Positions 1 through 64,000 of a DNA stretch of 64,000 nt are shown piece after piece. This stretch comes from Nanobdellota archaeon (lineage in GTDB: Archaea; Nanobdellota; Nanobdellia; Pacearchaeales; GW2011-AR1). Made by a program: the position numbers and the translations under genes. How positions within the stretch are numbered: the stretch's first letter is position 1; each line of letters begins with the position of its first letter. The stretch is taken from assembly GCA_038045765.1 (NCBI GenBank), contig JBBSXN010000005.1, forward strand, positions 226,144 through 290,143, written 5' to 3'. A model generated the notes under the pieces. That model made no database searches. It saw nothing but the letters and a program-made list of their open reading frames with translations, and was not told the origin of the DNA.

Positions 1-374
1 ATTATTCTAGTGGTCCAACATTCAAAATTGAGAATGACCCTAGATTTACAAGTATTGGTAAATTACTAAGCGACTCACATTTAGACGAAATACCTCAATT
101 ATTTAACGTGATAAAAGGAAATATGTTGCTAGTAGGTTTTAGACCACCAATAGCAGAAGAAGTTAAGATGTATAGCTCTGAAAATATGAATAGGTTTAAG
201 GAATATCCAGGTATAACTTCTATTTGGGCAGTTAATGGAGGCCATAAAATATTTAGTTTTGATGATTGGATAAAATCAGATATAAATTATGGAAAAAAAA
301 GAGGTTGTCTAAGTGATGCCCTAATATTGGTCAAAACAGCAAAGTTATTTTTTAATTATTTCCTTCAAAGATAA
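1..374 (+). CDS. polyprenyl-phosphate sugar-phosphate transferase (bacterial sugar transferase family, PglC/WbaP-like), C-terminal part; 5' end lies upstream of the window
   Basis: The reading frame is open from position 3. The translation contains RFTSIGKLLSDSHLDEIPQLFNVIKGNMLLVGFRPP and PGITSIWAVNG, the hallmark motifs of the sugar-transferase family (R.T..G..LR..SLDELPQL.NVL.GdMSLVGPRP ... PGlTGlwQv). Confidence 0.75.
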   Translation, partial: YSSGPTFKIENDPRFTSIGKLLSDSHLDEIPQLFNVIKGNMLLVGFRPPIAEEVKMYSSENMNRFKEYPGITSIWAVNGGHKIFSFDDWIKSDINYGKKRGCLSDALILVKTAKLFFNYFLQR

Positions 375-1046
375 AAGAATAAATTTTGGACCGTTGATTA
401 GGTATCTTCTCCAGCAGTTTTTAGGCTCAGTTATTAACCTATATACCCATTCCAAGTGATACTTTCGCATAGAGACTGGAGCTCTTGTTCTCTCTCCTAA
501 AATATACGGAGTAGCTATTCCTACGCAAAATATCTTACAATTTATATTTTTATTATTATGAGCCCAAATTTCCTGCTTAGGAGAACCTAAACTAACAAAA
601 AGATAATTTACCTTATATTTCTTTATTGCTTTGATCATCTCTTTTTCTTCTATTTCAGAAAATGATAAAAATCTTAGATTTGGAAACTTCGATATTAATA
701 TTTTTTTCCTTATTTCTGATTCATCTTTGCTTCCACCGTAAAAACAGCAGCTTAATCTATTCTCTCTCAGATAATTTATCGTTTTTAATGTGAAATCTGG
801 ACCTGGTAGTCTTTTAGCTCTTTTTACGCCCTTGAATCTTGCAATTAAAGCTAGAGGAAATCCATCTGGTAGAACTAAATTGGCATTTTTTAAACTTTGA
901 TTAAGAAGAGCATTATATTTTCCCTCTACTAATGTGTTTGAATTTGCAAAAATATAGTATCCTTTATTTTTCTCAGTCAATAAATCTTCATCTTCACCTT
1001 TTTCCAGAAAAGTAATATTAAATCCAAGTATTTTAGAATTTTTCAT
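345..1046 (-). CDS. WecB/TagA/CpsF-family (GT26) glycosyltransferase
   Basis: 233 aa. The N-terminal ILGFNI... region and the LVLPDGFPLALIARF motif match the GT26 DG-motif region. It sits in a glycosyltransferase cluster. Confidence 0.55.
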   Translation of the reverse strand: MKNSKILGFNITFLEKGEDEDLLTEKNKGYYIFANSNTLVEGKYNALLNQSLKNANLVLPDGFPLALIARFKGVKRAKRLPGPDFTLKTINYLRENRLSCCFYGGSKDESEIRKKILISKFPNLRFLSFSEIEEKEMIKAIKKYKVNYLFVSLGSPKQEIWAHNNKNINCKIFCVGIATPYILGERTRAPVSMRKYHLEWVYRLITEPKNCWRRYLINGPKFILLSLKEIIKK

Positions 1047-1960
1047 TTTAATATTATGTAAAATATTTTATTTAAAATGCGATGGAAAGGGTTATTAACT
1101 TTTTTTATAACTTTATTATAAAATTCAGAATCTATTCCCTCATCTTTCTGGACTCTGAGTGGAAATTCAATTTGATGAGTTTTTATGTTAGCCATCCAGG
1201 AGAAGGGATTTTTAGTATGCATAGCATCGGATGAAAATCCAATATTACTTACTAAGTTCTTTGAAGGTATTATTATCTTTCCCCTATTTATGTAACAAGA
1301 CATTATCCACCTATAACCCCAACTATCAATTTTGTTATTCAAAGTGTCTTCAGTTTTCTTCATAATATAATTATAATACCTTTCATTACCTATCCATTTC
1401 TTTACATCTTCTATATTTTTTTTACTTTTAAGTTCTAGTAAATTGTGAGAATATTGCTTCCAGGCTCTTTTCCATGTGGCCCAACCCCAAATAGGTATTT
1501 GCCTTGAAAAATGATAATCTTGTTTATTAGATTTCCATTCACCTAAGAAGTTTGTTCCACTTATCATCATTATGTCTTTATTTTCTCCATATCTTTTTAG
1601 CAGTGCTTCGCAGAAATAGAAAAAAGAAGTACTTGGTAAACAGTCATCTTCTAAGATTATGCCTTTATCTACTTTGGAAAAGAACCAAGTTATGGCTGAA
1701 CTTACCCCTGATGCACAGCCATAGTTATAATTTAGAAATCTTCTTTCTACTTTACAAGGCCAATCTATATTCTCTAGTATTTTTCTTGTTTCGTTGCATT
1801 TTTCTAAGTCTCCTTTCTTTTCTTTATTAGGACCTTCCGCAGCTATGAATAAATGTCTTGGCTTTATATCCTTTATTTTTGCAAATGTCTTTTTTGTTAG
1901 CTCTGGTCGATTATATATTAAGAAAAGAATGGGGGTGTTAAATTTATCTTCATTATTCAT
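1043..1960 (-). CDS. GT-A fold glycosyltransferase, GNT-I (GT13)-like
   Basis: 305 aa. ILFLIYNRPE near the N-terminus and IILEDDCLPSTSFFYF resemble the GnT-I EDD motif region (EDDLEVAPDFFEYF). The ORF overlaps the downstream GT4 gene by 8 nt, which suggests an operon. Confidence 0.4.
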   Translation of the reverse strand: MNNEDKFNTPILFLIYNRPELTKKTFAKIKDIKPRHLFIAAEGPNKEKKGDLEKCNETRKILENIDWPCKVERRFLNYNYGCASGVSSAITWFFSKVDKGIILEDDCLPSTSFFYFCEALLKRYGENKDIMMISGTNFLGEWKSNKQDYHFSRQIPIWGWATWKRAWKQYSHNLLELKSKKNIEDVKKWIGNERYYNYIMKKTEDTLNNKIDSWGYRWIMSCYINRGKIIIPSKNLVSNIGFSSDAMHTKNPFSWMANIKTHQIEFPLRVQKDEGIDSEFYNKVIKKVNNPFHRILNKIFYIILK

Positions 1961-2993
1961 TATTTGAAATAACCTCCAAATATGCTTGTTTAGTTTGTCT
2001 AGATATATTATCCCAATTGAATTTTTCTAAATTTACCTTACCTTTTCTTTCTCTATTTATCCATATTAAATTATCTTTTATTATTTTAGAATTAATTTGA
2101 CCTTTATATGTTTTTATCCATTTTTCACCTACTTGCTTCTGTATTTCTTTAAATGTCGGTGTTTCAGGAACTAAAACAGGTTTATTGAATGATAATGCTA
2201 GAAATAATGCCCCTGAATTAGATATTTCTATGTATGGTAAAATTATCAAATCTGCAGATTTAAAGTAGATTTGAACTTTATCTGAAGTTATAAAATTATT
2301 TACAAATCTTATATTATAATCAGCATTATTTTGAATTTCATTAGCTAATCTTAGATCTTGACAGTTACCAACTATATATAATAGAGCATTTTTTATATTT
2401 ATTTTTCTAAATTCTCTTATAAGCGAGAGTATGCCCTTATAGCCTCTTACTTTACCAAAATTCAAGATCATTAATTCATCATTTTTTATTTTTAAAAGAA
2501 GTCTAGCCTTTTCTTTAGAGATAGTGTCTTTATATTCATCCCTATAATCTCCATGAGGGATGGTGAATTGCTTTATCCTTTTTATTAAAGGGTATCTTTC
2601 TATCAATTCTTCTTTACCTGATTGTGTCAGAGTGATATACCCGTCTAAATTTTTTATCAAATATTTCCAGAAAAGACTTTCTAAAAGAAGATGGTTCTTT
2701 TCATGTGAACTAGAATTATGTGCTGTCCAGATTATTTTAGTTCCTTTTAACTTTAGGAGAGAGATTAATGTACAAAAAGCTATCAGTTTGAAAGAGACTT
2801 CTAAATTATTTTTTCTATTTAGAAAATACTCGGGCCAGTGCATATGTATTAGATTATATCTTCTTAGTAGCGCACGAGATATATTAAATTCTTCAATTTC
2901 TATATTTTTTAGTTTCTTTATATTTGAATAAAGCAACCAATTATATGGGTTGTCTTTTTTATTTTTTAAAGCAGGCCAAGCAAGGATTTTCAT
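1953..2993 (-). CDS. GT4-family (GT-B) glycosyltransferase
   Basis: 346 aa. The soluble two-domain architecture and C-terminal segment (ILPYIEISNSGALFLALSFNKPVLVPETP) are typical of glycos_transf_1. The gene lies within a polysaccharide locus. Confidence 0.45.
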   Translation of the reverse strand: MKILAWPALKNKKDNPYNWLLYSNIKKLKNIEIEEFNISRALLRRYNLIHMHWPEYFLNRKNNLEVSFKLIAFCTLISLLKLKGTKIIWTAHNSSSHEKNHLLLESLFWKYLIKNLDGYITLTQSGKEELIERYPLIKRIKQFTIPHGDYRDEYKDTISKEKARLLLKIKNDELMILNFGKVRGYKGILSLIREFRKINIKNALLYIVGNCQDLRLANEIQNNADYNIRFVNNFITSDKVQIYFKSADLIILPYIEISNSGALFLALSFNKPVLVPETPTFKEIQKQVGEKWIKTYKGQINSKIIKDNLIWINRERKGKVNLEKFNWDNISRQTKQAYLEVISNNE

Positions 2994-4207
2994 TGCGATT
3001 TATATTCATTCAAGTTATATAATAAAGATATGTATATTACTAAAAATATACTGTTGGACCTTATAAGTGAACTTTCCGTTAAGTTATAAAGTAAAAGAAA
3101 AGCAGTTAAAGTCAAAGGCCAGAGGTTAACAAACTCTTTACTTTTTAAGACTAATTTTGACGATTTAACACCGATAACAATCAATTGAATTGTGATTATT
3201 ATTAGTCCAATTATACCTAATTCGAGTGTTAGATCTATAAATCCATTATGTGCATGTGGTGGATCCCATCCAAGTATATATTCGGCTTTTTCTGAGGGGC
3301 TGTTCTTATCCTTTATCCAAAAACTTGCATATCCATACCCGATTATAGGATGTTTCATGATGTTATCAAGAGAATAGCTCCATAATTCAGTTCTGCCCGT
3401 AAGAGTAGTCTCTTTTCCTATTTCATTTAAGATATCTTTCCCATAATTTATAATAGTGATTCCAGACAATATAATCATTATACCTATCAATATGATAAAG
3501 AAAGCACTCGTTATTTTATTGCTTTTTTGAAGTATTCTTGTAAATATCATTATAAATACTATGATCCATGTAGTTAATATGGCTGTTTTTGACTGTGAAA
3601 GGTAGGTAAGAGATATACTAAAAAGCATTAAAATAATTACTAATATCTTGGCCATTAATTTTTTCCTTTCAGATAGATAGAACAGAAAAGTTATAGTTGC
3701 CAGAGTCATTATCTTACCTAATATGTTTTTTTGGTTGAAAGCTCCCTGCCAGGCACCATTATTCTCTTCACTAATGCCATATGATGGTAAAATTAAAGCA
3801 ATTAATATACTGACTAGTAATATTGCTGAAAGAGCATATGTTAAAAGACTTATCTGTTCTTTTTTATCATATCTGAGGCTAAAGTATATGCAAAATATTA
3901 ATGTTCCAAAGAAAGCAAAGATTCTTTGAATTGTTATAATTGGATTATGAGACCAAGTGAAAGAAATTGCTATTAGAATTGATAAGAATATCAGCAATTT
4001 ATTGTCTAAAGTTATTTTAATTGCTCTTTTTATAAGGTCTTTTTTAAATATGAGTAGAGTGAATGAAAATAAATAAATTAGAATATAAATCATTTTTATA
4101 GGAAGATTATAGTTCAAATTATTGTCTATAGGTATTAGGGAGATTACTGCTCCAGATAAAATTATCAAGCTTAAAACAGAAAATAATTTTTCAAATAGCT
4201 TTAGCAT
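2990..4207 (-). CDS. O-antigen ligase / Wzy-type polymerase-like polytopic membrane protein
   Basis: 405 aa with ~10 TM segments. The periplasmic-loop motif HAHNGFIDLTLELGIIG matches the Wzy_C H-N-x(n)-E-x-G signature. Confidence 0.5.
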   Translation of the reverse strand: MLKLFEKLFSVLSLIILSGAVISLIPIDNNLNYNLPIKMIYILIYLFSFTLLIFKKDLIKRAIKITLDNKLLIFLSILIAISFTWSHNPIITIQRIFAFFGTLIFCIYFSLRYDKKEQISLLTYALSAILLVSILIALILPSYGISEENNGAWQGAFNQKNILGKIMTLATITFLFYLSERKKLMAKILVIILMLFSISLTYLSQSKTAILTTWIIVFIMIFTRILQKSNKITSAFFIILIGIMIILSGITIINYGKDILNEIGKETTLTGRTELWSYSLDNIMKHPIIGYGYASFWIKDKNSPSEKAEYILGWDPPHAHNGFIDLTLELGIIGLIIITIQLIVIGVKSSKLVLKSKEFVNLWPLTLTAFLLLYNLTESSLIRSNSIFLVIYISLLYNLNEYKSQ

Positions 4208-4298
4208 CTTAAAACTTAAACCGAGAGATATTTAATTTCTCCGGTGTAGCCTTTCTCACCTAGATAATGTTTATTAGGCTGTTTCAGTAGTTAAAATT

Positions 4299-5786
4299 AT
4301 GAAGAGTGCTAATTTGATATATAAGTCTGCTCTGATTGTTTTTCTAGGTATTATGTTTTCAAGAATTTTAGGTTATTTTTCTAGAGTCATTATTGCTAGA
4401 GAAGGTTTGGAAATTTATGGCATTTATAATCTTGCTTTATTCATGGTGCAGTTTGTTATACCTTTGATTTTGCTTGGTTTAGGTACGGGTCTAATGCGCT
4501 ACCTTGGACACTACGATGGTAAAAAGCAAATAAAAAAGAAAGATATAGCTATTACTTCATCAATATCTGTTGTTTTAGTACTTTCCATAGTCTTTTTCTT
4601 CTTTTTCTTCTTTTTCTCTCAAAATATAGAGTATCTTTTCGATAAGCCTGGCTTGGCTGGTTTTCTAAGATATTTCGCTTTCGCGATACCCTTTCTATCA
4701 TTGATAAGTCTATTATCAAGTGTTTTGAAGTCACATAATCGTATTGTTTCCTTGGTCTTGGTCACCAGTATAATTCAGAGTATACTAGAATTAGTATGTC
4801 TATACTTTTTATTCAGTTTAGGTTATCAAAGTACTGCTTTAATAATTTCAGTATTGCTTCCGAATATTTTATCTTTAATGCTTCTCGTTTATTATTCAAA
4901 GAAAGATTTTTCTTTTAACTTTACGTATTTTGATAAATCTCTCTTTTATTATTCACTACCCTTAATGCCTATCGCTTTAGTAGCCTCTTATCTTTCCTTA
5001 ATCGATACAATAATTTTAGGCTATCTATCGAGTGCAACTGATGTAGCTATTTATAATGCAGGACTACCTACTTCTCAAATTGTGCTAATTTTTTCAACAG
5101 CTTTATTGACAATTTTTCTCCCATTAATATCTAAAAAGAACTCAAAAGGTAAGAACATAATAGAAGAATATGTATTTGTTTTTAGAGGAATACTTTTTGC
5201 TACGGCTCCATTTTTAATATTCTCTATCTTATTTAGTGAGCAGATTCTTATAAGCTTATTTGGAGAACCCTATGTTAGTGCTGCTAGTTCATTCATTATT
5301 TTAACTATCGCTTATTCTTTATATGGTCTATCTTTGCCAGCACATAATGTTTTGATTTTGAGGAAAAAACAGAAGATACTCTTATATCTAACCCTGGGAG
5401 TATTATTTATTAATATTTTATTAAACTTTTTATTGATTCCATATAGTATTGAACAATTTGGCAATGGTGCGTATGGAGCGGCTTTATCCAAGCTAGTTTC
5501 ACTTTTTATTTTAAGTTTATCTATAATTTATTCAGTTAAAAAACTGGAGAGATTCACAATTATTGATAAAGATGCTTATAATATAATTATTTCTTCTTTA
5601 ATTAGCATGTTTGGTGTTTACCTTATGACTAAGATAGTCGGAGTGTATTCAACTAAAATGCTATTAGTTTACTTAATAATTTATTCTATGATCTATATCC
5701 TCTTACTTTATTATATGGGATTTTTCAAAAAACAGTATTATTTACCTTTAAGAGAATTAATGAACTTTAAGAAAATTAATTACTGA
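4299..5786 (+). CDS. MOP-superfamily polysaccharide flippase (Wzx-like)
   Basis: 495 aa with ~12-14 TM segments. Its architecture is polysacc_synt-like, and it lies next to Wzy-like and GT genes. Confidence 0.55.
   Translation: MKSANLIYKSALIVFLGIMFSRILGYFSRVIIAREGLEIYGIYNLALFMVQFVIPLILLGLGTGLMRYLGHYDGKKQIKKKDIAITSSISVVLVLSIVFFFFFFFFSQNIEYLFDKPGLAGFLRYFAFAIPFLSLISLLSSVLKSHNRIVSLVLVTSIIQSILELVCLYFLFSLGYQSTALIISVLLPNILSLMLLVYYSKKDFSFNFTYFDKSLFYYSLPLMPIALVASYLSLIDTIILGYLSSATDVAIYNAGLPTSQIVLIFSTALLTIFLPLISKKNSKGKNIIEEYVFVFRGILFATAPFLIFSILFSEQILISLFGEPYVSAASSFIILTIAYSLYGLSLPAHNVLILRKKQKILLYLTLGVLFINILLNFLLIPYSIEQFGNGAYGAALSKLVSLFILSLSIIYSVKKLERFTIIDKDAYNIIISSLISMFGVYLMTKIVGVYSTKMLLVYLIIYSMIYILLLYYMGFFKKQYYLPLRELMNFKKINY
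4591..4617 (+). repeat. 3 x 9-nt in-frame tandem repeat (tctttttct) encoding a poly-Phe tract inside the flippase gene
   Basis: Seen directly: tctttttcttctttttcttctttttct, translated FFFFFFFFF. Confidence 0.6.
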
Positions 5787-7768
5787 TTAATTTTCCCCTT
5801 TTCATAAATCTTTTTTATCTCCTCTTCATTTAAAGGTCGATTTATCATATTTAAGTTTATTATCTCATGTGGAGCAGGTTTGTCAAATATTCTTCCCACT
5901 CTTGCTTTTGCTAAACCTAAGTTTATCTTTTCATATTCAAATTTTGCAGGCTGTGTTTGCTGTATTTTTCCATCGATATAAAGGTTAAAGTCACCATTAT
6001 AAGTCAGTGCCACAAATATGAAAGAATTATCTTTAACTTTTTCTTTGCTAAGTAGATAGTACTTATTCTCACCATCTCCCCAATTCAACCTTATATATTC
6101 TTTATCTGTGTAAATCATCCAACCATTATTGTAACCGTCTCCATATATCGATTTTATTATTCCACTTGTTGGCAAGTTTGGTTTTACCCAAGCATATAGT
6201 GTAAAATTATCGGATAATTTTGATGAAGGTATGATTATAATATTATCTTTTTCTTCAAATTTATTTATTTTTAATAATATATTTTTATCAAGTTTAGTCT
6301 TATATATATAGTAACTTTCAGTTTTTTCAAGTAGTTGTGTGAAATTGCAATCAATTTGATTTTCAGAGATAATATAATCGATATTGTCCCTATTATACTT
6401 GGAATTAAAATGATGTTCTGATATATCTGGCAAGAGATTTTCATTATAGAGGTATTCTTCTTTTTCATCGCAGTTTGTATTGTAAAAATAGGTTAAGTTT
6501 TCTGTTTTTTTCCAATCAAAGAAAGTTAAAGCTGGCTCATGTTTTTTAGTAATTGGTTTTACAGCTATACCCATATCTATTGGTGCAAGAACGACCCCAT
6601 AAGGATAATCTGAAAGATAATTTAAAGTATCGATCTCATCACTATCTATAACTTCATATAATATTGTTTTTGATTTAAAGTCTGAGTATTGGTAAATGGA
6701 AGATATAGCTATAAATAATATAAATAGAGTGGTTATAGTATATTTTAATAGTTTATTCATATTATTTGTTTTGTTTTTTAACCATTTGAATGAATGGTAT
6801 AATCCTATTGCGCTTAGAGGTATTGCTGCAAACATAAAATGGTAGATATATCTCTGATATGCTGAGAAAATACTCTTTTCTATCAGAGGGAATATGAGTA
6901 TAGATATCAAACAGATAGAATAGTATATTCTGAATGCTAATAATTTCTTATTTTTAAAAGATTTGTAGAATCCTATAAGAGATAAAATGAAACCTATTGT
7001 TCCATAAAGGTATATAATATTATAATTTATCTGAGGAGAGATAGGCCCCCAAATAAATGAAGAAAAGAAATTAGATATATCTTGAAAGCTATCTGTAAGG
7101 TGAATAATTGTGATTAAAGCCGGAATAATTAATAGTGAAAATGAATAGAAATACTTTTTATTTTCCATTAGGAATTCTTTGTTAATTACTAGATAAATGC
7201 AGATTATAAGTAATATTAGTATGAAGCTTGATTGATGTATGAATGCTAATAAAAATAGATAAACTATAATCGGATATAATTTTTTAGGATTATCCTCTTT
7301 TACTGCGGAATCTATGTTGAAGAGAATTAGATATATTAATGGAATTCCAGCCATTATTGGAATATAGAACCAAATACCTAATATATTGACATTGCTCGGA
7401 AGTAAAATTATAAATAAAAATGAAGAAATAGCTAGCCAGTAGTTATATTCCTTTTTTAATTGAAAAAATAGTATTAGTGAAATAATTATAATGTTAATTG
7501 CTGGTAGAAATTGATATATATTTACCATGTCTAATCCGAAGATTGAAATTATTTTAGATATTATTAATAAAATCAAGTCAAATCCAATTTCAATAGGAGT
7601 ATTATTTGTAAAATAAGAGATTCCTTGTTCTTGAATTCTTATTGATTTAGCTATGTGGTCCCATTCGTCTAAATGGTATGGTAGCTTGTATGAAAAATGA
7701 GGAAGATATGTGGAAATAGCCATCAAAACTAGTAGAGATATTAGTAATAGTCCTCTCTTTTTATCCAT
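5780..7768 (-). CDS. GT-C-fold membrane glycosyltransferase-like protein with C-terminal LamG (concanavalin-like) domain
   Basis: 662 aa. The N-terminal ~450 aa are polytopic, with an acidic first-loop motif HLDEWDH. The C-terminus (TLYAWVKPN...FVALTYNGDFNLYIDGK) is a Laminin_G_3-type domain. Confidence 0.45.
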   Translation of the reverse strand: MDKKRGLLLISLLVLMAISTYLPHFSYKLPYHLDEWDHIAKSIRIQEQGISYFTNNTPIEIGFDLILLIISKIISIFGLDMVNIYQFLPAINIIIISLILFFQLKKEYNYWLAISSFLFIILLPSNVNILGIWFYIPIMAGIPLIYLILFNIDSAVKEDNPKKLYPIIVYLFLLAFIHQSSFILILLIICIYLVINKEFLMENKKYFYSFSLLIIPALITIIHLTDSFQDISNFFSSFIWGPISPQINYNIIYLYGTIGFILSLIGFYKSFKNKKLLAFRIYYSICLISILIFPLIEKSIFSAYQRYIYHFMFAAIPLSAIGLYHSFKWLKNKTNNMNKLLKYTITTLFILFIAISSIYQYSDFKSKTILYEVIDSDEIDTLNYLSDYPYGVVLAPIDMGIAVKPITKKHEPALTFFDWKKTENLTYFYNTNCDEKEEYLYNENLLPDISEHHFNSKYNRDNIDYIISENQIDCNFTQLLEKTESYYIYKTKLDKNILLKINKFEEKDNIIIIPSSKLSDNFTLYAWVKPNLPTSGIIKSIYGDGYNNGWMIYTDKEYIRLNWGDGENKYYLLSKEKVKDNSFIFVALTYNGDFNLYIDGKIQQTQPAKFEYEKINLGLAKARVGRIFDKPAPHEIINLNMINRPLNEEEIKKIYEKGKINQ

Positions 7769-7806
7769 GTTTATTAACTGCTTTGAAGATTATTAAAGAT
7801 TACTTT

Positions 7807-8106
7807 TCAAAGCTTTGAAGTAATGTCTTTTCTTGTAGAACCTGTTTCATCTATGATTTTTCCTTCCCTTTCCTTATTTAATTGATGCGCTTCCTCTAAT
7901 ATAATATTATAGCTTTGTACCATATGAGCGGGAGAATCATCAAATGGAAATTCCTTATACCTGCTTCCTTTTTCGTCTAATAGTTCTATTACTCTTCTTC
8001 CAAGATATGTTGAACGAAATGGTTTTTCGCTTTCTGGTAACATCAATGCGTGCAGATATTTTGGAGGTCCTTTATGGTAGATTATTCTTATACTTTCTTT
8101 TGGCAT
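7807..8106 (-). CDS. hypothetical protein (99 aa)
   Basis: The ORF has protein-like composition, but I recognise no family. Confidence 0.3.
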   Translation of the reverse strand: MPKESIRIIYHKGPPKYLHALMLPESEKPFRSTYLGRRVIELLDEKGSRYKEFPFDDSPAHMVQSYNIILEEAHQLNKEREGKIIDETGSTRKDITSKL

Positions 8107-8196
8107 TTTTTATCTTAGATTTTGATTTTAAGTTTTTATTTAAAGTTATGTGTTTAATTGGAGAAGAATTAAATACGCCTTTTCATATTATTTATT

Positions 8197-9876
8197 ATGA
8201 AATATATTGAATTTGCCGAATTGTATGAGAAATTGTCAAATGTTAGTGGGAAATTGGAGAAAGCAGATATAATTGCAGATTTTTTAAAGAAATTGAATGT
8301 AGATGGTAAAAATGAATGGATATATCTTCTAAGAGGAAGAGTTATTCCAGAATATGATCAGAGAGAATTTGGAGTTTCTAAACAACTTGCAATTAAGGCC
8401 CTTGAGAAAGCTTATTGTATAAGTAATAAAGATGTTTTGTCAAAGCTGAATAAAGTAGGAGATGTAGGTTTACTTGCTGAAGAATTTGCAAATAAAAGAA
8501 GGCAGGAAGGTTTGTTCAATAGCAAACTTGAAACTGGAAAGGTTTTTGATAATTTACATAAAATATTTGAAATTGAAGGGAAGGGTGCCGTTGATAAAAA
8601 AATGCTTTTGATTGCAGAGTTGCTTTCTCATGCATCCGGTTTAGAAGCTAAATATATTATGAGAACCATTTTATCTGATCTAAGGATAGGGGTGGCTGGA
8701 GCGATATTGGTTGATGCTCTGGCTAAGGCTTTCTCTTATGGCGAAGATAGTAAAAAGAAGATTCAAGAAACTTATGACTTTGCTAATGACTTTCTAGTGG
8801 TTTTTGAAGCAGCAGTTAAGGGAGAGAAAGCTTTAGGAGAGATTAAAATGTTTCCAGGAAGACCTATAAATCCCATGCTTGCAGTTAAATGTGAAAGCAT
8901 AGAAGAAGCTTTTGAAACATGTGGGAGGCCTTGCGCTTTTGAATATAAGTATGATGGTTTTAGATTGATGATACACAAAGTCAATGGAAGAATCTATTTG
9001 TTTACAAGAAGACTAGAAGAGGTAACTAAGCAATTCCCAGATGTTGTTGAAGCTGTTGAAAAATACATTAAAGGAGAGAGTTTTATTATTGATTCTGAAG
9101 CTGTAGGGTATGATCCTAAAACTGGTAAATATAAGCCTTTTGAAGCGGTGAGTCAGAGAATTAAAAGAAAGTATGATATTGAAAAGCTTGTAAAAGAGTT
9201 ACCTGTTGTTTTGAATGTTTTCGATATTCTTTATTATGAGGGTAAAAGTATAGTACATCTTTCTTTTAAAGAAAGAAGAGAACTTATAGAAAAAATTGTT
9301 AGGAAGAAAGAGAATATTGTAAATACTTCAGAGCTCATAATTACTGATAAAGATAAAGACGCTGAAAAGTTTTATGAAAAATCTCTGGAAGATGGAGAGG
9401 AAGGTATAATGATTAAAAGATTGGATGCAGTTTATCAGTCTGGAAGGAAAGTAGGTTATATGGCTAAGTTGAAACCAGAAGTGAATGATTTAGATTTAGT
9501 TATAGTTGCTGCTGAGTATGGAAATGGTAAAAGGGCTGGTTGGTTAACAAGTTATATCGTTGCTTGTAAGAGCGGAGGAGAATTTCTTGAGATTGGAAAA
9601 GTAAGTAGCGGATTAAAAGAAAAAGAAAGCGAAGGAACAAGCTATGAAGAAATGACTAAACTTTTGAAGAGTGTTAAATTGAGAGAAGAAGGAAATGTAG
9701 TTTATGTTAAACCTAAGATTGTAGTGTCGGTCACATATCAGAATATGCAGAAATCTCCTGAATATACTTCAGGATATGCTTTGAGATTCCCTAGAATAAC
9801 TCATTATAGACCTGATCGAGGGATAGAAGATATCGCTAGTTTGAAGGATATTGAGAAGATTGTTAAGGGTAAATGA
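8197..9876 (+). CDS. lig: ATP-dependent DNA ligase (archaeal/eukaryotic type)
   Basis: 559 aa. Adenylation motif I EYKYDGFRLMIH (KxDGxR) is present, with downstream OB-fold region motifs. The N-terminal DNA-binding domain is typical. Confidence 0.85.
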   Translation: MKYIEFAELYEKLSNVSGKLEKADIIADFLKKLNVDGKNEWIYLLRGRVIPEYDQREFGVSKQLAIKALEKAYCISNKDVLSKLNKVGDVGLLAEEFANKRRQEGLFNSKLETGKVFDNLHKIFEIEGKGAVDKKMLLIAELLSHASGLEAKYIMRTILSDLRIGVAGAILVDALAKAFSYGEDSKKKIQETYDFANDFLVVFEAAVKGEKALGEIKMFPGRPINPMLAVKCESIEEAFETCGRPCAFEYKYDGFRLMIHKVNGRIYLFTRRLEEVTKQFPDVVEAVEKYIKGESFIIDSEAVGYDPKTGKYKPFEAVSQRIKRKYDIEKLVKELPVVLNVFDILYYEGKSIVHLSFKERRELIEKIVRKKENIVNTSELIITDKDKDAEKFYEKSLEDGEEGIMIKRLDAVYQSGRKVGYMAKLKPEVNDLDLVIVAAEYGNGKRAGWLTSYIVACKSGGEFLEIGKVSSGLKEKESEGTSYEEMTKLLKSVKLREEGNVVYVKPKIVVSVTYQNMQKSPEYTSGYALRFPRITHYRPDRGIEDIASLKDIEKIVKGK

Positions 9877-11389
9877 GATGGAGTTTAGAGAATTCTTTTT
9901 AAAACATTATGTAAAAATATTTCTTTTTTTAATTATCCTACTTCAATTTTTACAACTTTCTTATTGGATAAATACCCATGACATAAATCCTGCTTTTGAT
10001 GAGGCTTGGCATCTTTCAAATGCATTATATTATCAGAGACTTTTTTCAGATTCGCATATACCTTCTTCTGAGTTGGCAAGTCACTATCCAATATTCGGAT
10101 ATGCCTTTAACTATTATAATCATCCAAATTTATTTTATTTTATATCATCACTATTTAATTTAGAATATCCCGATATTCTTTATGTTAATATTATCTTCTT
10201 AATACTTTTAATTTTAGGGGTTTACGGTATAGGTTTCTACCTGTTTGATAAGGATGTAGGTTTATTTGCAGCTTTTCTAATATCAGTATTCCCTTTAACT
10301 TTAGGTCTATCTAGAAATTATTTATTAGATTTACCACTAGCCTCAATATTAGTTCTGGATATATATTTATTGTTAAAATCTGTTTATTTTTCAGATAAGA
10401 AATACTCTTTACTTTTTCTTTTATTTTTCATTATAGGGATAATATTCAAAAGGTCATTTTTAATATTTATTTTACCAATATTATTATATTATCTAGTAAA
10501 ATACTTTAAGAATAATAATAACAAGCCTAATAAAAAATTTATAGTCTTGTCTATCTTAACTTTTATATTTATTATAAATTATAATTTTTGGAACCTTCTT
10601 GAAGCATTAAATAGATTATATAATTTTAGTTTAGAAAATAATCTTCTTTATTTTAATTTACTTATATCTGAATTATCATTATTTATTTTTGTCATTCTAT
10701 TGGTCGCTTGCATTTTATGCTTAAAAAATCAGGTTAGGTGCAAGATGATTTTATTTATGAGCTTACCAATATTAATCTTTTATTTGTTGGGGGTGTGGTT
10801 TGAATCTAGGTATTCATTACCCTATTTTTACGTTTTTGCACTTATTATATCTAAAGGATTTTTTTCAATTAAAAATAATTTCCTTAGAAGACTTCTGATC
10901 ATAATCATCATCTTAATTTCTCTTCTCCAATTCTCAGCTATTTCCTATGAAATCGATATGCATCAAAAATTCTTTAAAATAGGATCCGATAGCTTTGCAA
11001 TATTAAAAAAAGATTTATCTGGAGTTTATTTTTCTTCTTCTGAAAAAGGAAAAGATAGAATTGATATACCTAAAATTTTAAATATTATTAATTCATCTGT
11101 AATTGATTCTTCAAGAATATGCATAATTGCTCATTCCACCCAGCTTAATGATATTAATTTACCTTTTTACGCAATTTATTATAATTATAATTTTGATTAT
11201 ATGTTGGGCGAGGGTTGTAATCCTTTGAATTATGATTTTACTATCTATAAATCTATTAACAAAAAAGCATCTTCAAGAATTCCGAGTTTTTTAAATGCAG
11301 AAAAGATTTTGCTGAATAATTCTAACAAGTTTGAATTGATTGGTAATCTTTCTAATTCAGAATTCGTTTATAAACGCAAAGCTTTATAA
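9851..11389 (+). CDS. GT-C-fold (PMT/ArnT-like) polytopic membrane protein
   Basis: 512 aa, multi-TM. The first-loop motif PAFDEAWHLSNALYY resembles the DE motif of GT39/GT83 enzymes. The start may instead be the ATG at 9878 (MEFREFF), which would avoid overlap with the ligase. Confidence 0.4.
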   Translation: MRRLLRVNEMEFREFFLKHYVKIFLFLIILLQFLQLSYWINTHDINPAFDEAWHLSNALYYQRLFSDSHIPSSELASHYPIFGYAFNYYNHPNLFYFISSLFNLEYPDILYVNIIFLILLILGVYGIGFYLFDKDVGLFAAFLISVFPLTLGLSRNYLLDLPLASILVLDIYLLLKSVYFSDKKYSLLFLLFFIIGIIFKRSFLIFILPILLYYLVKYFKNNNNKPNKKFIVLSILTFIFIINYNFWNLLEALNRLYNFSLENNLLYFNLLISELSLFIFVILLVACILCLKNQVRCKMILFMSLPILIFYLLGVWFESRYSLPYFYVFALIISKGFFSIKNNFLRRLLIIIIILISLLQFSAISYEIDMHQKFFKIGSDSFAILKKDLSGVYFSSSEKGKDRIDIPKILNIINSSVIDSSRICIIAHSTQLNDINLPFYAIYYNYNFDYMLGEGCNPLNYDFTIYKSINKKASSRIPSFLNAEKILLNNSNKFELIGNLSNSEFVYKRKAL

Positions 11390-11406
11390 ATGAAAACCCT
11401 TTATAA

Positions 11407-11967
11407 ATGAAGATGGCTAAGTCTGATTTGAAAGTTCAAAATATTGTCGCTACCACTTCCCTAGGTAAAGAAGTCTCTTTGACTAAATTGGCTAGAAGTC
11501 AGAGCAATACTGAATATAATCCTGAGCAATTCCCAGGACTTGTATTAAGAATAGATAAGCCTAAGTCTGCAGTATTAGTATTTTCTTCTGGAAATTTGGT
11601 ATGTACTGGAACTAAAAGCGTTGCACAAGTTAAGGAAGTTATAAAGGCAGTAATTAAGCAAATTGCTAAGATTGGAGTTAAGGTTACTCAGGTTCCTAAA
11701 ATTACGGTGCAGAATATTGTAGCTTCTGGAAGTATTGATTTGAAGCTCAATCTTAATGTTTTAGCATTGCAACTTGAGAATACAGAATATGAACCTGAGC
11801 AATTCCCGGGATTGGTTTACAAATTGGATGAACCAACTGCAACTTTCCTTCTTTTCTCAAATGGTAAGCTTGTATGTACTGGAACTAAGAATAAACAACA
11901 GCTAGAGGAAAGTATGGAAAAGCTTAACAAGAATATAAGAGCCGCTGTTAAATTGAGTACTAAATAA
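11407..11967 (+). CDS. tbp: TATA-box binding protein
   Basis: 186 aa. Two direct repeats (QNIVATTSLGKEVSLTKLA... / QNIVASGSIDLKLNLNVLA... and EYNPEQFPGLVLR / EYEPEQFPGLVYK) match the TBP fold. Confidence 0.85.
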   Translation: MKMAKSDLKVQNIVATTSLGKEVSLTKLARSQSNTEYNPEQFPGLVLRIDKPKSAVLVFSSGNLVCTGTKSVAQVKEVIKAVIKQIAKIGVKVTQVPKITVQNIVASGSIDLKLNLNVLALQLENTEYEPEQFPGLVYKLDEPTATFLLFSNGKLVCTGTKNKQQLEESMEKLNKNIRAAVKLSTK

Positions 11968-11989
11968 ATTATTTTCATGAAAGGAGGTA

Positions 11990-12409
11990 TTGTTTATGGT
12001 TAAAAAAGTTGAGAAGGGTATTCCTACAGGAGTTAAAGTCATTTCTATTCTTACTTACCTAGGTTGTGCTTTGCTTTTACTTGCCGGCATTGCTTTCATT
12101 GTTGGAGGAAGCTTTGCTGAGACTCTGCTTCCTGATCTTGCAGAGGCAGGTATTGTCAAAGCTGGAGCTGTCTTTATAGGTATAGTTCTTATCCTATTCG
12201 CTGTATTAGATTTCTTTATAGCAAGAGGATTATGGAAAGGTCATAATTGGGCTAGAATAACTACAGTTATATTTTTGGCACTTGCATTTCTTGGAGATTT
12301 GATGAGCTTAATTGGCGGAAATTTCTCAAGCATTATAGCTTTGATTATATATGGCTTGATTGGATATTACCTTCTTTTCAATAAGGATGTTAAAAAAGCT
12401 TTCTCCTAA
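11990..12409 (+). CDS. small membrane protein (4 TM), unknown function
   Basis: 139 aa, hydrophobic. Confidence 0.35.
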   Translation: MFMVKKVEKGIPTGVKVISILTYLGCALLLLAGIAFIVGGSFAETLLPDLAEAGIVKAGAVFIGIVLILFAVLDFFIARGLWKGHNWARITTVIFLALAFLGDLMSLIGGNFSSIIALIIYGLIGYYLLFNKDVKKAFS

Positions 12410-12424
12410 AAAGAAACTTTATTT

Positions 12425-13615
12425 TTATTTATCTTTTTGATAATAAAACTTTTTATCTTTGATTCTATCTGGTAGATGCTGCTGATCTACTTTTGCATCT
12501 TGGTAATCATGGGCATATTTGTATCCTTTGCCGTATTCTAGTTCTTTCATCAATTGTGTTGGAGCATTTCTTAGATGCAAGGGAACTGGTAAGTTTCCTG
12601 AATTTTCTATTTCTGCTTTAGCTAAATTTACTGCTTGATAAACTGAATTATTTTTTGGAGCTTTTGATAGGTATATTGCTGTTTGGACTAATGCTGTATT
12701 GCATTCTGGATAGCCTAGAAATTGAACTGTTTCTTTCGCTGCTATTGCGAGAATAAGTGCTTGAGGATCTGCATTTCCTATATCTTCTGATGCGAATCTA
12801 ATCATTCTTCTTATTATGTATTTAGGATCTTCTCCTGCTTCTATCATCCTCATTGTCCAGTATACTGATGCATCAGGATCTGAGTCGCGCATCGATTTAT
12901 GTAATGCGGAAATTATATTGTAATGTTCTTCACCTGATTTATCATATCTTAATGTAGGTTTATTAATTGCTGTTAGAATTGATTCTTTTGAAATATTGTT
13001 TGGGGAGAGGTATGAAGATAATTCCAATATGTTTAAAGCTGAACGAGCATCTCCGTTTGCTAATTGAGCGATCAGAGATATTTCTTCTTGATTTATATTG
13101 ATAGAACTCTTTTTTGATGTGTTGTAGATTATAGATTTTAGTTCTTCTTCTGATAATTGATTTAGTACAAAAACCCTTGAGCGTGAAAGAAGAGGAGAGA
13201 TAACTTCAAACGAAGGGTTTTCTGTTGTTGCCCCTATTAGAGTTATTGTTCCGTTTTCTACAAATGGAAGTAGGAAGTCTTGTTGAGCTTTGTTAAAACG
13301 ATGTATTTCATCTAGGAAAAGAATCACCCTTTTATTCATTAGCCTTGTTCTATTCATTGCTGCTTTGATGTCATCTTTTGAAGCTGATACTGCTGATAAC
13401 TCAACAAATTCTGAATTAGTTGATTTTGCTATTATTTTTGCGATAGTGGTCTTACCACATCCTGGAGGACCCCAGAGAATTATTGATGAAGGAAGGTCTT
13501 TAGATTCTATTATAGCTCTAAGTGGTTTATTTTCTCCTACTAGATGAATTTGACCTAAAAATTCTTCTAGACTTTGAGGACGCATTTTATGTGCTAGAGG
13601 TATTTTCTTATCCAT
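12425..13615 (-). CDS. AAA+ ATPase RarA/MgsA (replication-associated recombination protein A)-like
   Basis: Walker [12 protein letters not shown], Walker B FLDEIHRF, and the C-terminal MgsA_C-like region [30 protein letters not shown] are present. Confidence 0.75.
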
Positions 13616-13717
13616 AAAATTTATAGAATTAATGAGTATTTAGGAATTGTTGTGGTTTGCTTTGCAAAAAATAAATTTAATTTCTTATTCTTATCAGGTA
13701 AGAAAAAGTAATAGATT

Positions 13718-14122
13718 TTGTATCTTTTTCTTACTAGGTATGAAAACATTTATAAAGTTGATTTGATATTCTTACCAAGTATGAAAGAAGAAATTTTGAT
13801 AAAAACAGCTAGAGAGTATTATTCCTCTGGATTAGATGAGTTAAAGAAAGAGAGATATAATTCTTGCGTTGTTTTATTTTTTAAAGCCCTTGTTTCTTTT
13901 ACAGATTTGTATATTCTTAAAAAGACAAGTAAAACACCATCATCCCATAGCGAGAGATTTAGAATAACTCAGCAAAGTTTTTCCGATGTCTATAATTTGC
14001 TAGATAAGGATTTTCCTTTTTATCAAGAAAGCTATTTTCAGTTAATGAGCAAAGAATTGGCGGAGGTTATTAAAGAAGATGCAGAATACATGGCTAAAAA
14101 ATGTGAAATTAAACTATTCTAA
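13718..14122 (+). CDS. HEPN-domain protein (putative toxin of HEPN/MNT pair)
   Basis: 134 aa, helical. It overlaps the downstream MNT gene by 44 nt, the classic HEPN-MNT arrangement. Confidence 0.45.
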   Translation: MYLFLTRYENIYKVDLIFLPSMKEEILIKTAREYYSSGLDELKKERYNSCVVLFFKALVSFTDLYILKKTSKTPSSHSERFRITQQSFSDVYNLLDKDFPFYQESYFQLMSKELAEVIKEDAEYMAKKCEIKLF

Positions 14123-14645
14123 GAATGTAATTGATGTTGTTCAATTTGGCTCTTCAGTGGTTGAAGGAAAAGAATTTAGAGATATCGATATAGCTGTTAT
14201 TTTCAATAAAATATCTGTAAAGGAACAGCTTAATGAGTCGCAGTTGATAAAAAATCAATTAAAGAAATTTACTGAGAAGGATATTCATATTACTTCTTTG
14301 GATTTTCATTCTTTATTTGAAGAATCAAATTTTGCTAGAGAAGGAATTTTGTTTTATGGAATCAGTCTAATAGATGGGAAAAAATTTCCGGAGAAATTAG
14401 GATTAAGGCCATTAGTCCAAATACAGTATTCACTTAAAAAGTTTTCAAAGAAAGATAAAATAAGATTTAATTATTTATTGAGTGGAAGAGGAGGCAAATA
14501 TGGTTTGCTTAGAAAATATGGTGGTTCTTTAATAGCTCCCGGAATTATAAATATAAATCCAGAACATGAAAAGGTATTTTTGGATGATATTAAGAAGATT
14601 AATCTTGACATAGATGTTAAGAAGATTTATTTAGTTAATGAATAG
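14079..14645 (+). CDS. minimal nucleotidyltransferase (MNT, Pol-beta superfamily)
   Basis: VVQFGSSVVEGKEFRDIDIAVIF matches the hG[GS]...D.D nucleotidyltransferase motif. Confidence 0.6.
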   Translation: MQNTWLKNVKLNYSKNVIDVVQFGSSVVEGKEFRDIDIAVIFNKISVKEQLNESQLIKNQLKKFTEKDIHITSLDFHSLFEESNFAREGILFYGISLIDGKKFPEKLGLRPLVQIQYSLKKFSKKDKIRFNYLLSGRGGKYGLLRKYGGSLIAPGIININPEHEKVFLDDIKKINLDIDVKKIYLVNE

Positions 14646-14818
14646 ATTTTATTCTCATTAATAACTTTTCAGTCTTGTCAGGAAATAAATCCTCTATAAA
14701 AAATAGAGTAAGATCATTATCTCTAATGCACTATTAATGTTGTTGTATAAGATAATAAAGTTTGATTATTTTTCTTTTATTTCATACTTTATCGAGTAAG
14801 TTCTTTGATTTATTATGT

Positions 14819-14930
14819 CAAGATTATTGACAGAAAACCACACACTTTAGTGTGTGGTGAATCTTGAGCATCCAAAAAACGAGTGCTATCAAACCATGGC
14901 TTTTAAGCCATGGTGCACATCGTTTTTTTG
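14819..14930 (+). other. nested inverted repeats (three hairpins) ending in a T7 run; candidate terminator / structured RNA
   Basis: Seen directly: tcaagatt...aatcttga encloses ccacacac-ttta-gtgtgtgg. Then aaaaaacgagtgc...gcacatcgttttttt encloses accatggc-tttta-gccatggt. Confidence 0.3.
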
Positions 14931-15047
14931 ATTCTTAATGCATTTGTGTGTCGCTTTCTAAATCTAACATTTTACTTGGAAAAAAGTAGTTAATTTATGA
15001 TAAATGGCTTTTTCTTAAACTGGATTTTCAGAAAATCAAAAAAAAAC

Positions 15048-15057
15048 ATTTATATAT
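15048..15057 (+). promoter_or_regulatory. TATA box (atttatatat) ~20 nt upstream of the ATGCAAAAG start of the giant secreted protein
   Basis: Seen in sequence. The same spacing recurs at 29319-29328 and 32666-32675 upstream of the paralogues. Confidence 0.4.
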
Positions 15058-15074
15058 GAGCGTTTTATAGTTAG

Positions 15075-18000
15075 ATGATGCAAAAGAGGGCATTGAGTTA
15101 TTTATTTTTTAGCTTCGTCGCTGTTTTACTTTTAGTTTCAGTTGTGTCTGCTGTATGGTATAATCCTAATACTTGGTTTGAAAGTAAAAATAACGTTAGA
15201 TTAAGTCCTCCTGCTGAAAATAGTATTTTTGTTAATGCTGGTTACCTTGGACAATTAAATGATACCACTGCCCCGTATTCTTTTTCTCCTGGAGATGGAA
15301 ATGATTTTACTTTTTCTTTACAATTTAATAGTGCTTCTGGCGTCACTATACAGCGTATGAGTTTTTCTCATACAGGTTATACCAATGATGAGTATTGGAG
15401 AACTTATGGAAACCTTGCGAGTGTTTATCCATTAGTAATATTTGATTCTTCTGGAAATAAAATAAATAACGTTATGGTAGAGCCAGTTTTGACAGTGAGT
15501 TCCGGCGTACAAAATTATAGATTCTATATTCAACCAGGATACAATATATTTATGGGTGGTGCTTTAACTATTATTTTGAGTAATGGAGATGCAGTAACTC
15601 TTAATATTCCTGCAGGTGTTGGACAGACAGTTAGTTATGGAACATATGGTCAAGGCGGAGGAGGAAATCCAAATGCATGTACCTCATTTACATATGGTGA
15701 TTGGACTCCAGCAACATGTTCATATGGAAGTCAACAAACTAGAACTGTGACTGGTTCTCCGGCTGGATGCACTGGTGGAAGTCCTGAAGGAAGTTCAAGA
15801 ACTTGTCCAACCTGCACAGATAGTGATGCAGACTCGACACATCTTACTGGTTTGAACTTTGGTGTTTTTGGTACAGCAACCTATTACGCTGGAATAAGTC
15901 AGAGTGATTATTGTGGTAGCCCTTCAGCTGGACATGCAAATATATTATTTGAGTCTTATTGCAGACCAAGCGATGGAACTCCATCTACTGAATATTATTC
16001 TTGTGAGTATGGATGTGCAAGTGGAAGATGTTTAGATGCTCCTGTTGTTGCTTCTTGTACTGATTTGAATGTCACCACGAAGGCTTTGATTAATAGTAGA
16101 TTTGTTTATAATTCTGCTACTGGAAAATGGGCTGATAGCGATGGAGATTTGCTTCATTTGAATAGCAATGATTGGGTGAATAAGAGCCAATATGTAATCC
16201 TAGTTGCTGACAATGGAAGACAAGGCATTTATGAAATTACACAACTTACAAATAGTTCTTCTACTACTATTCCGAGTGATGATGAAATAACTTTGAAGGA
16301 TATGTCAACTGGGGCTTCAACAACTGCTAAAGCTATCACTGAAGGTGCTGGAAATATAACTCTGCTAGGAGCAAGTTATCAGTATAATTATAGAGGAACA
16401 CAAATTATCCCAGAGAGATCTAGACAAGTTAAGTTTAATTCTATGAAAGATTATTCTTCTTGTAGTATTTATACAGCGCCGACTTGTACTGATAGCGATG
16501 GTGGATTGAATTATAATGTTAAAGGATATACTAATGGAACAGATGCTAATGGGAACAAAGGTATTGCTACAGATACATGTGTTGATTCTTCTCCTGCAGG
16601 TTCTGTTGTGATGGCAGGTCCTGATTTAGTTGAAGTTTATTGTGATAACTCTCTTGCGAGTGAAAGAAGAACAACTTGTCCGAATGGATGTTATGATGGG
16701 GCTTGCGTTTATGGGGCTAATCAAGAAATTAGTTTGACTAATGTAAATAATATTGCTAATTTTAATCTTGGTAATGATTTAATGAAGGTTAAGTTACTTG
16801 CTGCTACAGATGTTTCTGCAACTATTGAGATTATTGATGGTCAAGAAGGTGTTGGTGCAGAAATAACTGAAGGAACTTCCAAAGTCATTGGAGGAGTTAA
16901 TGTTTATCTTGTCAGTGTTGATGAAAATACTGCACTTAATAGTATAAGTGCAGTCGTAGTTTTATCCTTAGAGCAAGTTTGTAAGGAATATATAGCAGAT
17001 ATAAAGAATCCTTCTGACTTCATCAAGAGTGGTTTGGCATTTGAATTGGATGGAAATGGAAGTTATACTGGTTCTGAGTGGGTTAAAGGTGGAAGCGGAT
17101 ATAAGGAATATTCTTATGATGCTAATTATGCTAACTGGAGAAATAACCATGATGGTAAATCTTATTACTTTGGCAAGACTGTGAAAGTGTTTGATGATGT
17201 TTCTTTTGATGTTAAGAAAATATTTGATGAGATTATTGAATCTGGTTTATGTGTAGAAAGAGAGTTTAATGGTGAATCTGCTTATATTTGTGCTTATAAT
17301 GGCTTAACAGGATCTAATGATTATAATTCTATAATTTGGTTTAATGATAATGTAATGGTTGTTGTTGATGTGGCTATTTGGGCTAAGGCAGTAAGTAACT
17401 CCGATATTAATGAGATTAATGACAAGAACTTGAATTCATTGGTAAGAGATATACAAAATAATCAGTATAAAGATATTAGTGAGAATTTTGAGTTAGATAG
17501 TGTGTTTAATTCAATTGTTGGAGATGATTTGCAATTGTGTTCATCAGATGTTTCTAATGATGGTGGATTTACCTTTGGAGCTTATTGCAAGATAGAACCG
17601 GTTGTGTGTCCTGAATATGGAAGACAGGTTGAAAAGTGTTATCGTTATGTAAATGGTAAAGAAGTTGTTAATGAGAAACAACTTTATTGTTCTCCTGGAG
17701 TATGTTCGGGATGTATGGTTCCTAGATGGATGGGATATGATTTTGCTGGAAGCAAGACTGAAAGCGTTTGTATTCCTTATGGAACAAGATTAGCTAATTC
17801 TCAAGATTCAGGTTCTGAGAGAATTTATGAAGGGTATTATACTGAAGGAGATAAGGAATACCTTAATTTGACTATATTTGATACAAGTTCAGGTTATTTG
17901 GATTTAGATATTGATGGTGCTGTGTTTAAGGGAGAGATATATGAATCAGCTATAGTCGATGCTGGCGAAATAATATTTACAGTTAAGGAAATATTTACTT

Positions 18001-18362
18001 CTGAAGAAGAAGGAGATAATGATGCGGAAGGATATATTGAAATAAGTATCGTTGAGAGCTTTGATGCTTACTGTAAGTATGATGGTGATTTGTATGAGCA
18101 GAAGGGTGATGATGCTGAGTGTCAGAATAACTATGAATGTTCAAGTAATGAGTGTAGGACAGGACAATGTGTAAATACTTATGTTGGTGTTTCACAGAAT
18201 ACGAATATACTTGTAAAGATAATATGTAGAATTGTTAATATTCCTCCATTTGGAGATGAGGATAGTTACAATCAATGCTTGTTAGAGTATGCTGGAGGAA
18301 GCGACGGAGGAACAAGTTCAGGTGGTTCTAATGGTGGGGGAAGCGGTGGATCTTCCGCTTAA
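15075..18362 (+). CDS. giant secreted protein (1095 aa), paralogue 1: signal peptide, conserved N-terminal domain, TSP1-like 4-Cys module, conserved C-terminal Cys module, Gly/Ser tail
   Basis: The signal peptide and leader MQKRALSYLFFSFVAVLLLVSVVSAVWYNPNTWF is shared with 29348 and 32696. ACTSFTYGDWTPATCSYGSQQTRTVTGSPAGCTGGSP is one 4-Cys module. CQNNYECSSNECRTGQC lies near the C-terminus. The probable true start is 15078. Confidence 0.7.
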   Translation: MMQKRALSYLFFSFVAVLLLVSVVSAVWYNPNTWFESKNNVRLSPPAENSIFVNAGYLGQLNDTTAPYSFSPGDGNDFTFSLQFNSASGVTIQRMSFSHTGYTNDEYWRTYGNLASVYPLVIFDSSGNKINNVMVEPVLTVSSGVQNYRFYIQPGYNIFMGGALTIILSNGDAVTLNIPAGVGQTVSYGTYGQGGGGNPNACTSFTYGDWTPATCSYGSQQTRTVTGSPAGCTGGSPEGSSRTCPTCTDSDADSTHLTGLNFGVFGTATYYAGISQSDYCGSPSAGHANILFESYCRPSDGTPSTEYYSCEYGCASGRCLDAPVVASCTDLNVTTKALINSRFVYNSATGKWADSDGDLLHLNSNDWVNKSQYVILVADNGRQGIYEITQLTNSSSTTIPSDDEITLKDMSTGASTTAKAITEGAGNITLLGASYQYNYRGTQIIPERSRQVKFNSMKDYSSCSIYTAPTCTDSDGGLNYNVKGYTNGTDANGNKGIATDTCVDSSPAGSVVMAGPDLVEVYCDNSLASERRTTCPNGCYDGACVYGANQEISLTNVNNIANFNLGNDLMKVKLLAATDVSATIEIIDGQEGVGAEITEGTSKVIGGVNVYLVSVDENTALNSISAVVVLSLEQVCKEYIADIKNPSDFIKSGLAFELDGNGSYTGSEWVKGGSGYKEYSYDANYANWRNNHDGKSYYFGKTVKVFDDVSFDVKKIFDEIIESGLCVEREFNGESAYICAYNGLTGSNDYNSIIWFNDNVMVVVDVAIWAKAVSNSDINEINDKNLNSLVRDIQNNQYKDISENFELDSVFNSIVGDDLQLCSSDVSNDGGFTFGAYCKIEPVVCPEYGRQVEKCYRYVNGKEVVNEKQLYCSPGVCSGCMVPRWMGYDFAGSKTESVCIPYGTRLANSQDSGSERIYEGYYTEGDKEYLNLTIFDTSSGYLDLDIDGAVFKGEIYESAIVDAGEIIFTVKEIFTSEEEGDNDAEGYIEISIVESFDAYCKYDGDLYEQKGDDAECQNNYECSSNECRTGQCVNTYVGVSQNTNILVKIICRIVNIPPFGDEDSYNQCLLEYAGGSDGGTSSGGSNGGGSGGSSA

Positions 18363-18368
18363 AGTTTC

Positions 18369-21300
18369 ATGAAGAGTAGTTATTATATTTTATTTTCTCT
18401 TATTGCTTTATTTGCTTTTGTTAGTTTGAGTTTTTTTGTTAGTGCAGTTTATCAAAATGATTTTAATTCTTTTGATAATGATTTAAAAAATAATATAAAT
18501 CATTCTAATTTTATTGACTTAAATAGAGATTTATATAAAATATCTTCTGAAGAGATATCTTTGACTAGTAGAGTTGCTTCTATTTTTGGTGTTGGAAAAG
18601 CAGTTGAGAAGAGAAATAGATTAGTTGCTGAATCTTTGGAAAGAAAAGAGGCTATGATTGACTTAGCTGAAGAAAATCCTGGCTTATTTCTATCCCAAGC
18701 AATTCCAGAGGAAGAACAGAATGAAAAATTTGAAGATGTTAAAGAAAATTTAGAAAAGGAAACAAGTCAAGAAGGTACATTATTGATTATGGAGAATCCT
18801 CATTTTCATGATCCTGTAAATGTGAATCATGAAGGCATGGATAATTTCAATTACTTCTTAGATACTAAAGATGAGAGGTATAATTTGAAATTCGCTGATG
18901 GTTCTGCTCCCGGTGCTTTTTCAGGATCTAGAGTTAAAGTTAGTGGAGTAGAGCTTGGAGATTATCTTGCTACTTCAAGTGCTGAAGCAAGCGGTTTTGA
19001 AGTTGTTGAAAGTTCTCCCCCTATAAGGGCTGAAAATTATGGTGTCCAGAAGATAGCTATAATTATTACAAAAGCTCCTGGAGATGAAGATTATGATCTA
19101 CCTTTTATAGAAAGTCATATGCAAAAAATAAATGATTATTATAATGAAGTAAGTTATGGGAGGGCTAGTTTGGAATGGGATGTTTATGGGCAATATGATG
19201 TTGAAGGTAGTGGATATGTTTCCATTACTCCTGAGATAGATTTAGATATAAATTTCAGTAAGTATTCTAGAATTATTTCAATTGATGAAAGAAATTGTTG
19301 GGGTTGTGCAGGTATAGGTATCTGGTCTCATTCCACTAATGAAGGAGAATTGAATATATCTGAGACTTGGGTTAAACCAGTAATTTTTCAGTCTTCTAAT
19401 TATTATAGTGTAATCGGACATGAACTAGGCCATAATTTTGGAGTGTTACATGCTAATAATTTAAGATGTGGAGATAAATATATAGATGATTTTGATAAAT
19501 GTATAAGCTATGAATATGGAGATCATTTTGATATAATGGGTTCAAATATTTATAGCTTCGAGACAGGCCATATTAACTCTTTATATAAAGAAACTATAAC
19601 TTGGCTTGGAAGCAATGAGATTGTTGAAGTAAGCTCGGATGGAATTTATACTTTAAATGCTTTTGAAAACTTAAGCGATAGAACCTCTTTAAAGATTCCT
19701 CGTATATTTGATGAATTTAGAAATGGTGAACGTTTTTATTATTTAGAATATAGAACTCCTGTTGGTCAGGATTCTTTTATTAGCAATACTCAAACTCAAA
19801 ACGGTCCTCAAGTTAGAATAGATAAATATTATTCAGGCTGGGGTGGCGGAGGAGATTCTCAGCTTCTTGATATGAATCCAGGAATATATCCTAGAAATGT
19901 CGGAATTAGTGTTGGGAATGTATTCTTTGATTCTGCAAGCAATGTTGAAATTAGAACTCTAGAGGTTAATTCTAAAAATGCTACTGTTCAAGTTAAAGTA
20001 AGCAATAAGACTTGTATTAGAAGAGCACCTACATTTAATATTTATCCTCATAGTATTTCAGGTACTTTGCATGAGACTTTTTATTATTCTTTTGAACTAA
20101 TAAACAATGATGAAAGTATATGCCCTGCTAAAGAAATATACCTTAATAATTCTAATCGAGAAGTCTCATTTTATATGGAGTCATATCCTTCGTATATATC
20201 TTCTAGTCCAGATTACCCTGCTTTAATAGCATCTGGAGAAAAGATAGAAGGCGTAATTATGCTTTATCCTAATTACTTTAGTAATGGTGGCGAATTAAGC
20301 ATAGATATATTGAATGCTGAGTCTGGAAGTATGTATGCCTCTCAAAATTTAGAATATCATGTTATTCCTGCTAATAGTGAACCAGTCAGTTTTGCAGGAG
20401 AAGATAAAGCAAGAAAATTCTTTTACGTTAGTAATTTCTTTGGTAATGGTTATTACTTGATAGATGAAGATGGTAAGGTTTATAGAAGAGGGTCAACAAG
20501 GTTTACAACAGATAATGTTAAAGAATTTCCATTTGGAAATAATATAAAAACGGCCTTTATTGATGGAGGAGAAAGTATTGTTATTTTAGATTCAGACAAT
20601 AAATTTTATGAAGGCGGTAGGAATATCATTTCTAGAATAAATAAATTTGACAAGATGCAAATTGATAATGATTTACCTTATTCTTATCATAATGTTCAAG
20701 ATATAGATATTTATGAATCAATATATGATAATTATAATAGTATTAGAAATCTTTTAATTTTACTTGATGATGGGTATGTATTTGCTAGTTCTGATATAAT
20801 AGATAGAGATAGTTGTATAACTTGGGATGGAAGAAGAGATTTAGAAAGAGAGGATGAAAGTCATGCCATAGCCCTATTACCTTGGAATGATTTTAATAAA
20901 CCTGATGGAGGCATTTATTCTCTTGAGACTATAGGATACTATGTCTTAAGTAAAGATGGCACAGTTTATGGATGCGGAGATGTGAATATATCTTATACTC
21001 ACTTTAATCAGCCATTACCTGCTGATTTGGGAACTGAAGATAGGACTGCTGTTGCTTTTGCACTTGATCAAGAAAAGGGCATTGTAATGGTTGATTCATA
21101 TGGTGAAGTTTATACTTCTGGAACTTTGACTCATCAAGGAAGTCCTTCATTTGGGCAGAATATCGCTAGAGATATACAGATTCTTCCTAGTAATGTAGAT
21201 GATGGTGAGGAAGGTGTGTCTGGTGAGGATGTTGCAGGATATGGCATCCTTAAAGGAACTGGGGAAATAATATCTTGTTCTGAAGGAAGAGGATGTGGAA

Positions 21301-21857
21301 CTGATATAATTATCTGTAATGATGATAAAGATTGTGATGATTTGAATGATGATACTGTTGATACATGTATTAATCCTGGCACTGTTGAAAGTTATTGCAG
21401 AAATGAAGGTGGATCTGGAAAGACTTGCACTGATAGTGATGGATTTGATATTACTGCACTTGGAAATGTGAATTATGATGGTGCTGTTTATAATGATGAG
21501 TGTTTAAGCGAGAAAGAAATATTGGAATACACTTGTGCTAGTTCTGGTTGGTTTAGCAGTGAGAAGGAAGTTAAAGCAAATAATAGAGAGTGTCAGTATT
21601 CATGTAGTGGAGGAAAGTGTGTCGATCAGGATAAGAATGTGCAGAGAGTATGTTCTGATAATGATGTTAGTAATAAATTGGATGTATATGGGGCTGTTTT
21701 GTTCAAAGGAGATGAATACAAAGATTCATGTGTTGAATCTGGATTAAGTGTAAAACAGTATTTCTGCGTTGATGACAAGTTAAGGAATTTTGTAAAGAGA
21801 TGTGCAAATGGGATGAGATGTATAAGTGGAAGTTGTCAGTATATTCCATCTGCTTAG
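18369..21857 (+). CDS. secreted metzincin-type zinc metalloprotease-like protein (1162 aa) with Cys-rich C-terminal modules
   Basis: N-terminal signal peptide. HELGHNFGVLH (19419-19451) matches HExxHxxGxxH. The C-terminus carries CQYSCSGGKCVD and CANGMRCISGSCQY modules. The gene starts 7 nt after the 15075 gene, which suggests an operon. Confidence 0.65.
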   Translation: MKSSYYILFSLIALFAFVSLSFFVSAVYQNDFNSFDNDLKNNINHSNFIDLNRDLYKISSEEISLTSRVASIFGVGKAVEKRNRLVAESLERKEAMIDLAEENPGLFLSQAIPEEEQNEKFEDVKENLEKETSQEGTLLIMENPHFHDPVNVNHEGMDNFNYFLDTKDERYNLKFADGSAPGAFSGSRVKVSGVELGDYLATSSAEASGFEVVESSPPIRAENYGVQKIAIIITKAPGDEDYDLPFIESHMQKINDYYNEVSYGRASLEWDVYGQYDVEGSGYVSITPEIDLDINFSKYSRIISIDERNCWGCAGIGIWSHSTNEGELNISETWVKPVIFQSSNYYSVIGHELGHNFGVLHANNLRCGDKYIDDFDKCISYEYGDHFDIMGSNIYSFETGHINSLYKETITWLGSNEIVEVSSDGIYTLNAFENLSDRTSLKIPRIFDEFRNGERFYYLEYRTPVGQDSFISNTQTQNGPQVRIDKYYSGWGGGGDSQLLDMNPGIYPRNVGISVGNVFFDSASNVEIRTLEVNSKNATVQVKVSNKTCIRRAPTFNIYPHSISGTLHETFYYSFELINNDESICPAKEIYLNNSNREVSFYMESYPSYISSSPDYPALIASGEKIEGVIMLYPNYFSNGGELSIDILNAESGSMYASQNLEYHVIPANSEPVSFAGEDKARKFFYVSNFFGNGYYLIDEDGKVYRRGSTRFTTDNVKEFPFGNNIKTAFIDGGESIVILDSDNKFYEGGRNIISRINKFDKMQIDNDLPYSYHNVQDIDIYESIYDNYNSIRNLLILLDDGYVFASSDIIDRDSCITWDGRRDLEREDESHAIALLPWNDFNKPDGGIYSLETIGYYVLSKDGTVYGCGDVNISYTHFNQPLPADLGTEDRTAVAFALDQEKGIVMVDSYGEVYTSGTLTHQGSPSFGQNIARDIQILPSNVDDGEEGVSGEDVAGYGILKGTGEIISCSEGRGCGTDIIICNDDKDCDDLNDDTVDTCINPGTVESYCRNEGGSGKTCTDSDGFDITALGNVNYDGAVYNDECLSEKEILEYTCASSGWFSSEKEVKANNRECQYSCSGGKCVDQDKNVQRVCSDNDVSNKLDVYGAVLFKGDEYKDSCVESGLSVKQYFCVDDKLRNFVKRCANGMRCISGSCQYIPSA

Positions 21858-21882
21858 TATGGTGTGGGATCGGTAATTACTA

Positions 21883-22365
21883 TTAATAGTATTTATCTAA
21901 AATAAACCTCAACTCTGGGTGGAATTTGTCAGAAGTTTTTAGGAGAATCTTTATTTTGTCTAGAGATATGAATTCCATATTTTCTACTTCGTCTTTGTTG
22001 AATTTGAAAGGTCCTTCACTTTCTGCTTGATATATTGAAAGGAATTTATGTATTTGTTCTTTCCCTAGATATTCAGATTTAGCTATTAAAGAAAGAGGCA
22101 ATTTTATGCCTAATTCTTCTTCGAGTTCTCTTAAAGCGCCTTGCTGGTGAGATTCTCCTGCTTGAACATGGCCTCCTGCAGAAGTTGAAAAGAATCCTGG
22201 GCAGAAAGACTTATTTTTGCTTCTTATCTGTAAGGCAATTTCTCCTTTTTTATTAAAAATTAAAACATGTGCTATTCTATGAGGCAATTTTTTTTTGTAA
22301 ATCTCCGAATATTCTTCTTTTCCTATTACTTCATCCTTATCATTTACTATGTCTAAATATTCCAT
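21883..22365 (-). CDS. Nudix hydrolase
   Basis: Nudix box GGHVQAGESHQQGALRELEEELGI. Confidence 0.7.
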   Translation of the reverse strand: MEYLDIVNDKDEVIGKEEYSEIYKKKLPHRIAHVLIFNKKGEIALQIRSKNKSFCPGFFSTSAGGHVQAGESHQQGALRELEEELGIKLPLSLIAKSEYLGKEQIHKFLSIYQAESEGPFKFNKDEVENMEFISLDKIKILLKTSDKFHPELRFILDKYY

Positions 22366-22371
22366 CTTAAT

Positions 22372-22884
22372 TTATTTTGAAAACAACTTAATAGTCTTTT
22401 CTATTTCTTCTTTTATACCTTGGATGCAGTCGTAAGCTTTTACTTCGTGTTGGTTTACCCATTTATAATTTGAGAATGAATCTTTTTCTAGCTTGACTTC
22501 ACCTGATTTGTATTTTGCTGCAAATTTGACAAGAATTACTGGAATTCCATCTGGCCTGATGAAAGCTACTGAATTTATGTATACAAAATCGGAGTGGATT
22601 TCTATTCCTGCTTCTTCTTTAGTTTCTCTTATCAATAATTGTTCTATTGCATTTTCATAGTCTAAGATGTCTCCGTTTATTCTTGTTGGATTGTTTATTG
22701 GTAGGTCTTTCCATTCTAATTTACCACCAGTAACTGCGTATTTATTTGGATGAGCTTTCTCTCTCTCAGAACGTTTTAGAATTAAACAGCGTTTGTCTGA
22801 TTCTCTGTAAACTATTACATTAGCTACAACATAGAATAGTTTATCCTGTTTCGCTTTCTCAAGAGATATTTTATTAGAGGGCAT
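22372..22884 (-). CDS. Nudix hydrolase (second, divergent)
   Basis: GGKLEW....IRETKEEAGIEI is a Nudix-box-like segment. Confidence 0.55.
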   Translation of the reverse strand: MPSNKISLEKAKQDKLFYVVANVIVYRESDKRCLILKRSEREKAHPNKYAVTGGKLEWKDLPINNPTRINGDILDYENAIEQLLIRETKEEAGIEIHSDFVYINSVAFIRPDGIPVILVKFAAKYKSGEVKLEKDSFSNYKWVNQHEVKAYDCIQGIKEEIEKTIKLFSK

Positions 22885-22946
22885 AAAAATATTTGTTAAT
22901 AGAGTATATAATTATTGTTACAATTATCTGAAAAAATTTGAAAGGT

Positions 22947-23123
22947 TTAGCCTTTTAAGTCAGAGATACCAAGAAGAATGAATAATGCACCTAATCCTAG
23001 AACAAACCATACTATTGCACCTTGTAAAAAGACTAGTGCTGCTGGACCCCAATAATATGCCCAGACTAATATGCCTACTATAACTAGAATCAATCCAAGG
23101 AAAAGTTCAGCCCATTTGTTCAT
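22947..23123 (-). CDS. small (58 aa) two-TM membrane protein, not in supplied ORF track
   Basis: Reverse-strand ORF MNKWAELFLGLILVIVGILVWAYYWGPAALVFLQGAIVWFVLGLGALFILLGISDLKG. It falls below the 60-aa cutoff. Confidence 0.3.
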   Translation of the reverse strand: MNKWAELFLGLILVIVGILVWAYYWGPAALVFLQGAIVWFVLGLGALFILLGISDLKG

Positions 23124-23189
23124 ATTAATTTTAGCTTAAATGAGTATATAAATATTTTGGCGATTTTTGTGTCAATTGAGAGTAATGAA

Positions 23190-23894
23190 TTATCTGGATT
23201 TTTTCATCAGCTTTTCAAGCTTTTCTTCACCTAAAGGAGAGTCATATTTTGAAATGTGGAAACTTTCTCTGAATTCTTTCCAGAAGTTTTTATCATATGG
23301 TGCTCTAATAAGTCCAGTGATTATCATCGCTAATAAAGCACCGACTCCTGCCAAAGCCATGTCTTTTTGTGCATCCCAAACATCGCCTTGACTGCCAAGG
23401 AATGCTAGACCTGCTTCAGGATCTACTACTACTGCTGCTCCCCATTCTATTAATTCATACATACATCCAAGTGCTAGAGTTAATTCTACTGGGAACCAGA
23501 ATCCCCAGAAGCCTTTGGATTTAGAGAGACGCATAAATATTTCCCTCATTGGATAAGCTATTAGAAAACCAAATAGGAAGTGAACAAGTCGATCATACAT
23601 GTTTCTATCAGAGCCAAACCATTCTTGTAATGTGTATCCAAAGGGTACTTCGGCATAGGTATAGTGGCTGCCGATTACATGTAAGATCATGAAAAGAGTT
23701 ATAAGTGTATATGATACTTTTGATAGTCTGAAATAATATCCTGTGATTAAAATAATAGGGACGAATAAGAAAACAAGGTAATTTTCCAATAGCCAATCAT
23801 GTGGAAACTTTGGTTCTATTGCTGCCCAAATCCAAACTGCTGCGAAAATTAAGAATAGAAATAAATGATATGATGAAAATTTCCTCTCTTTCAT
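23190..23894 (-). CDS. polytopic membrane protein (YjdF/DUF-like), unknown function
   Basis: 234 aa, 6-7 TM. Confidence 0.4.
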   Translation of the reverse strand: MKERKFSSYHLFLFLIFAAVWIWAAIEPKFPHDWLLENYLVFLFVPIILITGYYFRLSKVSYTLITLFMILHVIGSHYTYAEVPFGYTLQEWFGSDRNMYDRLVHFLFGFLIAYPMREIFMRLSKSKGFWGFWFPVELTLALGCMYELIEWGAAVVVDPEAGLAFLGSQGDVWDAQKDMALAGVGALLAMIITGLIRAPYDKNFWKEFRESFHISKYDSPLGEEKLEKLMKKSR

Positions 23895-24010
23895 ATAATT
23901 TATAAGATTTTATGGTTTAAATATCTTAACTTTTTATAATCTTTATCAATAACTTCAAACTCTATTGAAGTTAAAAGTGGGTTTATAAATAAGTTTTAAT
24001 TGAGTAGAGT

Positions 24011-24628
24011 ATGTCAGATAAATACATCAATATAGATTTAGATGATGAGCGAATTGGAAAGATAGCTGATGCTATAAGTAATAAGACTTGTAAGAAAATA
24101 TTGGAAATACTTGCTGATGGAGAGATGAGTGGGAGCGAGGTATCTGAGAGACTAGGCATTCCTCTTAATACAGCTACATATAATTTAGATATTCTTCTTG
24201 AAGCTGGATTAGTTGAAAAAAGCTCAGGGTTTTTATGGAGTGAGAAGGGAAAGAGAATTGTTAAGTATAAAGTTGCAAATAAAAAAATAGTTATTAGTCC
24301 TAAGTCTAGCTTTAAAGGAATTGTTCCTTCTGTTTTAATTTCTGGTTTAATTGCTGGAGGAATAAAGATTTGGTATGATAATTCAGTTAATACAGTCAAT
24401 TATTCTGGCGATTTTGCACAAGAAAGTGCAACGGCAATGCTTGCAAGTGATCAGGCTATTACGAAGTGTGTAGGTGGTTCTGGTTTAGCCAAATGTGCTG
24501 GAAATTTGGGCGATGCTACTAGCGGCATAAGTGCAATGAGCTTTGCAGATCCTGCTTTGTGGTTCTTTTTTGGAGCATTAGTCGCATTAATTATTTTGCT
24601 TTTATTTAATTGGAGGAAAGTATGGTAA
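24011..24628 (+). CDS. ArsR-family winged-HTH regulator with C-terminal TM anchor
   Basis: The HTH is KILEILADGEMSGSEVSERLGIPLNTATYNLDILLEAGLV. The C-terminus contains a TM helix (LWFFFGALVALIILLLF). Confidence 0.5.
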   Translation: MSDKYINIDLDDERIGKIADAISNKTCKKILEILADGEMSGSEVSERLGIPLNTATYNLDILLEAGLVEKSSGFLWSEKGKRIVKYKVANKKIVISPKSSFKGIVPSVLISGLIAGGIKIWYDNSVNTVNYSGDFAQESATAMLASDQAITKCVGGSGLAKCAGNLGDATSGISAMSFADPALWFFFGALVALIILLLFNWRKVW

Positions 24629-24671
24629 CTTTAGTTAATTTATATTTTGAAATGAAAGGAGGTAATGAATA

Positions 24672-25403
24672 ATGGAAGGAAAATATTTTCTTATTGGAAT
24701 AGCCGTACTCGCATTACTTGTAGGAGGATATTTGTTTTATGGTTCTGGACCTGAAATATCTACACAAGGAGTTGCAAATGTAAAAGTTCAACCTGATACA
24801 CTTGGAGTTTATATGAATGTGATGGGTAAAGGAAAAACAATGCAGGATGCTAAAGCAGAGCATGATAAAATAGTTGTAGAATTAAAGTCTAAACTTAGAA
24901 GTTCTGGATTTAAAGATTCAGAAATACAGACTTTGAATTACAATGTTTATCAAGACTATGATTATTCTACTAGAACACCAGTATCTAAAGGATATGTTGT
25001 AAGTGAACAAGTAATTGTTAAAACTGAAGACTTTGATAGAGCGGGAGATATAGTAGATAGAGCTATAGAATCTAATACTCTAGTGCAGAGCATTAATTTT
25101 GAACTTTCTCAAGAAAAACAGAATGAAATGAAGGCAGAGGCTTTGAAGCAAGCTGGAATGGATGCTGAAAATAAGGCTAATGCTATTGCTTCTGGATTGA
25201 ACAAGAAAGTTGGAAGATTAGTATCTGTTAGTTCTCAGGAATTTAATTATGGAGGACCAATAGCTTATTATGAAAAGGCTGTTGGAGGAGTTAGTAGTGA
25301 TTTAGCTATTGACAACTCTGAAGCAGTTAGAGTAGCGCAGTCCGTTAATCCAAGTGAAATGGAAATAAGTGCATATATCAATGCAAGGTATAAACTTAGA
25401 TAA
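24672..25403 (+). CDS. SIMPL/DUF541-family secreted protein
   Basis: N-terminal signal anchor. The sequence is conserved in the SIMPL style (...VSEQVIVKTEDFDRAGDIVDRAIE...). Confidence 0.55.
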   Translation: MEGKYFLIGIAVLALLVGGYLFYGSGPEISTQGVANVKVQPDTLGVYMNVMGKGKTMQDAKAEHDKIVVELKSKLRSSGFKDSEIQTLNYNVYQDYDYSTRTPVSKGYVVSEQVIVKTEDFDRAGDIVDRAIESNTLVQSINFELSQEKQNEMKAEALKQAGMDAENKANAIASGLNKKVGRLVSVSSQEFNYGGPIAYYEKAVGGVSSDLAIDNSEAVRVAQSVNPSEMEISAYINARYKLR

Positions 25404-25506
25404 TTAATTATTTTTTTGATTTTTTTTAGCTATTTTTAGGTTTCTTAAGAATGTTTAATTTATTCTTAATAGAAAGGATTAAAACTGCTTTTCTGATGTT
25501 AATTAC

Positions 25507-26565
25507 ATGCTAACAAGCAAACAGATGGAAGAAGTTAGGGAGCATTTGAATAAGGCAGGAAATCCTGTTTTTTACTTTGATAATGATGCTGATGGGTTGT
25601 GTAGTTTTCTCCTTTTGAGTAGGTTTATTGGAAGAGGAAAAGGAGTAGCTGTAAGAAGTTATCCTAATCTAGATAAAGGATATGCTAGGAAAGCTCAAGA
25701 GTTAGGGGCAGATTATGTTTTTGTTTTGGATAAGCCAGTATTAAGTGAAGAATTCGTAGGAGCTATTGCTGAGATGAATTTACCCATGGTGTGGATAGAT
25801 CATCATGATGTAGATAATAAGGATTATTCTAAAATACATGAAAATTTCTTTGTTTATAATCCTGCTAAGAATAATGGTAAGGATAAAAGTAGCGAACCAG
25901 TAACTTATTTATCTTATAAGATAAGTGAGAGGAAAGAGGATATGTGGATAGCTGTTATGGGGTGTATTGCAGACCATTACATGCCCGATTTTGCTGATGA
26001 TTTTGGAAAGAAAAATTCTGAATTATGGGGGAAAGTTAAAGAGCCATTTGATGCTTATTTTGGAACTGAAATAGGAAAGATTGCTCAGGCTTTGAATTTT
26101 GGACTAAAAGATAGCATAACTAACGTTGTAAAGATGCAAAACTTTCTTTTAAAATGTAATTCTCCTAGTGAGGTGTTGGAAGAAGTAAAAGAAAATACTC
26201 TTTTTAGAAAGAAATATTCTGAGTTGAAGAAGAAATATGATTCTTTGCTAGAAGAAGCAGAGGAAAAATTAGATGGTAAAATACTTTTCTTTGATTACGG
26301 TGGTGAATCTAGTATGAGTGCTCAGCTTTCAAATGAACTTTCTTATAGACATAAGAATGCTTATGTTGTCGTAGCTTACAGAAATGGAGGAGTTGTAAAT
26401 ATTTCTATTAGGGGAAAGAATGTAAAAAAAATACTAAGCAATATATTAAATGGATTTGAAGGGGCTTCTGGTGGAGGGCATGAAGATGCTGTTGGAGCAA
26501 GAGTTAAAACTGAAGATTTAAAAAGATTTGAGGAAACTTTTAGAGAGGAGATAGGAAAGAAATAA
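25507..26565 (+). CDS. DHH-family phosphoesterase (NrnA/RecJ-like)
   Basis: Motifs FYFDNDADGLCS (DxD) and WIDHHD (DHH) are present, with a DHHA1-like C-terminus ending in GGGH. Confidence 0.6.
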   Translation: MLTSKQMEEVREHLNKAGNPVFYFDNDADGLCSFLLLSRFIGRGKGVAVRSYPNLDKGYARKAQELGADYVFVLDKPVLSEEFVGAIAEMNLPMVWIDHHDVDNKDYSKIHENFFVYNPAKNNGKDKSSEPVTYLSYKISERKEDMWIAVMGCIADHYMPDFADDFGKKNSELWGKVKEPFDAYFGTEIGKIAQALNFGLKDSITNVVKMQNFLLKCNSPSEVLEEVKENTLFRKKYSELKKKYDSLLEEAEEKLDGKILFFDYGGESSMSAQLSNELSYRHKNAYVVVAYRNGGVVNISIRGKNVKKILSNILNGFEGASGGGHEDAVGARVKTEDLKRFEETFREEIGKK

Positions 26566-27605
26566 TGAAGAAAAATGAATTAGAGATTGAGGCTTTTGGA
26601 AGAGTTCAAGGAGTAGGTTTTAGACTTACTGTTGAGGCCCATGCTAAGAAAAAAGGACTAACTGGTTTTATTTTCAATAGAGATATAGGGAGTGTAATTA
26701 TATTAGTTCAGGGTGAAAAGAAAAAAATAGAAGATTTTCTTGTTTGGTTGCAGACAAATCCTGGTTTTTCTAGAATCGATAGTCTGCAGTATGGTTGGAG
26801 GGCGAATATTAAAGTTTATGATGATTTCAGAATAATTAGAAAGGGTAATTTAATATCTGAACAAGCTAGAAATTTTTATAATTTGGGAAAATACATTTTA
26901 GGAAAGAAGATAGTAAAAGTTCCTAAACATGTATCTATAATTCCTGATGGGAATAGAAGATGGGCTAAAAGACAAGGAATGCATTCTGAATTTGGACATT
27001 ATAAAGCAATAAATGTTCAACATATGTTAGATATATTTCATGAAGCGCAGAATATTGGAATTAAGTACTTAAGTTTTTGGGGATTTTCAACAGAAAATTG
27101 GAAGAGAAATAAAATTGAAGTTAAAATGCTCTTCAAATTGTTTTTTGAATTTGCTGATTTGTTTAGAAATAGTGATTTAGCTGATAAAGTAAGATTCAAA
27201 CATATTGGAAGGAAAGACAGGTTGCCTAGTAAACTAATTTTAGAGTTAAATAAATTGGAAGAAGAAACACAAAATAATTCAGAACTGACTTTTCTTCTTT
27301 GTCTTGATTATGGTGGAAGAGATGAGATTGTTAGAGCGGTAAATAAGATGATTAAAGATGGAAAGAAAAAGATTAGTGAAAATGATTTGAATAACTATCT
27401 TGATACTGCTGGAGTTCCTGATGTAGATTTGATAATAAGAACAAGTGGAGAGTGTAGAACTTCAGGATTTATGCCTTTTCAAGCAGTTTATGCTGAATTG
27501 TGCTTTATTCAAAATGATTTTCCTGATTTTACTGCTGATGATTTAAGAAAAGCTGTTGAGTGGTATAATGGAAGAGATAGAAGATTTGGTGGGAATAGCA
27601 AGTAG
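26565..27605 (+). CDS. uppS: acylphosphatase / cis-prenyltransferase (undecaprenyl/dolichyl diphosphate synthase) fusion protein
   Basis: The N-terminal ~90 aa form an acylphosphatase fold (EIEAFGRVQGVGFR...GFIFN). The remainder is a UPPS-type cis-IPTase (HVSIIPDGNRRWAKRQG ... RTSGECRTSGFMPFQ). Confidence 0.75.
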   Translation: MKKNELEIEAFGRVQGVGFRLTVEAHAKKKGLTGFIFNRDIGSVIILVQGEKKKIEDFLVWLQTNPGFSRIDSLQYGWRANIKVYDDFRIIRKGNLISEQARNFYNLGKYILGKKIVKVPKHVSIIPDGNRRWAKRQGMHSEFGHYKAINVQHMLDIFHEAQNIGIKYLSFWGFSTENWKRNKIEVKMLFKLFFEFADLFRNSDLADKVRFKHIGRKDRLPSKLILELNKLEEETQNNSELTFLLCLDYGGRDEIVRAVNKMIKDGKKKISENDLNNYLDTAGVPDVDLIIRTSGECRTSGFMPFQAVYAELCFIQNDFPDFTADDLRKAVEWYNGRDRRFGGNSK

Positions 27606-27723
27606 TTCTTAAATTGAGAAATAATAAAGAAGATAATTGTTATCTATAATATGATATTGAGTTCATTATCCTATATTTAATCGCGTATTGTAATAATTAA
27701 TATTTCTGATTTTATCCAATAAA

Positions 27724-28170
27724 TTAAGTGCAAGGCTTTATTTCTTTTCTATCTAATTCACAGCTCGATACTGAAATAATTAATTCTCCTGCCTCAAAGG
27801 TTGAGGGTGCTAGATTATATAATTTAGATTCTCCTTGTTCTGGTAACTTGCAATTTGCACATGAACCTCCGACCTGCCAGCGCTCTTTTTTGTTTTCAAT
27901 TACATGTGTGAAATCTATACTTGATATTTGCTCAGTGTTGATATTTCTTTTTATTGTTGTTTTAATTTCATTGTTTACTGAATTGTAGCAGGCACTTTCA
28001 ATTTTAAGAGCCTGATTTATTTTTAAATCTAAGCAGGAGCTTTCAGGAGAAAGCTGGACTGATTTTACTGATTTAATTACATAAGTAGATATTATAGTCA
28101 CAGCTATAATGCTTACGAGTATAATTAGTGTGGTTGCAATTACACTTGATAGCGCTTTTTTATTCATCAT
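27724..28170 (-). CDS. archaeal type IV pilin-like protein (class III signal peptide)
   Basis: N-terminus MMNKKALSSVIATTLIILVSIIAV matches the archaeal pilin consensus (K-[GA]-[LI]-S-P-V-I-A-T...). Confidence 0.5.
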   Translation of the reverse strand: MMNKKALSSVIATTLIILVSIIAVTIISTYVIKSVKSVQLSPESSCLDLKINQALKIESACYNSVNNEIKTTIKRNINTEQISSIDFTHVIENKKERWQVGGSCANCKLPEQGESKLYNLAPSTFEAGELIISVSSCELDRKEIKPCT

Positions 28171-29315
28171 TCTATTTTACAAGGCCTCCCATCTATATTA
28201 TCAATTTGTAAAGTGGCTATCTTCTTGTCTAGTGTTTTATCATATATTTCAAGCGTCTTTGCTGATTCTAGAGTAGGTATTCTGATATATAACTCTCCTT
28301 CGTAATTGTATGTCTCTCCAGAAATTTCTTCTTCTCCTGATTGTTGTGAATCGGTGAATATTAATTCAGGATTGAAAGAATCTTCCGCTAGTGTTTCAAA
28401 ATTTTCATTTAAAATATTAAATGAGAAAGAACCTTCACCATTTTTACCAGTACATCCTTGCTCTATATGTCTATCGTTAATTGTTAAAGAACCAGAAGAA
28501 TAATTTGCTGATATTAGATAGTAAAATTGATTTTCACAATTTGTTTCTGATTGAATTGCATTTCCAGTTATTGTTTTTCCTGAGCTTGTTTTTATTTTAC
28601 TTTCTATTAAAAATTCATTGAATTTTCCAAGACTTGTTGAATAGAGAGTTTTCATTAATCCAGAGTCTATTGAACGGTAATAATTGCTTTCTGAACAGCC
28701 TTGAAAACAGCCCTCATTTAATTCATTGAACTCTGAGCAGTCTTTTACACAATTTTTTACATTTCTAGGTAAGTTTGCAGGAGTATATTCTTCAGCAAGG
28801 TTTGCAAACGAATGACTGAATTCATGTGTAATAACTGATTTTGGATTTTTTGTGTTTATACTCATCACATTAAGATAAGAAGAGCTTCTTATTCTTTCTT
28901 GGTCTTCATTTAAAACAAAAATATAATCATTTGGACAGGCACTCGCCTTTCTTATTAAATCTCTTGAGTAGCAGTATAATGCTATTTCTTTATAGTATTC
29001 ACATTCTATTTTCTCATCTATGTAAAAGACATTAAATGATTCTTTTAATTTATTCAGCGGAGAAGTTGATAATAAGTAATCTATATATTCCTTAGTTTGA
29101 TTTTCTGATGCGAAAAATAATAGGTTTATTGATGCGGATGGATTGCTGTAGAGTTGATTACAGGTTTCTTTAGTTTCTGGGCTCAGATTTGTTGGATAAA
29201 AAAAGTAAATTGCTAACCCTATTATAATTAATAGACCTATAATTGAAGAAATTATAATTGACTTGTTTTCCATTGATTCTTTAGAATAAACTGACTTAAA
29301 TAGTTTATTAGACAA
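28167..29315 (-). CDS. membrane-anchored secreted protein with HExxH zinc-binding motif
   Basis: N-terminal TM segment. The motif is HEFSHSFANLAEEY. The ORF overlaps the pilin gene by 4 nt. Confidence 0.45.
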   Translation of the reverse strand: MSNKLFKSVYSKESMENKSIIISSIIGLLIIIGLAIYFFYPTNLSPETKETCNQLYSNPSASINLLFFASENQTKEYIDYLLSTSPLNKLKESFNVFYIDEKIECEYYKEIALYCYSRDLIRKASACPNDYIFVLNEDQERIRSSSYLNVMSINTKNPKSVITHEFSHSFANLAEEYTPANLPRNVKNCVKDCSEFNELNEGCFQGCSESNYYRSIDSGLMKTLYSTSLGKFNEFLIESKIKTSSGKTITGNAIQSETNCENQFYYLISANYSSGSLTINDRHIEQGCTGKNGEGSFSFNILNENFETLAEDSFNPELIFTDSQQSGEEEISGETYNYEGELYIRIPTLESAKTLEIYDKTLDKKIATLQIDNIDGRPCKIE

Positions 29316-29347
29316 ATGTTTATATATTATATACTGATACTTATCAG

Positions 29348-32300
29348 ATGCAAAAGAGGCTAGTGAATTATTTATTTTTTAGTTTTGTTGCTGTTTTACT
29401 TTTAGTTTCAGTTGTTTCTGCTGTTTGGTGGAATCCTAGTACTTGGTTTAATGGAAGAGGAATAACTGGAAATCCAGTAGCTAGTGCAACAGATTATACT
29501 TCTAATTTAGTAGCTTACTGGAAGTTTGATGAGGCTTCTTATTCTGGTGGCTCTGGTCAGGTAAAAGATTATCTTGGATTTAGTAATGGCACTCCAGTTA
29601 GTTCTCCAACTATTGTACCAGGATTGAAAGGTAATGCTGTTAGATTTACTGGTGCTGGTGGTCAAAAAATATTAATTTCCACTACTCCTACTAAATTTAA
29701 TTTAGGTAGTTTTACTCTATCTGCATGGGTTAAGACAAGTGACGCTGGAACTGGTAGAAGGAGAATATTTAGTCAGCAAAATAGTGATTATTATGGTATT
29801 GCTTTAAATGGTAATAATCTTGAGTGTTTCTCCTCTTTAGACTTCGGAGTTACACAATACAATAGCCCTTCGACTGCTGTTCTAAATAATAATCAATGGC
29901 ATCATGTATCTTGTGTAAGAAATACTGGTATTAATAAATTCTTATTATATATTGATGGGGTAAATGTTAAAAATAGCTCTATTACTGGTTCTTCTAGCTA
30001 TGCTATGGGTGCTGGAGGCATTTCCATAAGCCAATATCTTGGCGGAAATTCTGAAATATTTACTGGGCTTATTGATGAGCTTAGAGTTTACAATACTGCT
30101 TTAACTAGTACTCAAATCAATCAAGTGTATGATTTTGCTAAGCCTGCTAGTAGTGCTCAAGCATGTACTTCATTTACATATTCGGAATGGAGTGTTTGTT
30201 CTACTTTAGGACAGCAAGCAAAAACAATTCTTACTAGAACTCCAGATGGATGTACTGGAGGAAGTCCTGAAGCTTTGACAAGGAGTTGTACTTATTATGA
30301 TCCTAATAGAATTTATGTTAATTATACTGTTTCTAGTATGATTTCACCTTATTATTTAACTAATGCAGTTGTTAATTTATCTTATGCTGGAGCAAGTTAT
30401 CCATGTAATTTTATCTCAAAACCTACTAGTTCATTTCCTAATTATGGTATTTATAGGTGTAATGTTCCAAGACTTGGTCAAACAGGAATTTATTATACAT
30501 TATCTTCTTCTGCTCCAGGTTATGCTCAAGATATTGCTTCTTTAGGAAATTCTTTTAATGCTGGAGAATATACTGCTTCAATTATTTTGAATCCATTACC
30601 TCCAACTTGTACATCATTTACATATTCAGACTGGAGTACATGTACATCAGCAGGTTCTCAGACAAAGACAATTCTTACTAGCAACCCATCTGGGTGTTCT
30701 GGTGGAACACCTGAAGCTTTGACACGGAGTTGTCATCCAGACGGAGGTATTGCTACTGCTAGCTTAAGTGGATTGACTGCTATATATGATGGAACACCAA
30801 AATCTATTAGTGTAACAACTAACCCTCCAGGTATATCTACAATAGTGACTTATAATGGTGTAACTACTCCTCCAACTGCGGCAGGTTCTTACGCTGTCAC
30901 AGTAACTGCTAGCCCTCCAACTTTAGCAACTGCTCCTATTTTTACAATGAATACAATGGCAGCATTAGTTATCAATAAAGCAGATCAAACTATTGTATTT
31001 CCCACTATTTCTCCACAAGTTACAGCTGTTCCTTTCGGTTTGAGTGCTACCTCTAGTTCAGGATTACCTGTAAGTTTTAATATTCAAGCAGATCTTGTTT
31101 CAGGTTCTGGAACAATTATAAATAATGTCCTTACTGCTACTGAAGCAGGAGTTGTTACTGTTCGTGCTAGTCAAGCAGGAAATAATAATTATAATCCTGC
31201 TCCTTTTATTGATAAAACAATTTCAGTGAGTTCTCCTTTTAAAACAGTGCAGATTGGTGAGTGGGCTAATGTTGGAGATTCTATACAACTTGCTGGTGCT
31301 ACTTTAGCTAAAGTTCAAAGTATTTCTAGTTCATCAAGTGCAAGCTTTTTTGATAATGATAATGTAGTCTTTCATCAAACAACTTCTGGTGGACCTATAA
31401 CTGGAAAAACTTTTAATGCTATTTCTAAAGGGATAGCTTCTACTCATAATGGTCCTGATTCTAATCATCTTCCTTATTTTGAAGGCGGAATAAATGGTAA
31501 GTTCTATAATGTAGAATATAGAGGAGTTACAGGTTCAACTGCAAATTCTCCTCAAGCTAGACTAGTAGCTATTGTTTGCACTGGAGGAGATTGGATTGGA
31601 ACTGTTAGTCCTTGCACTCCTAGTGGAAATAAAACTATAGAATGGACAAAATCTCCTGCTTATTGTGATTCAACTTTGGCTGGAAGTGTAAATCATCCTG
31701 CGAGTGAAGTTGTTACTTGTACTTATGTTCCTCCAGTTTCTACTCCTATTGCTAATAGTACCTTCCTTTATTATATCAAGAATCAAAGTGGTGCGTCAAT
31801 TCCAGGAGTACAATATAATTTGAAGAATTCAACTGGCGGAGTGTTTGATGATAATTGTATATTTGATGTTTCATCAGGATTGATGTGTGTTAATTTATTC
31901 GCAGGTAATTATTTGTTGAATGTTTCCGCTTCTAATTACTTTTCACAAGTCTTGTCTTTATCTTTAACTCAGAATTATAGAGGTCCTAATTATCCAAATA
32001 ATATTATTACTTTGTCTGGTGCTAGTACTGGAACTACCACTTCTACAATTGGCGCGAATGTTGCTGGATGCAGTGATACAGATGCTGATGCTGCTAATCT
32101 TGGTGGAGTTGATTATAATGAACGAGGAACATTTACTGCTCCTGCAGAGAGTAGTTGGACTGTTGCTCAGAGGACTGATTATTGTGTTAGTGCTATGAGA
32201 TTAGCTGAATATTCATGCGATCCTGCACCTGCTGGTTTTGATTATAATGGTGTTGAAGTAGATTGTCCTGGTGGATGTTCTGAGGGAAGATGTATCGGTT

Positions 32301-32653
32301 CCGGAACTGGTGGAGAAGGAACAACTACTGGAACTGGTGGTGGAACTACAACTACAACTACAACTGGAACTGGCGGATCAGGTACGACTGAAGCAACTAC
32401 TGGAGGAGTTGTTTGTGCAGATGGATGTTCATTAGAAAGTGGACAGTGCGTTCCTCTTGGATATAGAATTGGTGGAAAATATTGTGATGTGAGCAAGAGT
32501 TTGGTAACTTATAAAGCCGATTCAGCTGATTGTGAAAATAATTTTGAATGTGGAAGTAATGTTTGCGTCTCAAATAAATGTATTGAGGCAGGATTTTTGC
32601 AGAAGATTAGTGATTGGTTTAGTAACCTATTTGCAACATCTTCAGCATCTTAA
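29348..32653 (+). CDS. giant secreted protein (1101 aa), paralogue 2: LamG domain, two TSP1-like 4-Cys modules, MBG/Ig-like domains, Thr/Gly linker, conserved C-terminal Cys module
   Basis: Shared leader MQKRLVNYLFFSFVAVLLLVSVVSAVWWNPSTWF. LamG_3 region (LVAYWKFDE...LRVYNTALTSTQINQVY). Modules ACTSFTYSEWSVCSTLGQQAKTILTRTPDGCTGGSPEALTRSC and TCTSFTYSDWSTCTSAGSQTKTILTSNPSGCSGGTPEALTRSC. YDG/MBG-like segment (LTAIYDGTPKSISVTTNPPGISTIVTYNG...AGSYAVTVTAS). C-terminal CENNFECGSNVCVSNKC. Confidence 0.7.
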   Translation: MQKRLVNYLFFSFVAVLLLVSVVSAVWWNPSTWFNGRGITGNPVASATDYTSNLVAYWKFDEASYSGGSGQVKDYLGFSNGTPVSSPTIVPGLKGNAVRFTGAGGQKILISTTPTKFNLGSFTLSAWVKTSDAGTGRRRIFSQQNSDYYGIALNGNNLECFSSLDFGVTQYNSPSTAVLNNNQWHHVSCVRNTGINKFLLYIDGVNVKNSSITGSSSYAMGAGGISISQYLGGNSEIFTGLIDELRVYNTALTSTQINQVYDFAKPASSAQACTSFTYSEWSVCSTLGQQAKTILTRTPDGCTGGSPEALTRSCTYYDPNRIYVNYTVSSMISPYYLTNAVVNLSYAGASYPCNFISKPTSSFPNYGIYRCNVPRLGQTGIYYTLSSSAPGYAQDIASLGNSFNAGEYTASIILNPLPPTCTSFTYSDWSTCTSAGSQTKTILTSNPSGCSGGTPEALTRSCHPDGGIATASLSGLTAIYDGTPKSISVTTNPPGISTIVTYNGVTTPPTAAGSYAVTVTASPPTLATAPIFTMNTMAALVINKADQTIVFPTISPQVTAVPFGLSATSSSGLPVSFNIQADLVSGSGTIINNVLTATEAGVVTVRASQAGNNNYNPAPFIDKTISVSSPFKTVQIGEWANVGDSIQLAGATLAKVQSISSSSSASFFDNDNVVFHQTTSGGPITGKTFNAISKGIASTHNGPDSNHLPYFEGGINGKFYNVEYRGVTGSTANSPQARLVAIVCTGGDWIGTVSPCTPSGNKTIEWTKSPAYCDSTLAGSVNHPASEVVTCTYVPPVSTPIANSTFLYYIKNQSGASIPGVQYNLKNSTGGVFDDNCIFDVSSGLMCVNLFAGNYLLNVSASNYFSQVLSLSLTQNYRGPNYPNNIITLSGASTGTTTSTIGANVAGCSDTDADAANLGGVDYNERGTFTAPAESSWTVAQRTDYCVSAMRLAEYSCDPAPAGFDYNGVEVDCPGGCSEGRCIGSGTGGEGTTTGTGGGTTTTTTTGTGGSGTTEATTGGVVCADGCSLESGQCVPLGYRIGGKYCDVSKSLVTYKADSADCENNFECGSNVCVSNKCIEAGFLQKISDWFSNLFATSSAS

Positions 32654-32695
32654 CTTATGGAAAATATTTATATATCTGCAAGAAATGTTTCTTTA

Positions 32696-35194
32696 ATGCA
32701 AAAGAGATTTCTTAATTATTTATTTTTTAGTTTCGTTGCTGTTTTACTTTTAGTTTCAGTTGTTTCTGCAGTTTGGTGGAATCCAAATACTTGGTTTGAA
32801 GGAAGAGGAATAACTGGGAATGTTGTATCTCCTAGTCAAATTTTTGTTAAAGTAGCTTATTTAGGGAAGATAGATAATAAGGCTGCTCCTTATTCTTTTT
32901 CTCCTGGTGCTGGGAATGATTTTAGTTTTTCTTTACAATTTGATAGTCCTTCCGGTCTTAAAATACAACGAATGAGTTTTACTCGCACTAGTAGTGGCGA
33001 GTATTGGAGAACTTACGGATCTAATGACCCTATTAATGTTTACCCAATTGTAATTTTTGATTCTAATAATCATAGAATAAACAATGCTATGGTTGAGCCA
33101 GCTTTAATTGTCCCTTCTGGCTTGCAAAATTATACTTTTTATTTTGAACCAGGAAGTCCGAATTTTGTAGGAGGAACTTTAACAATTCATTTACAGAATG
33201 AGGTTACCCCAATAACTATTAATGTTCCGGCAGGAGTTGGACAGATAATTACATATGGTTCATATGATTCACATGTATGTACTTCATTTACTTATAGTGC
33301 TTGGACTCCTGCAATATGTTCACTTGGAAGTCAGCAGACTAGAACTGTAACTTCAAGAAGTCCAGCAGGATGTACGACTGGAGTAAGTCCAGTATTAACT
33401 CAAGGTTGTAATGTTCCCACATGTACTTCATTTACATATTCAGATTGGGGTGTATGTCAATCTAATAATCAACAAGCCAGAACTGTGACTGCAAGCAGTC
33501 CGGCTGGATGCACTGGTGGAAGTCCATTATTATATAGGGGTTGCACTCCTTTTGTTTTACCTGCTAATGATAATTTTGTTAATGCTATTTTGATAAATAA
33601 TTATGCTTCAAGTACTGGTACTGTTAATGTAAATTTGAATGGTGCGGGAACTGAGAGTGGTGAAAATAACTTAGCAGGAAACACTGTTTGGTATAGATTT
33701 AATGCTCCTGGGGCAGGTAATTTAAATATTAATTATAATTCTCCTACTGCTGGTGGAATGACTTTAGATTCTAATTTGAGATTATATTCTGGAAGTAGCT
33801 TGTCTTCTCTTATTTTATTGAGAGAGAATTCAATGGTTAATCATGGTCAGACGGTTAGTTTAAATGTTGCTCAACCTGGTAATTATTATTTACAGTTTGG
33901 AAGAAGTGCAGGTAATTTTGGAGCAGGTACTGCTACATTCACTTATGCTTTTCAATCTCTGGCTTCTGGAGCATGTATAGATACTGATGTTAATGCTACT
34001 TATCCTGATGGATTGAATTATTATCTTACTGGTTCTGCTAGCGGTTCTAGTGGGATAGGTTCTAGTGATTATTGCGGTGCAGGATATTATTCAAATACAG
34101 TCTATGAATCTTATTGTAGAGCTTCTGATAATTCAGTCACTACCGCTTATTATAATTGTCCTACTGGAACTGTTTGTACCAATGGTGCTTGTTCAGTTGG
34201 AAGTGCAGTAGTTTCACCTACTCCAGTAGCTTGTACATCATTTAATGTTGGTTCATATAATGCTTGTAGTGGTGGTCAGCAGACTAGAAGTGTTACTGGA
34301 GTTCCTGCAGGGTGTGTTGGAGGAGTAACGCCTCCGGCTAGTTCTCAAGCTTGTTCAGAGCCTAGTATTCCAACTTGTACTGATGCAGATTGGACTTATG
34401 TTGTTGTTGCTCCATCTACTTGTTCTGCTGGTTATTCAAAAGAAAGAAGATGGAGTAAAACTGGAAATTGTGAAGGAGGAATAACTCATGATACCTCTGA
34501 ATATTTACCTTGCAGTTATCCTTATGGTCCTCTTCCTTGTTCTTCATATACATATGGTGAGTGGACTCCTGCTAATTGTGCTGTTGGAAGTCAACAAACT
34601 AGAACAGCATTAGGGTCTTATGGAGGAGGTTTAGGAGGAGTTTATTATGCACAGTGCATTGGAGGAAATCCTGCAGCCATTTCAAGAATTTGTCCTGAAA
34701 ATACTCAGACTGTTACTGATACTAGTTGTTCTTATGGTGATTCTCCTGTTTGTTCAAATGATGAGATTACATATTCAAATTCATGCAATGCTGTAGCTGC
34801 TGGTGCGACTGTCTCTTGTCAGGGTGAGTGTCCTTGTCCTGCTGGAAATCCTGCTCCTAGCCCTGGTGTCGTTCCTGTAGCTGTTCCTGTTCCTACAGTT
34901 ATAACTCCTCCGACCGGTACTGGAATTGCTCCAGTAGTTTCTCCGACAGGTACTTGTTCTAGTGGATGTGAGTTAGATAATAATTGTGTAGATTTTGGAC
35001 ATAGATCGAGTGCAAAGTATTGTGCTTTGTCAGGCATGGTTGACTTTAAGGATATTGGTGTAAGTTGCGATAATAGTTTTGAATGTTCAACTAATTCATG
35101 TATTTCTGGAAAATGTTCCGAAGCGAATATAATTCAGAATATTGTTAAATGGTTTAAAGATAATTGTCCTTCATTTATTTGTTCTGTTAAATAA
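32696..35194 (+). CDS. giant secreted protein (~832 aa from this start), paralogue 3: conserved N-terminal domain, four TSP1-like 4-Cys modules, conserved C-terminal Cys module
   Basis: The ORF track begins at 32657. Homology to the paralogues (MQKRFLNYLFFSFVAVLLLVSVVSAVWWNPNTWF) and a TATA box at 32666-32675 place the start at ATG 32696. Modules VCTSFTYSAWTPAICSLGSQQTRTVT, TCTSFTYSDWGVCQSNNQQARTVT and others. C-terminal CDNSFECSTNSCISGKC. Confidence 0.65.
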   Translation: MQKRFLNYLFFSFVAVLLLVSVVSAVWWNPNTWFEGRGITGNVVSPSQIFVKVAYLGKIDNKAAPYSFSPGAGNDFSFSLQFDSPSGLKIQRMSFTRTSSGEYWRTYGSNDPINVYPIVIFDSNNHRINNAMVEPALIVPSGLQNYTFYFEPGSPNFVGGTLTIHLQNEVTPITINVPAGVGQIITYGSYDSHVCTSFTYSAWTPAICSLGSQQTRTVTSRSPAGCTTGVSPVLTQGCNVPTCTSFTYSDWGVCQSNNQQARTVTASSPAGCTGGSPLLYRGCTPFVLPANDNFVNAILINNYASSTGTVNVNLNGAGTESGENNLAGNTVWYRFNAPGAGNLNINYNSPTAGGMTLDSNLRLYSGSSLSSLILLRENSMVNHGQTVSLNVAQPGNYYLQFGRSAGNFGAGTATFTYAFQSLASGACIDTDVNATYPDGLNYYLTGSASGSSGIGSSDYCGAGYYSNTVYESYCRASDNSVTTAYYNCPTGTVCTNGACSVGSAVVSPTPVACTSFNVGSYNACSGGQQTRSVTGVPAGCVGGVTPPASSQACSEPSIPTCTDADWTYVVVAPSTCSAGYSKERRWSKTGNCEGGITHDTSEYLPCSYPYGPLPCSSYTYGEWTPANCAVGSQQTRTALGSYGGGLGGVYYAQCIGGNPAAISRICPENTQTVTDTSCSYGDSPVCSNDEITYSNSCNAVAAGATVSCQGECPCPAGNPAPSPGVVPVAVPVPTVITPPTGTGIAPVVSPTGTCSSGCELDNNCVDFGHRSSAKYCALSGMVDFKDIGVSCDNSFECSTNSCISGKCSEANIIQNIVKWFKDNCPSFICSVK

Positions 35195-35243
35195 AAGACA
35201 GATGATTAATCATAACCTCTAGCTTTAAAAATGGTCTTTTCTT

Positions 35244-36242
35244 TTGTTTTATATGGAAAATGGTAATGAGAAAATAGCTCGTAAGAATTTACTTAGAAAT
35301 GGAGAGAAAGTAGATGGAATTAGTATTAATGGATATAATTTTGATAATGGTGTGGATTATGGTAAGTTAATTGAGAGTTTTTCTAGTACTGGATTTCAAG
35401 CAAGTGATTTTTCTAAGGCAGTTAATATTACTAATCATATGATTGATGCTAAATCAACTATATTTTTAGGATACACTTCAAATATGGTGAGTTCTGGCTT
35501 ACGAGACGTGATAAGATATTTAGTTCAGAATAAAAGAGTAGATATTTGTGTTACAACTGCTGGAGGAATTGAAGAAGATATCATAAAATGCCTTGGTGAT
35601 TTTAAATTGGGAGATTTTAGAGCTAATGGAAAGTTGTTAAGAGAGAAAGGAGTTAATAGGATTGGAAATATATTTGTAAGTAATGAATTGTATGTTAAAT
35701 TTGAAAAGTTTATGAGTGCTGTGTTGGACGAATTGTATGAAATGCAGGTTAAAACTGGTAAAATTGTTAGTCCTAGCGAAATTATTTGGAAAATGGGTGA
35801 AAAGATAGATAATAAAGAAAGTATTTGTTATTGGGCTTGGAAAAATAAAATAAGAATCTATTGTCCTGCTTTGCAAGATGGAGCTATTGGAGATAATATT
35901 TATTTTTCTTCTTTCAAACATCCTAATTTTAAGATAGATATAGTTGAAGATACAAAAAGATTGAATGATAGTACTATTGGACTGAAGAAAAGTGGTGCAG
36001 TAATTTTGGGAGCAGGTGTTGTTAAGCATAGTATATTGAATGCAAATATGCTTAGAAATGGATTAGATTATGCAGTTTACATTAATACTTCTCAGGAATT
36101 TGATGGAAGTGATGCAGGAGCAATGCCGGAGGAAGCAGTTAGCTGGGGAAAGATAACTGCTGGTGCAGAGAGTGTGAAAGTTTATGGTGATGCTACAATA
36201 TTATTTCCATTATTAGTTGCAGAGAGCTTTGCTAAGAAATAG
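35244..36242 (+). CDS. dys: deoxyhypusine synthase
   Basis: TSNMVSSGLRDVIRYLVQNKRVDICVTTAGGIEEDIIKCL is the conserved DHS core. Confidence 0.75.
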   Translation: MFYMENGNEKIARKNLLRNGEKVDGISINGYNFDNGVDYGKLIESFSSTGFQASDFSKAVNITNHMIDAKSTIFLGYTSNMVSSGLRDVIRYLVQNKRVDICVTTAGGIEEDIIKCLGDFKLGDFRANGKLLREKGVNRIGNIFVSNELYVKFEKFMSAVLDELYEMQVKTGKIVSPSEIIWKMGEKIDNKESICYWAWKNKIRIYCPALQDGAIGDNIYFSSFKHPNFKIDIVEDTKRLNDSTIGLKKSGAVILGAGVVKHSILNANMLRNGLDYAVYINTSQEFDGSDAGAMPEEAVSWGKITAGAESVKVYGDATILFPLLVAESFAKK

Positions 36243-36272
36243 TTATTTATAGTGTTTAGTTAATTTATATTC

Positions 36273-36950
36273 ATGCATTTTTCCTTAGTAGTACCAGTTC
36301 ATAATGAAGAAGAAAATATTAAATATTTGTATAAACAGATAAATGATAGTTTGAAAGAATTTTCTTATGAAGTTATAGTTGTGAATGATGGTTCTAATGA
36401 TGGAACTTTATTAGAATTGAATAAAATTAAAGATAAAAAGTGGAAAGTTTTAGATTTGGAGCATAAAGGCAAAGATTATGCTGTTTATGCTGGAATTCAA
36501 AAAGCTAAATCTCAAAATATTGTATTAATGGATGGTGATTTGCAAATTGATGTTAAAGATGTTGTTAATTTGTGGATGGTCTTTAAAAAAAACCAATTGG
36601 ATTGTGTTGTTGGCTGGCGTTTTGATAGGAAAGATGGTTTTGTGAAGAAAGTTTCTTCTTTTGTTGGGAATAGTTTTAATAATTTATTTTTTGGATTAAA
36701 AATAAATGATGCTAATTGTCCTTTGAAGATAATTAATAGAAAATTACTTGTAAATGTTAAATTCTTTAATCATTTTCATAGGTTTATATGTGCTTTAATT
36801 TCTTTGCAAAATGGCAAGATTGAAGAGATTAAAATTAAACATTTACCTAGAAAGTATGGAAAATCGCATTATGGCGTACATAATAGGATTTTTGGTAATT
36901 TGATTAGTTTGTTTAAAGTCAGATTTGGAAGAAGAGAGATATTTGGCTAA
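36273..36950 (+). CDS. GT2 polyprenyl-phosphate sugar synthase-like glycosyltransferase (DPM1/GtrB/AglD-like)
   Basis: LVVPVHNEEENI..., EVIVVNDGSNDGT and LMDGDLQ form a GT-A DxD region. The protein is 225 aa, soluble type. Confidence 0.65.
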   Translation: MHFSLVVPVHNEEENIKYLYKQINDSLKEFSYEVIVVNDGSNDGTLLELNKIKDKKWKVLDLEHKGKDYAVYAGIQKAKSQNIVLMDGDLQIDVKDVVNLWMVFKKNQLDCVVGWRFDRKDGFVKKVSSFVGNSFNNLFFGLKINDANCPLKIINRKLLVNVKFFNHFHRFICALISLQNGKIEEIKIKHLPRKYGKSHYGVHNRIFGNLISLFKVRFGRREIFG

Positions 36951-36960
36951 ATATTTATAT
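36951..36960 (+). promoter_or_regulatory. TATA box (atatttatat) inside the conserved element ggctaaatatttata upstream of surface-protein family member A
   Basis: It lies 22 nt upstream of ATG 36983. The same element ggctaaatatttataaactcgttt occurs at 38061-38084 upstream of member B. Confidence 0.4.
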
Positions 36961-36982
36961 ACTCGTTTTATCTTGATTGGTG

Positions 36983-37999
36983 ATGGCTGTTAAAAAGAGG
37001 GTCGGAGATAATTTAGGATTATATTTATTGTTAGGTGCTTTGGTTCTTGTTGTTTTATTTTATCAACCAGGAGCATTATTGAGTCCAGATTGTGCTGAAG
37101 GCCAAGTTTTGAATGATGCAGGTGTTTGTGAAGATGAATGGATGTCTGGTGATGCTTTTTTATATGATGAAGATGGAAATCTAGTTATCGATATACCTGA
37201 AGAATTTGAGAGTTTTACAGATCCTAGGGACCCAGATGCTTTTAACTTTGGTTCTGAATCTAAAGATTTTGATTTTCCTGAATTTCCCGTAGAATGGGAT
37301 TACCAAGAGGATTTTTATAATGCTTGTGTTGCTGGTGATGTTCCCGATATGGAAGAGAGATGTGGAGATATTGCCCCAATTGAGATAATTCCTCAATGCA
37401 ATCCTTCTCCAGCAGTTCCAGTTGCTAAAATTTATTCTAAAGAAATAACTTTAAATGGAGGGAATGCTTTTCCAGATTCCCGTAAACGAGCAACTATTGC
37501 AGCCGCTGTTGCTGACTTGCAAGGAGAGGCTAATAGAGATAGAACTAATATGATAACTGATTTTGATTGCGAGGGTAGTCCTGCTGAATCTGATATTACT
37601 TGTGAAGTTTTTGATGGTAGAATAAACTATAGAGTTGGTTTAGAGACATCCACACCTCAGAGTAATACTTGTACAAATCCTGGACCATCGACTGCAAGTA
37701 ATCCTATGCATTACGAAACTACTTTTTCTTCAAGTATTGCAGATGATGGTGCCTGTCAGGTAGCGTTGGAAGGACTTGGAAATAATTGGGTAGAGACAGG
37801 GCCTCCTAGTACGTTTAGCTGTCCTAGCGGTTGTGATCCAGCAGGTTCATATGCTTTAGATGTTACGCAAAATGCTGATGGTTGTACTGGTTATGCTACT
37901 AATGATGTTTACTGCGGTCCAAGAGGGGGAAGATTTAGCGGTAAAGTTAAAATAGATCTCTTTGCTTTCTTTACACATGATTGCCGAAGAACTGAGTAA
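36983..37999 (+). CDS. signal-anchored Cys-containing surface protein, mosaic family member A
   Basis: The ORF track uses TTG at 36977. ATG 36983 gives MAVKKRVGDNLGLYLLLGALVLVVLF, parallel to member D. LLSPDCAEGQ and SGKVKIDLFAFFTHDC are shared with member B. Confidence 0.6.
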   Translation: MAVKKRVGDNLGLYLLLGALVLVVLFYQPGALLSPDCAEGQVLNDAGVCEDEWMSGDAFLYDEDGNLVIDIPEEFESFTDPRDPDAFNFGSESKDFDFPEFPVEWDYQEDFYNACVAGDVPDMEERCGDIAPIEIIPQCNPSPAVPVAKIYSKEITLNGGNAFPDSRKRATIAAAVADLQGEANRDRTNMITDFDCEGSPAESDITCEVFDGRINYRVGLETSTPQSNTCTNPGPSTASNPMHYETTFSSSIADDGACQVALEGLGNNWVETGPPSTFSCPSGCDPAGSYALDVTQNADGCTGYATNDVYCGPRGGRFSGKVKIDLFAFFTHDCRRTE

Positions 38000-38097
38000 A
38001 ATTAATTTTCATCTTTCTTTTGCAAATCAATGTCTTAGAACGGCTTAATTTTATTTTTTGGCTAAATATTTATAAACTCGTTTCAGTTTAGAATGTT

Positions 38098-39879
38098 ATG
38101 AGTTTTAAAAGGAGGGCATTGCATAAAAATGCTTGGAAGACTTGGTCTTTATATTTATTAGCAGGATTATTTATTGTTGCGTTTCTCTTTTCACAACAAG
38201 GTGTTTTTTTAAGTCCTGATTGCGAGGATAATGATGATAGTTGTGTTCATGAGGGAGATGAAGATTATATTTCTTGGGAAATTCCTGGAGATGCTTATGA
38301 AGGTGTTCAAGACATAGAAGAGAGTATGAATGATGATCCTGAGACTGAAGATGTTATAGAGGGATTTAAGTTTGGTGGTGATTCTGAAGCACTAGATAAA
38401 GAAGCAGCCGATGCTGCTAAAGAAGCTCAAGAAGATGTTAAAGAATGTGTGGCTGATGCTGATGGAGATCCTGCTAAGCAAAATGAGTGTGGTGAAATTG
38501 CAGCTGCTGCTGGCGGATCTGCTAGTTGTAGTCCTAGTAGTAATCCTTATCCTAAGGTTATAAGAGATTTAGTTACAGTTACTTTTACAGGAGGAATTAC
38601 TGGAGCGCCTTCTGATGAAGCGGTTAAGTCTACTCTTTTACAGAAAGCAGGAGAGCTTAGACAGGAGAATGTAAATGAACAAGAAGCGATAGCTAATGGT
38701 ATGAAATGTAAGGCGTCTACTAAATTTACTAGATGTGAAAAAGAAAATGGAAGAGTTTCTTATTCTATGAAAGTTGAACCACTTAAGAAAAGCGGTGAAT
38801 GTAAAATTCCTAGCGGTTCTGGTGATCAATCTCCAGCTAAGACGGATAAAACTGATTCTTTATCGGCATCAGGTAGCAATGAAGCAGATTGTATAAATAA
38901 ACTTGGAGATAAAGCTAAGGAGTGGGTTCAAGGTCTTAGTTATACTTGTAAGACTGGAAAAATAGGAGCTAATTTCTTTGGTAATGGTGGGACTAATTAT
39001 GGTGAGTGTAAACCTATATATGCTACCTTTGATCTCGATGGAGTTTTTGTTTTATCTCCTGGAAGTTTGGAAGCAGGAACATGTACTGGAAAAGCATCTT
39101 TTACTATTTCTTGTGGTGATGGTCCACTTGTAGAAGGAATTTCAGGAAAAGTTAGAATTTATCTGAAAGGTACATTCACTCATTCTTGTAAACCAATTTA
39201 TGACAAAGAGGCTACTATTGATGGTAGTTCTGGTAGTGGATCTGGTTCAGGATCTGGAAGTGGTGGCAGTAGCGGAGGAGGTTCGAGTGGAGGCACATCT
39301 GGTGGGGGTGGTTCTGCTCCTGAAACTAGTCCTGGAATAAAATCTCCTAGTAGTGATTCTTCAGATAGTTCAGACGCAAATAGTAATTCTGCTAATCCAG
39401 GTAGTGATAGTTCTCTAGCTTCTGGTGATGTTAGTCCATTAACAGATAATTCTAATAGTGCAAATCAAGATAGTAGTAATGATAATTCTAATAGTGCAAA
39501 TCAAGATAGTAGTAATGATAATTCAAACAGTTTAAGTGAGAGTAATGATGCAAATTCTGGTGAATTATCTCCTTTCTTTTCTGCAATTAAAAATGCACTC
39601 CAAGGCCTTAGCGGAGATAGTAAAGATGAAGGTGAGTTGGTGAGCGATAATAGCCAGACCAATTCCCAGAATAGCGATACTTCAAAGTCAAATAGTGCTA
39701 TTAATTTCAATAGCCTTACTAGTGTTAGTAATTCTGATGAAGAGATATTAAGTCCAACGTTAGCTTCAATTAACTATATACTTGAAATTATCAAGGGTGA
39801 AGATACGGAAGTTATAGGTATCTTTCAACCAGTTGAAAAGGCACTTGAAGATTTGCAAGAGTTTTTTGAGGGAAGTTAG
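38098..39879 (+). CDS. signal-anchored surface protein, mosaic family member B (A-like core, G/S-rich and Ser/Asn/Asp-rich repeat tail, conserved C-terminal 45 aa)
   Basis: MSFKRRALHKNAWKTWSLY leader is identical to member C. FLSPDCEDND...SGKVRIYLKGTFTHSC is the A-like core. The tail carries SGSGSGSGSG and DNSNSANQDSSN x2.5. The C-terminus SPTLASINYILEIIKGEDTEVIGIFQPVEKALEDLQEFF is shared with member D. Confidence 0.65.
   Translation: MSFKRRALHKNAWKTWSLYLLAGLFIVAFLFSQQGVFLSPDCEDNDDSCVHEGDEDYISWEIPGDAYEGVQDIEESMNDDPETEDVIEGFKFGGDSEALDKEAADAAKEAQEDVKECVADADGDPAKQNECGEIAAAAGGSASCSPSSNPYPKVIRDLVTVTFTGGITGAPSDEAVKSTLLQKAGELRQENVNEQEAIANGMKCKASTKFTRCEKENGRVSYSMKVEPLKKSGECKIPSGSGDQSPAKTDKTDSLSASGSNEADCINKLGDKAKEWVQGLSYTCKTGKIGANFFGNGGTNYGECKPIYATFDLDGVFVLSPGSLEAGTCTGKASFTISCGDGPLVEGISGKVRIYLKGTFTHSCKPIYDKEATIDGSSGSGSGSGSGSGGSSGGGSSGGTSGGGGSAPETSPGIKSPSSDSSDSSDANSNSANPGSDSSLASGDVSPLTDNSNSANQDSSNDNSNSANQDSSNDNSNSLSESNDANSGELSPFFSAIKNALQGLSGDSKDEGELVSDNSQTNSQNSDTSKSNSAINFNSLTSVSNSDEEILSPTLASINYILEIIKGEDTEVIGIFQPVEKALEDLQEFFEGS
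39445..39530 (+). repeat. 36-nt tandem repeat (gataattctaatagtgcaaatcaagatagtagtaat x ~2.4) encoding DNSNSANQDSSN
   Basis: Seen directly. Copies at 39445-39480 and 39481-39516, then a partial third copy. Confidence 0.7.
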
Positions 39880-41303
39880 TTATCATCTTTTTTATAGAAT
39901 ATAACATAAATATTAGTTTCTTGTATTTCATCTATTTTTATATATTGATCATTTTCTTTTTCAAATATATACTGATTCATTAAAGCGTATGAATTGTATC
40001 TGTCAAAAAAAACTATTGAAGAATCATTAAAATTCTGCTCCTTGATGAGAGATAGATAGAATAATTTATCTTTTACGCATGGAGCGTAAAAACTTAGACT
40101 AGCTTCAGGAATGTCTGTGCTAGTTAGAAATGTTGAATTTGGCCATTTATCGCAGATTTCTTTTAACATAGGTTTCCAATTTTCTCTATCTATTTTTAGA
40201 CTATTTTCATAATATGTTGATAAGTTTGAAGTTATGAACAGAGAAATTATTAATAGAATTAAGATATGAGGTATATATTTATTCCAGTCTCTAGTTTTAT
40301 TGATTGAATAAGAAAGAATAATTATTAATGGGAAGATGGCAAAAGAAAGATATCTGGTTACAAGTATTGGTGTGTAGAAATAATCTATCAGGGATAATAG
40401 TATTATGGGTGTGATAAGGTAGAACAGTGCACTGTTCTTTTCTAGACTTTCTTGTTTTTCTTTAATTAAATGATATATTCCATAAATTACTAGGATAGTT
40501 ATCGCTATTGTTAGAATATTGATTTCTTCAATTTTATAGCTGTTTATGAATGATAGAAATATGCTTCCCAAATTGATTAGGTAGTTTTCTGTCTTACCTA
40601 TCCACAGAATACCTTTTTTGTGAGATATGTTTGTAAAAGCAATACTTACCCATGGAAGATATGATAAAATTATGATGAATAGAGATTTTAGATAGTCTTT
40701 ATTTTTATTATAAATAAACCAGATTATTATTTGGGTTAAAAGTAGTAGAAAACCGAGATAGAGAGTATAAATCAAGGCTATTGTGCTCAATATATATTTC
40801 CATTTATTATTTGATTTTTGGTCTTTTAGGAATATTAAGAAGTAATACCAACTTGCTAGTCCTAAAAGCCAGACTAATGTGTACATCTTTGCTTCTTGGC
40901 TATAATTGATTAGGTACGGCCAGAATGCTCCTAGCAAAGCTGCTAGATATGCAGTTTGTTTATTATTTGTAATTAATTTTGTTAATTTGTATAAATAAAT
41001 TAGTAAAATAGCTCCAAATAGTGCAGAAGGAAATCTAAGAGACCACTCCGATATTCCTATTAGAGATGTCCAAGCTTTTAGAATTAAGTAATACAGTGGA
41101 GGGAAAGGTGAATCTGCTAAATTTGTAAGTGTGTCTAACCAAGAACCAGATATTCTTCCAATAGTCATAAGTTCATCATGCCAGAGACTTGGTGCAGAGA
41201 TTTTGTATATTCTAAGGAGAAAAGCTAATAGGATAATTACTGATAGTAGGATATATTCTTTATTGGTTTTTATGTAATTTAATAATTTATTTTCTTTTTC
41301 CAT
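39876..41303 (-). CDS. GT-C-fold protein mannosyltransferase/ArnT-like glycosyltransferase (PMT_2, GT39/GT83-like), copy 1
   Basis: 475 aa, ~11 TM. The first-loop motif SLWHDELMT is the DE motif. The first ~45 codons are ~85-90% identical at nt level to the 45969 copy. Confidence 0.6.
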   Translation of the reverse strand: MEKENKLLNYIKTNKEYILLSVIILLAFLLRIYKISAPSLWHDELMTIGRISGSWLDTLTNLADSPFPPLYYLILKAWTSLIGISEWSLRFPSALFGAILLIYLYKLTKLITNNKQTAYLAALLGAFWPYLINYSQEAKMYTLVWLLGLASWYYFLIFLKDQKSNNKWKYILSTIALIYTLYLGFLLLLTQIIIWFIYNKNKDYLKSLFIIILSYLPWVSIAFTNISHKKGILWIGKTENYLINLGSIFLSFINSYKIEEINILTIAITILVIYGIYHLIKEKQESLEKNSALFYLITPIILLSLIDYFYTPILVTRYLSFAIFPLIIILSYSINKTRDWNKYIPHILILLIISLFITSNLSTYYENSLKIDRENWKPMLKEICDKWPNSTFLTSTDIPEASLSFYAPCVKDKLFYLSLIKEQNFNDSSIVFFDRYNSYALMNQYIFEKENDQYIKIDEIQETNIYVIFYKKDDN

Positions 41304-41359
41304 CTTAATATCGATACAAATAGCAGAAGATATATAAATAATGTGGCTTATTTTTAATT

Positions 41360-43492
41360 ATGAAGAGGTCTAATAATATTACAGTAAATTCTTCTTGGAA
41401 GAATTGGTTAATTGTTGTGTTGATTGTTGCAATCGTAGTATCTTCTTACTTTGTTTTTTATCAGGATAATATTTATTCTAAGTCTACCACTGGAGCTGTT
41501 CTTTGGCCATGGGAAATATTTGGAGACCCTTGTTATAGTAATCCTGGAGATTTAGATTCAGACGGCGATGGTATACCAGACAATGATGACGACGATGACG
41601 ATAATGATGGAATACTTGATGTTGATGAACCAACAACTGATTCTGATGGAGACGGAACTGAAGATGAAGTAGATACTGATGATGATAATGATGGAACTGA
41701 TGATTCACAAGACAACGATGATGATGGAGATGGAATAGGTGATAACGAAGATACAAGTGACGGAGATAATAATGTAAATGAAAATAGTGGTGATGACGGA
41801 GTTGATGATAATCCTAACGATGATGATACTTATACTATCATTGATGACGAAGTTGATAATTCTGTAAATAATGAGGATACAGATGATGATGGAGTAGATG
41901 ATGTTGTCGATACAGACGATGATAACGATGGAGTACCTGATGGTGAAGAACCTGATAATAGTGATTTAGATGGAGACGGAGAAACAGATGCTATAGATCC
42001 AGATGATGATAATGATGGTGTGGACGATAGCTTTGATAATGACGACGACAATGATGGAATTACTGATGAACAAGATTTAGATAATGATGGAGATGGAGTA
42101 GAAGACAGCTCTGAGGAAGTTACCAATGAGGATGAGGATACGGATGAAGATGGAGTAGATGATTCTGAAGACGTTGATGATGATAATGATGGCGTGAGTG
42201 ATGATGAAGACACAGATGATGATAATGACGGAGTAGATGATGAAGAAGTTGATAATTCAGATACAACTAGTGATTGTGAAGATGGACAATCACTAAATGA
42301 AGATGGTGAATGTGTTAGCGTTATTGATGAAGTATTGGAAGACATATGTAATGATATATTATCAGATTCTTTTTGTGATGGTGGTCTAGAGGAGATTATT
42401 GTAGGTGATGAAGAAGTTGATAATTGTCCAGATGGAACATCTGTTAATGAAGATGGTTATTGTGATGATGATAGCCTTTTAGATGATGTTCTTGATTGTG
42501 TTATCTTAGATGATTGTGATGATGAAATTATTGATGATTGTCCAGATGGAACATCTGTTAATGAAAATGGTGAATGTGAAGATGAGATTACTGATGATGG
42601 TGATTTAGATAACGATGGAATTGAAGATGAAGAAGATGGTGACGATGACAATGATGGAGTATCTGACGAAGAAGATCCCGATGATAATAATGATGGCGTG
42701 GGTGATGAAGAAGCTAATGATGATGAAACGGAAGATGAAGATGAAGAAGAGACGGATGATGAGGAACCAAGTGATACTTGTAAGGATATAGATAACGATG
42801 GCGACGGAGTAAACTCATGTGACGATTGTGACGATAATGATAGTACAAATAAGATAGTAACTGCAGATGCTGATGAAGATGGAATATCTACTTGTGATTT
42901 AGATTGTGATGATAATAGTGAAGATGTGCAAATTACTAAGGCGGATGCCGATTCAGATGGAAAGACTACTTGTGATGGTGATTGTGATGATAATAATAAA
43001 GATGTAAAACCAGGTGCTAGTGAAATGTGTCAAGATAATCTAGATAATAATTGCAATGAATTAGTTGATTGTGCAGATAGTGCTTGCAATGGTTATATAG
43101 TTACGGAAGAAGGATTTGCTATACCTGGTTCTATGTTTGCCCCTCCTAAGAGAGAAGTAGGTATGTGCTGTTCTGGAACACAGGTAGATCATCGATCCGA
43201 TAATAATAATTGCGGATTTTGTGGGAATGTGTGTGCTTCCGATAGATCTTGTAAATTTATATCTATTGCTCCAGGTTGTGTTATAGATAAATGTAAAGCT
43301 CCTACTGGATCAGGTTATCTTACTCAAGCAGATGCTGAGAAAGCTGGTGAAGTTGCTAAATCTAATTTTATCAAAGTATGTACTCTTGCAAAAAATGTTG
43401 ATCTTAGTTATTTTTCTGAGCCTATCTTAGATAATCAAGGTAAAGAAACTGGGCAATCATTCAAAGGTTTCTCTGTAGGCTTTTCTTTTTAG
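41360..43492 (+). CDS. hyper-acidic secreted protein with Asp-rich, thrombospondin-type-3-like (putatively Ca-binding) repeats and C-terminal Cys-rich MopE-like metal-binding motifs
   Basis: N-terminal signal anchor. ~25 repeats of D.DDDNDG..D (e.g. DTDDDNDGTDDSQDNDDDGDGIGDNED). C-terminal motifs CDDCDDNDS, CDLDCDDNSED, CDGDCDDNNKDVKPGASEMCQDNLDNNCNELVDCAD. Confidence 0.6.
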   Translation: MKRSNNITVNSSWKNWLIVVLIVAIVVSSYFVFYQDNIYSKSTTGAVLWPWEIFGDPCYSNPGDLDSDGDGIPDNDDDDDDNDGILDVDEPTTDSDGDGTEDEVDTDDDNDGTDDSQDNDDDGDGIGDNEDTSDGDNNVNENSGDDGVDDNPNDDDTYTIIDDEVDNSVNNEDTDDDGVDDVVDTDDDNDGVPDGEEPDNSDLDGDGETDAIDPDDDNDGVDDSFDNDDDNDGITDEQDLDNDGDGVEDSSEEVTNEDEDTDEDGVDDSEDVDDDNDGVSDDEDTDDDNDGVDDEEVDNSDTTSDCEDGQSLNEDGECVSVIDEVLEDICNDILSDSFCDGGLEEIIVGDEEVDNCPDGTSVNEDGYCDDDSLLDDVLDCVILDDCDDEIIDDCPDGTSVNENGECEDEITDDGDLDNDGIEDEEDGDDDNDGVSDEEDPDDNNDGVGDEEANDDETEDEDEEETDDEEPSDTCKDIDNDGDGVNSCDDCDDNDSTNKIVTADADEDGISTCDLDCDDNSEDVQITKADADSDGKTTCDGDCDDNNKDVKPGASEMCQDNLDNNCNELVDCADSACNGYIVTEEGFAIPGSMFAPPKREVGMCCSGTQVDHRSDNNNCGFCGNVCASDRSCKFISIAPGCVIDKCKAPTGSGYLTQADAEKAGEVAKSNFIKVCTLAKNVDLSYFSEPILDNQGKETGQSFKGFSVGFSF

Positions 43493-43496
43493 ATAA

Positions 43497-43763
43497 TTAT
43501 TTATTAGGAGAGTATTTGAAATAATATGTTTTATTCCCGTAGAACATAGGTCTTAATGAGCTTGTTTCTCTCATTAGTCTTTCTTGTTCTTTTACGAATA
43601 TATCATCTTCTCTCTTTAGTATTTGCTCTCTTTTTACTGGGTCTAAGACAAGAGGTATTCCAAGCAGGCGAGCGTTTGCACATCCTGTTGCGTATAAAGC
43701 ACCTGCTAAAGCAATTGGGGCTAGAATTCTATTTAGTTTGCTTCTTTCCATGTATTTTATCAT
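43497..43763 (-). CDS. hypothetical small protein (88 aa)
   Basis: It lies in an intergenic-size gap. LAPIALAGALYATGCANARLL is a hydrophobic segment. The support is weak. Confidence 0.25.
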   Translation of the reverse strand: MIKYMERSKLNRILAPIALAGALYATGCANARLLGIPLVLDPVKREQILKREDDIFVKEQERLMRETSSLRPMFYGNKTYYFKYSPNK

Positions 43764-43861
43764 AAATATGGATATTTAAATGTTTGTATTTGTTACTTCT
43801 CTATAGTGATATAAATGAATACTTAATGAATATTTATATAGCTTGATAGTTTTATATTAAT

Positions 43862-44512
43862 ATGAGTTTTAAAAGGAGGGCTTTGCATAAAAATGCTTGG
43901 AAGACTTGGTCTTTGTATACTTTAGTAGGTTTGTTGGCTTTCACTCTTTTTTATACTTCTTTTGGGCAAAATCAAGTATTTTTCTCTCCAACTGTGCAAC
44001 AGTTTGAAGATAGAAGTTTAGCTCTTCATACGGAATTTGATAATCTTCAAATACAATTTAATGAAAAGAAAGCAGATTATGTCGCATGTATTACTGATTT
44101 ATCTGATAAGATGTCTAATTTGAACACTAATTTAGATACTTTAGATGAAGAAGAAATTACAGAAAGAAGAGCAGAAATTGCTGCTAAGAATGAGGAGTGT
44201 CAGGCAATTTATGAGGATATAGCTAATAATATTGCTTCATCTGTTTTACTTGCTCCATGCGATAGGTTACCAGCTCTTGCTAATGAATTGTATTCTGAAA
44301 TTCAAGAACGATTTAATGAAGAAGACGCATTAGTAGAAAGTGAAGATGAGAATGCTGATCCTCAGACTCTTGAACAAATTGTAGATTTACGTGACAATGT
44401 TGCTTTGTTAGAGCTTAATATGAATGAATTTTGTCAAACTTTAAGGGGTTTTCCAGATCCTTGTACTGCTCTTGGAAATACAGAATATAATGGAAGATCT
44501 CAAAATCCTTAA
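43862..44512 (+). CDS. signal-anchored surface protein, mosaic family member C (short, coiled-coil-like core)
   Basis: Leader MSFKRRALHKNAWKTWSLY, with upstream DNA identical to member B. The core has YVACITDLSD, ECQAIYEDIANN and DPCTALGNTEY, paralogous to member D (YQACITNLIG, ERCQDLYNEANA, DPCTALSSQGE). Confidence 0.6.
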   Translation: MSFKRRALHKNAWKTWSLYTLVGLLAFTLFYTSFGQNQVFFSPTVQQFEDRSLALHTEFDNLQIQFNEKKADYVACITDLSDKMSNLNTNLDTLDEEEITERRAEIAAKNEECQAIYEDIANNIASSVLLAPCDRLPALANELYSEIQERFNEEDALVESEDENADPQTLEQIVDLRDNVALLELNMNEFCQTLRGFPDPCTALGNTEYNGRSQNP

Positions 44513-45969
44513 TTAATTCTTTTTAATATATTTGCTTTTAATGATCCTTCTTGGATTGTTTTGTTTAGATAATACCTGTCTTTTGTATTGTTTTTGAGAT
44601 CTCTTAATTGTAAAGTTGCTTGAGGTGCTAGACGAGAGAGGAAAATTAGTTTTTCATAAGAATAGTTTGCAGTTAGTTTATCTGAAGGTATGTCTGTTAT
44701 GAAAAGAGCAGGGATTATTACTTTTGGAAGGCAAGCCCCATAGTAATGCAGTATTTTTTCAGGGCTTGAAATTCCATTGATTATAAGCGTTTTATTATTT
44801 ATTTCGTTACATGTTTCATTGAAGAAGGAGCGCCAGTCTTCTCCTTCTATTTTTAACTGGTTTTGATAGTATGGTGATAAGTGTATAGTGAAAATGGATA
44901 TTGTCAAGATGATTAAAATTATCATTGAGAGATACTTACTCCATTTATTTGTGTAGTTTATTGATAAAGCTATTAAAATTATTAATGGAATGTGGATAAA
45001 GCCTATGTATCTTGTTACTAAGATAGGGGTTGATAAAAAGTCTATTAGTATTATGAGAAGTAATGGTAGGAAAGTCAGTAATAATATATATGTTTTTTTC
45101 CAAGAATTAATTTTATCTTTATTTTCTTTTATTAGAAATAGTGTTGTTATGCCTGATAAGATTAGTATTGTGTAAATAGTTAATTCTAGAGAAGTATTTG
45201 TTCTGAAAATATCTGAAAATATCTCTTTTAAGGCTTGGAGATAGTTATTAGTTTGTAATACCCATTCAATTCCTGACTTGTGAGATATGTTTTGAGAAGC
45301 TATTCTTATCCAGGGTATGTATAATAAAATTATTGATAAAAGAACAATAATCATTTCTTTTATTGGTTTTCTTTTTGAATAGAGTAAGAAGCAGGTTAAT
45401 TGAGTTATGAGGATGAGAAAACCGAAATATAGTGTGTATATCATTAATGCGGTAAATAGCGTATATAAGATAATATTTCTTTTATCTGGATTTTCTATAA
45501 AATTAAGAAAATGGTAGAATGAAGCTATAGATAAAAACCAGACCATTGAATACATTTTTGCTTCTTGAGCATAGTTAATTGCATATGGGAAAATGGCTAA
45601 TATAAATGAAGAGATTAATGCTGTTTGTTTGTTAAATAGCTTTTTTGTTAACAAGTATAAATAAGGTATAGTGAGTGTGGAAAATATTGCTGAGGGGAAT
45701 CTTAATGCAAATTCTGAGAAACCAAATATATTTGTCCAGAATTTCGTTAATATATAATATAGTGGTGGGAATGGAGAGATTAATAGTGTGGTGAGAGTGT
45801 CTGAGAATGAGCCTTGTAATCTATAGAAAGTCATTAATTCATCATGCCAGAGACTTGGAGATGAAATTTTATAGATTCTTAGTATAAAAGCTAATAGGAT
45901 AATTACTGATAGTATGATATATTCTTTATTGTTTTTTATATAGTTTAATAGTTTATTTTCTTTTTCCAT
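44509..45969 (-). CDS. GT-C-fold protein mannosyltransferase/ArnT-like glycosyltransferase, copy 2
   Basis: 486 aa. MEKENKLLNYIKNNKEYIILSVIILLAFILRIYKISSPSLWHDELMT matches copy 1. Confidence 0.6.
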   Translation of the reverse strand: MEKENKLLNYIKNNKEYIILSVIILLAFILRIYKISSPSLWHDELMTFYRLQGSFSDTLTTLLISPFPPLYYILTKFWTNIFGFSEFALRFPSAIFSTLTIPYLYLLTKKLFNKQTALISSFILAIFPYAINYAQEAKMYSMVWFLSIASFYHFLNFIENPDKRNIILYTLFTALMIYTLYFGFLILITQLTCFLLYSKRKPIKEMIIVLLSIILLYIPWIRIASQNISHKSGIEWVLQTNNYLQALKEIFSDIFRTNTSLELTIYTILILSGITTLFLIKENKDKINSWKKTYILLLTFLPLLLIILIDFLSTPILVTRYIGFIHIPLIILIALSINYTNKWSKYLSMIILIILTISIFTIHLSPYYQNQLKIEGEDWRSFFNETCNEINNKTLIINGISSPEKILHYYGACLPKVIIPALFITDIPSDKLTANYSYEKLIFLSRLAPQATLQLRDLKNNTKDRYYLNKTIQEGSLKANILKRIN

Positions 45970-46225
45970 CTTTTTCTTTATTGGCTATAATAAGATTTCT
46001 TAAGTAAATAAATAGGCCTGTTGACTGGCCTAGAATAAATATTGGATCTTTGATGTGAATTGCATAAGCTAAAAGGCCTAATCCTCCTGCTAGACTAAGA
46101 TACCAGAATGCTAACGGTATCGTTACTTTTTTGTTTTTTTCAGTTACTATCCATTGAACTAAAAATCTGGAGAAGAAACATAATTGTGCTAATAGGCCTA
46201 GAACTATCCAGAAGTTTATGTTCAT
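45953..46225 (-). CDS. LAB_N (lipid-A-biosynthesis N-terminal domain)-type small membrane protein
   Basis: WIVLGLLAQLCFFSRFLVQWIVTEKNKKVTIPLAFWYLSLAGGLGLLAYAIHIKDPIFILGQSTGLFIYLRNL matches the PF07578 consensus. It overlaps the start of the GT-C gene by 17 nt. Confidence 0.6.
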   Translation of the reverse strand: MNINFWIVLGLLAQLCFFSRFLVQWIVTEKNKKVTIPLAFWYLSLAGGLGLLAYAIHIKDPIFILGQSTGLFIYLRNLIIANKEKDGKRK

Positions 46226-46301
46226 GAATATGTTAAATTGTTTTGGTTTAAATAGTTTATATTGACTGAATATTTATATAGTTTGATTATTTAAATTAAT
46301 A

Positions 46302-47438
46302 ATGAGTGTTAAAAAGAGTTTTGGTAAGTATTGGGCTTTGTATGTTTTAATTGCTGTTTTGGTGGTGTTTTTATTTTTTAAGTTGAATGATGGTTTTATA
46401 ACTGGTAATGCCTCATTGAGTTCAGATAGTTTAAGTGACATTATTACTTCTAGAACTACTTTACAATCTAGTTTTGATAGTCTTAAGACTCAATATGATG
46501 ATAAGAAAGGCAATTATCAGGCTTGTATTACTAATTTAATAGGATTATATGCAGATACTGATGCTAGAGAGGATCCTGCTCATCAACAGGCAATATCTAC
46601 CGAGAATGAACGTTGTCAGGATTTATACAATGAGGCAAATGCATTATCTTCTAATTGTAACCAACTTGAAGGACAATATACTCATCTTCTAGAACGAACA
46701 TCTGAATATTGGTCTAATCTAAATAATTATTTTAATCAATTAAGTCAGAGCGATATTAATTTTGAAAGTGCTAAAAATGAAAAGGATACAGCTTATCAAT
46801 TTATTAATCAATTAGAGAGAGATCATAATTCGATATTATATTATTGTCAGAAGATTTTATCTTTAAGAGATCCTTGTACTGCACTTAGTTCGCAAGGAGA
46901 AGTTGAGACTGATACAGATTATGATAGACTAAATGATATATCTAATAATGTTAATCCTGATACTGAAGCTCAAGTTATAATTGATAGTTCTAATCCTGAT
47001 TTTGTTTCAGATAGTAATCCTTCTCAAAGTTCAGGTCAATTACCTGCACAAAATAATTTAGATGATTCTCAAGAATTAGATGTTGTTGATAATGGCGATG
47101 ATAGCCAGAATGTTGTTGAAAAGTTATTTAGTAATTTATTTAATTCTAATGATGACGTGAGTGATGATGATGCAAATAGTGCGAGTGATTCACTTAATTC
47201 TGATAATACTCAGACTAATTCTCAAGATAGTGATACTTCAAATTCAAATAATAATTTTAATTTCAATAGCTTCATTAGCTCCAGCAGTTCTAATGAAATC
47301 ATACCAAGTCCAACTTTAGCTTCAATTAATGATGTGCTTGAGATTATAAAGGGTGATGACTCAGAAGTTATAGATATCTTTCAACCAATTGAAAAAGCAC
47401 TTGGAGATTTACAGAATTTCTTTGATAATCTTAGCTAG
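46302..47438 (+). CDS. signal-anchored surface protein, mosaic family member D (C-like core, Ser/Asn/Asp-rich tail, conserved C-terminal 45 aa)
   Basis: MSVKKSFGKYWALYVLIAVLVVF. A TATA box lies at 46271-46280. The C-terminus SPTLASINDVLEIIKGDDSEVIDIFQPIEKALGDLQNFF matches member B. Confidence 0.6.
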   Translation: MSVKKSFGKYWALYVLIAVLVVFLFFKLNDGFITGNASLSSDSLSDIITSRTTLQSSFDSLKTQYDDKKGNYQACITNLIGLYADTDAREDPAHQQAISTENERCQDLYNEANALSSNCNQLEGQYTHLLERTSEYWSNLNNYFNQLSQSDINFESAKNEKDTAYQFINQLERDHNSILYYCQKILSLRDPCTALSSQGEVETDTDYDRLNDISNNVNPDTEAQVIIDSSNPDFVSDSNPSQSSGQLPAQNNLDDSQELDVVDNGDDSQNVVEKLFSNLFNSNDDVSDDDANSASDSLNSDNTQTNSQDSDTSNSNNNFNFNSFISSSSSNEIIPSPTLASINDVLEIIKGDDSEVIDIFQPIEKALGDLQNFFDNLS

Positions 47439-47459
47439 TTATCGTTCATTAATATCTAG

Positions 47460-47491
47460 TTATTAGCTGTTTTCCACATTAATTCAAAGTA
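47460..47491. repeat. 32-bp direct repeat copy 1 (ttattagctgttttccacattaattcaaagta)
   Basis: An exact 32/32 match to 48664-48695. It overlaps the stop codon of the MNT gene. Confidence 0.8.
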
Positions 47492-48062
47492 AACTTTTAC
47501 CATTTATTAGAATATCTTTTATAAATGGATCTGATTTGTTTTCGTTTATATCTTTAAAAGAGAAGAAGTGTAATTGAATATCTTTCTCGTTATTTTTTGA
47601 TATTTTTTTTATTAGATTCATTATACCTTTCTTTGTTTTTTCTATATTTTTAACTTTATCTTTTAAGATTATTGCGATATCTATGTCTGATTTTTCTAGG
47701 TATATAAGTTTGGCATAGCTCCCAAATAATAGAACTGAGTCAATTCCATCAATTTTTGATAAGTTATGTGAAATTTGATTCAAAATATTGAATATATTAT
47801 GGGGTAGATTAAAATATTTATATTCTTTTGATATAATATCGAATATCTCTTTATTTTTTTCTATTTCAAAGTTTAAACTGAACAAACCTTTCTTTTCGCT
47901 TATTAACTTTAAAGAATTTAATTTTTGCAGAGTATTATCTAATGGAGAGTTATACATTAAAGTCTTATTTTGTATCTCTTTTCTTTTGTATCTTGAGCCA
48001 GGACTAATTAAAAATAAAGATAATACCTTCACTAAGCTTTGTTCAAATAAATTAGATATCAT
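47484..48062 (-). CDS. minimal nucleotidyltransferase (MNT), second HEPN/MNT pair
   Basis: VLLFGSYAKLIYLEKSDIDIAIIL matches the GS...DxD motif. Confidence 0.6.
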   Translation of the reverse strand: MISNLFEQSLVKVLSLFLISPGSRYKRKEIQNKTLMYNSPLDNTLQKLNSLKLISEKKGLFSLNFEIEKNKEIFDIISKEYKYFNLPHNIFNILNQISHNLSKIDGIDSVLLFGSYAKLIYLEKSDIDIAIILKDKVKNIEKTKKGIMNLIKKISKNNEKDIQLHFFSFKDINENKSDPFIKDILINGKSLL

Positions 48063-48540
48063 TTTGTATATATTTATTAACTTTTTCTATATAAGGTTCA
48101 ACTGTATTTTTAAGAAAAGATGAAGATCTTTCCTTATATTTTTCTTTCATGAATTTTGTACCAGTATAATATTGAGCTTTTTGTCTTTCTTCTCTTGCCT
48201 CAAAAAGATCTGCAGCCATCTCTTCAAATTCTTTAAAACCTATTTTTAATAGTTCTAAAATATCTTTATCTTTTGTTATTTCTTCCATTATTTTTATTAC
48301 ACTTTTATGGACTTTTGCATCTACCTTTATATTAAATTTTTTAGCAAGAAAGAGCTTAGTTATATCATGCATTGCATAGTAACCAGAGATAATACTCCAA
48401 CGTGGGAATTTAATAAAATTATATTTACAGTGTTCTAGATTCTCTTTATATGCCTCTGAGAAGAAATTTGTATATCTCTCAAGCTCAGTTTCAACTATTT
48501 TATTTATAATTCCTTCTTTTAGATAATTCTCTATAATCAT
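48052..48540 (-). CDS. HEPN-domain protein, second HEPN/MNT pair
   Basis: 162 aa, helical, with a YYAMHD segment. It overlaps the MNT gene by 11 nt. Confidence 0.45.
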   Translation of the reverse strand: MIIENYLKEGIINKIVETELERYTNFFSEAYKENLEHCKYNFIKFPRWSIISGYYAMHDITKLFLAKKFNIKVDAKVHKSVIKIMEEITKDKDILELLKIGFKEFEEMAADLFEAREERQKAQYYTGTKFMKEKYKERSSSFLKNTVEPYIEKVNKYIQNDI

Positions 48541-48659
48541 ATCTTTCTAGGATTATGGGTGTTTTTATATCTTTCTATTTACCATAAAAAGAGTACTTTT
48601 AAGTATATTCTTCTCTTTTAATACCATTAATATGGTATTATATATACTAAATTGCTTTT

Positions 48660-49373
48660 TTAATTATTAGCTGTTTTCCACATTAATTCAAAGTATAGCT
48701 TATATGAGTCTGCGATGTCTTTGTTTTTTATAAGAATTGCTATTGGTTCTTTTGCCCAGAGGATAATAGCTACTTTATCTTTGTAGATGTTTATTGCTAA
48801 GGGATTGGCGTATTTTTCTTCTATATATCTTATTTCTGCTAAGGGAATACGTTTTATCTTTTTATCGTGTGTGATTATTCTTGTTTTTATCTTATTTTTC
48901 TTTCTTTTTTGATCATACCATTTAAAGTAGAATTGTAATGTGTTGTATGCTTGGCTATTGGCTCCAAGAATAAGAATTTCTTTTGAGTTTAATTGGTCTT
49001 CAAATATATTTTTTAGAGCTTGTTTTCCTTTGTAAAATAGCGTTTCTTCTTTTTCTTTCTTTTCGTCTAGCTTTTGTTTTAATTCATGAACTATTGGAAG
49101 CAAGAGAGCTTCCTTTTCTTGAAGGTTTTCTAATAGTTTGTTTGGATTTGTGGCTGAAAATATTCTCCGGTTGTTTTTTAACATATAGCCTATAAGACCT
49201 TTTTGAATGAGCATTTCTGTAATGTCATATACTGTTCTTCTATGAAGGCCAGTTAGTCTCGATATTCTTCCGGCTAAATTAGCGCCGTTATTTACTAATG
49301 CTAAGTATACTTTAACTTCATTATCTGTTAAACCTGAATCTTTTAGTTGTTGGAACATCTTGAAATTAAGCAT
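48660..49373 (-). CDS. TrmB-family transcriptional regulator
   Basis: N-terminal wHTH GLTDNEVKVYLALVNNGANLAGRISRLTGLHRRTVYDITEMLIQKGLI, and a C-terminal TrmB_C-like domain. Confidence 0.65.
   Translation of the reverse strand: MLNFKMFQQLKDSGLTDNEVKVYLALVNNGANLAGRISRLTGLHRRTVYDITEMLIQKGLIGYMLKNNRRIFSATNPNKLLENLQEKEALLLPIVHELKQKLDEKKEKEETLFYKGKQALKNIFEDQLNSKEILILGANSQAYNTLQFYFKWYDQKRKKNKIKTRIITHDKKIKRIPLAEIRYIEEKYANPLAINIYKDKVAIILWAKEPIAILIKNKDIADSYKLYFELMWKTANN
48664..48695. repeat. 32-bp direct repeat copy 2; here it encodes the C-terminus (..ELMWKTANN*) of the TrmB-like regulator
   Basis: Exact match to 47460-47491. Confidence 0.8.
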
Positions 49374-49401
49374 AAGGGGTTTTTAATTCTTTTCTTTATG
49401 G

Positions 49402-49417
49402 GGTGAGAATTATCACC
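49402..49417. promoter_or_regulatory. imperfect palindrome GGTGAgAATTaTCACC in the divergent promoter region of the TrmB-like gene
   Basis: Seen directly, with 14 of 16 positions symmetric. Confidence 0.3.
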
Positions 49418-49494
49418 TCATAAATTCATATTGACTTTTTCTGTTTGTTGATTATGAAAAACAAAAAAACACAGATGAAAGGAGGTGAATTGAA

Positions 49495-49974
49495 ATGGAT
49501 GAAAAAATGGAACGTGGAATTGTTGAATTGATTGCCTGGGATAGAATAGATATTCCTATATCTAGTTTAAGTGGAAAATTGAAGAGAGGAAAGCCAAAAA
49601 TTGGAAAAGACTTAGGTTTAGAAGGAAAATATAATGGGGAAAGAGCATATGCAAGAGTTGAAACTAGCAATGAACAGAAAGCTCGTGGAATGGCTGAAGG
49701 AATAGAAAAATTTTGTGATAAGTTTCCAACTGAAGGTAAAATCTTATCTGGATATATTGCTGAACAGAGAAAAGTAAGTGAGACACATCTTTACTTCGGA
49801 ATGAATGAAGGAAAAAGACTTACTGAGGACGATTATTCAGGAGTTCTTGTAAAGATGGGCTTTTCTGAAGGGATGGCTAGAAATATGTATCCTGCTTTAA
49901 TTGAAGCGAGTAGAAAGATATCTAAGGCAAGAGATGAAGAAAGAAGCGTAATGATTGGAAGCAAATATGTATAA
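49495..49974 (+). CDS. hypothetical protein (159 aa)
   Basis: It has good coding character, but I recognise no family. Confidence 0.4.
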   Translation: MDEKMERGIVELIAWDRIDIPISSLSGKLKRGKPKIGKDLGLEGKYNGERAYARVETSNEQKARGMAEGIEKFCDKFPTEGKILSGYIAEQRKVSETHLYFGMNEGKRLTEDDYSGVLVKMGFSEGMARNMYPALIEASRKISKARDEERSVMIGSKYV

Positions 49975-50174
49975 TAATTAGAGAGTTTTTATTTTTTATT
50001 TTTCTTTAATTTTAATATACTTAGTTAAAAGATTTATCATTATCTAAATATGATATTTATGTTGTTTGTGGATAATTTATATTATTTATGTTTGGTAGAG
50101 TTAATACTTTTAGAATCAGTTTATTAAAATACTAAATTGGTTAGTTTTTTATAGTGTTTTGCTGATAATTAGGT

Positions 50175-51542
50175 ATGAGTAAGCAGCAGATTTTAGAGGG
50201 AATGATTGGATTAGAAATACACGCCTATTTAGTTTGTAAAGAAAAGTTATTTTGTAAGTGTAAGGCAAGCAGAGAGAAAGGACAGAAAGAGAATATCTAT
50301 ATTTGTCCAATATGCACTGGAATGCCTGGCGCTAAGCCTATGATGCCTAATGAGGAAGCGGTAAAACAGGCTGTAAGAATTGGATTGATGCTTGGATGTA
50401 AGATAAATAATGAATTCATATGGAAGAGAAAACATTATAGTTGGCCCGATTTGCCTAAAGGATATCAGAATACCTTTTCTGGAGCTGGTGCTATACCTAT
50501 TGGTGAGAAAGGAAAATTTTTGGGAATAAATATTGGAAGTATGCACCTTGAAGAAGATCCTGCTTCATGGAATCCTAAAACTGGAGAGATAGATTATAAT
50601 AGGTCTGGATTGCCTTTAGTCGAGATTGTTACAGATCCAGATTTTTCAACAGCGGAAGAGGTTATGGATTGGGTGAGAAAGCTGACACATGCATTGTCTT
50701 ATTTGAAAGCTGTTGATTCTAATGCGGGAATTAAGGTTGATGTTAATGTAAGTATTCCTAAGAAGAGCGAGAGAGTAGAGATAAAGAACTTAAGCAGTGT
50801 AGAAAGTATAGGGAAAGCTATTGAATATGAGCTTATTAGGCAAGGTGAAGAAGGAGGAGATAAGAAAGAAACTAGAAGATATGATGATGCCAAAGGAAAG
50901 ACATTTGTTATGAGGAGTAAGGAAGATGCTGAAGATTATAGGTTTATTTCAGATCCTGATTTAGTTAATTTGTATATTGATAAGAATTTTGTTTCTCAAT
51001 TGGAAGAAAGTATGCCTGAGAGCCCAGATGAAAAACTTAGTAAGTTGATTAAAAAATATAAGATAGATAAGAAGAACGCAGAGATTCTTTCTAAAAATAT
51101 AGATATTGTTGAATTCTTTGAAAAAGTTGCTGAAAAAGTAGGTGCTGAGTTCGCTCTTTCATGGGTGAGTATCGAGCTATTGAGATTTTTGAATTATAAT
51201 AAAAAGAAATTACATGAAGTTGAAATTGATTTCGAGCATTTTGCTGAATTGCTTGGACTGGTTAAAAGCGGAAAGATTACTCCTCTTAAAGGAAAGGAGA
51301 TACTGAATAAATTCTATCCTAAGAGTTTTATGCCTAAGGCTGAAGGGAGTAGAATAACTGATGAGAAGGAACTTGAGAAGATAATTGTTAAAGTTATTAG
51401 CATAAATAGCAAAGCTGTTGAAGATTATAAGAGCGGACAGAAACACGCCCTTAACTTTCTAATGGGTGAAGTGATGAAGGCTACTGATAAGATGGCTGAC
51501 TTTGTTGTTGCTAGAAAAGTTTTAGAAAAGATGTTGAAATAG
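50175..51542 (+). CDS. gatB: GatB-family Asp/Glu-tRNA amidotransferase subunit B-like protein
   Basis: IGLEIHAYL, LFCKC, CPICTGMPGAKP, and a C-terminal GatB/YqeY domain (ALNFLMGEVMKATDKMADFVVARKVLEKML). Confidence 0.7.
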   Translation: MSKQQILEGMIGLEIHAYLVCKEKLFCKCKASREKGQKENIYICPICTGMPGAKPMMPNEEAVKQAVRIGLMLGCKINNEFIWKRKHYSWPDLPKGYQNTFSGAGAIPIGEKGKFLGINIGSMHLEEDPASWNPKTGEIDYNRSGLPLVEIVTDPDFSTAEEVMDWVRKLTHALSYLKAVDSNAGIKVDVNVSIPKKSERVEIKNLSSVESIGKAIEYELIRQGEEGGDKKETRRYDDAKGKTFVMRSKEDAEDYRFISDPDLVNLYIDKNFVSQLEESMPESPDEKLSKLIKKYKIDKKNAEILSKNIDIVEFFEKVAEKVGAEFALSWVSIELLRFLNYNKKKLHEVEIDFEHFAELLGLVKSGKITPLKGKEILNKFYPKSFMPKAEGSRITDEKELEKIIVKVISINSKAVEDYKSGQKHALNFLMGEVMKATDKMADFVVARKVLEKMLK

Positions 51543-51693
51543 AAAGTTTTATAATTTATATCTTATTGTGATTTTGATGAATAATATAAAAGATGACTTT
51601 AGTGATTTGTTGAAATATAGTGAAAAAGTGGCTGATAAACTCTGGAATAATGAAGAAGATCAAGTTTGGGATAAACTAGATAGTTTAAAATAA

Positions 51694-52815
51694 CTAATTT
51701 ATAGAATGCATTATTTCTATTATTGCTCCTACGATGAATATTAATGCTAGAATAATTGAAATTATCTTTGAATTTGGTAAGGAATATTCTGGTTTTCTAT
51801 CTCCTAGCTTTTGAGCTTTGTTATGCATTAATAATATTAGAATAGCTGTGAGGCCACCGGAGATTACTCCCCCTATCCCGAGAACTAAAATGAATGAGGT
51901 CTTTTCTATAAATGTAAGAATTATGAAAAGTATTAATGGAACTAATATTGTGTATAGCCCGGCTTTCATTTTATGCATTTCATAGTCAAAACGTAGATTA
52001 TCCATTAAAGAAATTGATAGTGAGAGATATGAAGTTAACATTGTTAATATGCCTAGGAATATGAATGGTTTGCCTAAAGAAAGAGTTGCAATTTCAGGTG
52101 TTGCAAGTCCTTTTACACCTAAAACTACCAACCCAAATATAGCATATACTACAAATGCAATTATATGTGCGTAAACAATAGTATTTTTCATTTTATCTCT
52201 TTCTTTTCCTAGAATTAATTTTACTTCAGTAATTGCTGTAAATGATTGATATGCAAATAATATGACTCCGAATGGTAAGAATGCATTTACTAGATTTATG
52301 TAAGTTAGATTATCAATATTAACTTCTGGAGTGTAAATGATAGTTATTAGAGAGATAATTATTAAGATTAGAAATACACTAAAAGATTCTCCCTTTTTAA
52401 GTGCTTTAATTCCTTTGTAAGTTAGGAATGAAAGAAATGCCCAGAAGATTAAACTTATTGGGAATGCATATTCTGCCGAGTTGAAAATGAGATAGCTAAT
52501 TGATATTCCTTCCGCTATTAAATAGGCTAGTATTGAAGAGTAAACTCCAAAAGCTACGCTGATAAACATTATTTTCTTTCCTAATTTTCCTAGATATTTT
52601 GAGGCATATCCAGTTAATTGGTGATTAGCTTTTGTTCTTAATGCTATCTCACCTAAATAGAGCATAGTTATTGAAATTATAATACCAATTATTAAAAGAT
52701 GAAGAAGGCCTATCGGAGCTCCTGATTTCATCATAACAAAAGGAATAGCTAGAAAACCAGCACCAATTATTGTACCTATCAATTCAGCCATTGCGAGATA
52801 TATTTTATCAACCAT
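51694..52815 (-). CDS. amino-acid permease-like transporter (APC/AAAP superfamily)
   Basis: 373 aa, ~11 TM. The N-terminus is AELIGTIIGAGFLAIPFVMMKSG. Confidence 0.45.
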   Translation of the reverse strand: MVDKIYLAMAELIGTIIGAGFLAIPFVMMKSGAPIGLLHLLIIGIIISITMLYLGEIALRTKANHQLTGYASKYLGKLGKKIMFISVAFGVYSSILAYLIAEGISISYLIFNSAEYAFPISLIFWAFLSFLTYKGIKALKKGESFSVFLILIIISLITIIYTPEVNIDNLTYINLVNAFLPFGVILFAYQSFTAITEVKLILGKERDKMKNTIVYAHIIAFVVYAIFGLVVLGVKGLATPEIATLSLGKPFIFLGILTMLTSYLSLSISLMDNLRFDYEMHKMKAGLYTILVPLILFIILTFIEKTSFILVLGIGGVISGGLTAILILLMHNKAQKLGDRKPEYSLPNSKIISIILALIFIVGAIIEIMHSIN

Positions 52816-52873
52816 CTTTTCTCTTTTTACAAACTAAGAAGATTAAAAAAGCTGGATATTTATAGTTAATTAT

Positions 52874-52945
52874 AGGCCCATAGTTCAACGGATAGAACAC
52901 AAGACTTCGGATCTTGGAATCGGGGTTCAATTCCTCGTGGGCCTG
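52874..52945 (+). tRNA. tRNA-Arg (anticodon TCG), no encoded CCA, followed by a TTTT run
   Basis: Folded by hand. Acceptor AGGCCCA/TGGGCCT. D-arm GTTC-AACGGATA-GAAC. Anticodon stem CAAGA/TCTTG with loop CTTCGGA. T-arm CGGGG-TTCAATT-CCTCG. Discriminator G. Confidence 0.8.
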
Positions 52946-52985
52946 TTTTGGTAAGATTTAATAATAAACATTAACTAGGTAATCT

Positions 52986-53399
52986 ATGAAAGAGAAAATG
53001 TCTTTTAAATATATTTTACAGATAGTAATTGCCTTTGCTGTTTTTTGGATATTAGATTTTGTTTTTCATTATTTCGGTGTAGGAGAGAGTAATTTTTATT
53101 ATCTAAGTAAGTTTGGCAATGCAGTTATTTTTTCAGTTTTGTGGTTTTTGGCTTTTCAATATAAGGAACATTGGAAAAAGATAGTTTATTCATTTATATT
53201 TGGAACATGGATTTCTTCGTATTATCTGTTGGCTTCGTATTCCGGTTTTGTTCAGTATTTTGGAATACCTGCTAGATATACTCCCCCTCCATTTGTAATT
53301 GGAGGAATTTACCTATCCCCTATTCTTTGGTGGTTCTTTCATGCAGGAGCTTTTTATTTAGGAATAGTTATTTCAGAGTTATTAGATAAGAAGAAATGA
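52986..53399 (+). CDS. small membrane protein, unknown function
   Basis: 137 aa, 4 TM. Confidence 0.35.
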   Translation: MKEKMSFKYILQIVIAFAVFWILDFVFHYFGVGESNFYYLSKFGNAVIFSVLWFLAFQYKEHWKKIVYSFIFGTWISSYYLLASYSGFVQYFGIPARYTPPPFVIGGIYLSPILWWFFHAGAFYLGIVISELLDKKK

Positions 53400-53400
53400 T

Positions 53401-53787
53401 TTATTCAGTTACAATAATTGTACCTTTCATAGATGTATGAAAATTACATCTATATTGGAAAGTTCCCGCAGTAGTGAAAGTGTGTGAATATGTTTGATCT
53501 TTGTTTAAAGTTTCTGAATTTAATTCAGAACCTGAAACTGAAGTTACTGTGTGTGGAGCTGAATCTTTATTTGTCCAGGTAACTTTTTCTCCTTTCTTTA
53601 TAGTTAGAGTTTCTTGAGAGAATTCAAATCCAGTTATTTCTATGCTTTTTTCAGATGATGTATCTTCTACTATATTTAATGATGTTCCTTTAGGTATAAC
53701 CTCTTTATTTGATTGATTATATATTACAACTCCAGCTATAAGAATAACCAAAATTATTATACCAATCACCCATGCTTTCATAGTCAT
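53401..53787 (-). CDS. cupredoxin (plastocyanin/halocyanin-like blue copper protein) with N-terminal signal anchor
   Basis: Copper-ligand pattern H (APHTV) ... C-x2-H-x2-M (RCNFHTSM). Confidence 0.6.
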   Translation of the reverse strand: MTMKAWVIGIIILVILIAGVVIYNQSNKEVIPKGTSLNIVEDTSSEKSIEITGFEFSQETLTIKKGEKVTWTNKDSAPHTVTSVSGSELNSETLNKDQTYSHTFTTAGTFQYRCNFHTSMKGTIIVTE

Positions 53788-53851
53788 TTTAACTTAATGT
53801 TGTTTAAATACTTTTTGAGTAATTTTTTAGTTCAATAATAAGATTTAATAA

Positions 53852-63767: not shown

Positions 63768-64000
63768 ATGAAGTTACTCGTTGTCGGAGATTTTCATGGA
63801 GAATTACCTAGTTTTATTGAGAGAATTATGAAAAAAGAGAAGATAGATTTAGTTGTTTCAAATGGAGATTACTTGCCTTTCCATTATAGAAAAATATGGT
63901 TTAAGTATTGTTATGGAACAGGACTCGAGCTATGGGAAGTTATTGGGAAGAAGAATTATCAGAGATTAATTGATAGAGAGTTGAGAGAAGGAGAGAATGT
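63768..64000 (+). CDS. metallophosphoesterase (calcineurin-like), 5' part; continues past the window end
   Basis: MKLLVVGDFHG...VVSNGDY is the GDxHG / GDxxD motif pattern. Confidence 0.5.
   Translation, partial: MKLLVVGDFHGELPSFIERIMKKEKIDLVVSNGDYLPFHYRKIWFKYCYGTGLELWEVIGKKNYQRLIDRELREGEN

Follow-up and report, generated by a model that had tools for sequence, protein, structure and literature searches.

Polyprenyl-phosphate glycosylation trios, which combine a GT2 synthase, a small membrane protein and a GT-C enzyme, include GtrA/B/C, ArnC/ArnT and the Haloferax AglD/AglR/AglS. A different kind of precedent is the Erp (OspE-OspF-Elp) system of Borrelia burgdorferi, a bacterial system that is said to have lipoprotein (lipobox) leaders and to reside on cp32 prophage plasmids. 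Its paralogues reportedly share a near-identical promoter and leader peptide ahead of unrelated mature parts, with the mosaicism ascribed to recombination, and the 'upstream homology box' of these genes is reportedly described by Marconi et al. 1996 and Akins et al. 1999.

Flexible islands for the cell wall or cell surface occur in archaea and in marine bacteria, an example being genomic island 1 of Haloquadratum walsbyi (Martin-Cuadrado et al. 2015, PMC4535781). A hypervariable Ig-domain module of Thermococcales, in which a secreted or surface protein stands beside hypervariable neighbours, is read as a sign of conflict or self/non-self recognition (PMC8416519).

The window analyzed here, a stretch of 64,000 nucleotides, belongs to a MAG of the Nanoarchaeota (DPANN) recovered from groundwater at Hainich. 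With a probability of roughly 70%, the gene island in it is a strain-variable ('flexible') cell-surface island, whose modular proteins are reshuffled through homologous recombination as an evolutionary and not a programmed process.

Gene content of the island

The island lies between conserved flanks, a deoxyhypusine synthase gene on one side and a TrmB-family regulator gene on the other, and harbors five genes encoding N-terminally anchored proteins (A, B, X, C, and D) interleaved with glycosylation genes (GT2, LAB_N, and one to two PMT_2-type GT-C). All four open reading frames that a sequence-only reading had placed here (A-D) were found in position. The features are as follows:

36273..36950, + strand: GT2 glycosyltransferase, polyprenyl-phosphate sugar synthase-like (Pfam PF00535, E 7e-24)
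36945..36982, + strand: A-type promoter cassette (ggctaaatatttatatactcgtttt), TATA box at 36954-36961, 21 nt before the ATG
36983..37999, + strand: gene A, with type-a signal anchor (aa 1-36), Cys hairpin, and 14-Cys core family 1
38057..38171, + strand: B promoter and type-b leader cassette, first copy of a 32-nt perfect repeat at 38119-38150
38098..39879, + strand: gene B, with type-b leader (aa 1-42) and core family 1 (aa 43-372)
39214-39741, + strand: gene B linker (Ser/Gly/Asn/Asp, aa 373-548), containing a 36-nt x 2.4 tandem repeat
39742-39876, + strand: gene B two-helix tail (45 aa, aa 549-593)
39876..41303, - strand: GT-C1 (PMT_2), GT-C paralogue (Pfam PF13231, E 7e-13)
41360..43492, + strand: gene X, 710-aa acidic protein with signal anchor, Asp-rich repeat region, and Cys-rich C-terminal domain
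43497..43763, - strand: 88-aa protein (s88) with a lipobox-like LYATGC, 47.7% identical to L6_87b
43829..43935, + strand: C promoter (C/D type) and type-b leader cassette, second copy of the 32-nt repeat at 43883-43914
43862..44512, + strand: gene C, with type-b leader and helical core family 2 (5 conserved Cys)
44509..45969, - strand: GT-C2 (PMT_2), the conserved GT-C of the locus (Pfam PF13231, E 1e-18)
45953..46225, - strand: LAB_N small membrane protein, conserved partner of GT-C2 (Pfam PF07578, E 5e-31)
46302..47438, + strand: gene D, with type-d leader (aa 1-30) and helical-bundle core family 2 (aa 41-200)
Within gene D, + strand: Ser/Asn/Asp linker (aa 206-330) and two-helix tail (aa 331-378, nt 47292-47435)

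On the left, the island begins with the GT2 gene, which ends in a stop codon directly adjoining the TATA box of gene A. The GT2 product resembles PgfS, ArnC, PpgS, and AglJ in NCBIfam with scores below cutoff, and the gene is conserved at ~85% nucleotide identity in L005 and L006. GT-C1, convergent with B and 45% identical to GT-C2, was not found in any related locus examined, and its context is backed by the independent contig L019. GT-C2 is 78-80% identical in L005 and L006 and 92.6% identical in the H41 strain, while the LAB_N protein is 90-98% identical in relatives. In locus L012, GT-C and LAB_N were kept and the GT2 and all leader proteins were missing, indicating that GT-C does not depend on leader proteins as sole substrates. 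The s88 gene is paired with X here and in L006.

In all members, the signal anchor consists of a basic N-terminus followed by one hydrophobic stretch. Functional constraint, instead of recombination, could explain part of the leader conservation at the protein level. The family, first described with four members, stands with a corrected count of five, since X has an anchor of the same kind (WKNW and a hydrophobic helix) and shares a Cys hairpin motif with A; the hairpin (C-x-[DE]-G-[QT]-x-[LVP]-N-x4-C) occurs in three copies in X, which has a homologue in L6_516. Gene A (NCBI locus tag AABW82_04655) has orthologues P0003 and P0002 at 54-55% identity, the strain allele of C (P0007) is 92.6% identical, and the position of D is taken in the H41 strain by an unrelated 204-aa gene. 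The AlphaFold2 model of D comprises a TM helix, a four-helix core with pLDDT above 90, a disordered linker, and a helical hairpin tail; the model for the A/B core is of low confidence (pLDDT 49.8). Conserved Cys residues occur in both core families (14 in family 1, 5 in family 2), and N-x-S/T sequons are depleted in the island proteins as in the Sec-signal proteins of the window, and not in cytoplasmic or polytopic proteins. These two features suggest that A, B, X, C, and D are probably extracellular or surface-exposed. The protein families are near-orphan, with 9 matches among 1.84 billion representatives, and scans of genome collections yielded no relatives.

The leaders could also be taken for class III (type IV pilin-like) signal peptides, making the proteins surface filament subunits or tip adhesins and their modularity a result of pilin-like conservation at the N-terminus. 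They do have a short basic N-terminus, a small residue (G/A/S), and then a hydrophobic helix of ~20 aa, and in the classic pilin pattern the N-terminus is conserved and the C-terminal domains vary. However, we consider this improbable, because the canonical [KR]-[GA] cleavage motif that should immediately precede the hydrophobic stretch lacks conservation (V, F, N, or S stands at -2), L6_216 has D in place of the G, the cores (300-aa Cys-rich, 160-aa helical bundle, and 650-aa acidic) are unlike pilin globular domains, and no adjacent pilus-assembly genes were found among the neighbouring ORFs.

Module sharing and assortment

Pairwise comparison by blastp identified the 14-Cys core as common to A and B (27.6% over 381 aa, E 1.6e-19) and the helical core as common to C and D (28.0% over 211 aa, E 5e-15). 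The match of B to C was confined to the N-terminus (58% over 50 aa) and that of B to D to the C-terminus (69.6% over 79 aa), and the other pairs among A-D had no significant blastp similarity. At the DNA level (blastn), the B/D linker and tail were 79% identical over 224 nt (39646-39869 vs 47202-47425), the B/C 5' cassette 82.6% over 109 nt (38065-38171 vs 43829-43935), and the upstream DNA (61 nt each) 80% for A/B and 82% for C/D. The B/C leader was identical at 53 of 54 nt from the ATG, with the lone mismatch synonymous and at +21. These results bear out the mosaic of cores, leader, and tail proposed from the sequence alone, and uniform divergence along all pairs, named there as the refuting outcome, is contradicted by both searches. 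Some details needed adjustment: the identical B/C N-terminus spans 19 aa and not 18; the DNA identity given as -10 to +55 is near-perfect from -1 to +54, with one mismatch, and does not hold from -10; and the C-terminal tail, described as shared, belongs to B and D, with A and C having neither linker nor tail.

The extended promoter of the A type also lies upstream of B, L005 A', and the L006 genes 223 and 87a. The TATA box is located at -29..-22, a spacing that recurs before many unrelated genes of the window, and the 10-mer AATATTTATA has 9 occurrences against 2 expected. Only the flanks of the extended promoter are family-specific, and these are of two types (A/B and C/D). The promoter described as shared is for the most part the TATA box that genes in this genome carry generally. 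Its position, with a separate TATA box for each island gene, implies that the mRNAs of these genes would be leaderless.

The locus comparison comprised this window and a handful of genomes (L005, L006, L012, and L014, the H41 strain). The number of leader-bearing genes per locus was zero in L012, two in L005, three in L014, five in this window, and six in L006, so that the identical gene content in relatives that would have spoken against the sequence-only reading is contradicted. Type-b leader is joined to core 1 in P0002, and type-a leader to core 3 in P0004, P0005, and L6_223, with leaders 91-94% identical to that of A; L6_87a consists of type-a leader, Cys hairpin, linker, and tail. Upstream of L006 gene 203, fragments of GT-C, LAB_N, and promoter form a duplication scar. 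Across the related genomes, leaders, cores, and tails assort independently.

Strain comparison and alternative explanations

A segment of 5,764 bp (38119..43882) is present here (well H43 type); a sister strain of the same aquifer (well H41 type) lacks it. The missing DNA runs from the B core to the C promoter, and both of its ends are leader repeats. The H41 gene C' equals B through +21 and C from +54, which places the crossover within the 32-nt identical leader stretch. Between the strains, identity amounts to 100% in the left flank (37098-38130) and to 81-99% in the right flank. The outgroup L006 has homologues of X and s88, which points to a deletion in H41. Modular recombination among signal-anchored proteins, as proposed earlier, is supported by this crossover together with the independent module assortment. 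The dN/dS between strains was <1 everywhere (0.28 for C, local maximum about 0.46), and purifying selection mostly governs the divergence of the strains. Three replicate ENA assemblies and one Logan run each yielded the H41 arrangement independently, and the H43 arrangement was assembled, piecewise, in L021, L019, L002, and L001.

The same pattern could be sought without recombination, if leaders and tails were held by strong purifying selection for targeting or processing while the cores diverged from one ancestor. The leaders do share a common design (basic N-terminus, W/Y-rich edge, hydrophobic helix, and PG-x-LLSP or GFITG junction), and another group of large secreted proteins in the window, unrelated to these, likewise has a near-identical signal peptide in common, suggesting functional constraint on the leaders of this organism. 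We regard this explanation as very unlikely, because the B/C synonymous sites are identical over 54 nt bar one and unalignable thereafter, the modeled core folds appear to differ (alpha/beta Cys-rich vs four-helix bundle), leader types and core families are paired differently by genome, and recombination is the direct source of the H41/H43 junction.

Programmed antigenic or phase variation, in which an expression site and cassettes would switch the displayed surface protein within a clone as in pilE/pilS, vlsE, or Mycoplasma vsa/vlp, has a similarly slight chance of being correct. Variable middles between conserved 5' and 3' ends and the short tandem repeat in the B linker are typical of such systems. 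Nevertheless, each of the island copies has an intact, complete ORF preceded, at the correct spacing, by a TATA box of its own, and the island contains no promoterless donor or silent cassettes, no invertible elements or significant inverted repeats, and, among its ORFs, no recombinase, invertase, integrase, or reverse-transcriptase domains. The cores are non-homologous, making cassette-type conversion through the core impossible, and the variants are fixed differences between the strains of the wells, with 2-40% synonymous divergence around them. As far as a programmed mechanism is concerned, the earlier analogy to cassette exchange in variable surface antigens finds no support.

Least credible is an assembly or binning artefact, in which the mosaic and the indel would come from assemblers that skip from one repeated leader to another or blend strains: the metagenome assemblies are of low coverage (contig names give cov 3-7) and Logan k=31 contigs end exactly at the 32-nt repeat, but the longest exact repeat is 32 nt and the final k-mers of SPAdes-type assemblies are longer than that, both arrangements were recovered in independent assemblies, H41 C' is an allele in its own right (7.4% aa differences and a 4-codon indel) and no splice of H43 sequences, and the A/B, C/D, and B/D similarities lie within single genes, independent of assembly.

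Proposed mechanism and comparison with known systems

In the flexible-island reading that we prefer, each protein gene combines a TATA promoter at fixed distance from the ATG and one of several types of basic/hydrophobic signal anchor with a disulfide-rich core from one of at least three unrelated families, optionally followed by a disordered Ser/Asn/Asp linker and a 45-aa two-helix tail. The short conserved 5' and 3' modules serve as portable homology within which crossovers fall. Homologous recombination and gene conversion, acting between paralogues and between co-occurring strains, swap promoters, leaders, cores, and tails, and delete or duplicate intervening genes. The H41 event took out the B core, GT-C1, X, s88, and the C promoter, leaving the C core behind the B promoter. 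The surface proteins may be oriented with the tail distal to the membrane, and their Ser-rich linkers may be O-glycosylated by the neighbouring GT-C enzymes. Variation would arise on evolutionary or population time scales without a programmed switch, and might be kept because the proteins mediate host contact or serve as virus receptors; their function may be to attach to hosts or to vary receptors against viruses.

Like the Thermococcales module, this is an archaeal locus with a surface protein and hypervariable neighbours, but no Ig domains were detected here (Pfam) and the architecture differs (PMC8416519). No evidence of toxin or immunity content was found in this island.

The neighbours of A-D carry the domains of polyprenyl-phosphate glycosylation trios (PF00535 GT2, PF07578 LAB_N, and PF13231 PMT_2). 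Their NCBIfam scores all fall far short of the curated cut-offs, so no orthology is claimed, and, unlike in the trios, GT-C and LAB_N persist in L012 without GT2 and leader proteins.

As in the Borrelia Erp family, a common upstream region and leader precede unrelated mature families here. The present system differs in being archaeal and chromosomal, with TATA-box and probably leaderless promoters, in having an uncleaved-looking signal anchor without lipobox, and in its extra common C-terminal module, and there is no sequence homology between Erp and the island proteins.

Compared with island 1 of H. walsbyi, the island here is very small (about 2-11 kb) and lies in a reduced DPANN genome, has no mobile elements save a nucleotidyltransferase pair, and has its anchors within the island genes (promoter-leader and tail) and not in the flanks alone; its proteins are without homology to halobacterial S-layer or halomucin-type proteins. 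The two islands agree in having conserved flanks and content that differs between co-occurring lineages, in combining surface glycoproteins, putative ones here, with glycosylation genes, and in a diversity produced by homologous recombination in genes mostly under purifying selection (PMC4535781).

Gene content of the island and modules shared within the window

The island is chromosomal, on a 468-kb contig, and the G+C content of the window is ~30%. ENA contigs named Hain_H43 (Hainich groundwater; H43 is the well of the window-type strain) carried genes identical to those of the window. The genes of the island are as follows, and A, B, X, C, and D are complete ORFs, each with its own TATA box 21-22 nt before the ATG:

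36273-36950, + strand: GT2 glycosyltransferase (Pfam PF00535, E 7e-24)
36983-37999, + strand: A, 338 aa (NCBI AABW82_04655 of a 'Nanoarchaeota archaeon' MAG)
38098-39879, + strand: B, 593 aa
39876-41303, - strand: GT-C1, PMT_2-type GT-C glycosyltransferase (Pfam PF13231, E 7e-13)
41360-43492, + strand: X, 710 aa, Asp-rich
43497-43763, - strand: s88, 88-aa lipobox-like protein
43862-44512, + strand: C, 216 aa
44509-45969, - strand: GT-C2, second GT-C (Pfam PF13231, E 1e-18)
45953-46225, - strand: LAB_N small membrane protein (Pfam PF07578, E 5e-31)
46302-47438, + strand: D, 378 aa

The sequence-only reading had described A to D as a mosaic with a common promoter, leader (N-terminal signal anchor), and tail but swapped cores (mature domains), and blastp among the island proteins reproduced exactly that pattern. 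A and B matched over 381 aa (27.6% identity, E 1.6e-19) and C and D over 211 aa (28.0%, E 5e-15); the match of B and C was confined to the first 50 aa (58%), that of B and D to the last 79 aa (69.6%), and no further significant pair was found among the island proteins. At the DNA level, identity was 82.6% over 109 nt for the 5' cassettes of B and C, whose cores are non-homologous, 79% over 224 nt for the tails of B and D, and 80-82% over 61 nt for the upstream regions of A/B and of C/D. From -1 to +54, B and C were identical save one synonymous position, +21 (53/54 in the coding part), and they were unalignable beyond. Their identical N-terminus thus measures 19 aa rather than 18, and the near-complete DNA identity begins at -1, not at -10 as had been proposed.

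The 'promoter element' described earlier is a TATA box (-29 to -22) of generic spacing, which recurs before many unrelated genes of the window and would fit leaderless transcripts; only its extended flanks are family-specific, in two types (A/B and C/D). Its core 10-mer occurred 9 times in the window versus 2 expected. In addition, X belongs to the set because it has a signal anchor of the same kind and shares a small hairpin motif, C-x-[DE]-G-[QT]-x-[LVP]-N-x4-C, with A (once in A, three times in X).

A second, unrelated shared-leader family comprises three large secreted proteins (1095, 1101, and 832 aa), which have the near-identical start MQKR..YLFFSFVAVLLLVSVVSAVWWNPNTWFEGRGITG (15075-15200, 29348-29473, and 32696-32821). 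The genes at 29348 and 32696 were 90% identical in the first 126 nt and at background (38%) thereafter. Therefore, the sharing of leaders among different surface proteins seems to be general in the window's genome. Separately, two identical 32-nt copies of the TrmB 3' end, ttattagctgttttccacattaattcaaagta (47461-47492 and 48663-48694, within 47461-48694), flank as direct repeats an insert between D and TrmB that was present in the window strain only and encodes a nucleotidyltransferase (PF01909/PF18765; PADLOC PDC-S09/PDC-M05A) and a 162-aa partner (47484-48540).

Related loci and the crossover between strains

Related loci have a conserved frame of deoxyhypusine synthase on the left and a TrmB-family regulator, a 159-aa gene, and GatB on the right, with flanks 81-87% identical in nucleotides across species and 92-100% across strains. 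Depending on the locus, 0, 2, 3, 5, or 6 leader-bearing genes were found between the frame genes.

Table. Genes between the frame genes (in the window, < marks the - strand)
L012 (most distant): <GT-C, <LAB_N only
L005: GT2, A', <GT-C, <LAB_N, D'
L006/L008/L011: GT2, 131, 223, 87a, X', <s88', <GT-C, <LAB_N, 216, 203
H41 strain (L013-L016): GT2, A, C', <GT-C, <LAB_N, 204
The window: GT2, A, B, <GT-C1, X, <s88, C, <GT-C2, <LAB_N, D + nucleotidyltransferase pair

Modules were common at the nucleotide level to non-homologous genes, and their combinations differed between genomes. Across loci, GT-C2, LAB_N, GT2, and TrmB were 78-98% identical, and the leader proteins were 33-55% identical or replaced. 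The type-a leader, MAVKK[RS]VGDNLGLYLLLGALVLVVLFYQPG, was found with 81-94% identity on three kinds of protein, namely those with core 1 (A and A' of L005), those with the coiled-coil core 3 (L6_223/P0005 and P0004, proteins of relatives), and L6_87a, a truncated protein consisting of the type-a leader, a Cys hairpin, linker, and tail. The type-b leader (HKNAWKTWSLY) preceded core 1 (B and P0002, a protein of another genome) and core 2 (C and its H41 counterpart C'), and the tail followed core 1 (B), core 2 (D and a 380-aa protein of L005), and L6_87a; C, L6_216, and the other core 2 proteins were without it. DNA homology between A of the window and gene 223 of L006 stopped at 37089, the exact end of the leader. 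Ahead of gene 203 of L006 (15406-15697), a 76-nt piece of GT-C, 124 nt from the 5' end of LAB_N, and 130 nt of the divergent promoter region are present as duplicates; these fragments are the scar left when a segmental duplication supplied a promoter.

Two further details of these loci were observed. Gene 87a (L006 10726-11080, also in L007 and L008) has a TAG in frame (FY*PG) at the position of a Gln in A (FYQPG), and past it the reading frame is kept through the Cys hairpin, linker, and tail, behind a type-a promoter and leader; it is a recent pseudogene or, alternatively, a B-type gene minus its core. Just after the D core, a 90-nt stretch (NPDTEAQVIIDSSNPDFVSD; 46940-47028) was 91% identical to L005 8145-8234, within a gene only ~33% identical at the protein level and between conserved flank genes of ~80% nucleotide identity. 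This stretch may be a further exchanged or strongly constrained mini-module.

A module exchange was mapped in the H41 strain, from a neighbouring well of the same aquifer as the window-type H43 strain. Its alignment with the window runs from 28107 to 38171, resumes at 43829, and overlaps inside the leader. In a three-way alignment, the H41 gene equalled B across the whole upstream region and through a diagnostic A at +21, and equalled C from a diagnostic G at +54; this places the crossover within the perfectly repeated 32 nt TTGCATAAAAATGCTTGGAAGACTTGGTCTTT (38119-38150 and 43883-43914). The 5,764 bp missing in H41 comprise the B core, linker, and tail, GT-C1, X, s88, and the C promoter. Since the outgroup L006 has homologues of X and of s88 as well as a B-like remnant, the parsimonious account is a deletion in the H41 lineage, which would have left the C core behind the B promoter.

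The flanks of the junction were 100% identical between strains on the left (37098-38130) and 81-99% identical on the right, and synonymous divergence rose from 0.025 (A) to 0.35-0.42 (GT-C2, LAB_N, and TrmB). Because of this drop in identity and jump in divergence right of the junction, the recombination partner was probably a divergent strain. D may have been swapped for an unrelated 204-aa gene, an orthologue of L6_203, in the same exchange.

Comparison of 28107-56526 with L014 showed a patchwork over ~28 kb, in which some blocks were 100% identical (e.g., 28107-33500 and 37098-38130) and others 5-25% divergent, with dS between neighbouring genes of the two Hainich strains of 0.025 to 0.42. 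The strain patchwork indicates that homologous recombination is frequent in this DPANN population. Elsewhere in H41 (52832-53400), a tRNA-Arg(TCG) gene (52873-52946) was inverted and an adjacent 137-aa gene (52986-53399) missing; a 136-aa gene comparable to the latter was present in L005.

An assembly artefact at the repeat was considered. Three replicate ENA assemblies and one Logan run each yielded the H41 arrangement independently, and the H43 arrangement was tiled by the independent contigs L021 (covering the A-B junction), L019 (B tail-GT-C1-X-s88), L002 (C-GT-C2-LAB_N-D), and L001. Logan contigs (k=31) ended exactly at the 32-nt repeat, as for a true repeat, and C' is a distinct allele (92.6% identity, 4-codon indel). 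The two versions of the island come from wells H41 and H43 of one aquifer.

Protein modules, probable surface location, and glycosylation genes

In every leader-bearing member, a single hydrophobic stretch of about 19-23 aa came after a basic N-terminus, and up to three further modules were distinguished.

Table. Modules of the leader-bearing proteins
Core family 1 (A, B): 14 conserved Cys; mixed alpha/beta; low-confidence model (pLDDT 49.8)
Core family 2 (C, D): 5 conserved Cys; four long helices (D residues 44-186); pLDDT above 90
Linker (D 205-340; B 373-548): disordered; 22-32% Ser, 13-18% Asn
Tail (last ~45 aa of B and D): helix-turn-helix, predicted

No match to any leader-protein module was found in Pfam, NCBIfam, PADLOC, or PDB sequences, and sequence and profile searches of the PDB retrieved nothing for X or for the A/B and C/D cores. 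The AlphaFold2 model of the A/B core was set aside as unusable (pLDDT 49.8); with the D model, Foldseek against the PDB gave no significant match, and all that appeared were helical bundles of a generic kind (best E 0.03). When 1.84 billion cluster representatives were searched exhaustively with a profile of the C/D core plus tail, only 9 proteins reached E<=1e-3, and a search with gene A retrieved 3 full-length relatives among 5.8 billion. By these searches, the leader-protein families are near-orphan and lineage-specific. Scans of genome collections with GT-C2 alone and with a GT-C alignment yielded no relatives, only a distant GT-C of Patescibacteria. A defence-system reading was rejected, as PADLOC was without matches for A-D or X.

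The tails of B (39742-39876) and D (47292-47435) matched a viral family of unknown function, phrog_6259, with E 1e-6 and 4e-7 (positions 14-51 of a 74-position profile); neither reversed-sequence controls nor relatives' more divergent tails matched it. A viral origin was discarded, since neither the tail nor the A/B core had relatives in IMG/VR or among GenBank phages.

The cargo of the island consists of putative cell-envelope proteins with single N-terminal hydrophobic anchors and of glycosylation genes. We infer that the leader proteins are extracellular and surface-located because of their signal anchors, conserved cysteines, and depletion of N-x-S/T sequons. The five leader proteins of the window contained 5 sequons versus about 31 expected (B, 0 versus 9.9; D, 2 versus 9.7), and 15 relatives from L005, L006, and L014 contained 2 versus about 31 expected. 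Sequons were thus nearly missing though the linkers are rich in Asn and Ser. The depletion was also found in the window's proteins with classical signal peptides, including two large Sec-signal proteins upstream (29348-35194), and was not seen in cytoplasmic or polytopic membrane proteins, which suggests selection against N-glycosylation of exported proteins. A class III signal peptide (type IV pilin-like) was rejected on inspection of 15 leaders, in which no [KR]-[GA] motif preceded the hydrophobic segment; the -2 residue was V, F, N, S, or G, and a small -1 residue was not conserved. The leaders of A-D also contained no Cys-containing lipobox.

At the domain level, the GT2 synthase, the small multi-span membrane protein, and GT-C encoded together form a three-component polyprenyl-phosphate glycosylation set, for which NCBIfam equivalog cut-offs were not reached. 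The Ser-rich linkers without N-sequons adjoin PMT_2 genes, and we speculate that they may be O-glycosylated by these neighbouring enzymes. GT-C and LAB_N were kept in L012 without any leader protein and therefore must have further substrates.

Recombination as the source of variation and comparison with known systems

The proposal of modular recombination is documented by the mapped crossover, which, inside one module, produced a 5.8-kb structural difference between co-occurring strains. The analogy to variable surface antigens that accompanied it holds for the outcome, variable surface proteins, and fails for the mechanism. No promoterless donor cassettes, no inverted repeats better than chance-level AT-rich matches, and, by Pfam, no recombinase or reverse-transcriptase domain in the island ORFs were found, a domain search that covered these ORFs only, so that the rest of the genome may encode such a factor. 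We conclude that short conserved cassettes are the targets of general homologous recombination and gene conversion, working over population and evolutionary time scales, and that the island is not a programmed switch.

Among more specific alternatives, a diversity-generating retroelement would act through a reverse transcriptase; no RT domain was found in or beside the island, and the island repeats are whole modules with all mismatch types, not adenine-specific ones. Invertible promoters or phase variation were rejected following inverted-repeat and tandem-repeat scans. Positive selection on C between strains was unsupported: no dN/dS above 1 was seen between strains, and the value for C was 0.28 overall and 0.46 in codons 46-95.

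Speculatively, a role of its products in contact with hosts or as viral receptors may be the reason for the variation of the island. A further-reaching reading, which we consider unlikely, is that the promoter-signal-anchor and linker-tail cassettes would serve as standardised 'adaptors' of combinatorial surface display. They would provide any extracellular core inserted between them with expression, an anchor, a stalk that may be O-glycosylated, and a docking helix-hairpin as its cap. Via these adaptors, populations of DPANN archaea, and perhaps of their viruses, would trade cores and thereby retune host or virus recognition, making the island a host-range determinant of an episymbiotic archaeon. 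Viruses enter this reading because the B/D tail matches phrog_6259.

DPANN archaea need contact with other cells, and the proteins that make this contact are largely unknown. The locus offers concrete candidate surface proteins in an uncultured Nanoarchaeota lineage, which are orphan, disulfide-rich, strain-variable, and located beside glycosylation genes. Additionally, it makes visible, down to single nucleotides, how the surface of an organism with a minimal genome is diversified in the absence of dedicated machinery: given homology blocks down to 32 nt (leaders and tails), homologous recombination can exchange promoters and domains and remove 5.8 kb. With two natural variants in neighbouring wells of a well-studied aquifer, the dynamics and selective value of such islands could be followed through existing metagenome and metatranscriptome time series. 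In a limited literature search, no description of a comparable island in DPANN archaea was found.

In gene-level architecture, the nearest known system is the 'upstream homology box' (UHB) with the OspE-OspF-Elp genes of Borrelia, which reportedly have promoter and leader in common and unrelated mature proteins. The likeness to the UHB/Erp-Elp genes lies in near-identical upstream regions and leaders before unrelated mature parts (B/C; the type-a leader on A and on L6_223 and P0004). The window's island differs in that it lacks a lipobox, is chromosomal in a reduced genome of another domain of life, and has another promoter type; it adds a shared C-terminal module, and all its protein families are new. 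Searches of Pfam and PHROG gave no matches to Erp-type families, and the resemblance is an analogy only.

Nearest in kind is genomic island 1 of Haloquadratum walsbyi, a flexible cell-surface island (PMC4535781). Co-occurring lineages differ there in surface glycoprotein and glycosylation genes, and the diversity arises by homologous recombination with the genes under purifying selection (PMC4535781). The window's island resembles such flexible islands in its cargo and in having conserved flanks and different content between close relatives.

Follow-up and report, generated by a model that had tools for sequence, protein, structure and literature searches.

O-antigen glucosylation in Shigella and Salmonella and their phages is carried out by the GtrA/GtrB/Gtr(type) proteins: a GT2 enzyme makes a polyprenyl-P-sugar, a small membrane protein stands between this synthase and a GT-C glycosyltransferase, and the first two components are common to acceptor-specific GT-C paralogues. 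In the archaeon Haloferax volcanii, a GT2 Dol-P-sugar synthase, a flippase-type factor and an outer-face PMT_2-like GT-C (AglD, AglR and AglS) attach the final mannose of the N-glycan in a Dol-P-Man-dependent step that takes place outside the cell. The Pgf system of Streptococcus mutans glycosylates the neighbouring adhesin Cnm. Further comparison is offered by GacI/GacJ/GacK/GacL of Streptococcus pyogenes and PpgS/Rv3632/Rv3779 of Mycobacterium tuberculosis (bioRxiv 10.1101/180810), where a GT2 gene is followed by that of a 3-TM protein of about 100 aa, which binds to the GT2 and stimulates it. Outside the cell the lipid-P-sugar is then used by a GT-C, with rhamnan and arabinogalactan as acceptors. 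The 3-TM protein GacJ lowers the Km of GacI for Und-P, and its homologue Rv3632 stimulates PpgS (bioRxiv 10.1101/180810). Lipid A modification by ArnC/ArnT/ArnE-F and by LgmA/LgmB/LgmC/LgmD of Bordetella (PMC4993483) pairs an ArnC-like GT2 with an ArnT-like PMT_2 GT-C. Finally, MPDU1, a eukaryotic PQ-loop protein, is needed by lumenal GT-Cs to use Dol-P-Man and Dol-P-Glc (PMC3281891).

The window analysed here, 64,000 nt of DNA from a DPANN archaeon (phylum Nanoarchaeota) of the tiny, symbiotic type, holds a locus built from the same kinds of component. An earlier note had described part of it as a duplicated cassette, each copy consisting of a surface-protein gene convergent with a PMT/ArnT-like GT-C gene, and had proposed that each GT-C O-glycosylates the Ser/Asn/Asp-rich tail of its convergent neighbour. 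Our analysis confirmed the observation in part and gave the interpretation partial support. The description had overlooked a GT2 gene, a third PMT_2 gene (9851-11389, between the genes for DNA ligase and TBP) and the membership of the GT-Cs in a three-component GT2–LAB_N–GT-C system.

The GT2–LAB_N–GT-C module

All five ORFs of the two units were found at the positions reported, and the identities of the GT-C and LAB_N genes were borne out by profile matches above cutoffs. GT-C1 (39876..41303, minus strand, 475 aa) and GT-C2 (44509..45969, minus strand, 486 aa) match Pfam PMT_2 with 49.5 and 68.1 bits, respectively (cutoff 26.1 bits), and the 90-aa, 3-TM, SemiSWEET-like LAB_N protein (45953..46225, minus strand) matches PF07578 with 107 bits (cutoff 26.7). 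As previously noticed, the LAB_N gene precedes GT-C2 only, overlapping its start by 17 nt; GT-C2 has no TATA-like box and is translationally coupled to LAB_N. GT-C1 has a TATA-like box of its own at 41331-41342 and no adjacent GT2 or LAB_N. Elsewhere in the window, a Wzx/Wzy-type glycan locus (345-7768) offers a candidate non-protein acceptor.

The GT2 gene (36273..36950, plus strand; Pfam Glycos_transf_2, 85 bits) encodes a predicted polyprenyl/dolichyl-phosphate sugar synthase of 225 aa, similar to ArnC, GtrB, DPMS and PgfS and devoid of transmembrane segments, including the C-terminal TM hairpin. Its best NCBIfam matches are PgfS (at the top), ArnC, PpgS, AglJ and a Dol-P-hexose transferase, all below equivalog cutoffs; the nearest solved sequences are ArnC, GtrB sll0501 and Pyrococcus DPMS (E 1e-12 to 1e-14), aligned over their catalytic part only. 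An HMM scan of the window found one GT2 and one LAB_N only. The GT2 gene is kept beside the locus in all relatives with contigs reaching that far, at a distance of 9 kb from the LAB_N–GT-C2 pair in the window and of 1-4 kb in the relatives, so that its co-function with the pair rests on the canonical operon of other organisms. Compact GT2–LAB_N–PMT_2 operons are present in a Pacearchaeote, in Algirhabdus cladophorae and on a deltaproteobacterial contig, and in an Elusimicrobium the three genes are adjacent, with GT2–LAB_N divergent from GT-C. Among 80 metagenomic LAB_N loci, GT2 lies directly upstream in 46 of 59, GT-C directly downstream in at least 30 of 54, and both in 22 of 41; five of 41 have LAB_N and GT-C with no adjacent GT2. 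GT2–LAB_N–GT-C is a widespread compact module.

The AF2 model of LAB_N has three helices (pLDDT 91), and its top PDB fold matches are SemiSWEET/SWEET proteins (probability 0.92-0.99); owing to the small size of the protein, these matches carry little statistical weight (E about 0.3). Its match to MtN3_slv is weak (E 0.01-0.08). Stand-alone homologues from bacteria share 53-66% identity with the protein, 20 columns being invariant, and one locus (L064) carries a natural tandem fusion, LAB_N–linker TM–LAB_N (3+1+3 TM). The model thus points to a SemiSWEET-like fold, and the protein would be either a flippase or an activator of GT2. In fold it belongs with MPDU1 and CLPTM1L in one superfamily of triple-helix-bundle membrane proteins, and like MPDU1 it stands, genetically, between the maker of a Dol-P-sugar and its user; unlike them it is half-size (3-TM) and prokaryotic, the sequence relation being at clan/fold level only. 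The small component of the Gtr systems, in contrast, is GtrA (PF04138, 4 TM), AglR is a Wzx-like multi-TM protein, and GacJ and Rv3632 belong to DUF2304, to which LAB_N gives no match at E up to 10. The Gac system also has a separate Wzx-type flippase, GacK, whereas none adjoins the module here. The locus also departs from Gtr in the missing TM hairpin of its GT2, in its archaeal host and in the surface-protein genes that separate its members.

These data bear on whether LAB_N is a flippase at all. A rather less likely reading is that LAB_N serves as a subunit that activates or anchors GT2, which has no transmembrane segments, flipping being spontaneous or due to another protein. The tightest linkage of LAB_N is indeed with the GT2 gene immediately upstream, whose product is short (a median of 248 aa, where ArnC and GtrB have 322-341 aa), and precedents exist in GacJ for GacI, Rv3632 for PpgS and DPM2/3 for DPM1. 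However, the clade of the window keeps LAB_N coupled to GT-C while GT2 has drifted 1-9 kb away, and the five metagenomic loci mentioned above pair LAB_N with GT-C and have no GT2 beside it. The lack of resemblance to DUF2304 also speaks against activation, as does a search for fusions of LAB_N to GT2 (or to GT-C), in which none was seen. The SemiSWEET/PQ-loop fold class, in turn, includes transporters as well as the glycolipid scramblase CLPTM1L (PMC9169118). One LAB_N locus adjoins a lipid A acyltransferase gene, a further likeness to the Arn and Lgm systems. The Pfam name LAB_N derives from lipid A biosynthesis, and lgmD of Bordetella may be one of the LAB_N genes. In that case LAB_N would not have to be essential, since lgmD, the fourth gene of the lgm cluster, is dispensable for glucosamine modification of lipid A (PMC4993483).

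GT-C1 and GT-C2 are 45% identical overall, the identity falling from 51% over residues 48-240 to 17-29% across the last ~100 alignment columns. In the family alignment the WHDE motif is invariant, with D43/E44 falling within the segment that directly follows the first predicted TM helix. Five relatives carry GT-C2 orthologues (71-93% identity). The nearest relatives of GT-C1 are in the GT-C2 clade (42-55% in local BLASTP alignments, the 55% referring to a 284-aa fragment); one fragment, P0198, is 83% identical to it. The AlphaFold2 model of GT-C2 (pLDDT 80) gave significant PDB fold matches exclusively to GT-C enzymes: STT3/AglB/PglB, ArnT, ALG9/12 and Pmt. The suggestion that the enzymes are of the protein O-mannosyltransferase type was not upheld: PF02366 scores below cutoff in GT-C1 and does not match GT-C2, and no MIR domain was reported. 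NCBIfam ArnT had no match among the searched proteins, which sets the locus apart from the Arn and Lgm systems, and matches to Agl23/TIGR03663 reach 46 bits against a cutoff of 126. Unlike AglD/AglR/AglS, the locus shows no link to an N-glycan.

Surface-protein genes and the question of pairing

The convergent genes of each unit share the bases of their stop codons, at TTAG 39876-39879 and TTAA 44509-44512, and the plus-strand proteins begin with the common leader MSFKRRALHKNAWKTWSLY, as had been reported. The convergent partner of GT-C1, W593 (38098..39879, plus strand, 593 aa; no Pfam or NCBIfam match), consists of the MSFKRR leader/TM anchor, a Cys-rich domain that we call type A, a Gly/Ser/Asn/Asp-rich tail (S+T+N+D+G = 0.68 over residues 366-560) and a conserved C-terminal helix; the tail (GSGSGS...) has an exact 36-nt repeat encoding DNSNSANQDSSN. 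The partner of GT-C2, W216 (43862..44512, plus strand, 216 aa), has the same leader followed by a coiled-coil, type-B domain. The Ser/Asn/Asp-rich tail ascribed to both proteins is thus a property of W593; W216 lacks it (S+T 0.12). A second tail-bearing protein, W378 (46302..47438, plus strand), lies outside the supposed cassette, divergent from LAB_N across a 76-nt intergenic region. It comprises a type-B coiled-coil domain (27% identity between its N-terminal half and W216), a Ser/Asn/Asp-rich tail and the conserved C-terminal helix, its 3' end being 79% identical to the C-terminal 224 nt of W593 (repeat family D5).

Three other genes complete the neighbourhood. W340 (36983..37999, plus strand), an N-terminally anchored Cys-rich type-A protein, probably starts at ATG 36983 (TTG 36977 in the ORF list), 33 nt after a TATA-like box at 36950-36961; it shares 27% identity with the first 365 aa of W593, and is 99% and 53% identical to proteins of 338 and 336 aa in the relatives L001 and L004. 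W710 (41360..43492, plus strand) is N-terminally anchored and extremely Asp-rich (D+E = 0.47 over residues 40-470; repeat families D1-D3), with a Cys-rich C-terminal part and DxDxDG-type repeats that probably bind Ca. W88 (43497..43763, minus strand) resembles a small lipoprotein, with a lipobox-like …LYATGC.

The LAB_N–GT-C pair is embedded among genes for N-terminally anchored surface proteins in five of five close relatives, which makes a functional link to the cell surface plausible on genomic context. Conservation of the surface-protein/GT-C pairs, proposed as a check of the pairing, was not found. Orthologous GT-C2 genes face three unrelated types of neighbour: a coiled-coil type-B protein in L001 (212 aa, 93% identical to W216), a Cys-rich type-A protein in L004, and in L028 and L029 a small lipoprotein directly downstream (48-58% identical to W88) together with an Asp-rich protein (35% and 55% identical to W710, respectively). 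At the place of W378, L001 has a non-homologous 204-aa protein. Distant GT-C homologues in Pacearchaeota, Woesearchaeota and bacteria have no such surface-protein neighbours, nor does the third PMT_2 gene. GT-C genes lacking such company in relatives were what the earlier note had named as counting against the pairing, and at that distance they occur.

A dedicated enzyme for each surface protein is therefore improbable in our judgement. It would account for the identical stop-overlapping layout of the two units, the company of surface-protein genes in every close relative, the long S/T/G/N/D-rich tail of W593 and the strong divergence of GT-C1 from GT-C2 in the outer C-terminal domain; the best NCBIfam match of GT2, PgfS, also recalls a system that modifies its neighbour. 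Against it stand the exchange of neighbours opposite GT-C2, the absence of a tail from W216, the divergent orientation of the tail-bearing W378, the isolated homologues and the lack of features of PMT proper. One-to-one pairing of enzyme and substrate is not supported.

Some of the same observations raise the prospect of a non-protein acceptor. The Wzx/Wzy-type product, an N-glycan (as for AglS) or a glycolipid of the membrane could be what the GT-Cs decorate, and their position beside surface-protein genes would reflect a mere common cell-envelope island. Genes of the WecG/TagA-like, GT4, Wzy_C and Wzx types do lie within 345-5786 of the window, many bacteria have the module with no surface-protein genes beside it, and the partner genes vary between relatives. 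Glycans or lipids are also the substrates of most GT-Cs of the PMT_2-like or GT2-partnered kind that have been characterised, among them ArnT, Gtr, GacL, Rv3779 and AglS. We nevertheless regard this reading as rather unlikely, since genes for anchored proteins with S/T/P-rich ends invariably stand on either side of the LAB_N–GT-C pair in this clade, over 30 kb separate the pair from the Wzx/Wzy locus, and archaea are not known to have lipid A.

Recombination in the surface-gene island

Comparison with L001 and L002 showed that a block of 5,764 nt (38151..43914), containing the W593 body, GT-C1, W710, W88 and the W216 promoter and leader, is absent from these relatives. In blastn alignments with L001, identity is 97.4% up to 38171 and 90.6% from 43829; between 38171 and 43828 there is no counterpart, only a weak match (67-69%) of GT-C1 to the L001 GT-C. 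The block is bounded by two plus-strand copies of a promoter-plus-leader repeat (repeat families D9 and D12): the left copy (38057..38171) includes a TATA-like box at 38065-38076 and the first ~24 codons, and the right copy (43819..43935) lies 5,764 nt downstream, the leader segments 38087-38171 and 43851-43935 being 86% identical. In a three-way alignment, the single leader of L001 matches the left copy 5' of a 32-nt identical stretch (38119-38150 / 43883-43914) and the right copy 3' of it, placing the crossover inside that stretch. The first "cassette" lies within this block, whose presence or absence distinguishes otherwise 97%-identical genomes.

The GT-C genes also have near-identical 5' ends, as originally noted: the first 141 nt (41163..41303 in GT-C1, 45829..45969 in GT-C2, both minus strand) are 88.7% identical, against ~59% over the next 99 nt. 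At the codon level, third-position identity is 79% versus 41%, and identical codons among identical residues amount to 78% versus 46% (Fisher p = 4e-4), conservation of synonymous sites being limited to the first 47 codons. To judge from these comparisons, the similarity exceeds what protein constraint would be expected to produce and shows the mark of gene conversion. Elsewhere, two further surface genes, encoding proteins of 1101 aa and 845 aa, have a common 125-nt 5' leader with ~92% identity.

One could still argue that the arrangement is the neutral by-product of an old tandem duplication, with similar ends kept by chance and no functional coupling. The genome is compact, gene overlaps are common in it, and the two units agree in gene order and in the overlap of their stop codons. 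We consider this very improbable, given the confinement of synonymous-site conservation to the 5' end, the recurrence of the 5' pattern on other gene pairs, the exact crossover within the leader repeat and the maintenance of LAB_N–GT-C among surface genes in five relatives.

Conserved 5' ends are a feature of variable surface-protein families such as vsp/vlp/vsa of Mycoplasma and pilE/pilS of Neisseria. There, as here, near-identical promoter/leader segments precede otherwise different surface-gene bodies, and recombination at these segments changes the expressed repertoire. In contrast to those families, the event documented here is a 5.76-kb presence/absence between genomes, and the block carries a glycosyltransferase gene along with it. 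Neither a site-specific recombinase nor a silent cassette was found for the island.

A probable shared donor system for two GT-C paralogues

The reading we favour, and hold to be somewhat probable as a whole, is that a single Dol-P-sugar-dependent glycosylation system serves two acceptor-specific GT-C paralogues in a recombining surface-gene island. The duplicated-cassette look would then be a product of recombination, near-identical 5' ends (promoter and leader on the surface genes, the first 141 nt on the GT-Cs) having been set on unrelated gene bodies. GT2, to judge by its homology to ArnC, GtrB and DPMS, would load sugar from a nucleotide sugar onto dolichyl or polyprenyl phosphate at the cytoplasmic face. 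LAB_N, whose triple-helix bundles presumably dimerise and have a SemiSWEET/PQ-loop-like fold, would move the lipid-P-sugar head group across the membrane, activate or anchor GT2, or do both, and the PMT_2-type GT-Cs would pass the sugar to acceptors on the outer face. GT-C2 would be the resident enzyme, coupled to LAB_N, and GT-C1 a diverged paralogue with its own promoter, differing most in the C-terminal outer domain. Having neither GT2 nor LAB_N of its own, GT-C1 would have to draw on the same donor as GT-C2, much as serotype-specific Gtr enzymes use a common GtrA/GtrB, and its most likely contribution is a further acceptor specificity. Gain or loss of the 5.76-kb block would result from crossing-over at the two copies of the leader.

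The most likely acceptors are the membrane-anchored proteins of the island as a group, with their tails rich in S/T/N/D/P, or glycans that these proteins carry; nothing singles out the convergent neighbour as a specific acceptor. The arrangement thus looks like a variation on three-part cell-surface glycosylation rather than two private enzyme–substrate pairs.

Convergent units and their partners

The ORF list reproduced the five coordinates on which the earlier note had based its proposal of two duplicated cassettes, each pairing a surface protein with a dedicated GT-C glycosyltransferase. In the first unit, the plus-strand gene for a 593-aa protein (W593, 38098-39879) converges with GT-C1 (39876-41303, minus strand, 475 aa); in the second, the gene for a 216-aa protein (W216, 43862-44512, plus strand) converges with GT-C2 (44509-45969, minus strand, 486 aa), whose start overlaps by 17 nt the gene for the 90-aa LAB_N protein (45953-46225, minus strand). 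The opposite-strand stops share the tetranucleotide TTAG in the first unit and TTAA in the second. Both GT-C proteins pass the Pfam PMT_2 model (49.5 bits for GT-C1 and 68.1 bits for GT-C2; gathering cutoff 26.1), and the 90-aa protein passes LAB_N. Ser/Asn/Asp-rich tails had been ascribed to both surface proteins; W593 does carry a Gly/Ser/Asn/Asp-rich tail, W216 has none, and the second tail-bearing protein is W378 (46302-47438), encoded divergently from LAB_N.

The window has a G+C content of about 31% and encodes deoxyhypusine synthase, TrmB, TBP and GatD/GatE; the database proteins nearest to its own are those labelled Nanoarchaeota archaeon MAGs, which identifies the host as a DPANN archaeon. 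A scan of the window for sigma-70 promoters and terminators was uninformative (61 sites against 58 expected) and, the host being an archaeon, a recurrent TATA-like box, AATATTTATAWA, was used in its place. The box lies 33 nt 5' of the ATG in W593, W216, W378, the 340-aa protein gene W340 and a surface gene of 1101 codons; counted over the whole window, it is not significantly enriched (16 against 11 expected). GT-C1 is preceded by a similar TATA-like box; GT-C2, which is coupled to LAB_N, lacks one. No tRNA or Rfam features were found near the locus.

An orthologue of GT-C2 is present in five relatives, overlapping LAB_N in each. At loci L001 and L002 (93% identity to GT-C2), the order is GT2, the sugar synthase homologue described below, then a Cys-rich (type A) protein of 338 aa, a W216-like protein of 212 aa convergent with GT-C, LAB_N, a 204-aa coiled-coil protein and TrmB. 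At L004 (80%), GT2 is followed by a type-A protein of 336 aa that is itself convergent with GT-C, and LAB_N by a 380-aa tail-bearing protein. At L028 (78%) and L029 (71%), LAB_N and GT-C are followed by a small lipoprotein (87 and 84 aa, respectively 48% and 58% identical to W88, the 88-aa window protein) and by a convergent Asp-rich protein (35% and 55% identical to W710, the 710-aa window protein). GT-C resides amid genes for anchored surface proteins in every close relative, and the genes convergent with it fall into three unrelated types. The setting is kept and the partner is not, a result that goes against dedicated enzyme–substrate pairing. Furthermore, the GT-C gene or its module stands without surface-protein neighbours in bacteria, a Pacearchaeote and two Woesearchaeota; at that distance, the arrangement is one that the earlier note had itself regarded as contrary to its proposal.

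The surface proteins of the island are mosaics, in which an N-terminal TM anchor is joined to a type-A or a coiled-coil (type B) domain; a tail rich in S/T/N/D/P residues and bearing a conserved C-terminal helix is optional. Right after the anchor helix, the otherwise unrelated proteins W340, W593, W216, L1_204, L28_203, L28_223 and L4_336 have in common a loose juxtamembrane motif, (Y/F)-x-PG-x-(L/F)LSP, which may be a site of processing or of modification, or part of the anchor. W710 (41360-43492, plus strand) contains 47% Asp+Glu over 430 residues, with dozens of DxDxDG-like repeats that are probably calcium-binding. Its Cys-rich C-terminal region gives weak Stig1 and MXAN_6577-like matches, and the C-terminal part is the best kept in the homologues at L028 and L029.

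The GT-C, GT2 and LAB_N proteins

The AlphaFold2 model of GT-C2 (pLDDT 80, pTM 0.78) shows numerous putative membrane helices and, over residues 379-486, an α/β C-terminal domain. In a Foldseek search of the PDB, every match with E < 1e-3 was a GT-C enzyme (STT3/AglB/PglB, ArnT, ALG9/12, Pmt). The sequence SLWHDE directly follows TM1, which, going by family topology, would place it outside, in the first extracytoplasmic loop; W41, D43 and E44 are invariant across 14 archaeal and bacterial homologues. Besides this invariant W-x-D-E, the family alignment has the motifs SPFPPLYY, RFPS and NYAQEAKMY. The two proteins had been likened to protein O-mannosyltransferases, and membership in PMT proper (GT39) was not borne out: PF02366 reaches 16.1 bits in GT-C1, against a cutoff of 22.7, and does not match GT-C2, a MIR domain is not reported in either protein, and Pmt structures align with the GT-C2 model over about 260-290 columns only, with a TM-score of 0.35. 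ArnT (GT83) was rejected on the absence of any match to the NCBIfam ArnT model; archaea are without lipid A. The top NCBIfam matches (Agl23, the MT1671 mannosyltransferase and the LA_3751 family) are all far under cutoff, and membership in Agl23 or STT3 was rejected on the basis of sub-threshold or no matches to the curated models.

GT-C1 and GT-C2 are 45% identical overall. Identity is lowest in the C-terminal soluble domain (17-29%), a pattern that would fit different acceptor preferences. The closest full-length relatives of GT-C1 belong to the GT-C2 clade (42-48% in local BLASTP alignments); a 255-aa database fragment of other origin, P0198, shows 83% identity to GT-C1, indicating that a GT-C1 lineage exists. 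Outside this clade, which is small and archaeal, the closest homologues come from bacteria (30-47%; Omnitrophota and others), and GT-Cs of other DPANN archaea, from Woesearchaeota, reach only 24-27% identity. No close relative was found among the genome contigs scanned, where the best matches again came from Omnitrophota and other bacteria. The apparently greater proximity to bacterial than to other DPANN genes suggests that horizontal transfer may have taken place.

GT2 (36273-36950, plus strand) encodes a 225-aa protein whose best curated matches are PgfS, ArnC, PpgS, AglJ and a Dol-P-hexose transferase, all under equivalog cutoffs. Its closest solved relatives, ArnC, GtrB (sll0501) and the Pyrococcus Dol-P-Man synthase, align over their catalytic part only, GT2 being without their C-terminal membrane hairpin. 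By these matches it qualifies as a putative polyprenyl-phosphate sugar synthase, the first component of Gtr-type systems. An HMM scan of the window returned a single GT2 of this kind, a single LAB_N gene and two members of this GT-C subfamily. In the window clade, 1-9 kb of surface-protein genes lie between GT2 and the LAB_N–GT-C pair. The three genes form a compact GT2–LAB_N–PMT_2 operon in a Pacearchaeote (L010), the alphaproteobacterium Algirhabdus cladophorae (L011) and a deltaproteobacterial contig (L013), and are adjacent in an Elusimicrobium (L020), with GT2–LAB_N divergent from GT-C. A metagenome survey of 80 LAB_N loci, counting those with enough flank, confirmed the generality of the module. 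GT2 lies immediately upstream of LAB_N at 46 of 59 loci, GT-C immediately downstream at no fewer than 30 of 54 (at least 30/54), and both are in place at 22 of 41. Pfam PMT_2 was confirmed in 34/71 downstream ORFs, many of which are incomplete. An ArnC/GtrB-like GT2 adjoins or is near GT-C in most homologous loci, an indirect sign that these GT-Cs may use a polyprenyl-phosphate-linked sugar as donor. The GT2 partners of LAB_N are short (median 248 aa); GT-C homologues without LAB_N still usually have an adjacent GT2, and this is more frequently a long one (289-328 aa).

Several loci depart from this arrangement. At L012, a LAB_N gene (5001-5303) lies between a lipid A acyltransferase gene (Lip_A_acyltrans) upstream and an RND efflux operon downstream, with neither GT2 nor GT-C adjacent; hence, the three-gene module does not hold every LAB_N gene. 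Two Woesearchaeota loci (L022 and L024, ~7000-10200) have a long GT2 (289-297 aa, 2 TM) divergent from GT-C, which is followed by a protein of about 260 aa that begins …IDCEEWNSPYLRG and may be a deacetylase; the trio is Arn/Lgm-like and has no LAB_N. In the window itself, a third PMT_2-type GT-C gene (9851-11389, plus strand, 512 aa, 41 bits) lies between the DNA ligase and TBP genes, with no GT2, LAB_N or surface-protein neighbour. Over 174 aa, its product shares only about 27% identity with GT-C2; an FDEAWH motif follows its TM1.

The window LAB_N protein scores 107 bits against PF07578 (cutoff 26.7) and covers 70 of the 71 profile positions. Stand-alone LAB_N proteins, about 90 aa in length, are highly abundant, with 1,641 clusters found, and PF07578 is mentioned only in passing, by two papers, in the searchable literature. 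Bordetella LgmD may be a LAB_N protein as well. The window protein is 53-66% identical to bacterial members, and 20 columns are invariant, including R20, Q24, W25, E29, W41, D60, Q67, R76 and N77. The AlphaFold2 model (pLDDT 91) consists of three helices, and its top 11 fold matches in the PDB are SemiSWEET/SWEET proteins, with probabilities of 0.80-0.99 but E-values of 0.26-1.2, values near 0.3 being due to the small size of the protein. MtN3_slv is the only other Pfam family near LAB_N (E 0.01-0.08, under cutoff), and PQ-loop/SWEET family annotations include the LAB_N InterPro entry (PMC3281891). On contig Ga0209408_1000029 (L064, 7001-7627), a natural tandem fusion of 208 aa comprises a LAB_N domain, a strongly hydrophobic linker helix and a second LAB_N domain. 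This is the 3+1+3 TM architecture of SWEET/PQ-loop proteins, mirroring the SemiSWEET-to-SWEET duplication, and argues that LAB_N may act as paired bundles. The other long LAB_N ORFs owe their length to an extension of the ORF at the N terminus, and a search for GT2–LAB_N fusions, as a sign of a physical complex, found none. LAB_N gives no match to GtrA (PF04138) even at E up to 10, and no GtrA-like protein was found among the checked multi-TM ORFs of the window. Membership in GacJ/DUF2304 was rejected, four LAB_N proteins having no DUF2304 match at E up to 10.

A recombination block and conserved 5' ends

The window and L001 are 97.4% identical up to position 38171 and 90.6% identical over 43829-46315. 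The intervening sequence (38171-43828) has no counterpart in L001, except for a weak match (67-69%) of GT-C1 to the single GT-C gene of L001. In the window, the promoter-proximal region and first ~24 codons of the W593 and W216 genes are 86% identical, so that the promoter-plus-leader sequence occurs in two copies (38057-38171 and 43819-43935). The single copy of L001 is identical to the left one upstream of a shared 32-nt stretch and to the right one downstream of it. Thus, the difference between the two genomes exactly equals the spacing of the two copies, 5,764 nt, and corresponds to a block (38151-43914) that includes the body of W593, GT-C1, W710 and W88. The layout is indeed repeated, as the earlier note had it; the first unit lies inside this recombination-bounded block, which L001 is without.

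A recent insertion of the 5.76-kb block into the window genome was considered and dropped in favour of a deletion in the L001 lineage. Loss appears more likely than gain since homologues of W88 and W710 natively adjoin GT-C at L028 and L029, since the block is without mobility genes, and since the 5' end of the L001 GT-C gene has three derived sites in common with GT-C1. A contig from run ERR3858118 (L005) is identical to the block; block-less contigs (L001-L003) come from the Hain_H41 assemblies and run ERR3858120, from samples apparently related to that of L005. The occurrence of both forms in such samples suggests that presence or absence of the block is a population polymorphism.

The 5' ends of GT-C1 and GT-C2 constitute a conversion tract. 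Identity is 88.7% over the first 141 nt and falls to about 59% in the next 99 nt, in agreement with the similarity originally noticed. Third-position identity is 79% in codons 1-47 and 41% elsewhere, and identical residues use the same codon in 78% of cases in codons 1-47 against 46% elsewhere (Fisher p = 4e-4); the likeness therefore exceeds expectation from protein constraint. A conserved 5' end on different bodies is a design that recurs in another pair of surface genes. The genes for the 1101-aa (LamG + MBG) and 845-aa proteins have in common a TATA-like box and a 5' leader of about 125 nt (~92% nucleotide identity; 29300-29500 and 32648-32848), and their bodies differ. The 845-aa gene probably starts at ATG 32696 and not at 32657.

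W216–GT-C2–LAB_N (43829-46315) forms a hotspot of local divergence or replacement, its 90.6% identity to L001 lying between a left flank at 97.4% and a right flank at 92-96%. W378 is without nucleotide counterpart in L001, where an unrelated gene takes its place. Beside W378 is inserted a nucleotidyltransferase gene (Polbeta/NTP_transf_2) with an overlapping gene for a 162-aa partner (47484-48540, minus strand), possibly of the MNT/HEPN type. The pair is missing at that position in L001 and L004 and lies beside the locus in L029, behaving as a mobile two-gene module.

A probable glycosylation scheme in a recombining island

On balance, we judge that the locus probably represents a three-component glycosylation scheme of the Gtr/Gac/Arn/Agl type inside a recombining DPANN surface-gene island, and not a set of dedicated enzyme–substrate cassettes. 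A single GT2 would supply Dol-P-sugar to both GT-Cs; LAB_N would flip the donor, activate its synthesis, or both, as the roles are not exclusive; and GT-C1 and GT-C2 would differ in acceptor, the acceptors being probably island surface proteins or glycans on them. A non-protein acceptor stays well in play, with a possible source in a Wzx/Wzy-type glycan assembly cluster (345-7768). This cluster encodes a WecG/TagA-family GT, a GT4/GT1 enzyme, a Wzy_C (O-antigen-ligase-like) membrane protein, a Wzx/MATE-like flippase and a 662-aa LamG-domain protein for which a hydropathy scan predicts about 10 TM segments.

Within the known scheme, the new elements are the use of LAB_N as the small membrane protein and the setting in a recombining island. 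The putative GT2 synthase is shared with the Gtr system, whereas the GtrA flippase (PF04138) is replaced by LAB_N (PF07578), and the operon, compact at L010, L011 and L013, is split by surface genes in the window clade. GacJ and mycobacterial Rv3632 (DUF2304), 3-TM proteins encoded right after a GT2, bind to the synthase and stimulate it (bioRxiv 10.1101/180810); LAB_N resembles them in size, TM number and gene position only. MPDU1, of the PQ-loop superfamily to which LAB_N may belong, is needed by lumenal enzymes using Dol-P-Man and Dol-P-Glc, by a mechanism described as unclear, and CLPTM1L is a glycolipid scramblase (PMC9169118). A bolder and, taken jointly, rather unlikely reading would make LAB_N the missing flippase of the module, a half-size prokaryotic counterpart of MPDU1 flipping polyprenyl- or dolichyl-phosphate-monosaccharides in bacteria and archaea, with O-glycosylation of the variable surface proteins. 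Acceptor-specific GT-C paralogues would then move with surface genes in blocks exchanged via conserved 5' "handles", diversifying the surface glycoproteome in a population.

To our knowledge, the route of archaeal protein O-glycosylation is still undefined, as is the transfer of Dol-P-monosaccharides to the outer or lumenal face. The minimal three-gene module with its 90-aa SemiSWEET-like protein, found in cultivable bacteria such as A. cladophorae, would make this transfer directly testable, for a family that is as common as it is barely covered. Should the acceptor prove a common glycan and LAB_N no more than an accessory, the locus would be just another Gtr/Gac-like system. DPANN archaea depend on cell-cell contact, and an island that gains or loses a glycosyltransferase together with surface proteins through recombination at shared leaders provides a concrete mechanism of DPANN surface variation.

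Follow-up and report, generated by a model that had tools for sequence, protein, structure and literature searches.

Calcium-loop arrays and MopE-type motifs in described proteins

Runs of the DxDxDGxxDxxD unit form the "wire" of TSP-1, TSP-2 and COMP, extracellular proteins whose thrombospondin type-3 (TSP3) repeats alternate N-type and C-type motifs, are stapled by disulfides and wrap a C-terminal lectin-like domain. TSP-2 also contains literal DDDNDGV.D..D strings, and Carlson et al. reportedly found in 2005 that it binds about two Ca2+ ions per motif. In bacteria, TSP3-type arrays occur in OmpA-family, T9SS and gliding-motility surface proteins, which are anchored in a diderm envelope via OmpA, beta-barrel or T9SS domains. 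The single structurally studied bacterial array is that of OmpA (5wtl), whose Ca2+ binding depends on an intra-repeat disulfide according to the account of Dai et al. 2017 given in PMC12045341. It has also been proposed that the TSP3 repeats of TraB are Ca-binding linkers and that the Cys-rich repeat regions of TraA are presentation stalks (PMC12045341). More generally, at least 12 families use the Dx[DN]xDG loop to bind Ca2+ in a near-identical manner, and the loop is strongly biased towards surface and secreted proteins; such motifs are described as rare in archaea, and DxDxDG is slippage-prone and easily convergent in acidic regions (Rigden et al. 2011, PMC3123361). Among proteins with the PF11617 motif ("Cu-binding_MopE"), which are secreted proteins of myxobacteria and other organisms, copper in MopE* is held by two His and a Trp-derived kynurenine (PMC3423442), and the Cu and Ca2+ sites of MopE lie in a beta-core common to CorA (PMC3912023).

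The gene and its acidic array

The window, that is, the whole stretch of 64,000 nucleotides that was analysed and to which all positions refer, comes from a Pacearchaeota-like DPANN archaeon. The segment 41360..43492 (+) is a real and complete gene, stop codon included, for a hyper-acidic surface protein of 710 aa; the coordinates of the original prediction agree exactly with the ORF listing, and the call also draws on a syntenic orthologue, P0009, and a second homologue, P0162. The alignment of the N-terminus of P0009 supports the ATG start. A TATA-like element, ATATATAAAT (41331..41340, +), was read from the sequence 20–29 nt 5' of the ATG; in a genome this rich in AT the call is a weak one. 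The 56-nt intergenic region is common to the acidic gene and a divergent PMT_2 gene. A scan for sigma-70 promoters and terminators, uninformative for an archaeal host, gave only background level. The long Ser-rich antisense ORFs had been called spurious, and they are artefacts of GAT runs: Ser makes up 87 of the 172 residues of the ORF 41830..42345 (-), and the ORF 41484..41756 (-) is rich in His.

Aspartate had been put at about 40% of the first 450 residues, which overstates the measured 32.4%; the value is 39.1% in residues 60–330 and 26.6% over the whole protein, with a computed net charge of about -229, a pI of about 4.05 and one His among the 710 residues. N-x-S/T sequons number only three, none of them in the array, so N-glycosylation of the array is unlikely. 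A hydropathy scan of the whole protein found a sole TM-like window at about residues 13–34, WKNWLIVVLIVAIVVSSYFVFY (41396..41461, +), preceded by K2, R3 and K14, which may be a signal anchor or an uncleaved signal peptide and is kept in the alignment with P0009 and P0162. Because of this single N-terminal hydrophobic segment the protein is predicted to be exported or anchored, in agreement with the earlier view of a secreted protein, and the part after the anchor would lie outside the cell. An archaeosortase-type sorting signal was rejected because the C-terminus lacks a PGF-like motif followed by a TM segment, as was a pilin-type signal because no [KR]-[GA] class III site lies N-terminal to the hydrophobic stretch.

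The array is built from a 13-residue unit, D-x-D-x-D-G-[VI]-x-D-x-x-[DE]-x, in which all six Ca-coordinating positions (1, 3, 5, 7, 9 and 12) of the EF-hand/TSP3 loop are kept. The figure of about 25 units given previously is too high, since 25 [DN]x[DN]xDG matches are reached only with overlaps counted; the non-overlapping cores number 20, of which 17 belong to acidic 13-residue units and the other three, at residues 478, 503 and 529, each form the first half of a Cys-rich unit, while the literal DDDNDG hexamer occurs in eight copies. The acidic units fall in two blocks. Block 1, with 14 units (residues 66–298; 41555..42253, +), was delimited by unit register, a 39-nt period, shuffle and profile tests and AF2, and is interrupted by a non-repeat acidic linker at about residues 133–172; block 2, with three units (residues 415–453; 42602..42718, +), was delimited by unit register and DNA repeats and is followed by a Glu/Asp-rich linker. 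D1, D5, G6 and D9 are present in 17/17 units and D3 in 16/17, position 7 is V/I in 14/17 and position 12 is D/E in 15/17; by this pattern the units follow the TSP type-3 / DxDxDG calcium-loop grammar, as originally proposed. The full DxDxDGxxDxx[DE] pattern was observed 15 times, against 0.51 ± 0.71 expected (maximum 5) in 5000 composition-preserving shuffles. No Cys lies between residues 59 and 305, so the acidic units are Cys-free as described, and recent repeat expansion, for which a codon-level check had been suggested, is rejected because the 39-nt units are only 61–74% identical as DNA. In the AF2 model of the array, which has a mean pLDDT of 64, the value is 70–80 in the repeat blocks and 33–36 in the linker, and there is no regular secondary structure.

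A direct profile search did not place the array in TSP3: Pfam TSP_3 (PF02412), which has a cut-off of 25 bits, scored no higher than 14.8 (E = 0.024, with a 52-aa piece) and did not match the whole protein or the 245–246-aa array, and Pfam TSP3_bac (PF18884) gave 13.0 bits (E = 0.094) for a 52-aa piece, also below its cut-off of 25. With a profile built from 12 bacterial arrays only, the real array scored 97.3 bits, whereas shuffles gave -64 ± 6 (z = 26); the similarity of the array to TSP3 arrays is order-dependent and goes beyond composition. In alignment A5, Pfam TSP_3 matches 10 of 14 segments (best 4e-21) and TSP3_bac 7 of 14, so that TSP3 membership is reached through a transitive link, Pfam TSP_3 not being reached directly. 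The only PDB sequence matches to the array are TSP-2, OmpA-TSP3 5wtl and COMP. A Foldseek search with the AF2 array model returned TSP-2 (1.4e-5), COMP, TSP-1 and 5wtl, its sole other match being a non-significant BAM-complex chain (E = 5.2); the TM-scores are low (0.10–0.18), and because the Foldseek score has an amino-acid term, compositional or sequence similarity contributes to these matches. The likeness to TSP3 may reflect descent or convergence, given the ease with which DxDxDG arises in acidic regions.

Compared with TSP-1, TSP-2 and COMP, the archaeal array has the identical unit and a modelled irregular conformation without secondary structure, but it has no Cys in or between the units, a uniform 13-residue period and no lectin-like domain. 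Bacterial TSP3-type arrays are the closest real sequence relatives, with 36–46% identity over about 230–330 alignment columns. Some of them, such as P0104, have the same Cys-free 13-residue DDDNDG unit together with MopE-like ICNGVDDD.DG units, and TSP3 and PF11617 are combined in one protein in Bacteroidota P0063 and P0087. Bacterial surface proteins were already known to have this type of repeat and to pair TSP3-like repeats with MopE motifs. The archaeal protein differs in its N-terminal membrane anchor, in an Asp content more extreme than that of the bacterial arrays, and in the absence from its units of the 5wtl disulfide reported, in the summary of PMC12045341, to be necessary for Ca2+ binding. 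With generic Dx[DN]xDG loops it shares the 1-3-5-7-9-12 spacing, Gly6, the hydrophobic position 7 and the extracellular bias, whereas the flanking helices of EF-hand and dockerin, the post-loop CE of Excalibur and the propeller context of the calcium blade are all missing, and no Pfam match to any of these four was found on the whole protein or its sub-segments. From the loop pattern, the array is predicted to bind Ca2+.

Cysteine-rich modules, family members and genomic setting

Between the two acidic blocks lies a middle Cys module (residues 305–406; 42272..42577, +) recognised from the sequence, DNA repeats and alignment A1, in which three hairpin-like units of the form C-x-DG-x-S-x-NE[DN]G-x-C are separated by acidic amphipathic stretches. 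The unit is present in one copy in P0009 versus three here, the corresponding DNA repeat families (D5, D7) are 77–82% identical, and no Pfam match above threshold was obtained for the module. The predicted Cys motifs CDDCDD, CDLDCDD and CDGDCDD are present at residues 487, 512 and 538. Residues 474–528 (42779..42943, +) comprise two half MopE-type units, DxDxDG-x3-C-x(1,2)-DCDD, without the PGAxExC...DNxC second half; they were defined from the sequence and from DNA repeat family D6 (82% identical), and an exhaustive homology search aligned them with multi-repeat MopE-type proteins. One complete MopE-type "putative metal-binding motif" (PF11617) follows at about residues 529–576 (42944..43087, +), based on Pfam and on alignment with MopE 2vov.

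The proposed MopE-like repeats were thus found in part: on isolated segments PF11617 scored 37.4 and 32.1 bits against a cut-off of 27 (profile positions 1–29/30, about residues 541–570), but two of the three Cys units are incomplete, and the complete motif is not tandemly repeated. Whole-protein Pfam and NCBIfam scans recovered neither TSP_3 nor PF11617, the latter appearing via sub-segments only. Residues 474–580 have thousands of multi-repeat relatives, and typical PF11617 members carry 8–40 tandem units, unlike the one full and two half units of the archaeal protein. As for the metal-binding character attributed to the Cys motifs, the PF11617 match stands and the MopE copper site does not. 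The best PDB sequence match for the Cys-rich segment is MopE 2vov, confined to MopE residues 5–43 (E = 0.0025); the MopE/CorA beta-core with its Cu(I) site of two His and kynurenine (Trp) is absent, and residues 474–580 contain no His and no Trp. "Metal-binding" is here a database label only, and the metal role of the PF11617 motif itself is putative.

The next Cys-rich unit (residues 603–645; 43166..43294, +), found by Pfam, NCBIfam and alignment, is a single copy of CC...D-x-x-[ST]D-N-N-N-C-G-x-C-G-N-x-C. It contains the NCGxCG core signature and resembles Stig1 (PF04885; 21.8 bits against a cut-off of 24.1) and MXAN_6577-like (NF041328; 17.7 against 100), both below threshold. In high-GC bacterial secreted proteins (L017, L024 and L037) the comparable C...[ST]D-x-x-N-C-G-x-C-G-x-x-C unit is tandem, whereas it is single here. 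The protein ends in a family-specific tail (residues 646–710; 43295..43489, +), delimited by alignment and AF2, with a predicted helix and beta-hairpin and a terminal SF; it is kept only in P0009 and P0162 and has neither a Pfam nor a PDB match. An AF2 model of the C-terminal 243 aa from a three-sequence MSA has an overall pLDDT of 37, rising to 60–70 in about the last 55 residues. The Cys of these presumably extracellular modules probably form disulfides.

P0009 is the positional orthologue (BLASTP 1e-24, about 30% identity), the conserved order around both genes being DS-GT2-...-acidic gene-87 aa-PMT_2. P0162 lacks the array but shares the anchor and the C-terminus and carries a single MopE unit; in the exhaustive search with residues 470–710 it matched at 8.6e-45 over query positions 59–239 and was the only protein to span the C-terminus, among results dominated by MopE-repeat proteins. 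All three members have an N-terminal WK..L-hydrophobic anchor, MopE unit(s), the CC...DNNNCGxCGNxC...C.D.C module and a tail ending in SF, and 11/11 Cys and the DNNNCG positions of the C-terminal module are invariant across them (alignments A1–A3), although conservation statistics are thin because only three family members are known. The array measures 0, about 8–9 or 17 units in the three proteins; it is a variable insert in a conserved scaffold of anchor, MopE unit and Cys-rich C-terminus. A full-length homology search was dominated by mosquito Asp-rich MFS proteins, which are compositional matches, and by generic bacterial TSP3 proteins, with P0009 the only true homologue, and the C-terminal 136 aa, used as query in a word-indexed search, gave no match. 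No orthologue emerged from the GTDB genome scan, in which Myxococcota, Deltaproteobacteria and Acidobacteriota showed only partial matches to the Cys motifs, and the metagenome scan added only P0009-type and P0162-type loci. An exact-sequence look-up of a 216-aa neighbour gave no match.

The position between GT-C genes was also correctly described, with PMT_2 genes at 39876–41303 and 44509–45969. The neighbourhood comprises three copies of PMT_2, GT2, a flippase, a cis-prenyltransferase and secreted Laminin_G_3 proteins, and the related genomes L002 and L040 have a cupredoxin gene a few kb downstream. The neighbouring genes are 85–95% identical to those of L002 and L040; the acidic protein is only about 30% identical to P0009 and is absent from L040. 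The gene sits in an envelope island that varies between strains and encodes secreted proteins and GT-C glycosyltransferases, a setting that would be predicted for a surface or contact protein subject to diversifying pressure.

Possible functions and their meaning

The evidence somewhat favours a Ca2+-stiffened, membrane-anchored surface stalk that carries a distal head of Cys modules. The one N-terminal hydrophobic segment would hold the protein in the cytoplasmic membrane with the remainder outside the cell, and in the Ca2+-bound state the roughly 17 tandem loops would form an irregular, stiff wire like that of TSP type-3 repeats, while without Ca2+ the chain would be a disordered polyanion. 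Such a wire would be a calcium-dependent stalk or spacer, its length evolutionarily adjustable over the range found among the three family members, and would project a head made of the three CxDG...NEDGxC hairpins, the MopE-type units and the one Stig1-like unit. These head modules are small and probably disulfide-knotted; together with the family-specific C-terminal tail they would be the likely interaction surface, presumably in adhesion or recognition.

It is possible, if unlikely, that the protein is not a structural stalk but a high-capacity, low-affinity cation sink, a calsequestrin-like or condensed-charge buffer at the cell surface for Ca2+, Mg2+ or trace metals, which could serve envelope or S-layer stability or nutrient capture. 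DPANN cells have reduced genomes and rely on external supply, which would suit such a sink, as would the 39% Asp of residues 60–330 and the acidic linkers at residues 133–172 and 454–473, which have no ordered motif and very low pLDDT. It has been reported that acidic disordered proteins use Excalibur-like and condensed-charge motifs to bind many Ca2+ ions, at an affinity near 100 uM (PMC8391695). Against charge alone stands the strict retention of the six ligand positions, Gly6 and the hydrophobic position 7 through 17 units whose DNA has diverged, which argues for selection on a defined loop geometry; moreover, buffering cannot be the core family function, because P0162 has no array. The sink overlaps with the stalk in that both require Ca2+ binding. 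An entropic brush or disordered acidic spacer that binds no metal specifically, in which DxDxDG would be a by-product of GAT slippage and the TSP3 likeness convergent, is rather unlikely. The predisposition of acidic regions to this motif by slippage (Rigden et al., PMC3123361), the failure of the Pfam TSP3 models on the query, the compositional mosquito matches that lead the full-length search and the missing intra-repeat disulfide, reported as necessary in OmpA TSP3 in the source cited above, would all fit it. Yet a profile from independent bacterial arrays separates the real array (97 bits) from its shuffles (-64), slippage of Asp codons gives no explanation for an invariant G6 and D9 with a hydrophobic position 7, the motif is preserved where the DNA units have diverged, and pLDDT is 70–80 in the repeat blocks against 33 in the true low-complexity linker.

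MopE-type binding of Cu or another transition metal through the Cys motifs, with a role in metal acquisition, would accord with the PF11617 score above cut-off, with MopE 2vov as top PDB sequence match and with the cupredoxin gene downstream in L002 and L040; it is nevertheless very doubtful, since the known Cu ligands are two His and kynurenine (PMC3423442) in a beta-core that this protein lacks, and disulfides of an extracellular knot are the simpler reading of Cys that are even in number and regularly spaced. That the ORF is non-functional and open by chance in a GAT-rich low-complexity stretch can practically be dismissed: the sequence is of low complexity, the antisense strand also has long ORFs and the exact 710-aa protein is absent from a 15-billion-protein collection, but the anchor and the 11-Cys C-terminal module are kept in two diverged homologues, one of them syntenic, PF11617 exceeds its threshold, and the gene fits exactly between its neighbours with a TATA-like element 5' of it.

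To our knowledge, almost nothing is known of the surface proteins of Pacearchaeota and other uncultivated DPANN archaea. The protein is of a recognisable and mostly ordinary kind, a secreted repeat protein whose main interest is its sharp variation between close strains. The gene is a clear archaeal example of a calcium-loop array, seen here as an adjustable insert in an anchor-plus-head scaffold within a strain-variable envelope island. The extreme Asp content leads the HMMER bias correction to hide both the TSP3-type repeats and a genuine PF11617 motif, so such proteins go unannotated. The DPANN way of life is believed to rely on contact with other cells, and a bolder extension of the stalk reading, which must be regarded as improbable, is a DPANN-specific calcium-switchable tether in which the number of Ca2+ loops would set the reach of a strain-specific Cys-knot head from episymbiont to host. 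The rapid turnover of the protein, which is about 30% identical, or missing, in strains whose housekeeping genes are 90% identical, would then represent host-range or phage-driven diversification, and the protein would offer a molecular handle on the attachment of Pacearchaeota to their partners.

Architecture and calcium-loop grammar of the acidic protein

The ORF at 41360..43492 (+) starts with ATG and encodes 710 aa, and its translation agrees with the strings quoted in the original prediction. This product, the acidic protein, has a net charge of about -229 and an Asp content of 26.6% overall; it is Asp-rich as predicted, while the proposed figure of about 40% for the first 450 residues was too high, Asp amounting to 32.4% in residues 1-450 and to 39.1% in residues 60-330. 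The only hydrophobic segment, WKNWLIVVLIVAIVVSSYFVFY (residues 13-34), is preceded by Lys and Arg and reads as a signal anchor or uncleaved signal peptide, so that the remainder of the protein would be extracellular. It is followed by block 1 of the acidic array (residues 66-298), split by a non-repeat acidic linker at about residues 133-172; a middle module (residues 305-406) of three hairpin-like C-x-DG-x-S-x-NE[DN]G-x-C units with acidic amphipathic stretches between them; block 2 of the array (residues 415-453), then a Glu/Asp linker; two half (residues 474-528) and one complete (residues 529-576) MopE-type units; a Cys unit, CC...SDNNNCGFCGNVC...C...C..C (residues 603-645); and a C-terminal tail of 65 residues.

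The acidic repeats are present, but the predicted count of about 25 is reached only with overlapping [DN]x[DN]xDG matches. Without overlap, 20 cores remain. Of these, 17 qualify as true acidic units of 13 residues, block 1 (residues 66-298) contributing 14 and block 2 (residues 415-453) contributing 3; the remaining three cores, at residues 478, 503 and 529, are the first halves of Cys-rich units. None of the acidic units contains Cys, as had been stated. Within the 17 units, D at positions 1, 5 and 9 and G at position 6 are invariant (17/17), D occupies position 3 in 16, V or I position 7 in 14, and D or E position 12 in 15. The unit has the same six ligand positions (1, 3, 5, 7, 9 and 12) as the canonical EF-hand/Dx[DN]xDG calcium loop, and it has been reported that this loop binds Ca2+ in a near-identical manner across at least twelve families (PMC3123361). 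Full DxDxDGxxDxx[DE] units number 15, compared with 0.51 ± 0.71 (at most 5) when the same residues were shuffled 5000 times, and the Gly autocorrelation peaks at lag 13; the unit arrangement far exceeds expectation from composition.

In their DNA, the 39-nt units of the array are only 61-74% identical to one another, so the array is old or kept by selection and does not stem from recent expansion. Somewhat younger duplicates, with 77-82% DNA identity, are the CPDGTSVNE.G hairpins and MopE-type units two and three. The predicted spurious antisense ORFs also exist, one Ser-rich (41830..42345 (-), 87/172 residues Ser) and one His-rich (41484..41756 (-)); they are artefacts of GAT/GAC runs in shifted reverse frames, which gene callers may mis-annotate.

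Resemblance of the array to thrombospondin type-3 repeats

The direct test of formal membership in Pfam TSP_3 (PF02412), the thrombospondin type-3 (TSP3) profile, fails for the array. The best score, obtained with a 52-residue piece, is a sub-threshold 14.8 bits (E = 0.024); the 246-residue array alone has no TSP_3 match, TSP3_bac gives 13 bits on a piece of the array, under threshold, and for the whole 710-aa protein Pfam reports neither TSP_3 nor PF11617. What stands of the original TSP3 assignment is the likeness in function and grammar.

This resemblance goes beyond composition, because four independent lines point to it. In a PDB-wide sequence search, the array matches thrombospondin-2 (2rhp, 1yo8; E = 0.046-0.071), the TSP3-repeat OmpA protein 5wtl (E = 0.29) and COMP (E = 7.7). 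None of these matches reaches significance, but the list contains only these kinds of protein, and the alignments share DDDNDGV.D..D strings. The best prokaryotic matches show 36-46% identity over about 230-330 alignment columns; in an alignment of the array with bacterial TSP3-type segments, 10 of 14 segments match Pfam TSP_3 (best E = 4e-21) and 7 match TSP3_bac, while the array itself, scanned among them, matches neither. A profile built from 12 bacterial segments, with the archaeal array left out, scores the array at 97.3 bits against -64.3 ± 6.2 for 500 shuffles (z = 26) after composition correction, and at 266 against 110 ± 13 (z = 12) without it. An AF2 model of residues 56-300, using an MSA of the aligned segments, shows no regular secondary structure; its pLDDT is 70-80 for the repeat blocks but drops to 33-36 for the non-repeat linker. 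In a Foldseek search of the PDB, the model matches TSP-2 (E = 1.4e-5, probability 0.93), COMP, TSP-1 (1ux6) and 5wtl, together with a non-significant BAM-complex chain (E = 5.2), with low TM-scores (0.10-0.18) and a score in which amino-acid identity counts as well as structure.

TSP3 repeats are disulfide-stapled, whereas the units of the acidic protein have no Cys. The acidic array groups with Cys-free bacterial arrays, among which the matched protein P0104 has an identical 13-residue DDDNDG unit. For OmpA TSP3 repeats, Ca2+ binding is reported to depend on the intra-repeat disulfide (Dai et al. 2017, as cited in PMC12045341). We conclude that the acidic array very probably functions like a TSP3-type calcium wire.

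The Cys-rich C-terminal part

All three predicted C-D-x-D-C-D-D strings are found. A scan of the isolated Cys-rich segment gives a match to PF11617 (Cu-binding_MopE), the 'putative metal-binding motif' of MopE-type units, with 37.4 bits (cut-off 27) over profile positions 1-29 of 30; NCBIfam on the whole protein gives only a weak MXAN_6577-like match (17.7 bits vs cut-off 100). The whole-protein misses are largely due to masking by extreme composition. With the full-length protein as query, the HMMER bias/composition correction concealed a real PF11617 motif (37 bits), and also the TSP3-type signal despite the TSP_3 matches of 10 of 14 aligned segments; hyper-acidic proteins should be scanned in segments.

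An exhaustive search with residues 470-710 found 5922 proteins at E <= 0.001, and since nearly all matches fall on query positions 5-110 in many stretches, these are almost all multi-repeat MopE-type proteins. The top PDB match is MopE (2vov, residues 5-43, E = 0.0025). It has been reported that the copper ligands of MopE* are two His and kynurenine (PMC3423442), and that the MopE copper site and structural Ca2+ site lie within the beta-core common to CorA (PMC3912023). His and Trp are absent from residues 474-580 of the acidic protein, which has a single His in all; the 'Cu-binding' label of PF11617 should not be read literally here. The predicted MopE-like motif is upheld as a profile match, and metal binding by it is no more than putative.

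The repeat [ST]D-x-x-N-C-G-x-C-G-x-x-C, which secreted proteins of high-GC bacteria carry in long tandem series (loci L017, L024 and L037), occurs once in the acidic protein, at residues 603-645, with a sub-threshold Stig1-like score (21.8 vs 24.1). The AF2 model of the C-terminal half has a mean pLDDT of 37; values of 60-70 are confined to the final ~55 residues, modelled as a helix and hairpin.

Relatives, strain-variable island and proposed function

The window has a GC content of ~31% and includes genes for deoxyhypusine synthase, GatD with its N-terminal domain, archaeal-type ProRS and TrmB; among named organisms, its ProRS is closest to those of Candidatus Pacearchaeota and Nanoarchaeota (75-77% identity), and on these grounds the host is a DPANN archaeon. 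Two true homologues of the acidic protein were found; there was no orthologue among GTDB species representatives and no exact sequence in a 15-billion-protein collection. P0009 (516 aa, BLASTP 1e-24) combines the anchor and the C-terminal module with about 8-9 acidic units, one hairpin and MopE-type units, and its gene order is that of the window: DS, GT2, ..., acidic gene, convergent ~87-aa gene, PMT_2. P0162 (253 aa, locus L010) lacks the acidic array entirely but shares the anchor, a single MopE unit and the C-terminal module (48% identity). Being common to all three, anchor, MopE unit(s) and C-terminal module form a conserved scaffold, in which the array and extra hairpins are a variable insert.

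Window genes were compared by tblastn with two related genomes, L002 (which carries P0009) and L040. DS, TrmB, a 159-aa gene, GatB, a permease, ProRS and an epimerase show 85-95% identity, and GT2 and PMT_2 (44509-45969) 75-79%; the acidic protein is ~30% identical to P0009 over residues 420-710 and absent from L040. In L040, whose ProRS is 90% identical, the slot that GT2/336 aa and PMT_2 flank in the window is closed, and there is no match for the 593-aa gene, PMT_2 copy a, the acidic gene or the 88-aa gene; this difference is a presence/absence polymorphism of ~7 kb. The GT2-to-PMT_2 interval is only ~1 kb there (L040 800-3700 vs window 36950-45969), and the 216-aa query finds only a weak 28% match, to a 380-aa gene beyond PMT_2.

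Every protein encoded between GT2 and TrmB has a single N-terminal hydrophobic segment. The N-terminus of the 593-aa protein (MSFKRRALHKNAWKTWSLY) recurs unchanged in the 216-aa protein, and its C-terminus has a similar counterpart in the 378-aa protein (IKG[ED]D[TS]EVI.IFQP[VI]EKAL.DLQ.FF); this sharing among the three genes (38098-39879, 43862-44512 and 46302-47438) points to module shuffling among the island's secreted proteins. The mature part of a 340-aa secreted protein (36977-37999) starts with SPDCAEGQVLNDAGVCEDE; its hairpin C-x-x-GQ-x-LN-D-x-G-x-C, the same as residues 306-318 of the acidic protein, has no Pfam family. The 88-aa gene (43497-43763 (-)) is convergent with the acidic gene, 4 nt downstream, and encodes a lipobox-like N-terminus (ILAPIALAGALYATGC); because a counterpart is conserved in the same position beside P0009 (L001 11554-11817 (-), 48-50% identity), its product may be a lipoprotein that partners the acidic protein.

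The predicted surface-protein/GT-C context is broadly right: the window contains three PMT_2 GT-C genes (9851-11389, 39876-41303 and 44509-45969), a flippase, GT2, a cis-prenyltransferase and several large secreted Laminin_G_3 proteins. The related genomes have a single PMT_2, to which the copy at 44509-45969 is 78-79% identical but the one at 39876-41303 only 47-48%; the latter is thus an extra copy specific to the island. Three large Cys-rich secreted proteins (845-1101 aa; 15075-18362, 29348-32653 and 32657-35194) have the near-identical signal peptide QKR..NYLFFSFVAVLLLVSVVSAVW(Y/W)NP and appear to form a paralogous surface-protein family; that at 29348 has Laminin_G_3 and MBG_3 domains. 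At 26565-27605, an acylphosphatase domain is fused to a cis-prenyltransferase (undecaprenyl/dolichyl diphosphate synthase), an unusual domain pairing kept in a related genome (L001 2100-3140).

The reading with most support, which we consider somewhat probable, is that the acidic protein is membrane-anchored and extracellular, with 17 predicted Ca2+-binding loops forming an adjustable stalk that bears a Cys-knot head. Ca2+ bound by the 17 loops would produce a stiff, irregular, TSP3-like wire, which would act as a calcium-dependent stalk of adjustable length carrying the distal head; head and tail, being conserved, would probably be the interacting part. Ca2+ binding, topology, disulfides and any adhesion role are what we infer here. 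A high-capacity cation sink, to which the strong negative charge would also be suited, is unlikely as the main role, though it overlaps with the stalk model, as both require Ca2+ binding. A purely disordered acidic brush with a convergent motif is somewhat less plausible still: convergent origin of the Dx[DN]xDG motif is known in acidic regions (PMC3123361), but the bacterial-only profile scores the array far above shuffled residues. MopE-like transition-metal binding, suggested by the PF11617 match, is improbable with no His or Trp in residues 474-580, and a spurious ORF, like those on the antisense strand, is most improbable for a gene with a homologue in the same gene order.

Cys-free TSP3-type arrays in bacterial surface proteins are already known, as is the combination of TSP3 repeats with PF11617 in one protein (P0063, a 'MopE-related protein', and P0087). 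Modestly new are the archaeal (DPANN) host of the array, a membrane anchor at the N-terminus rather than OmpA or T9SS anchoring, the small family-specific C-terminal module, and the evidence for the array as a gain-and-loss insert within a strain-variable envelope island.
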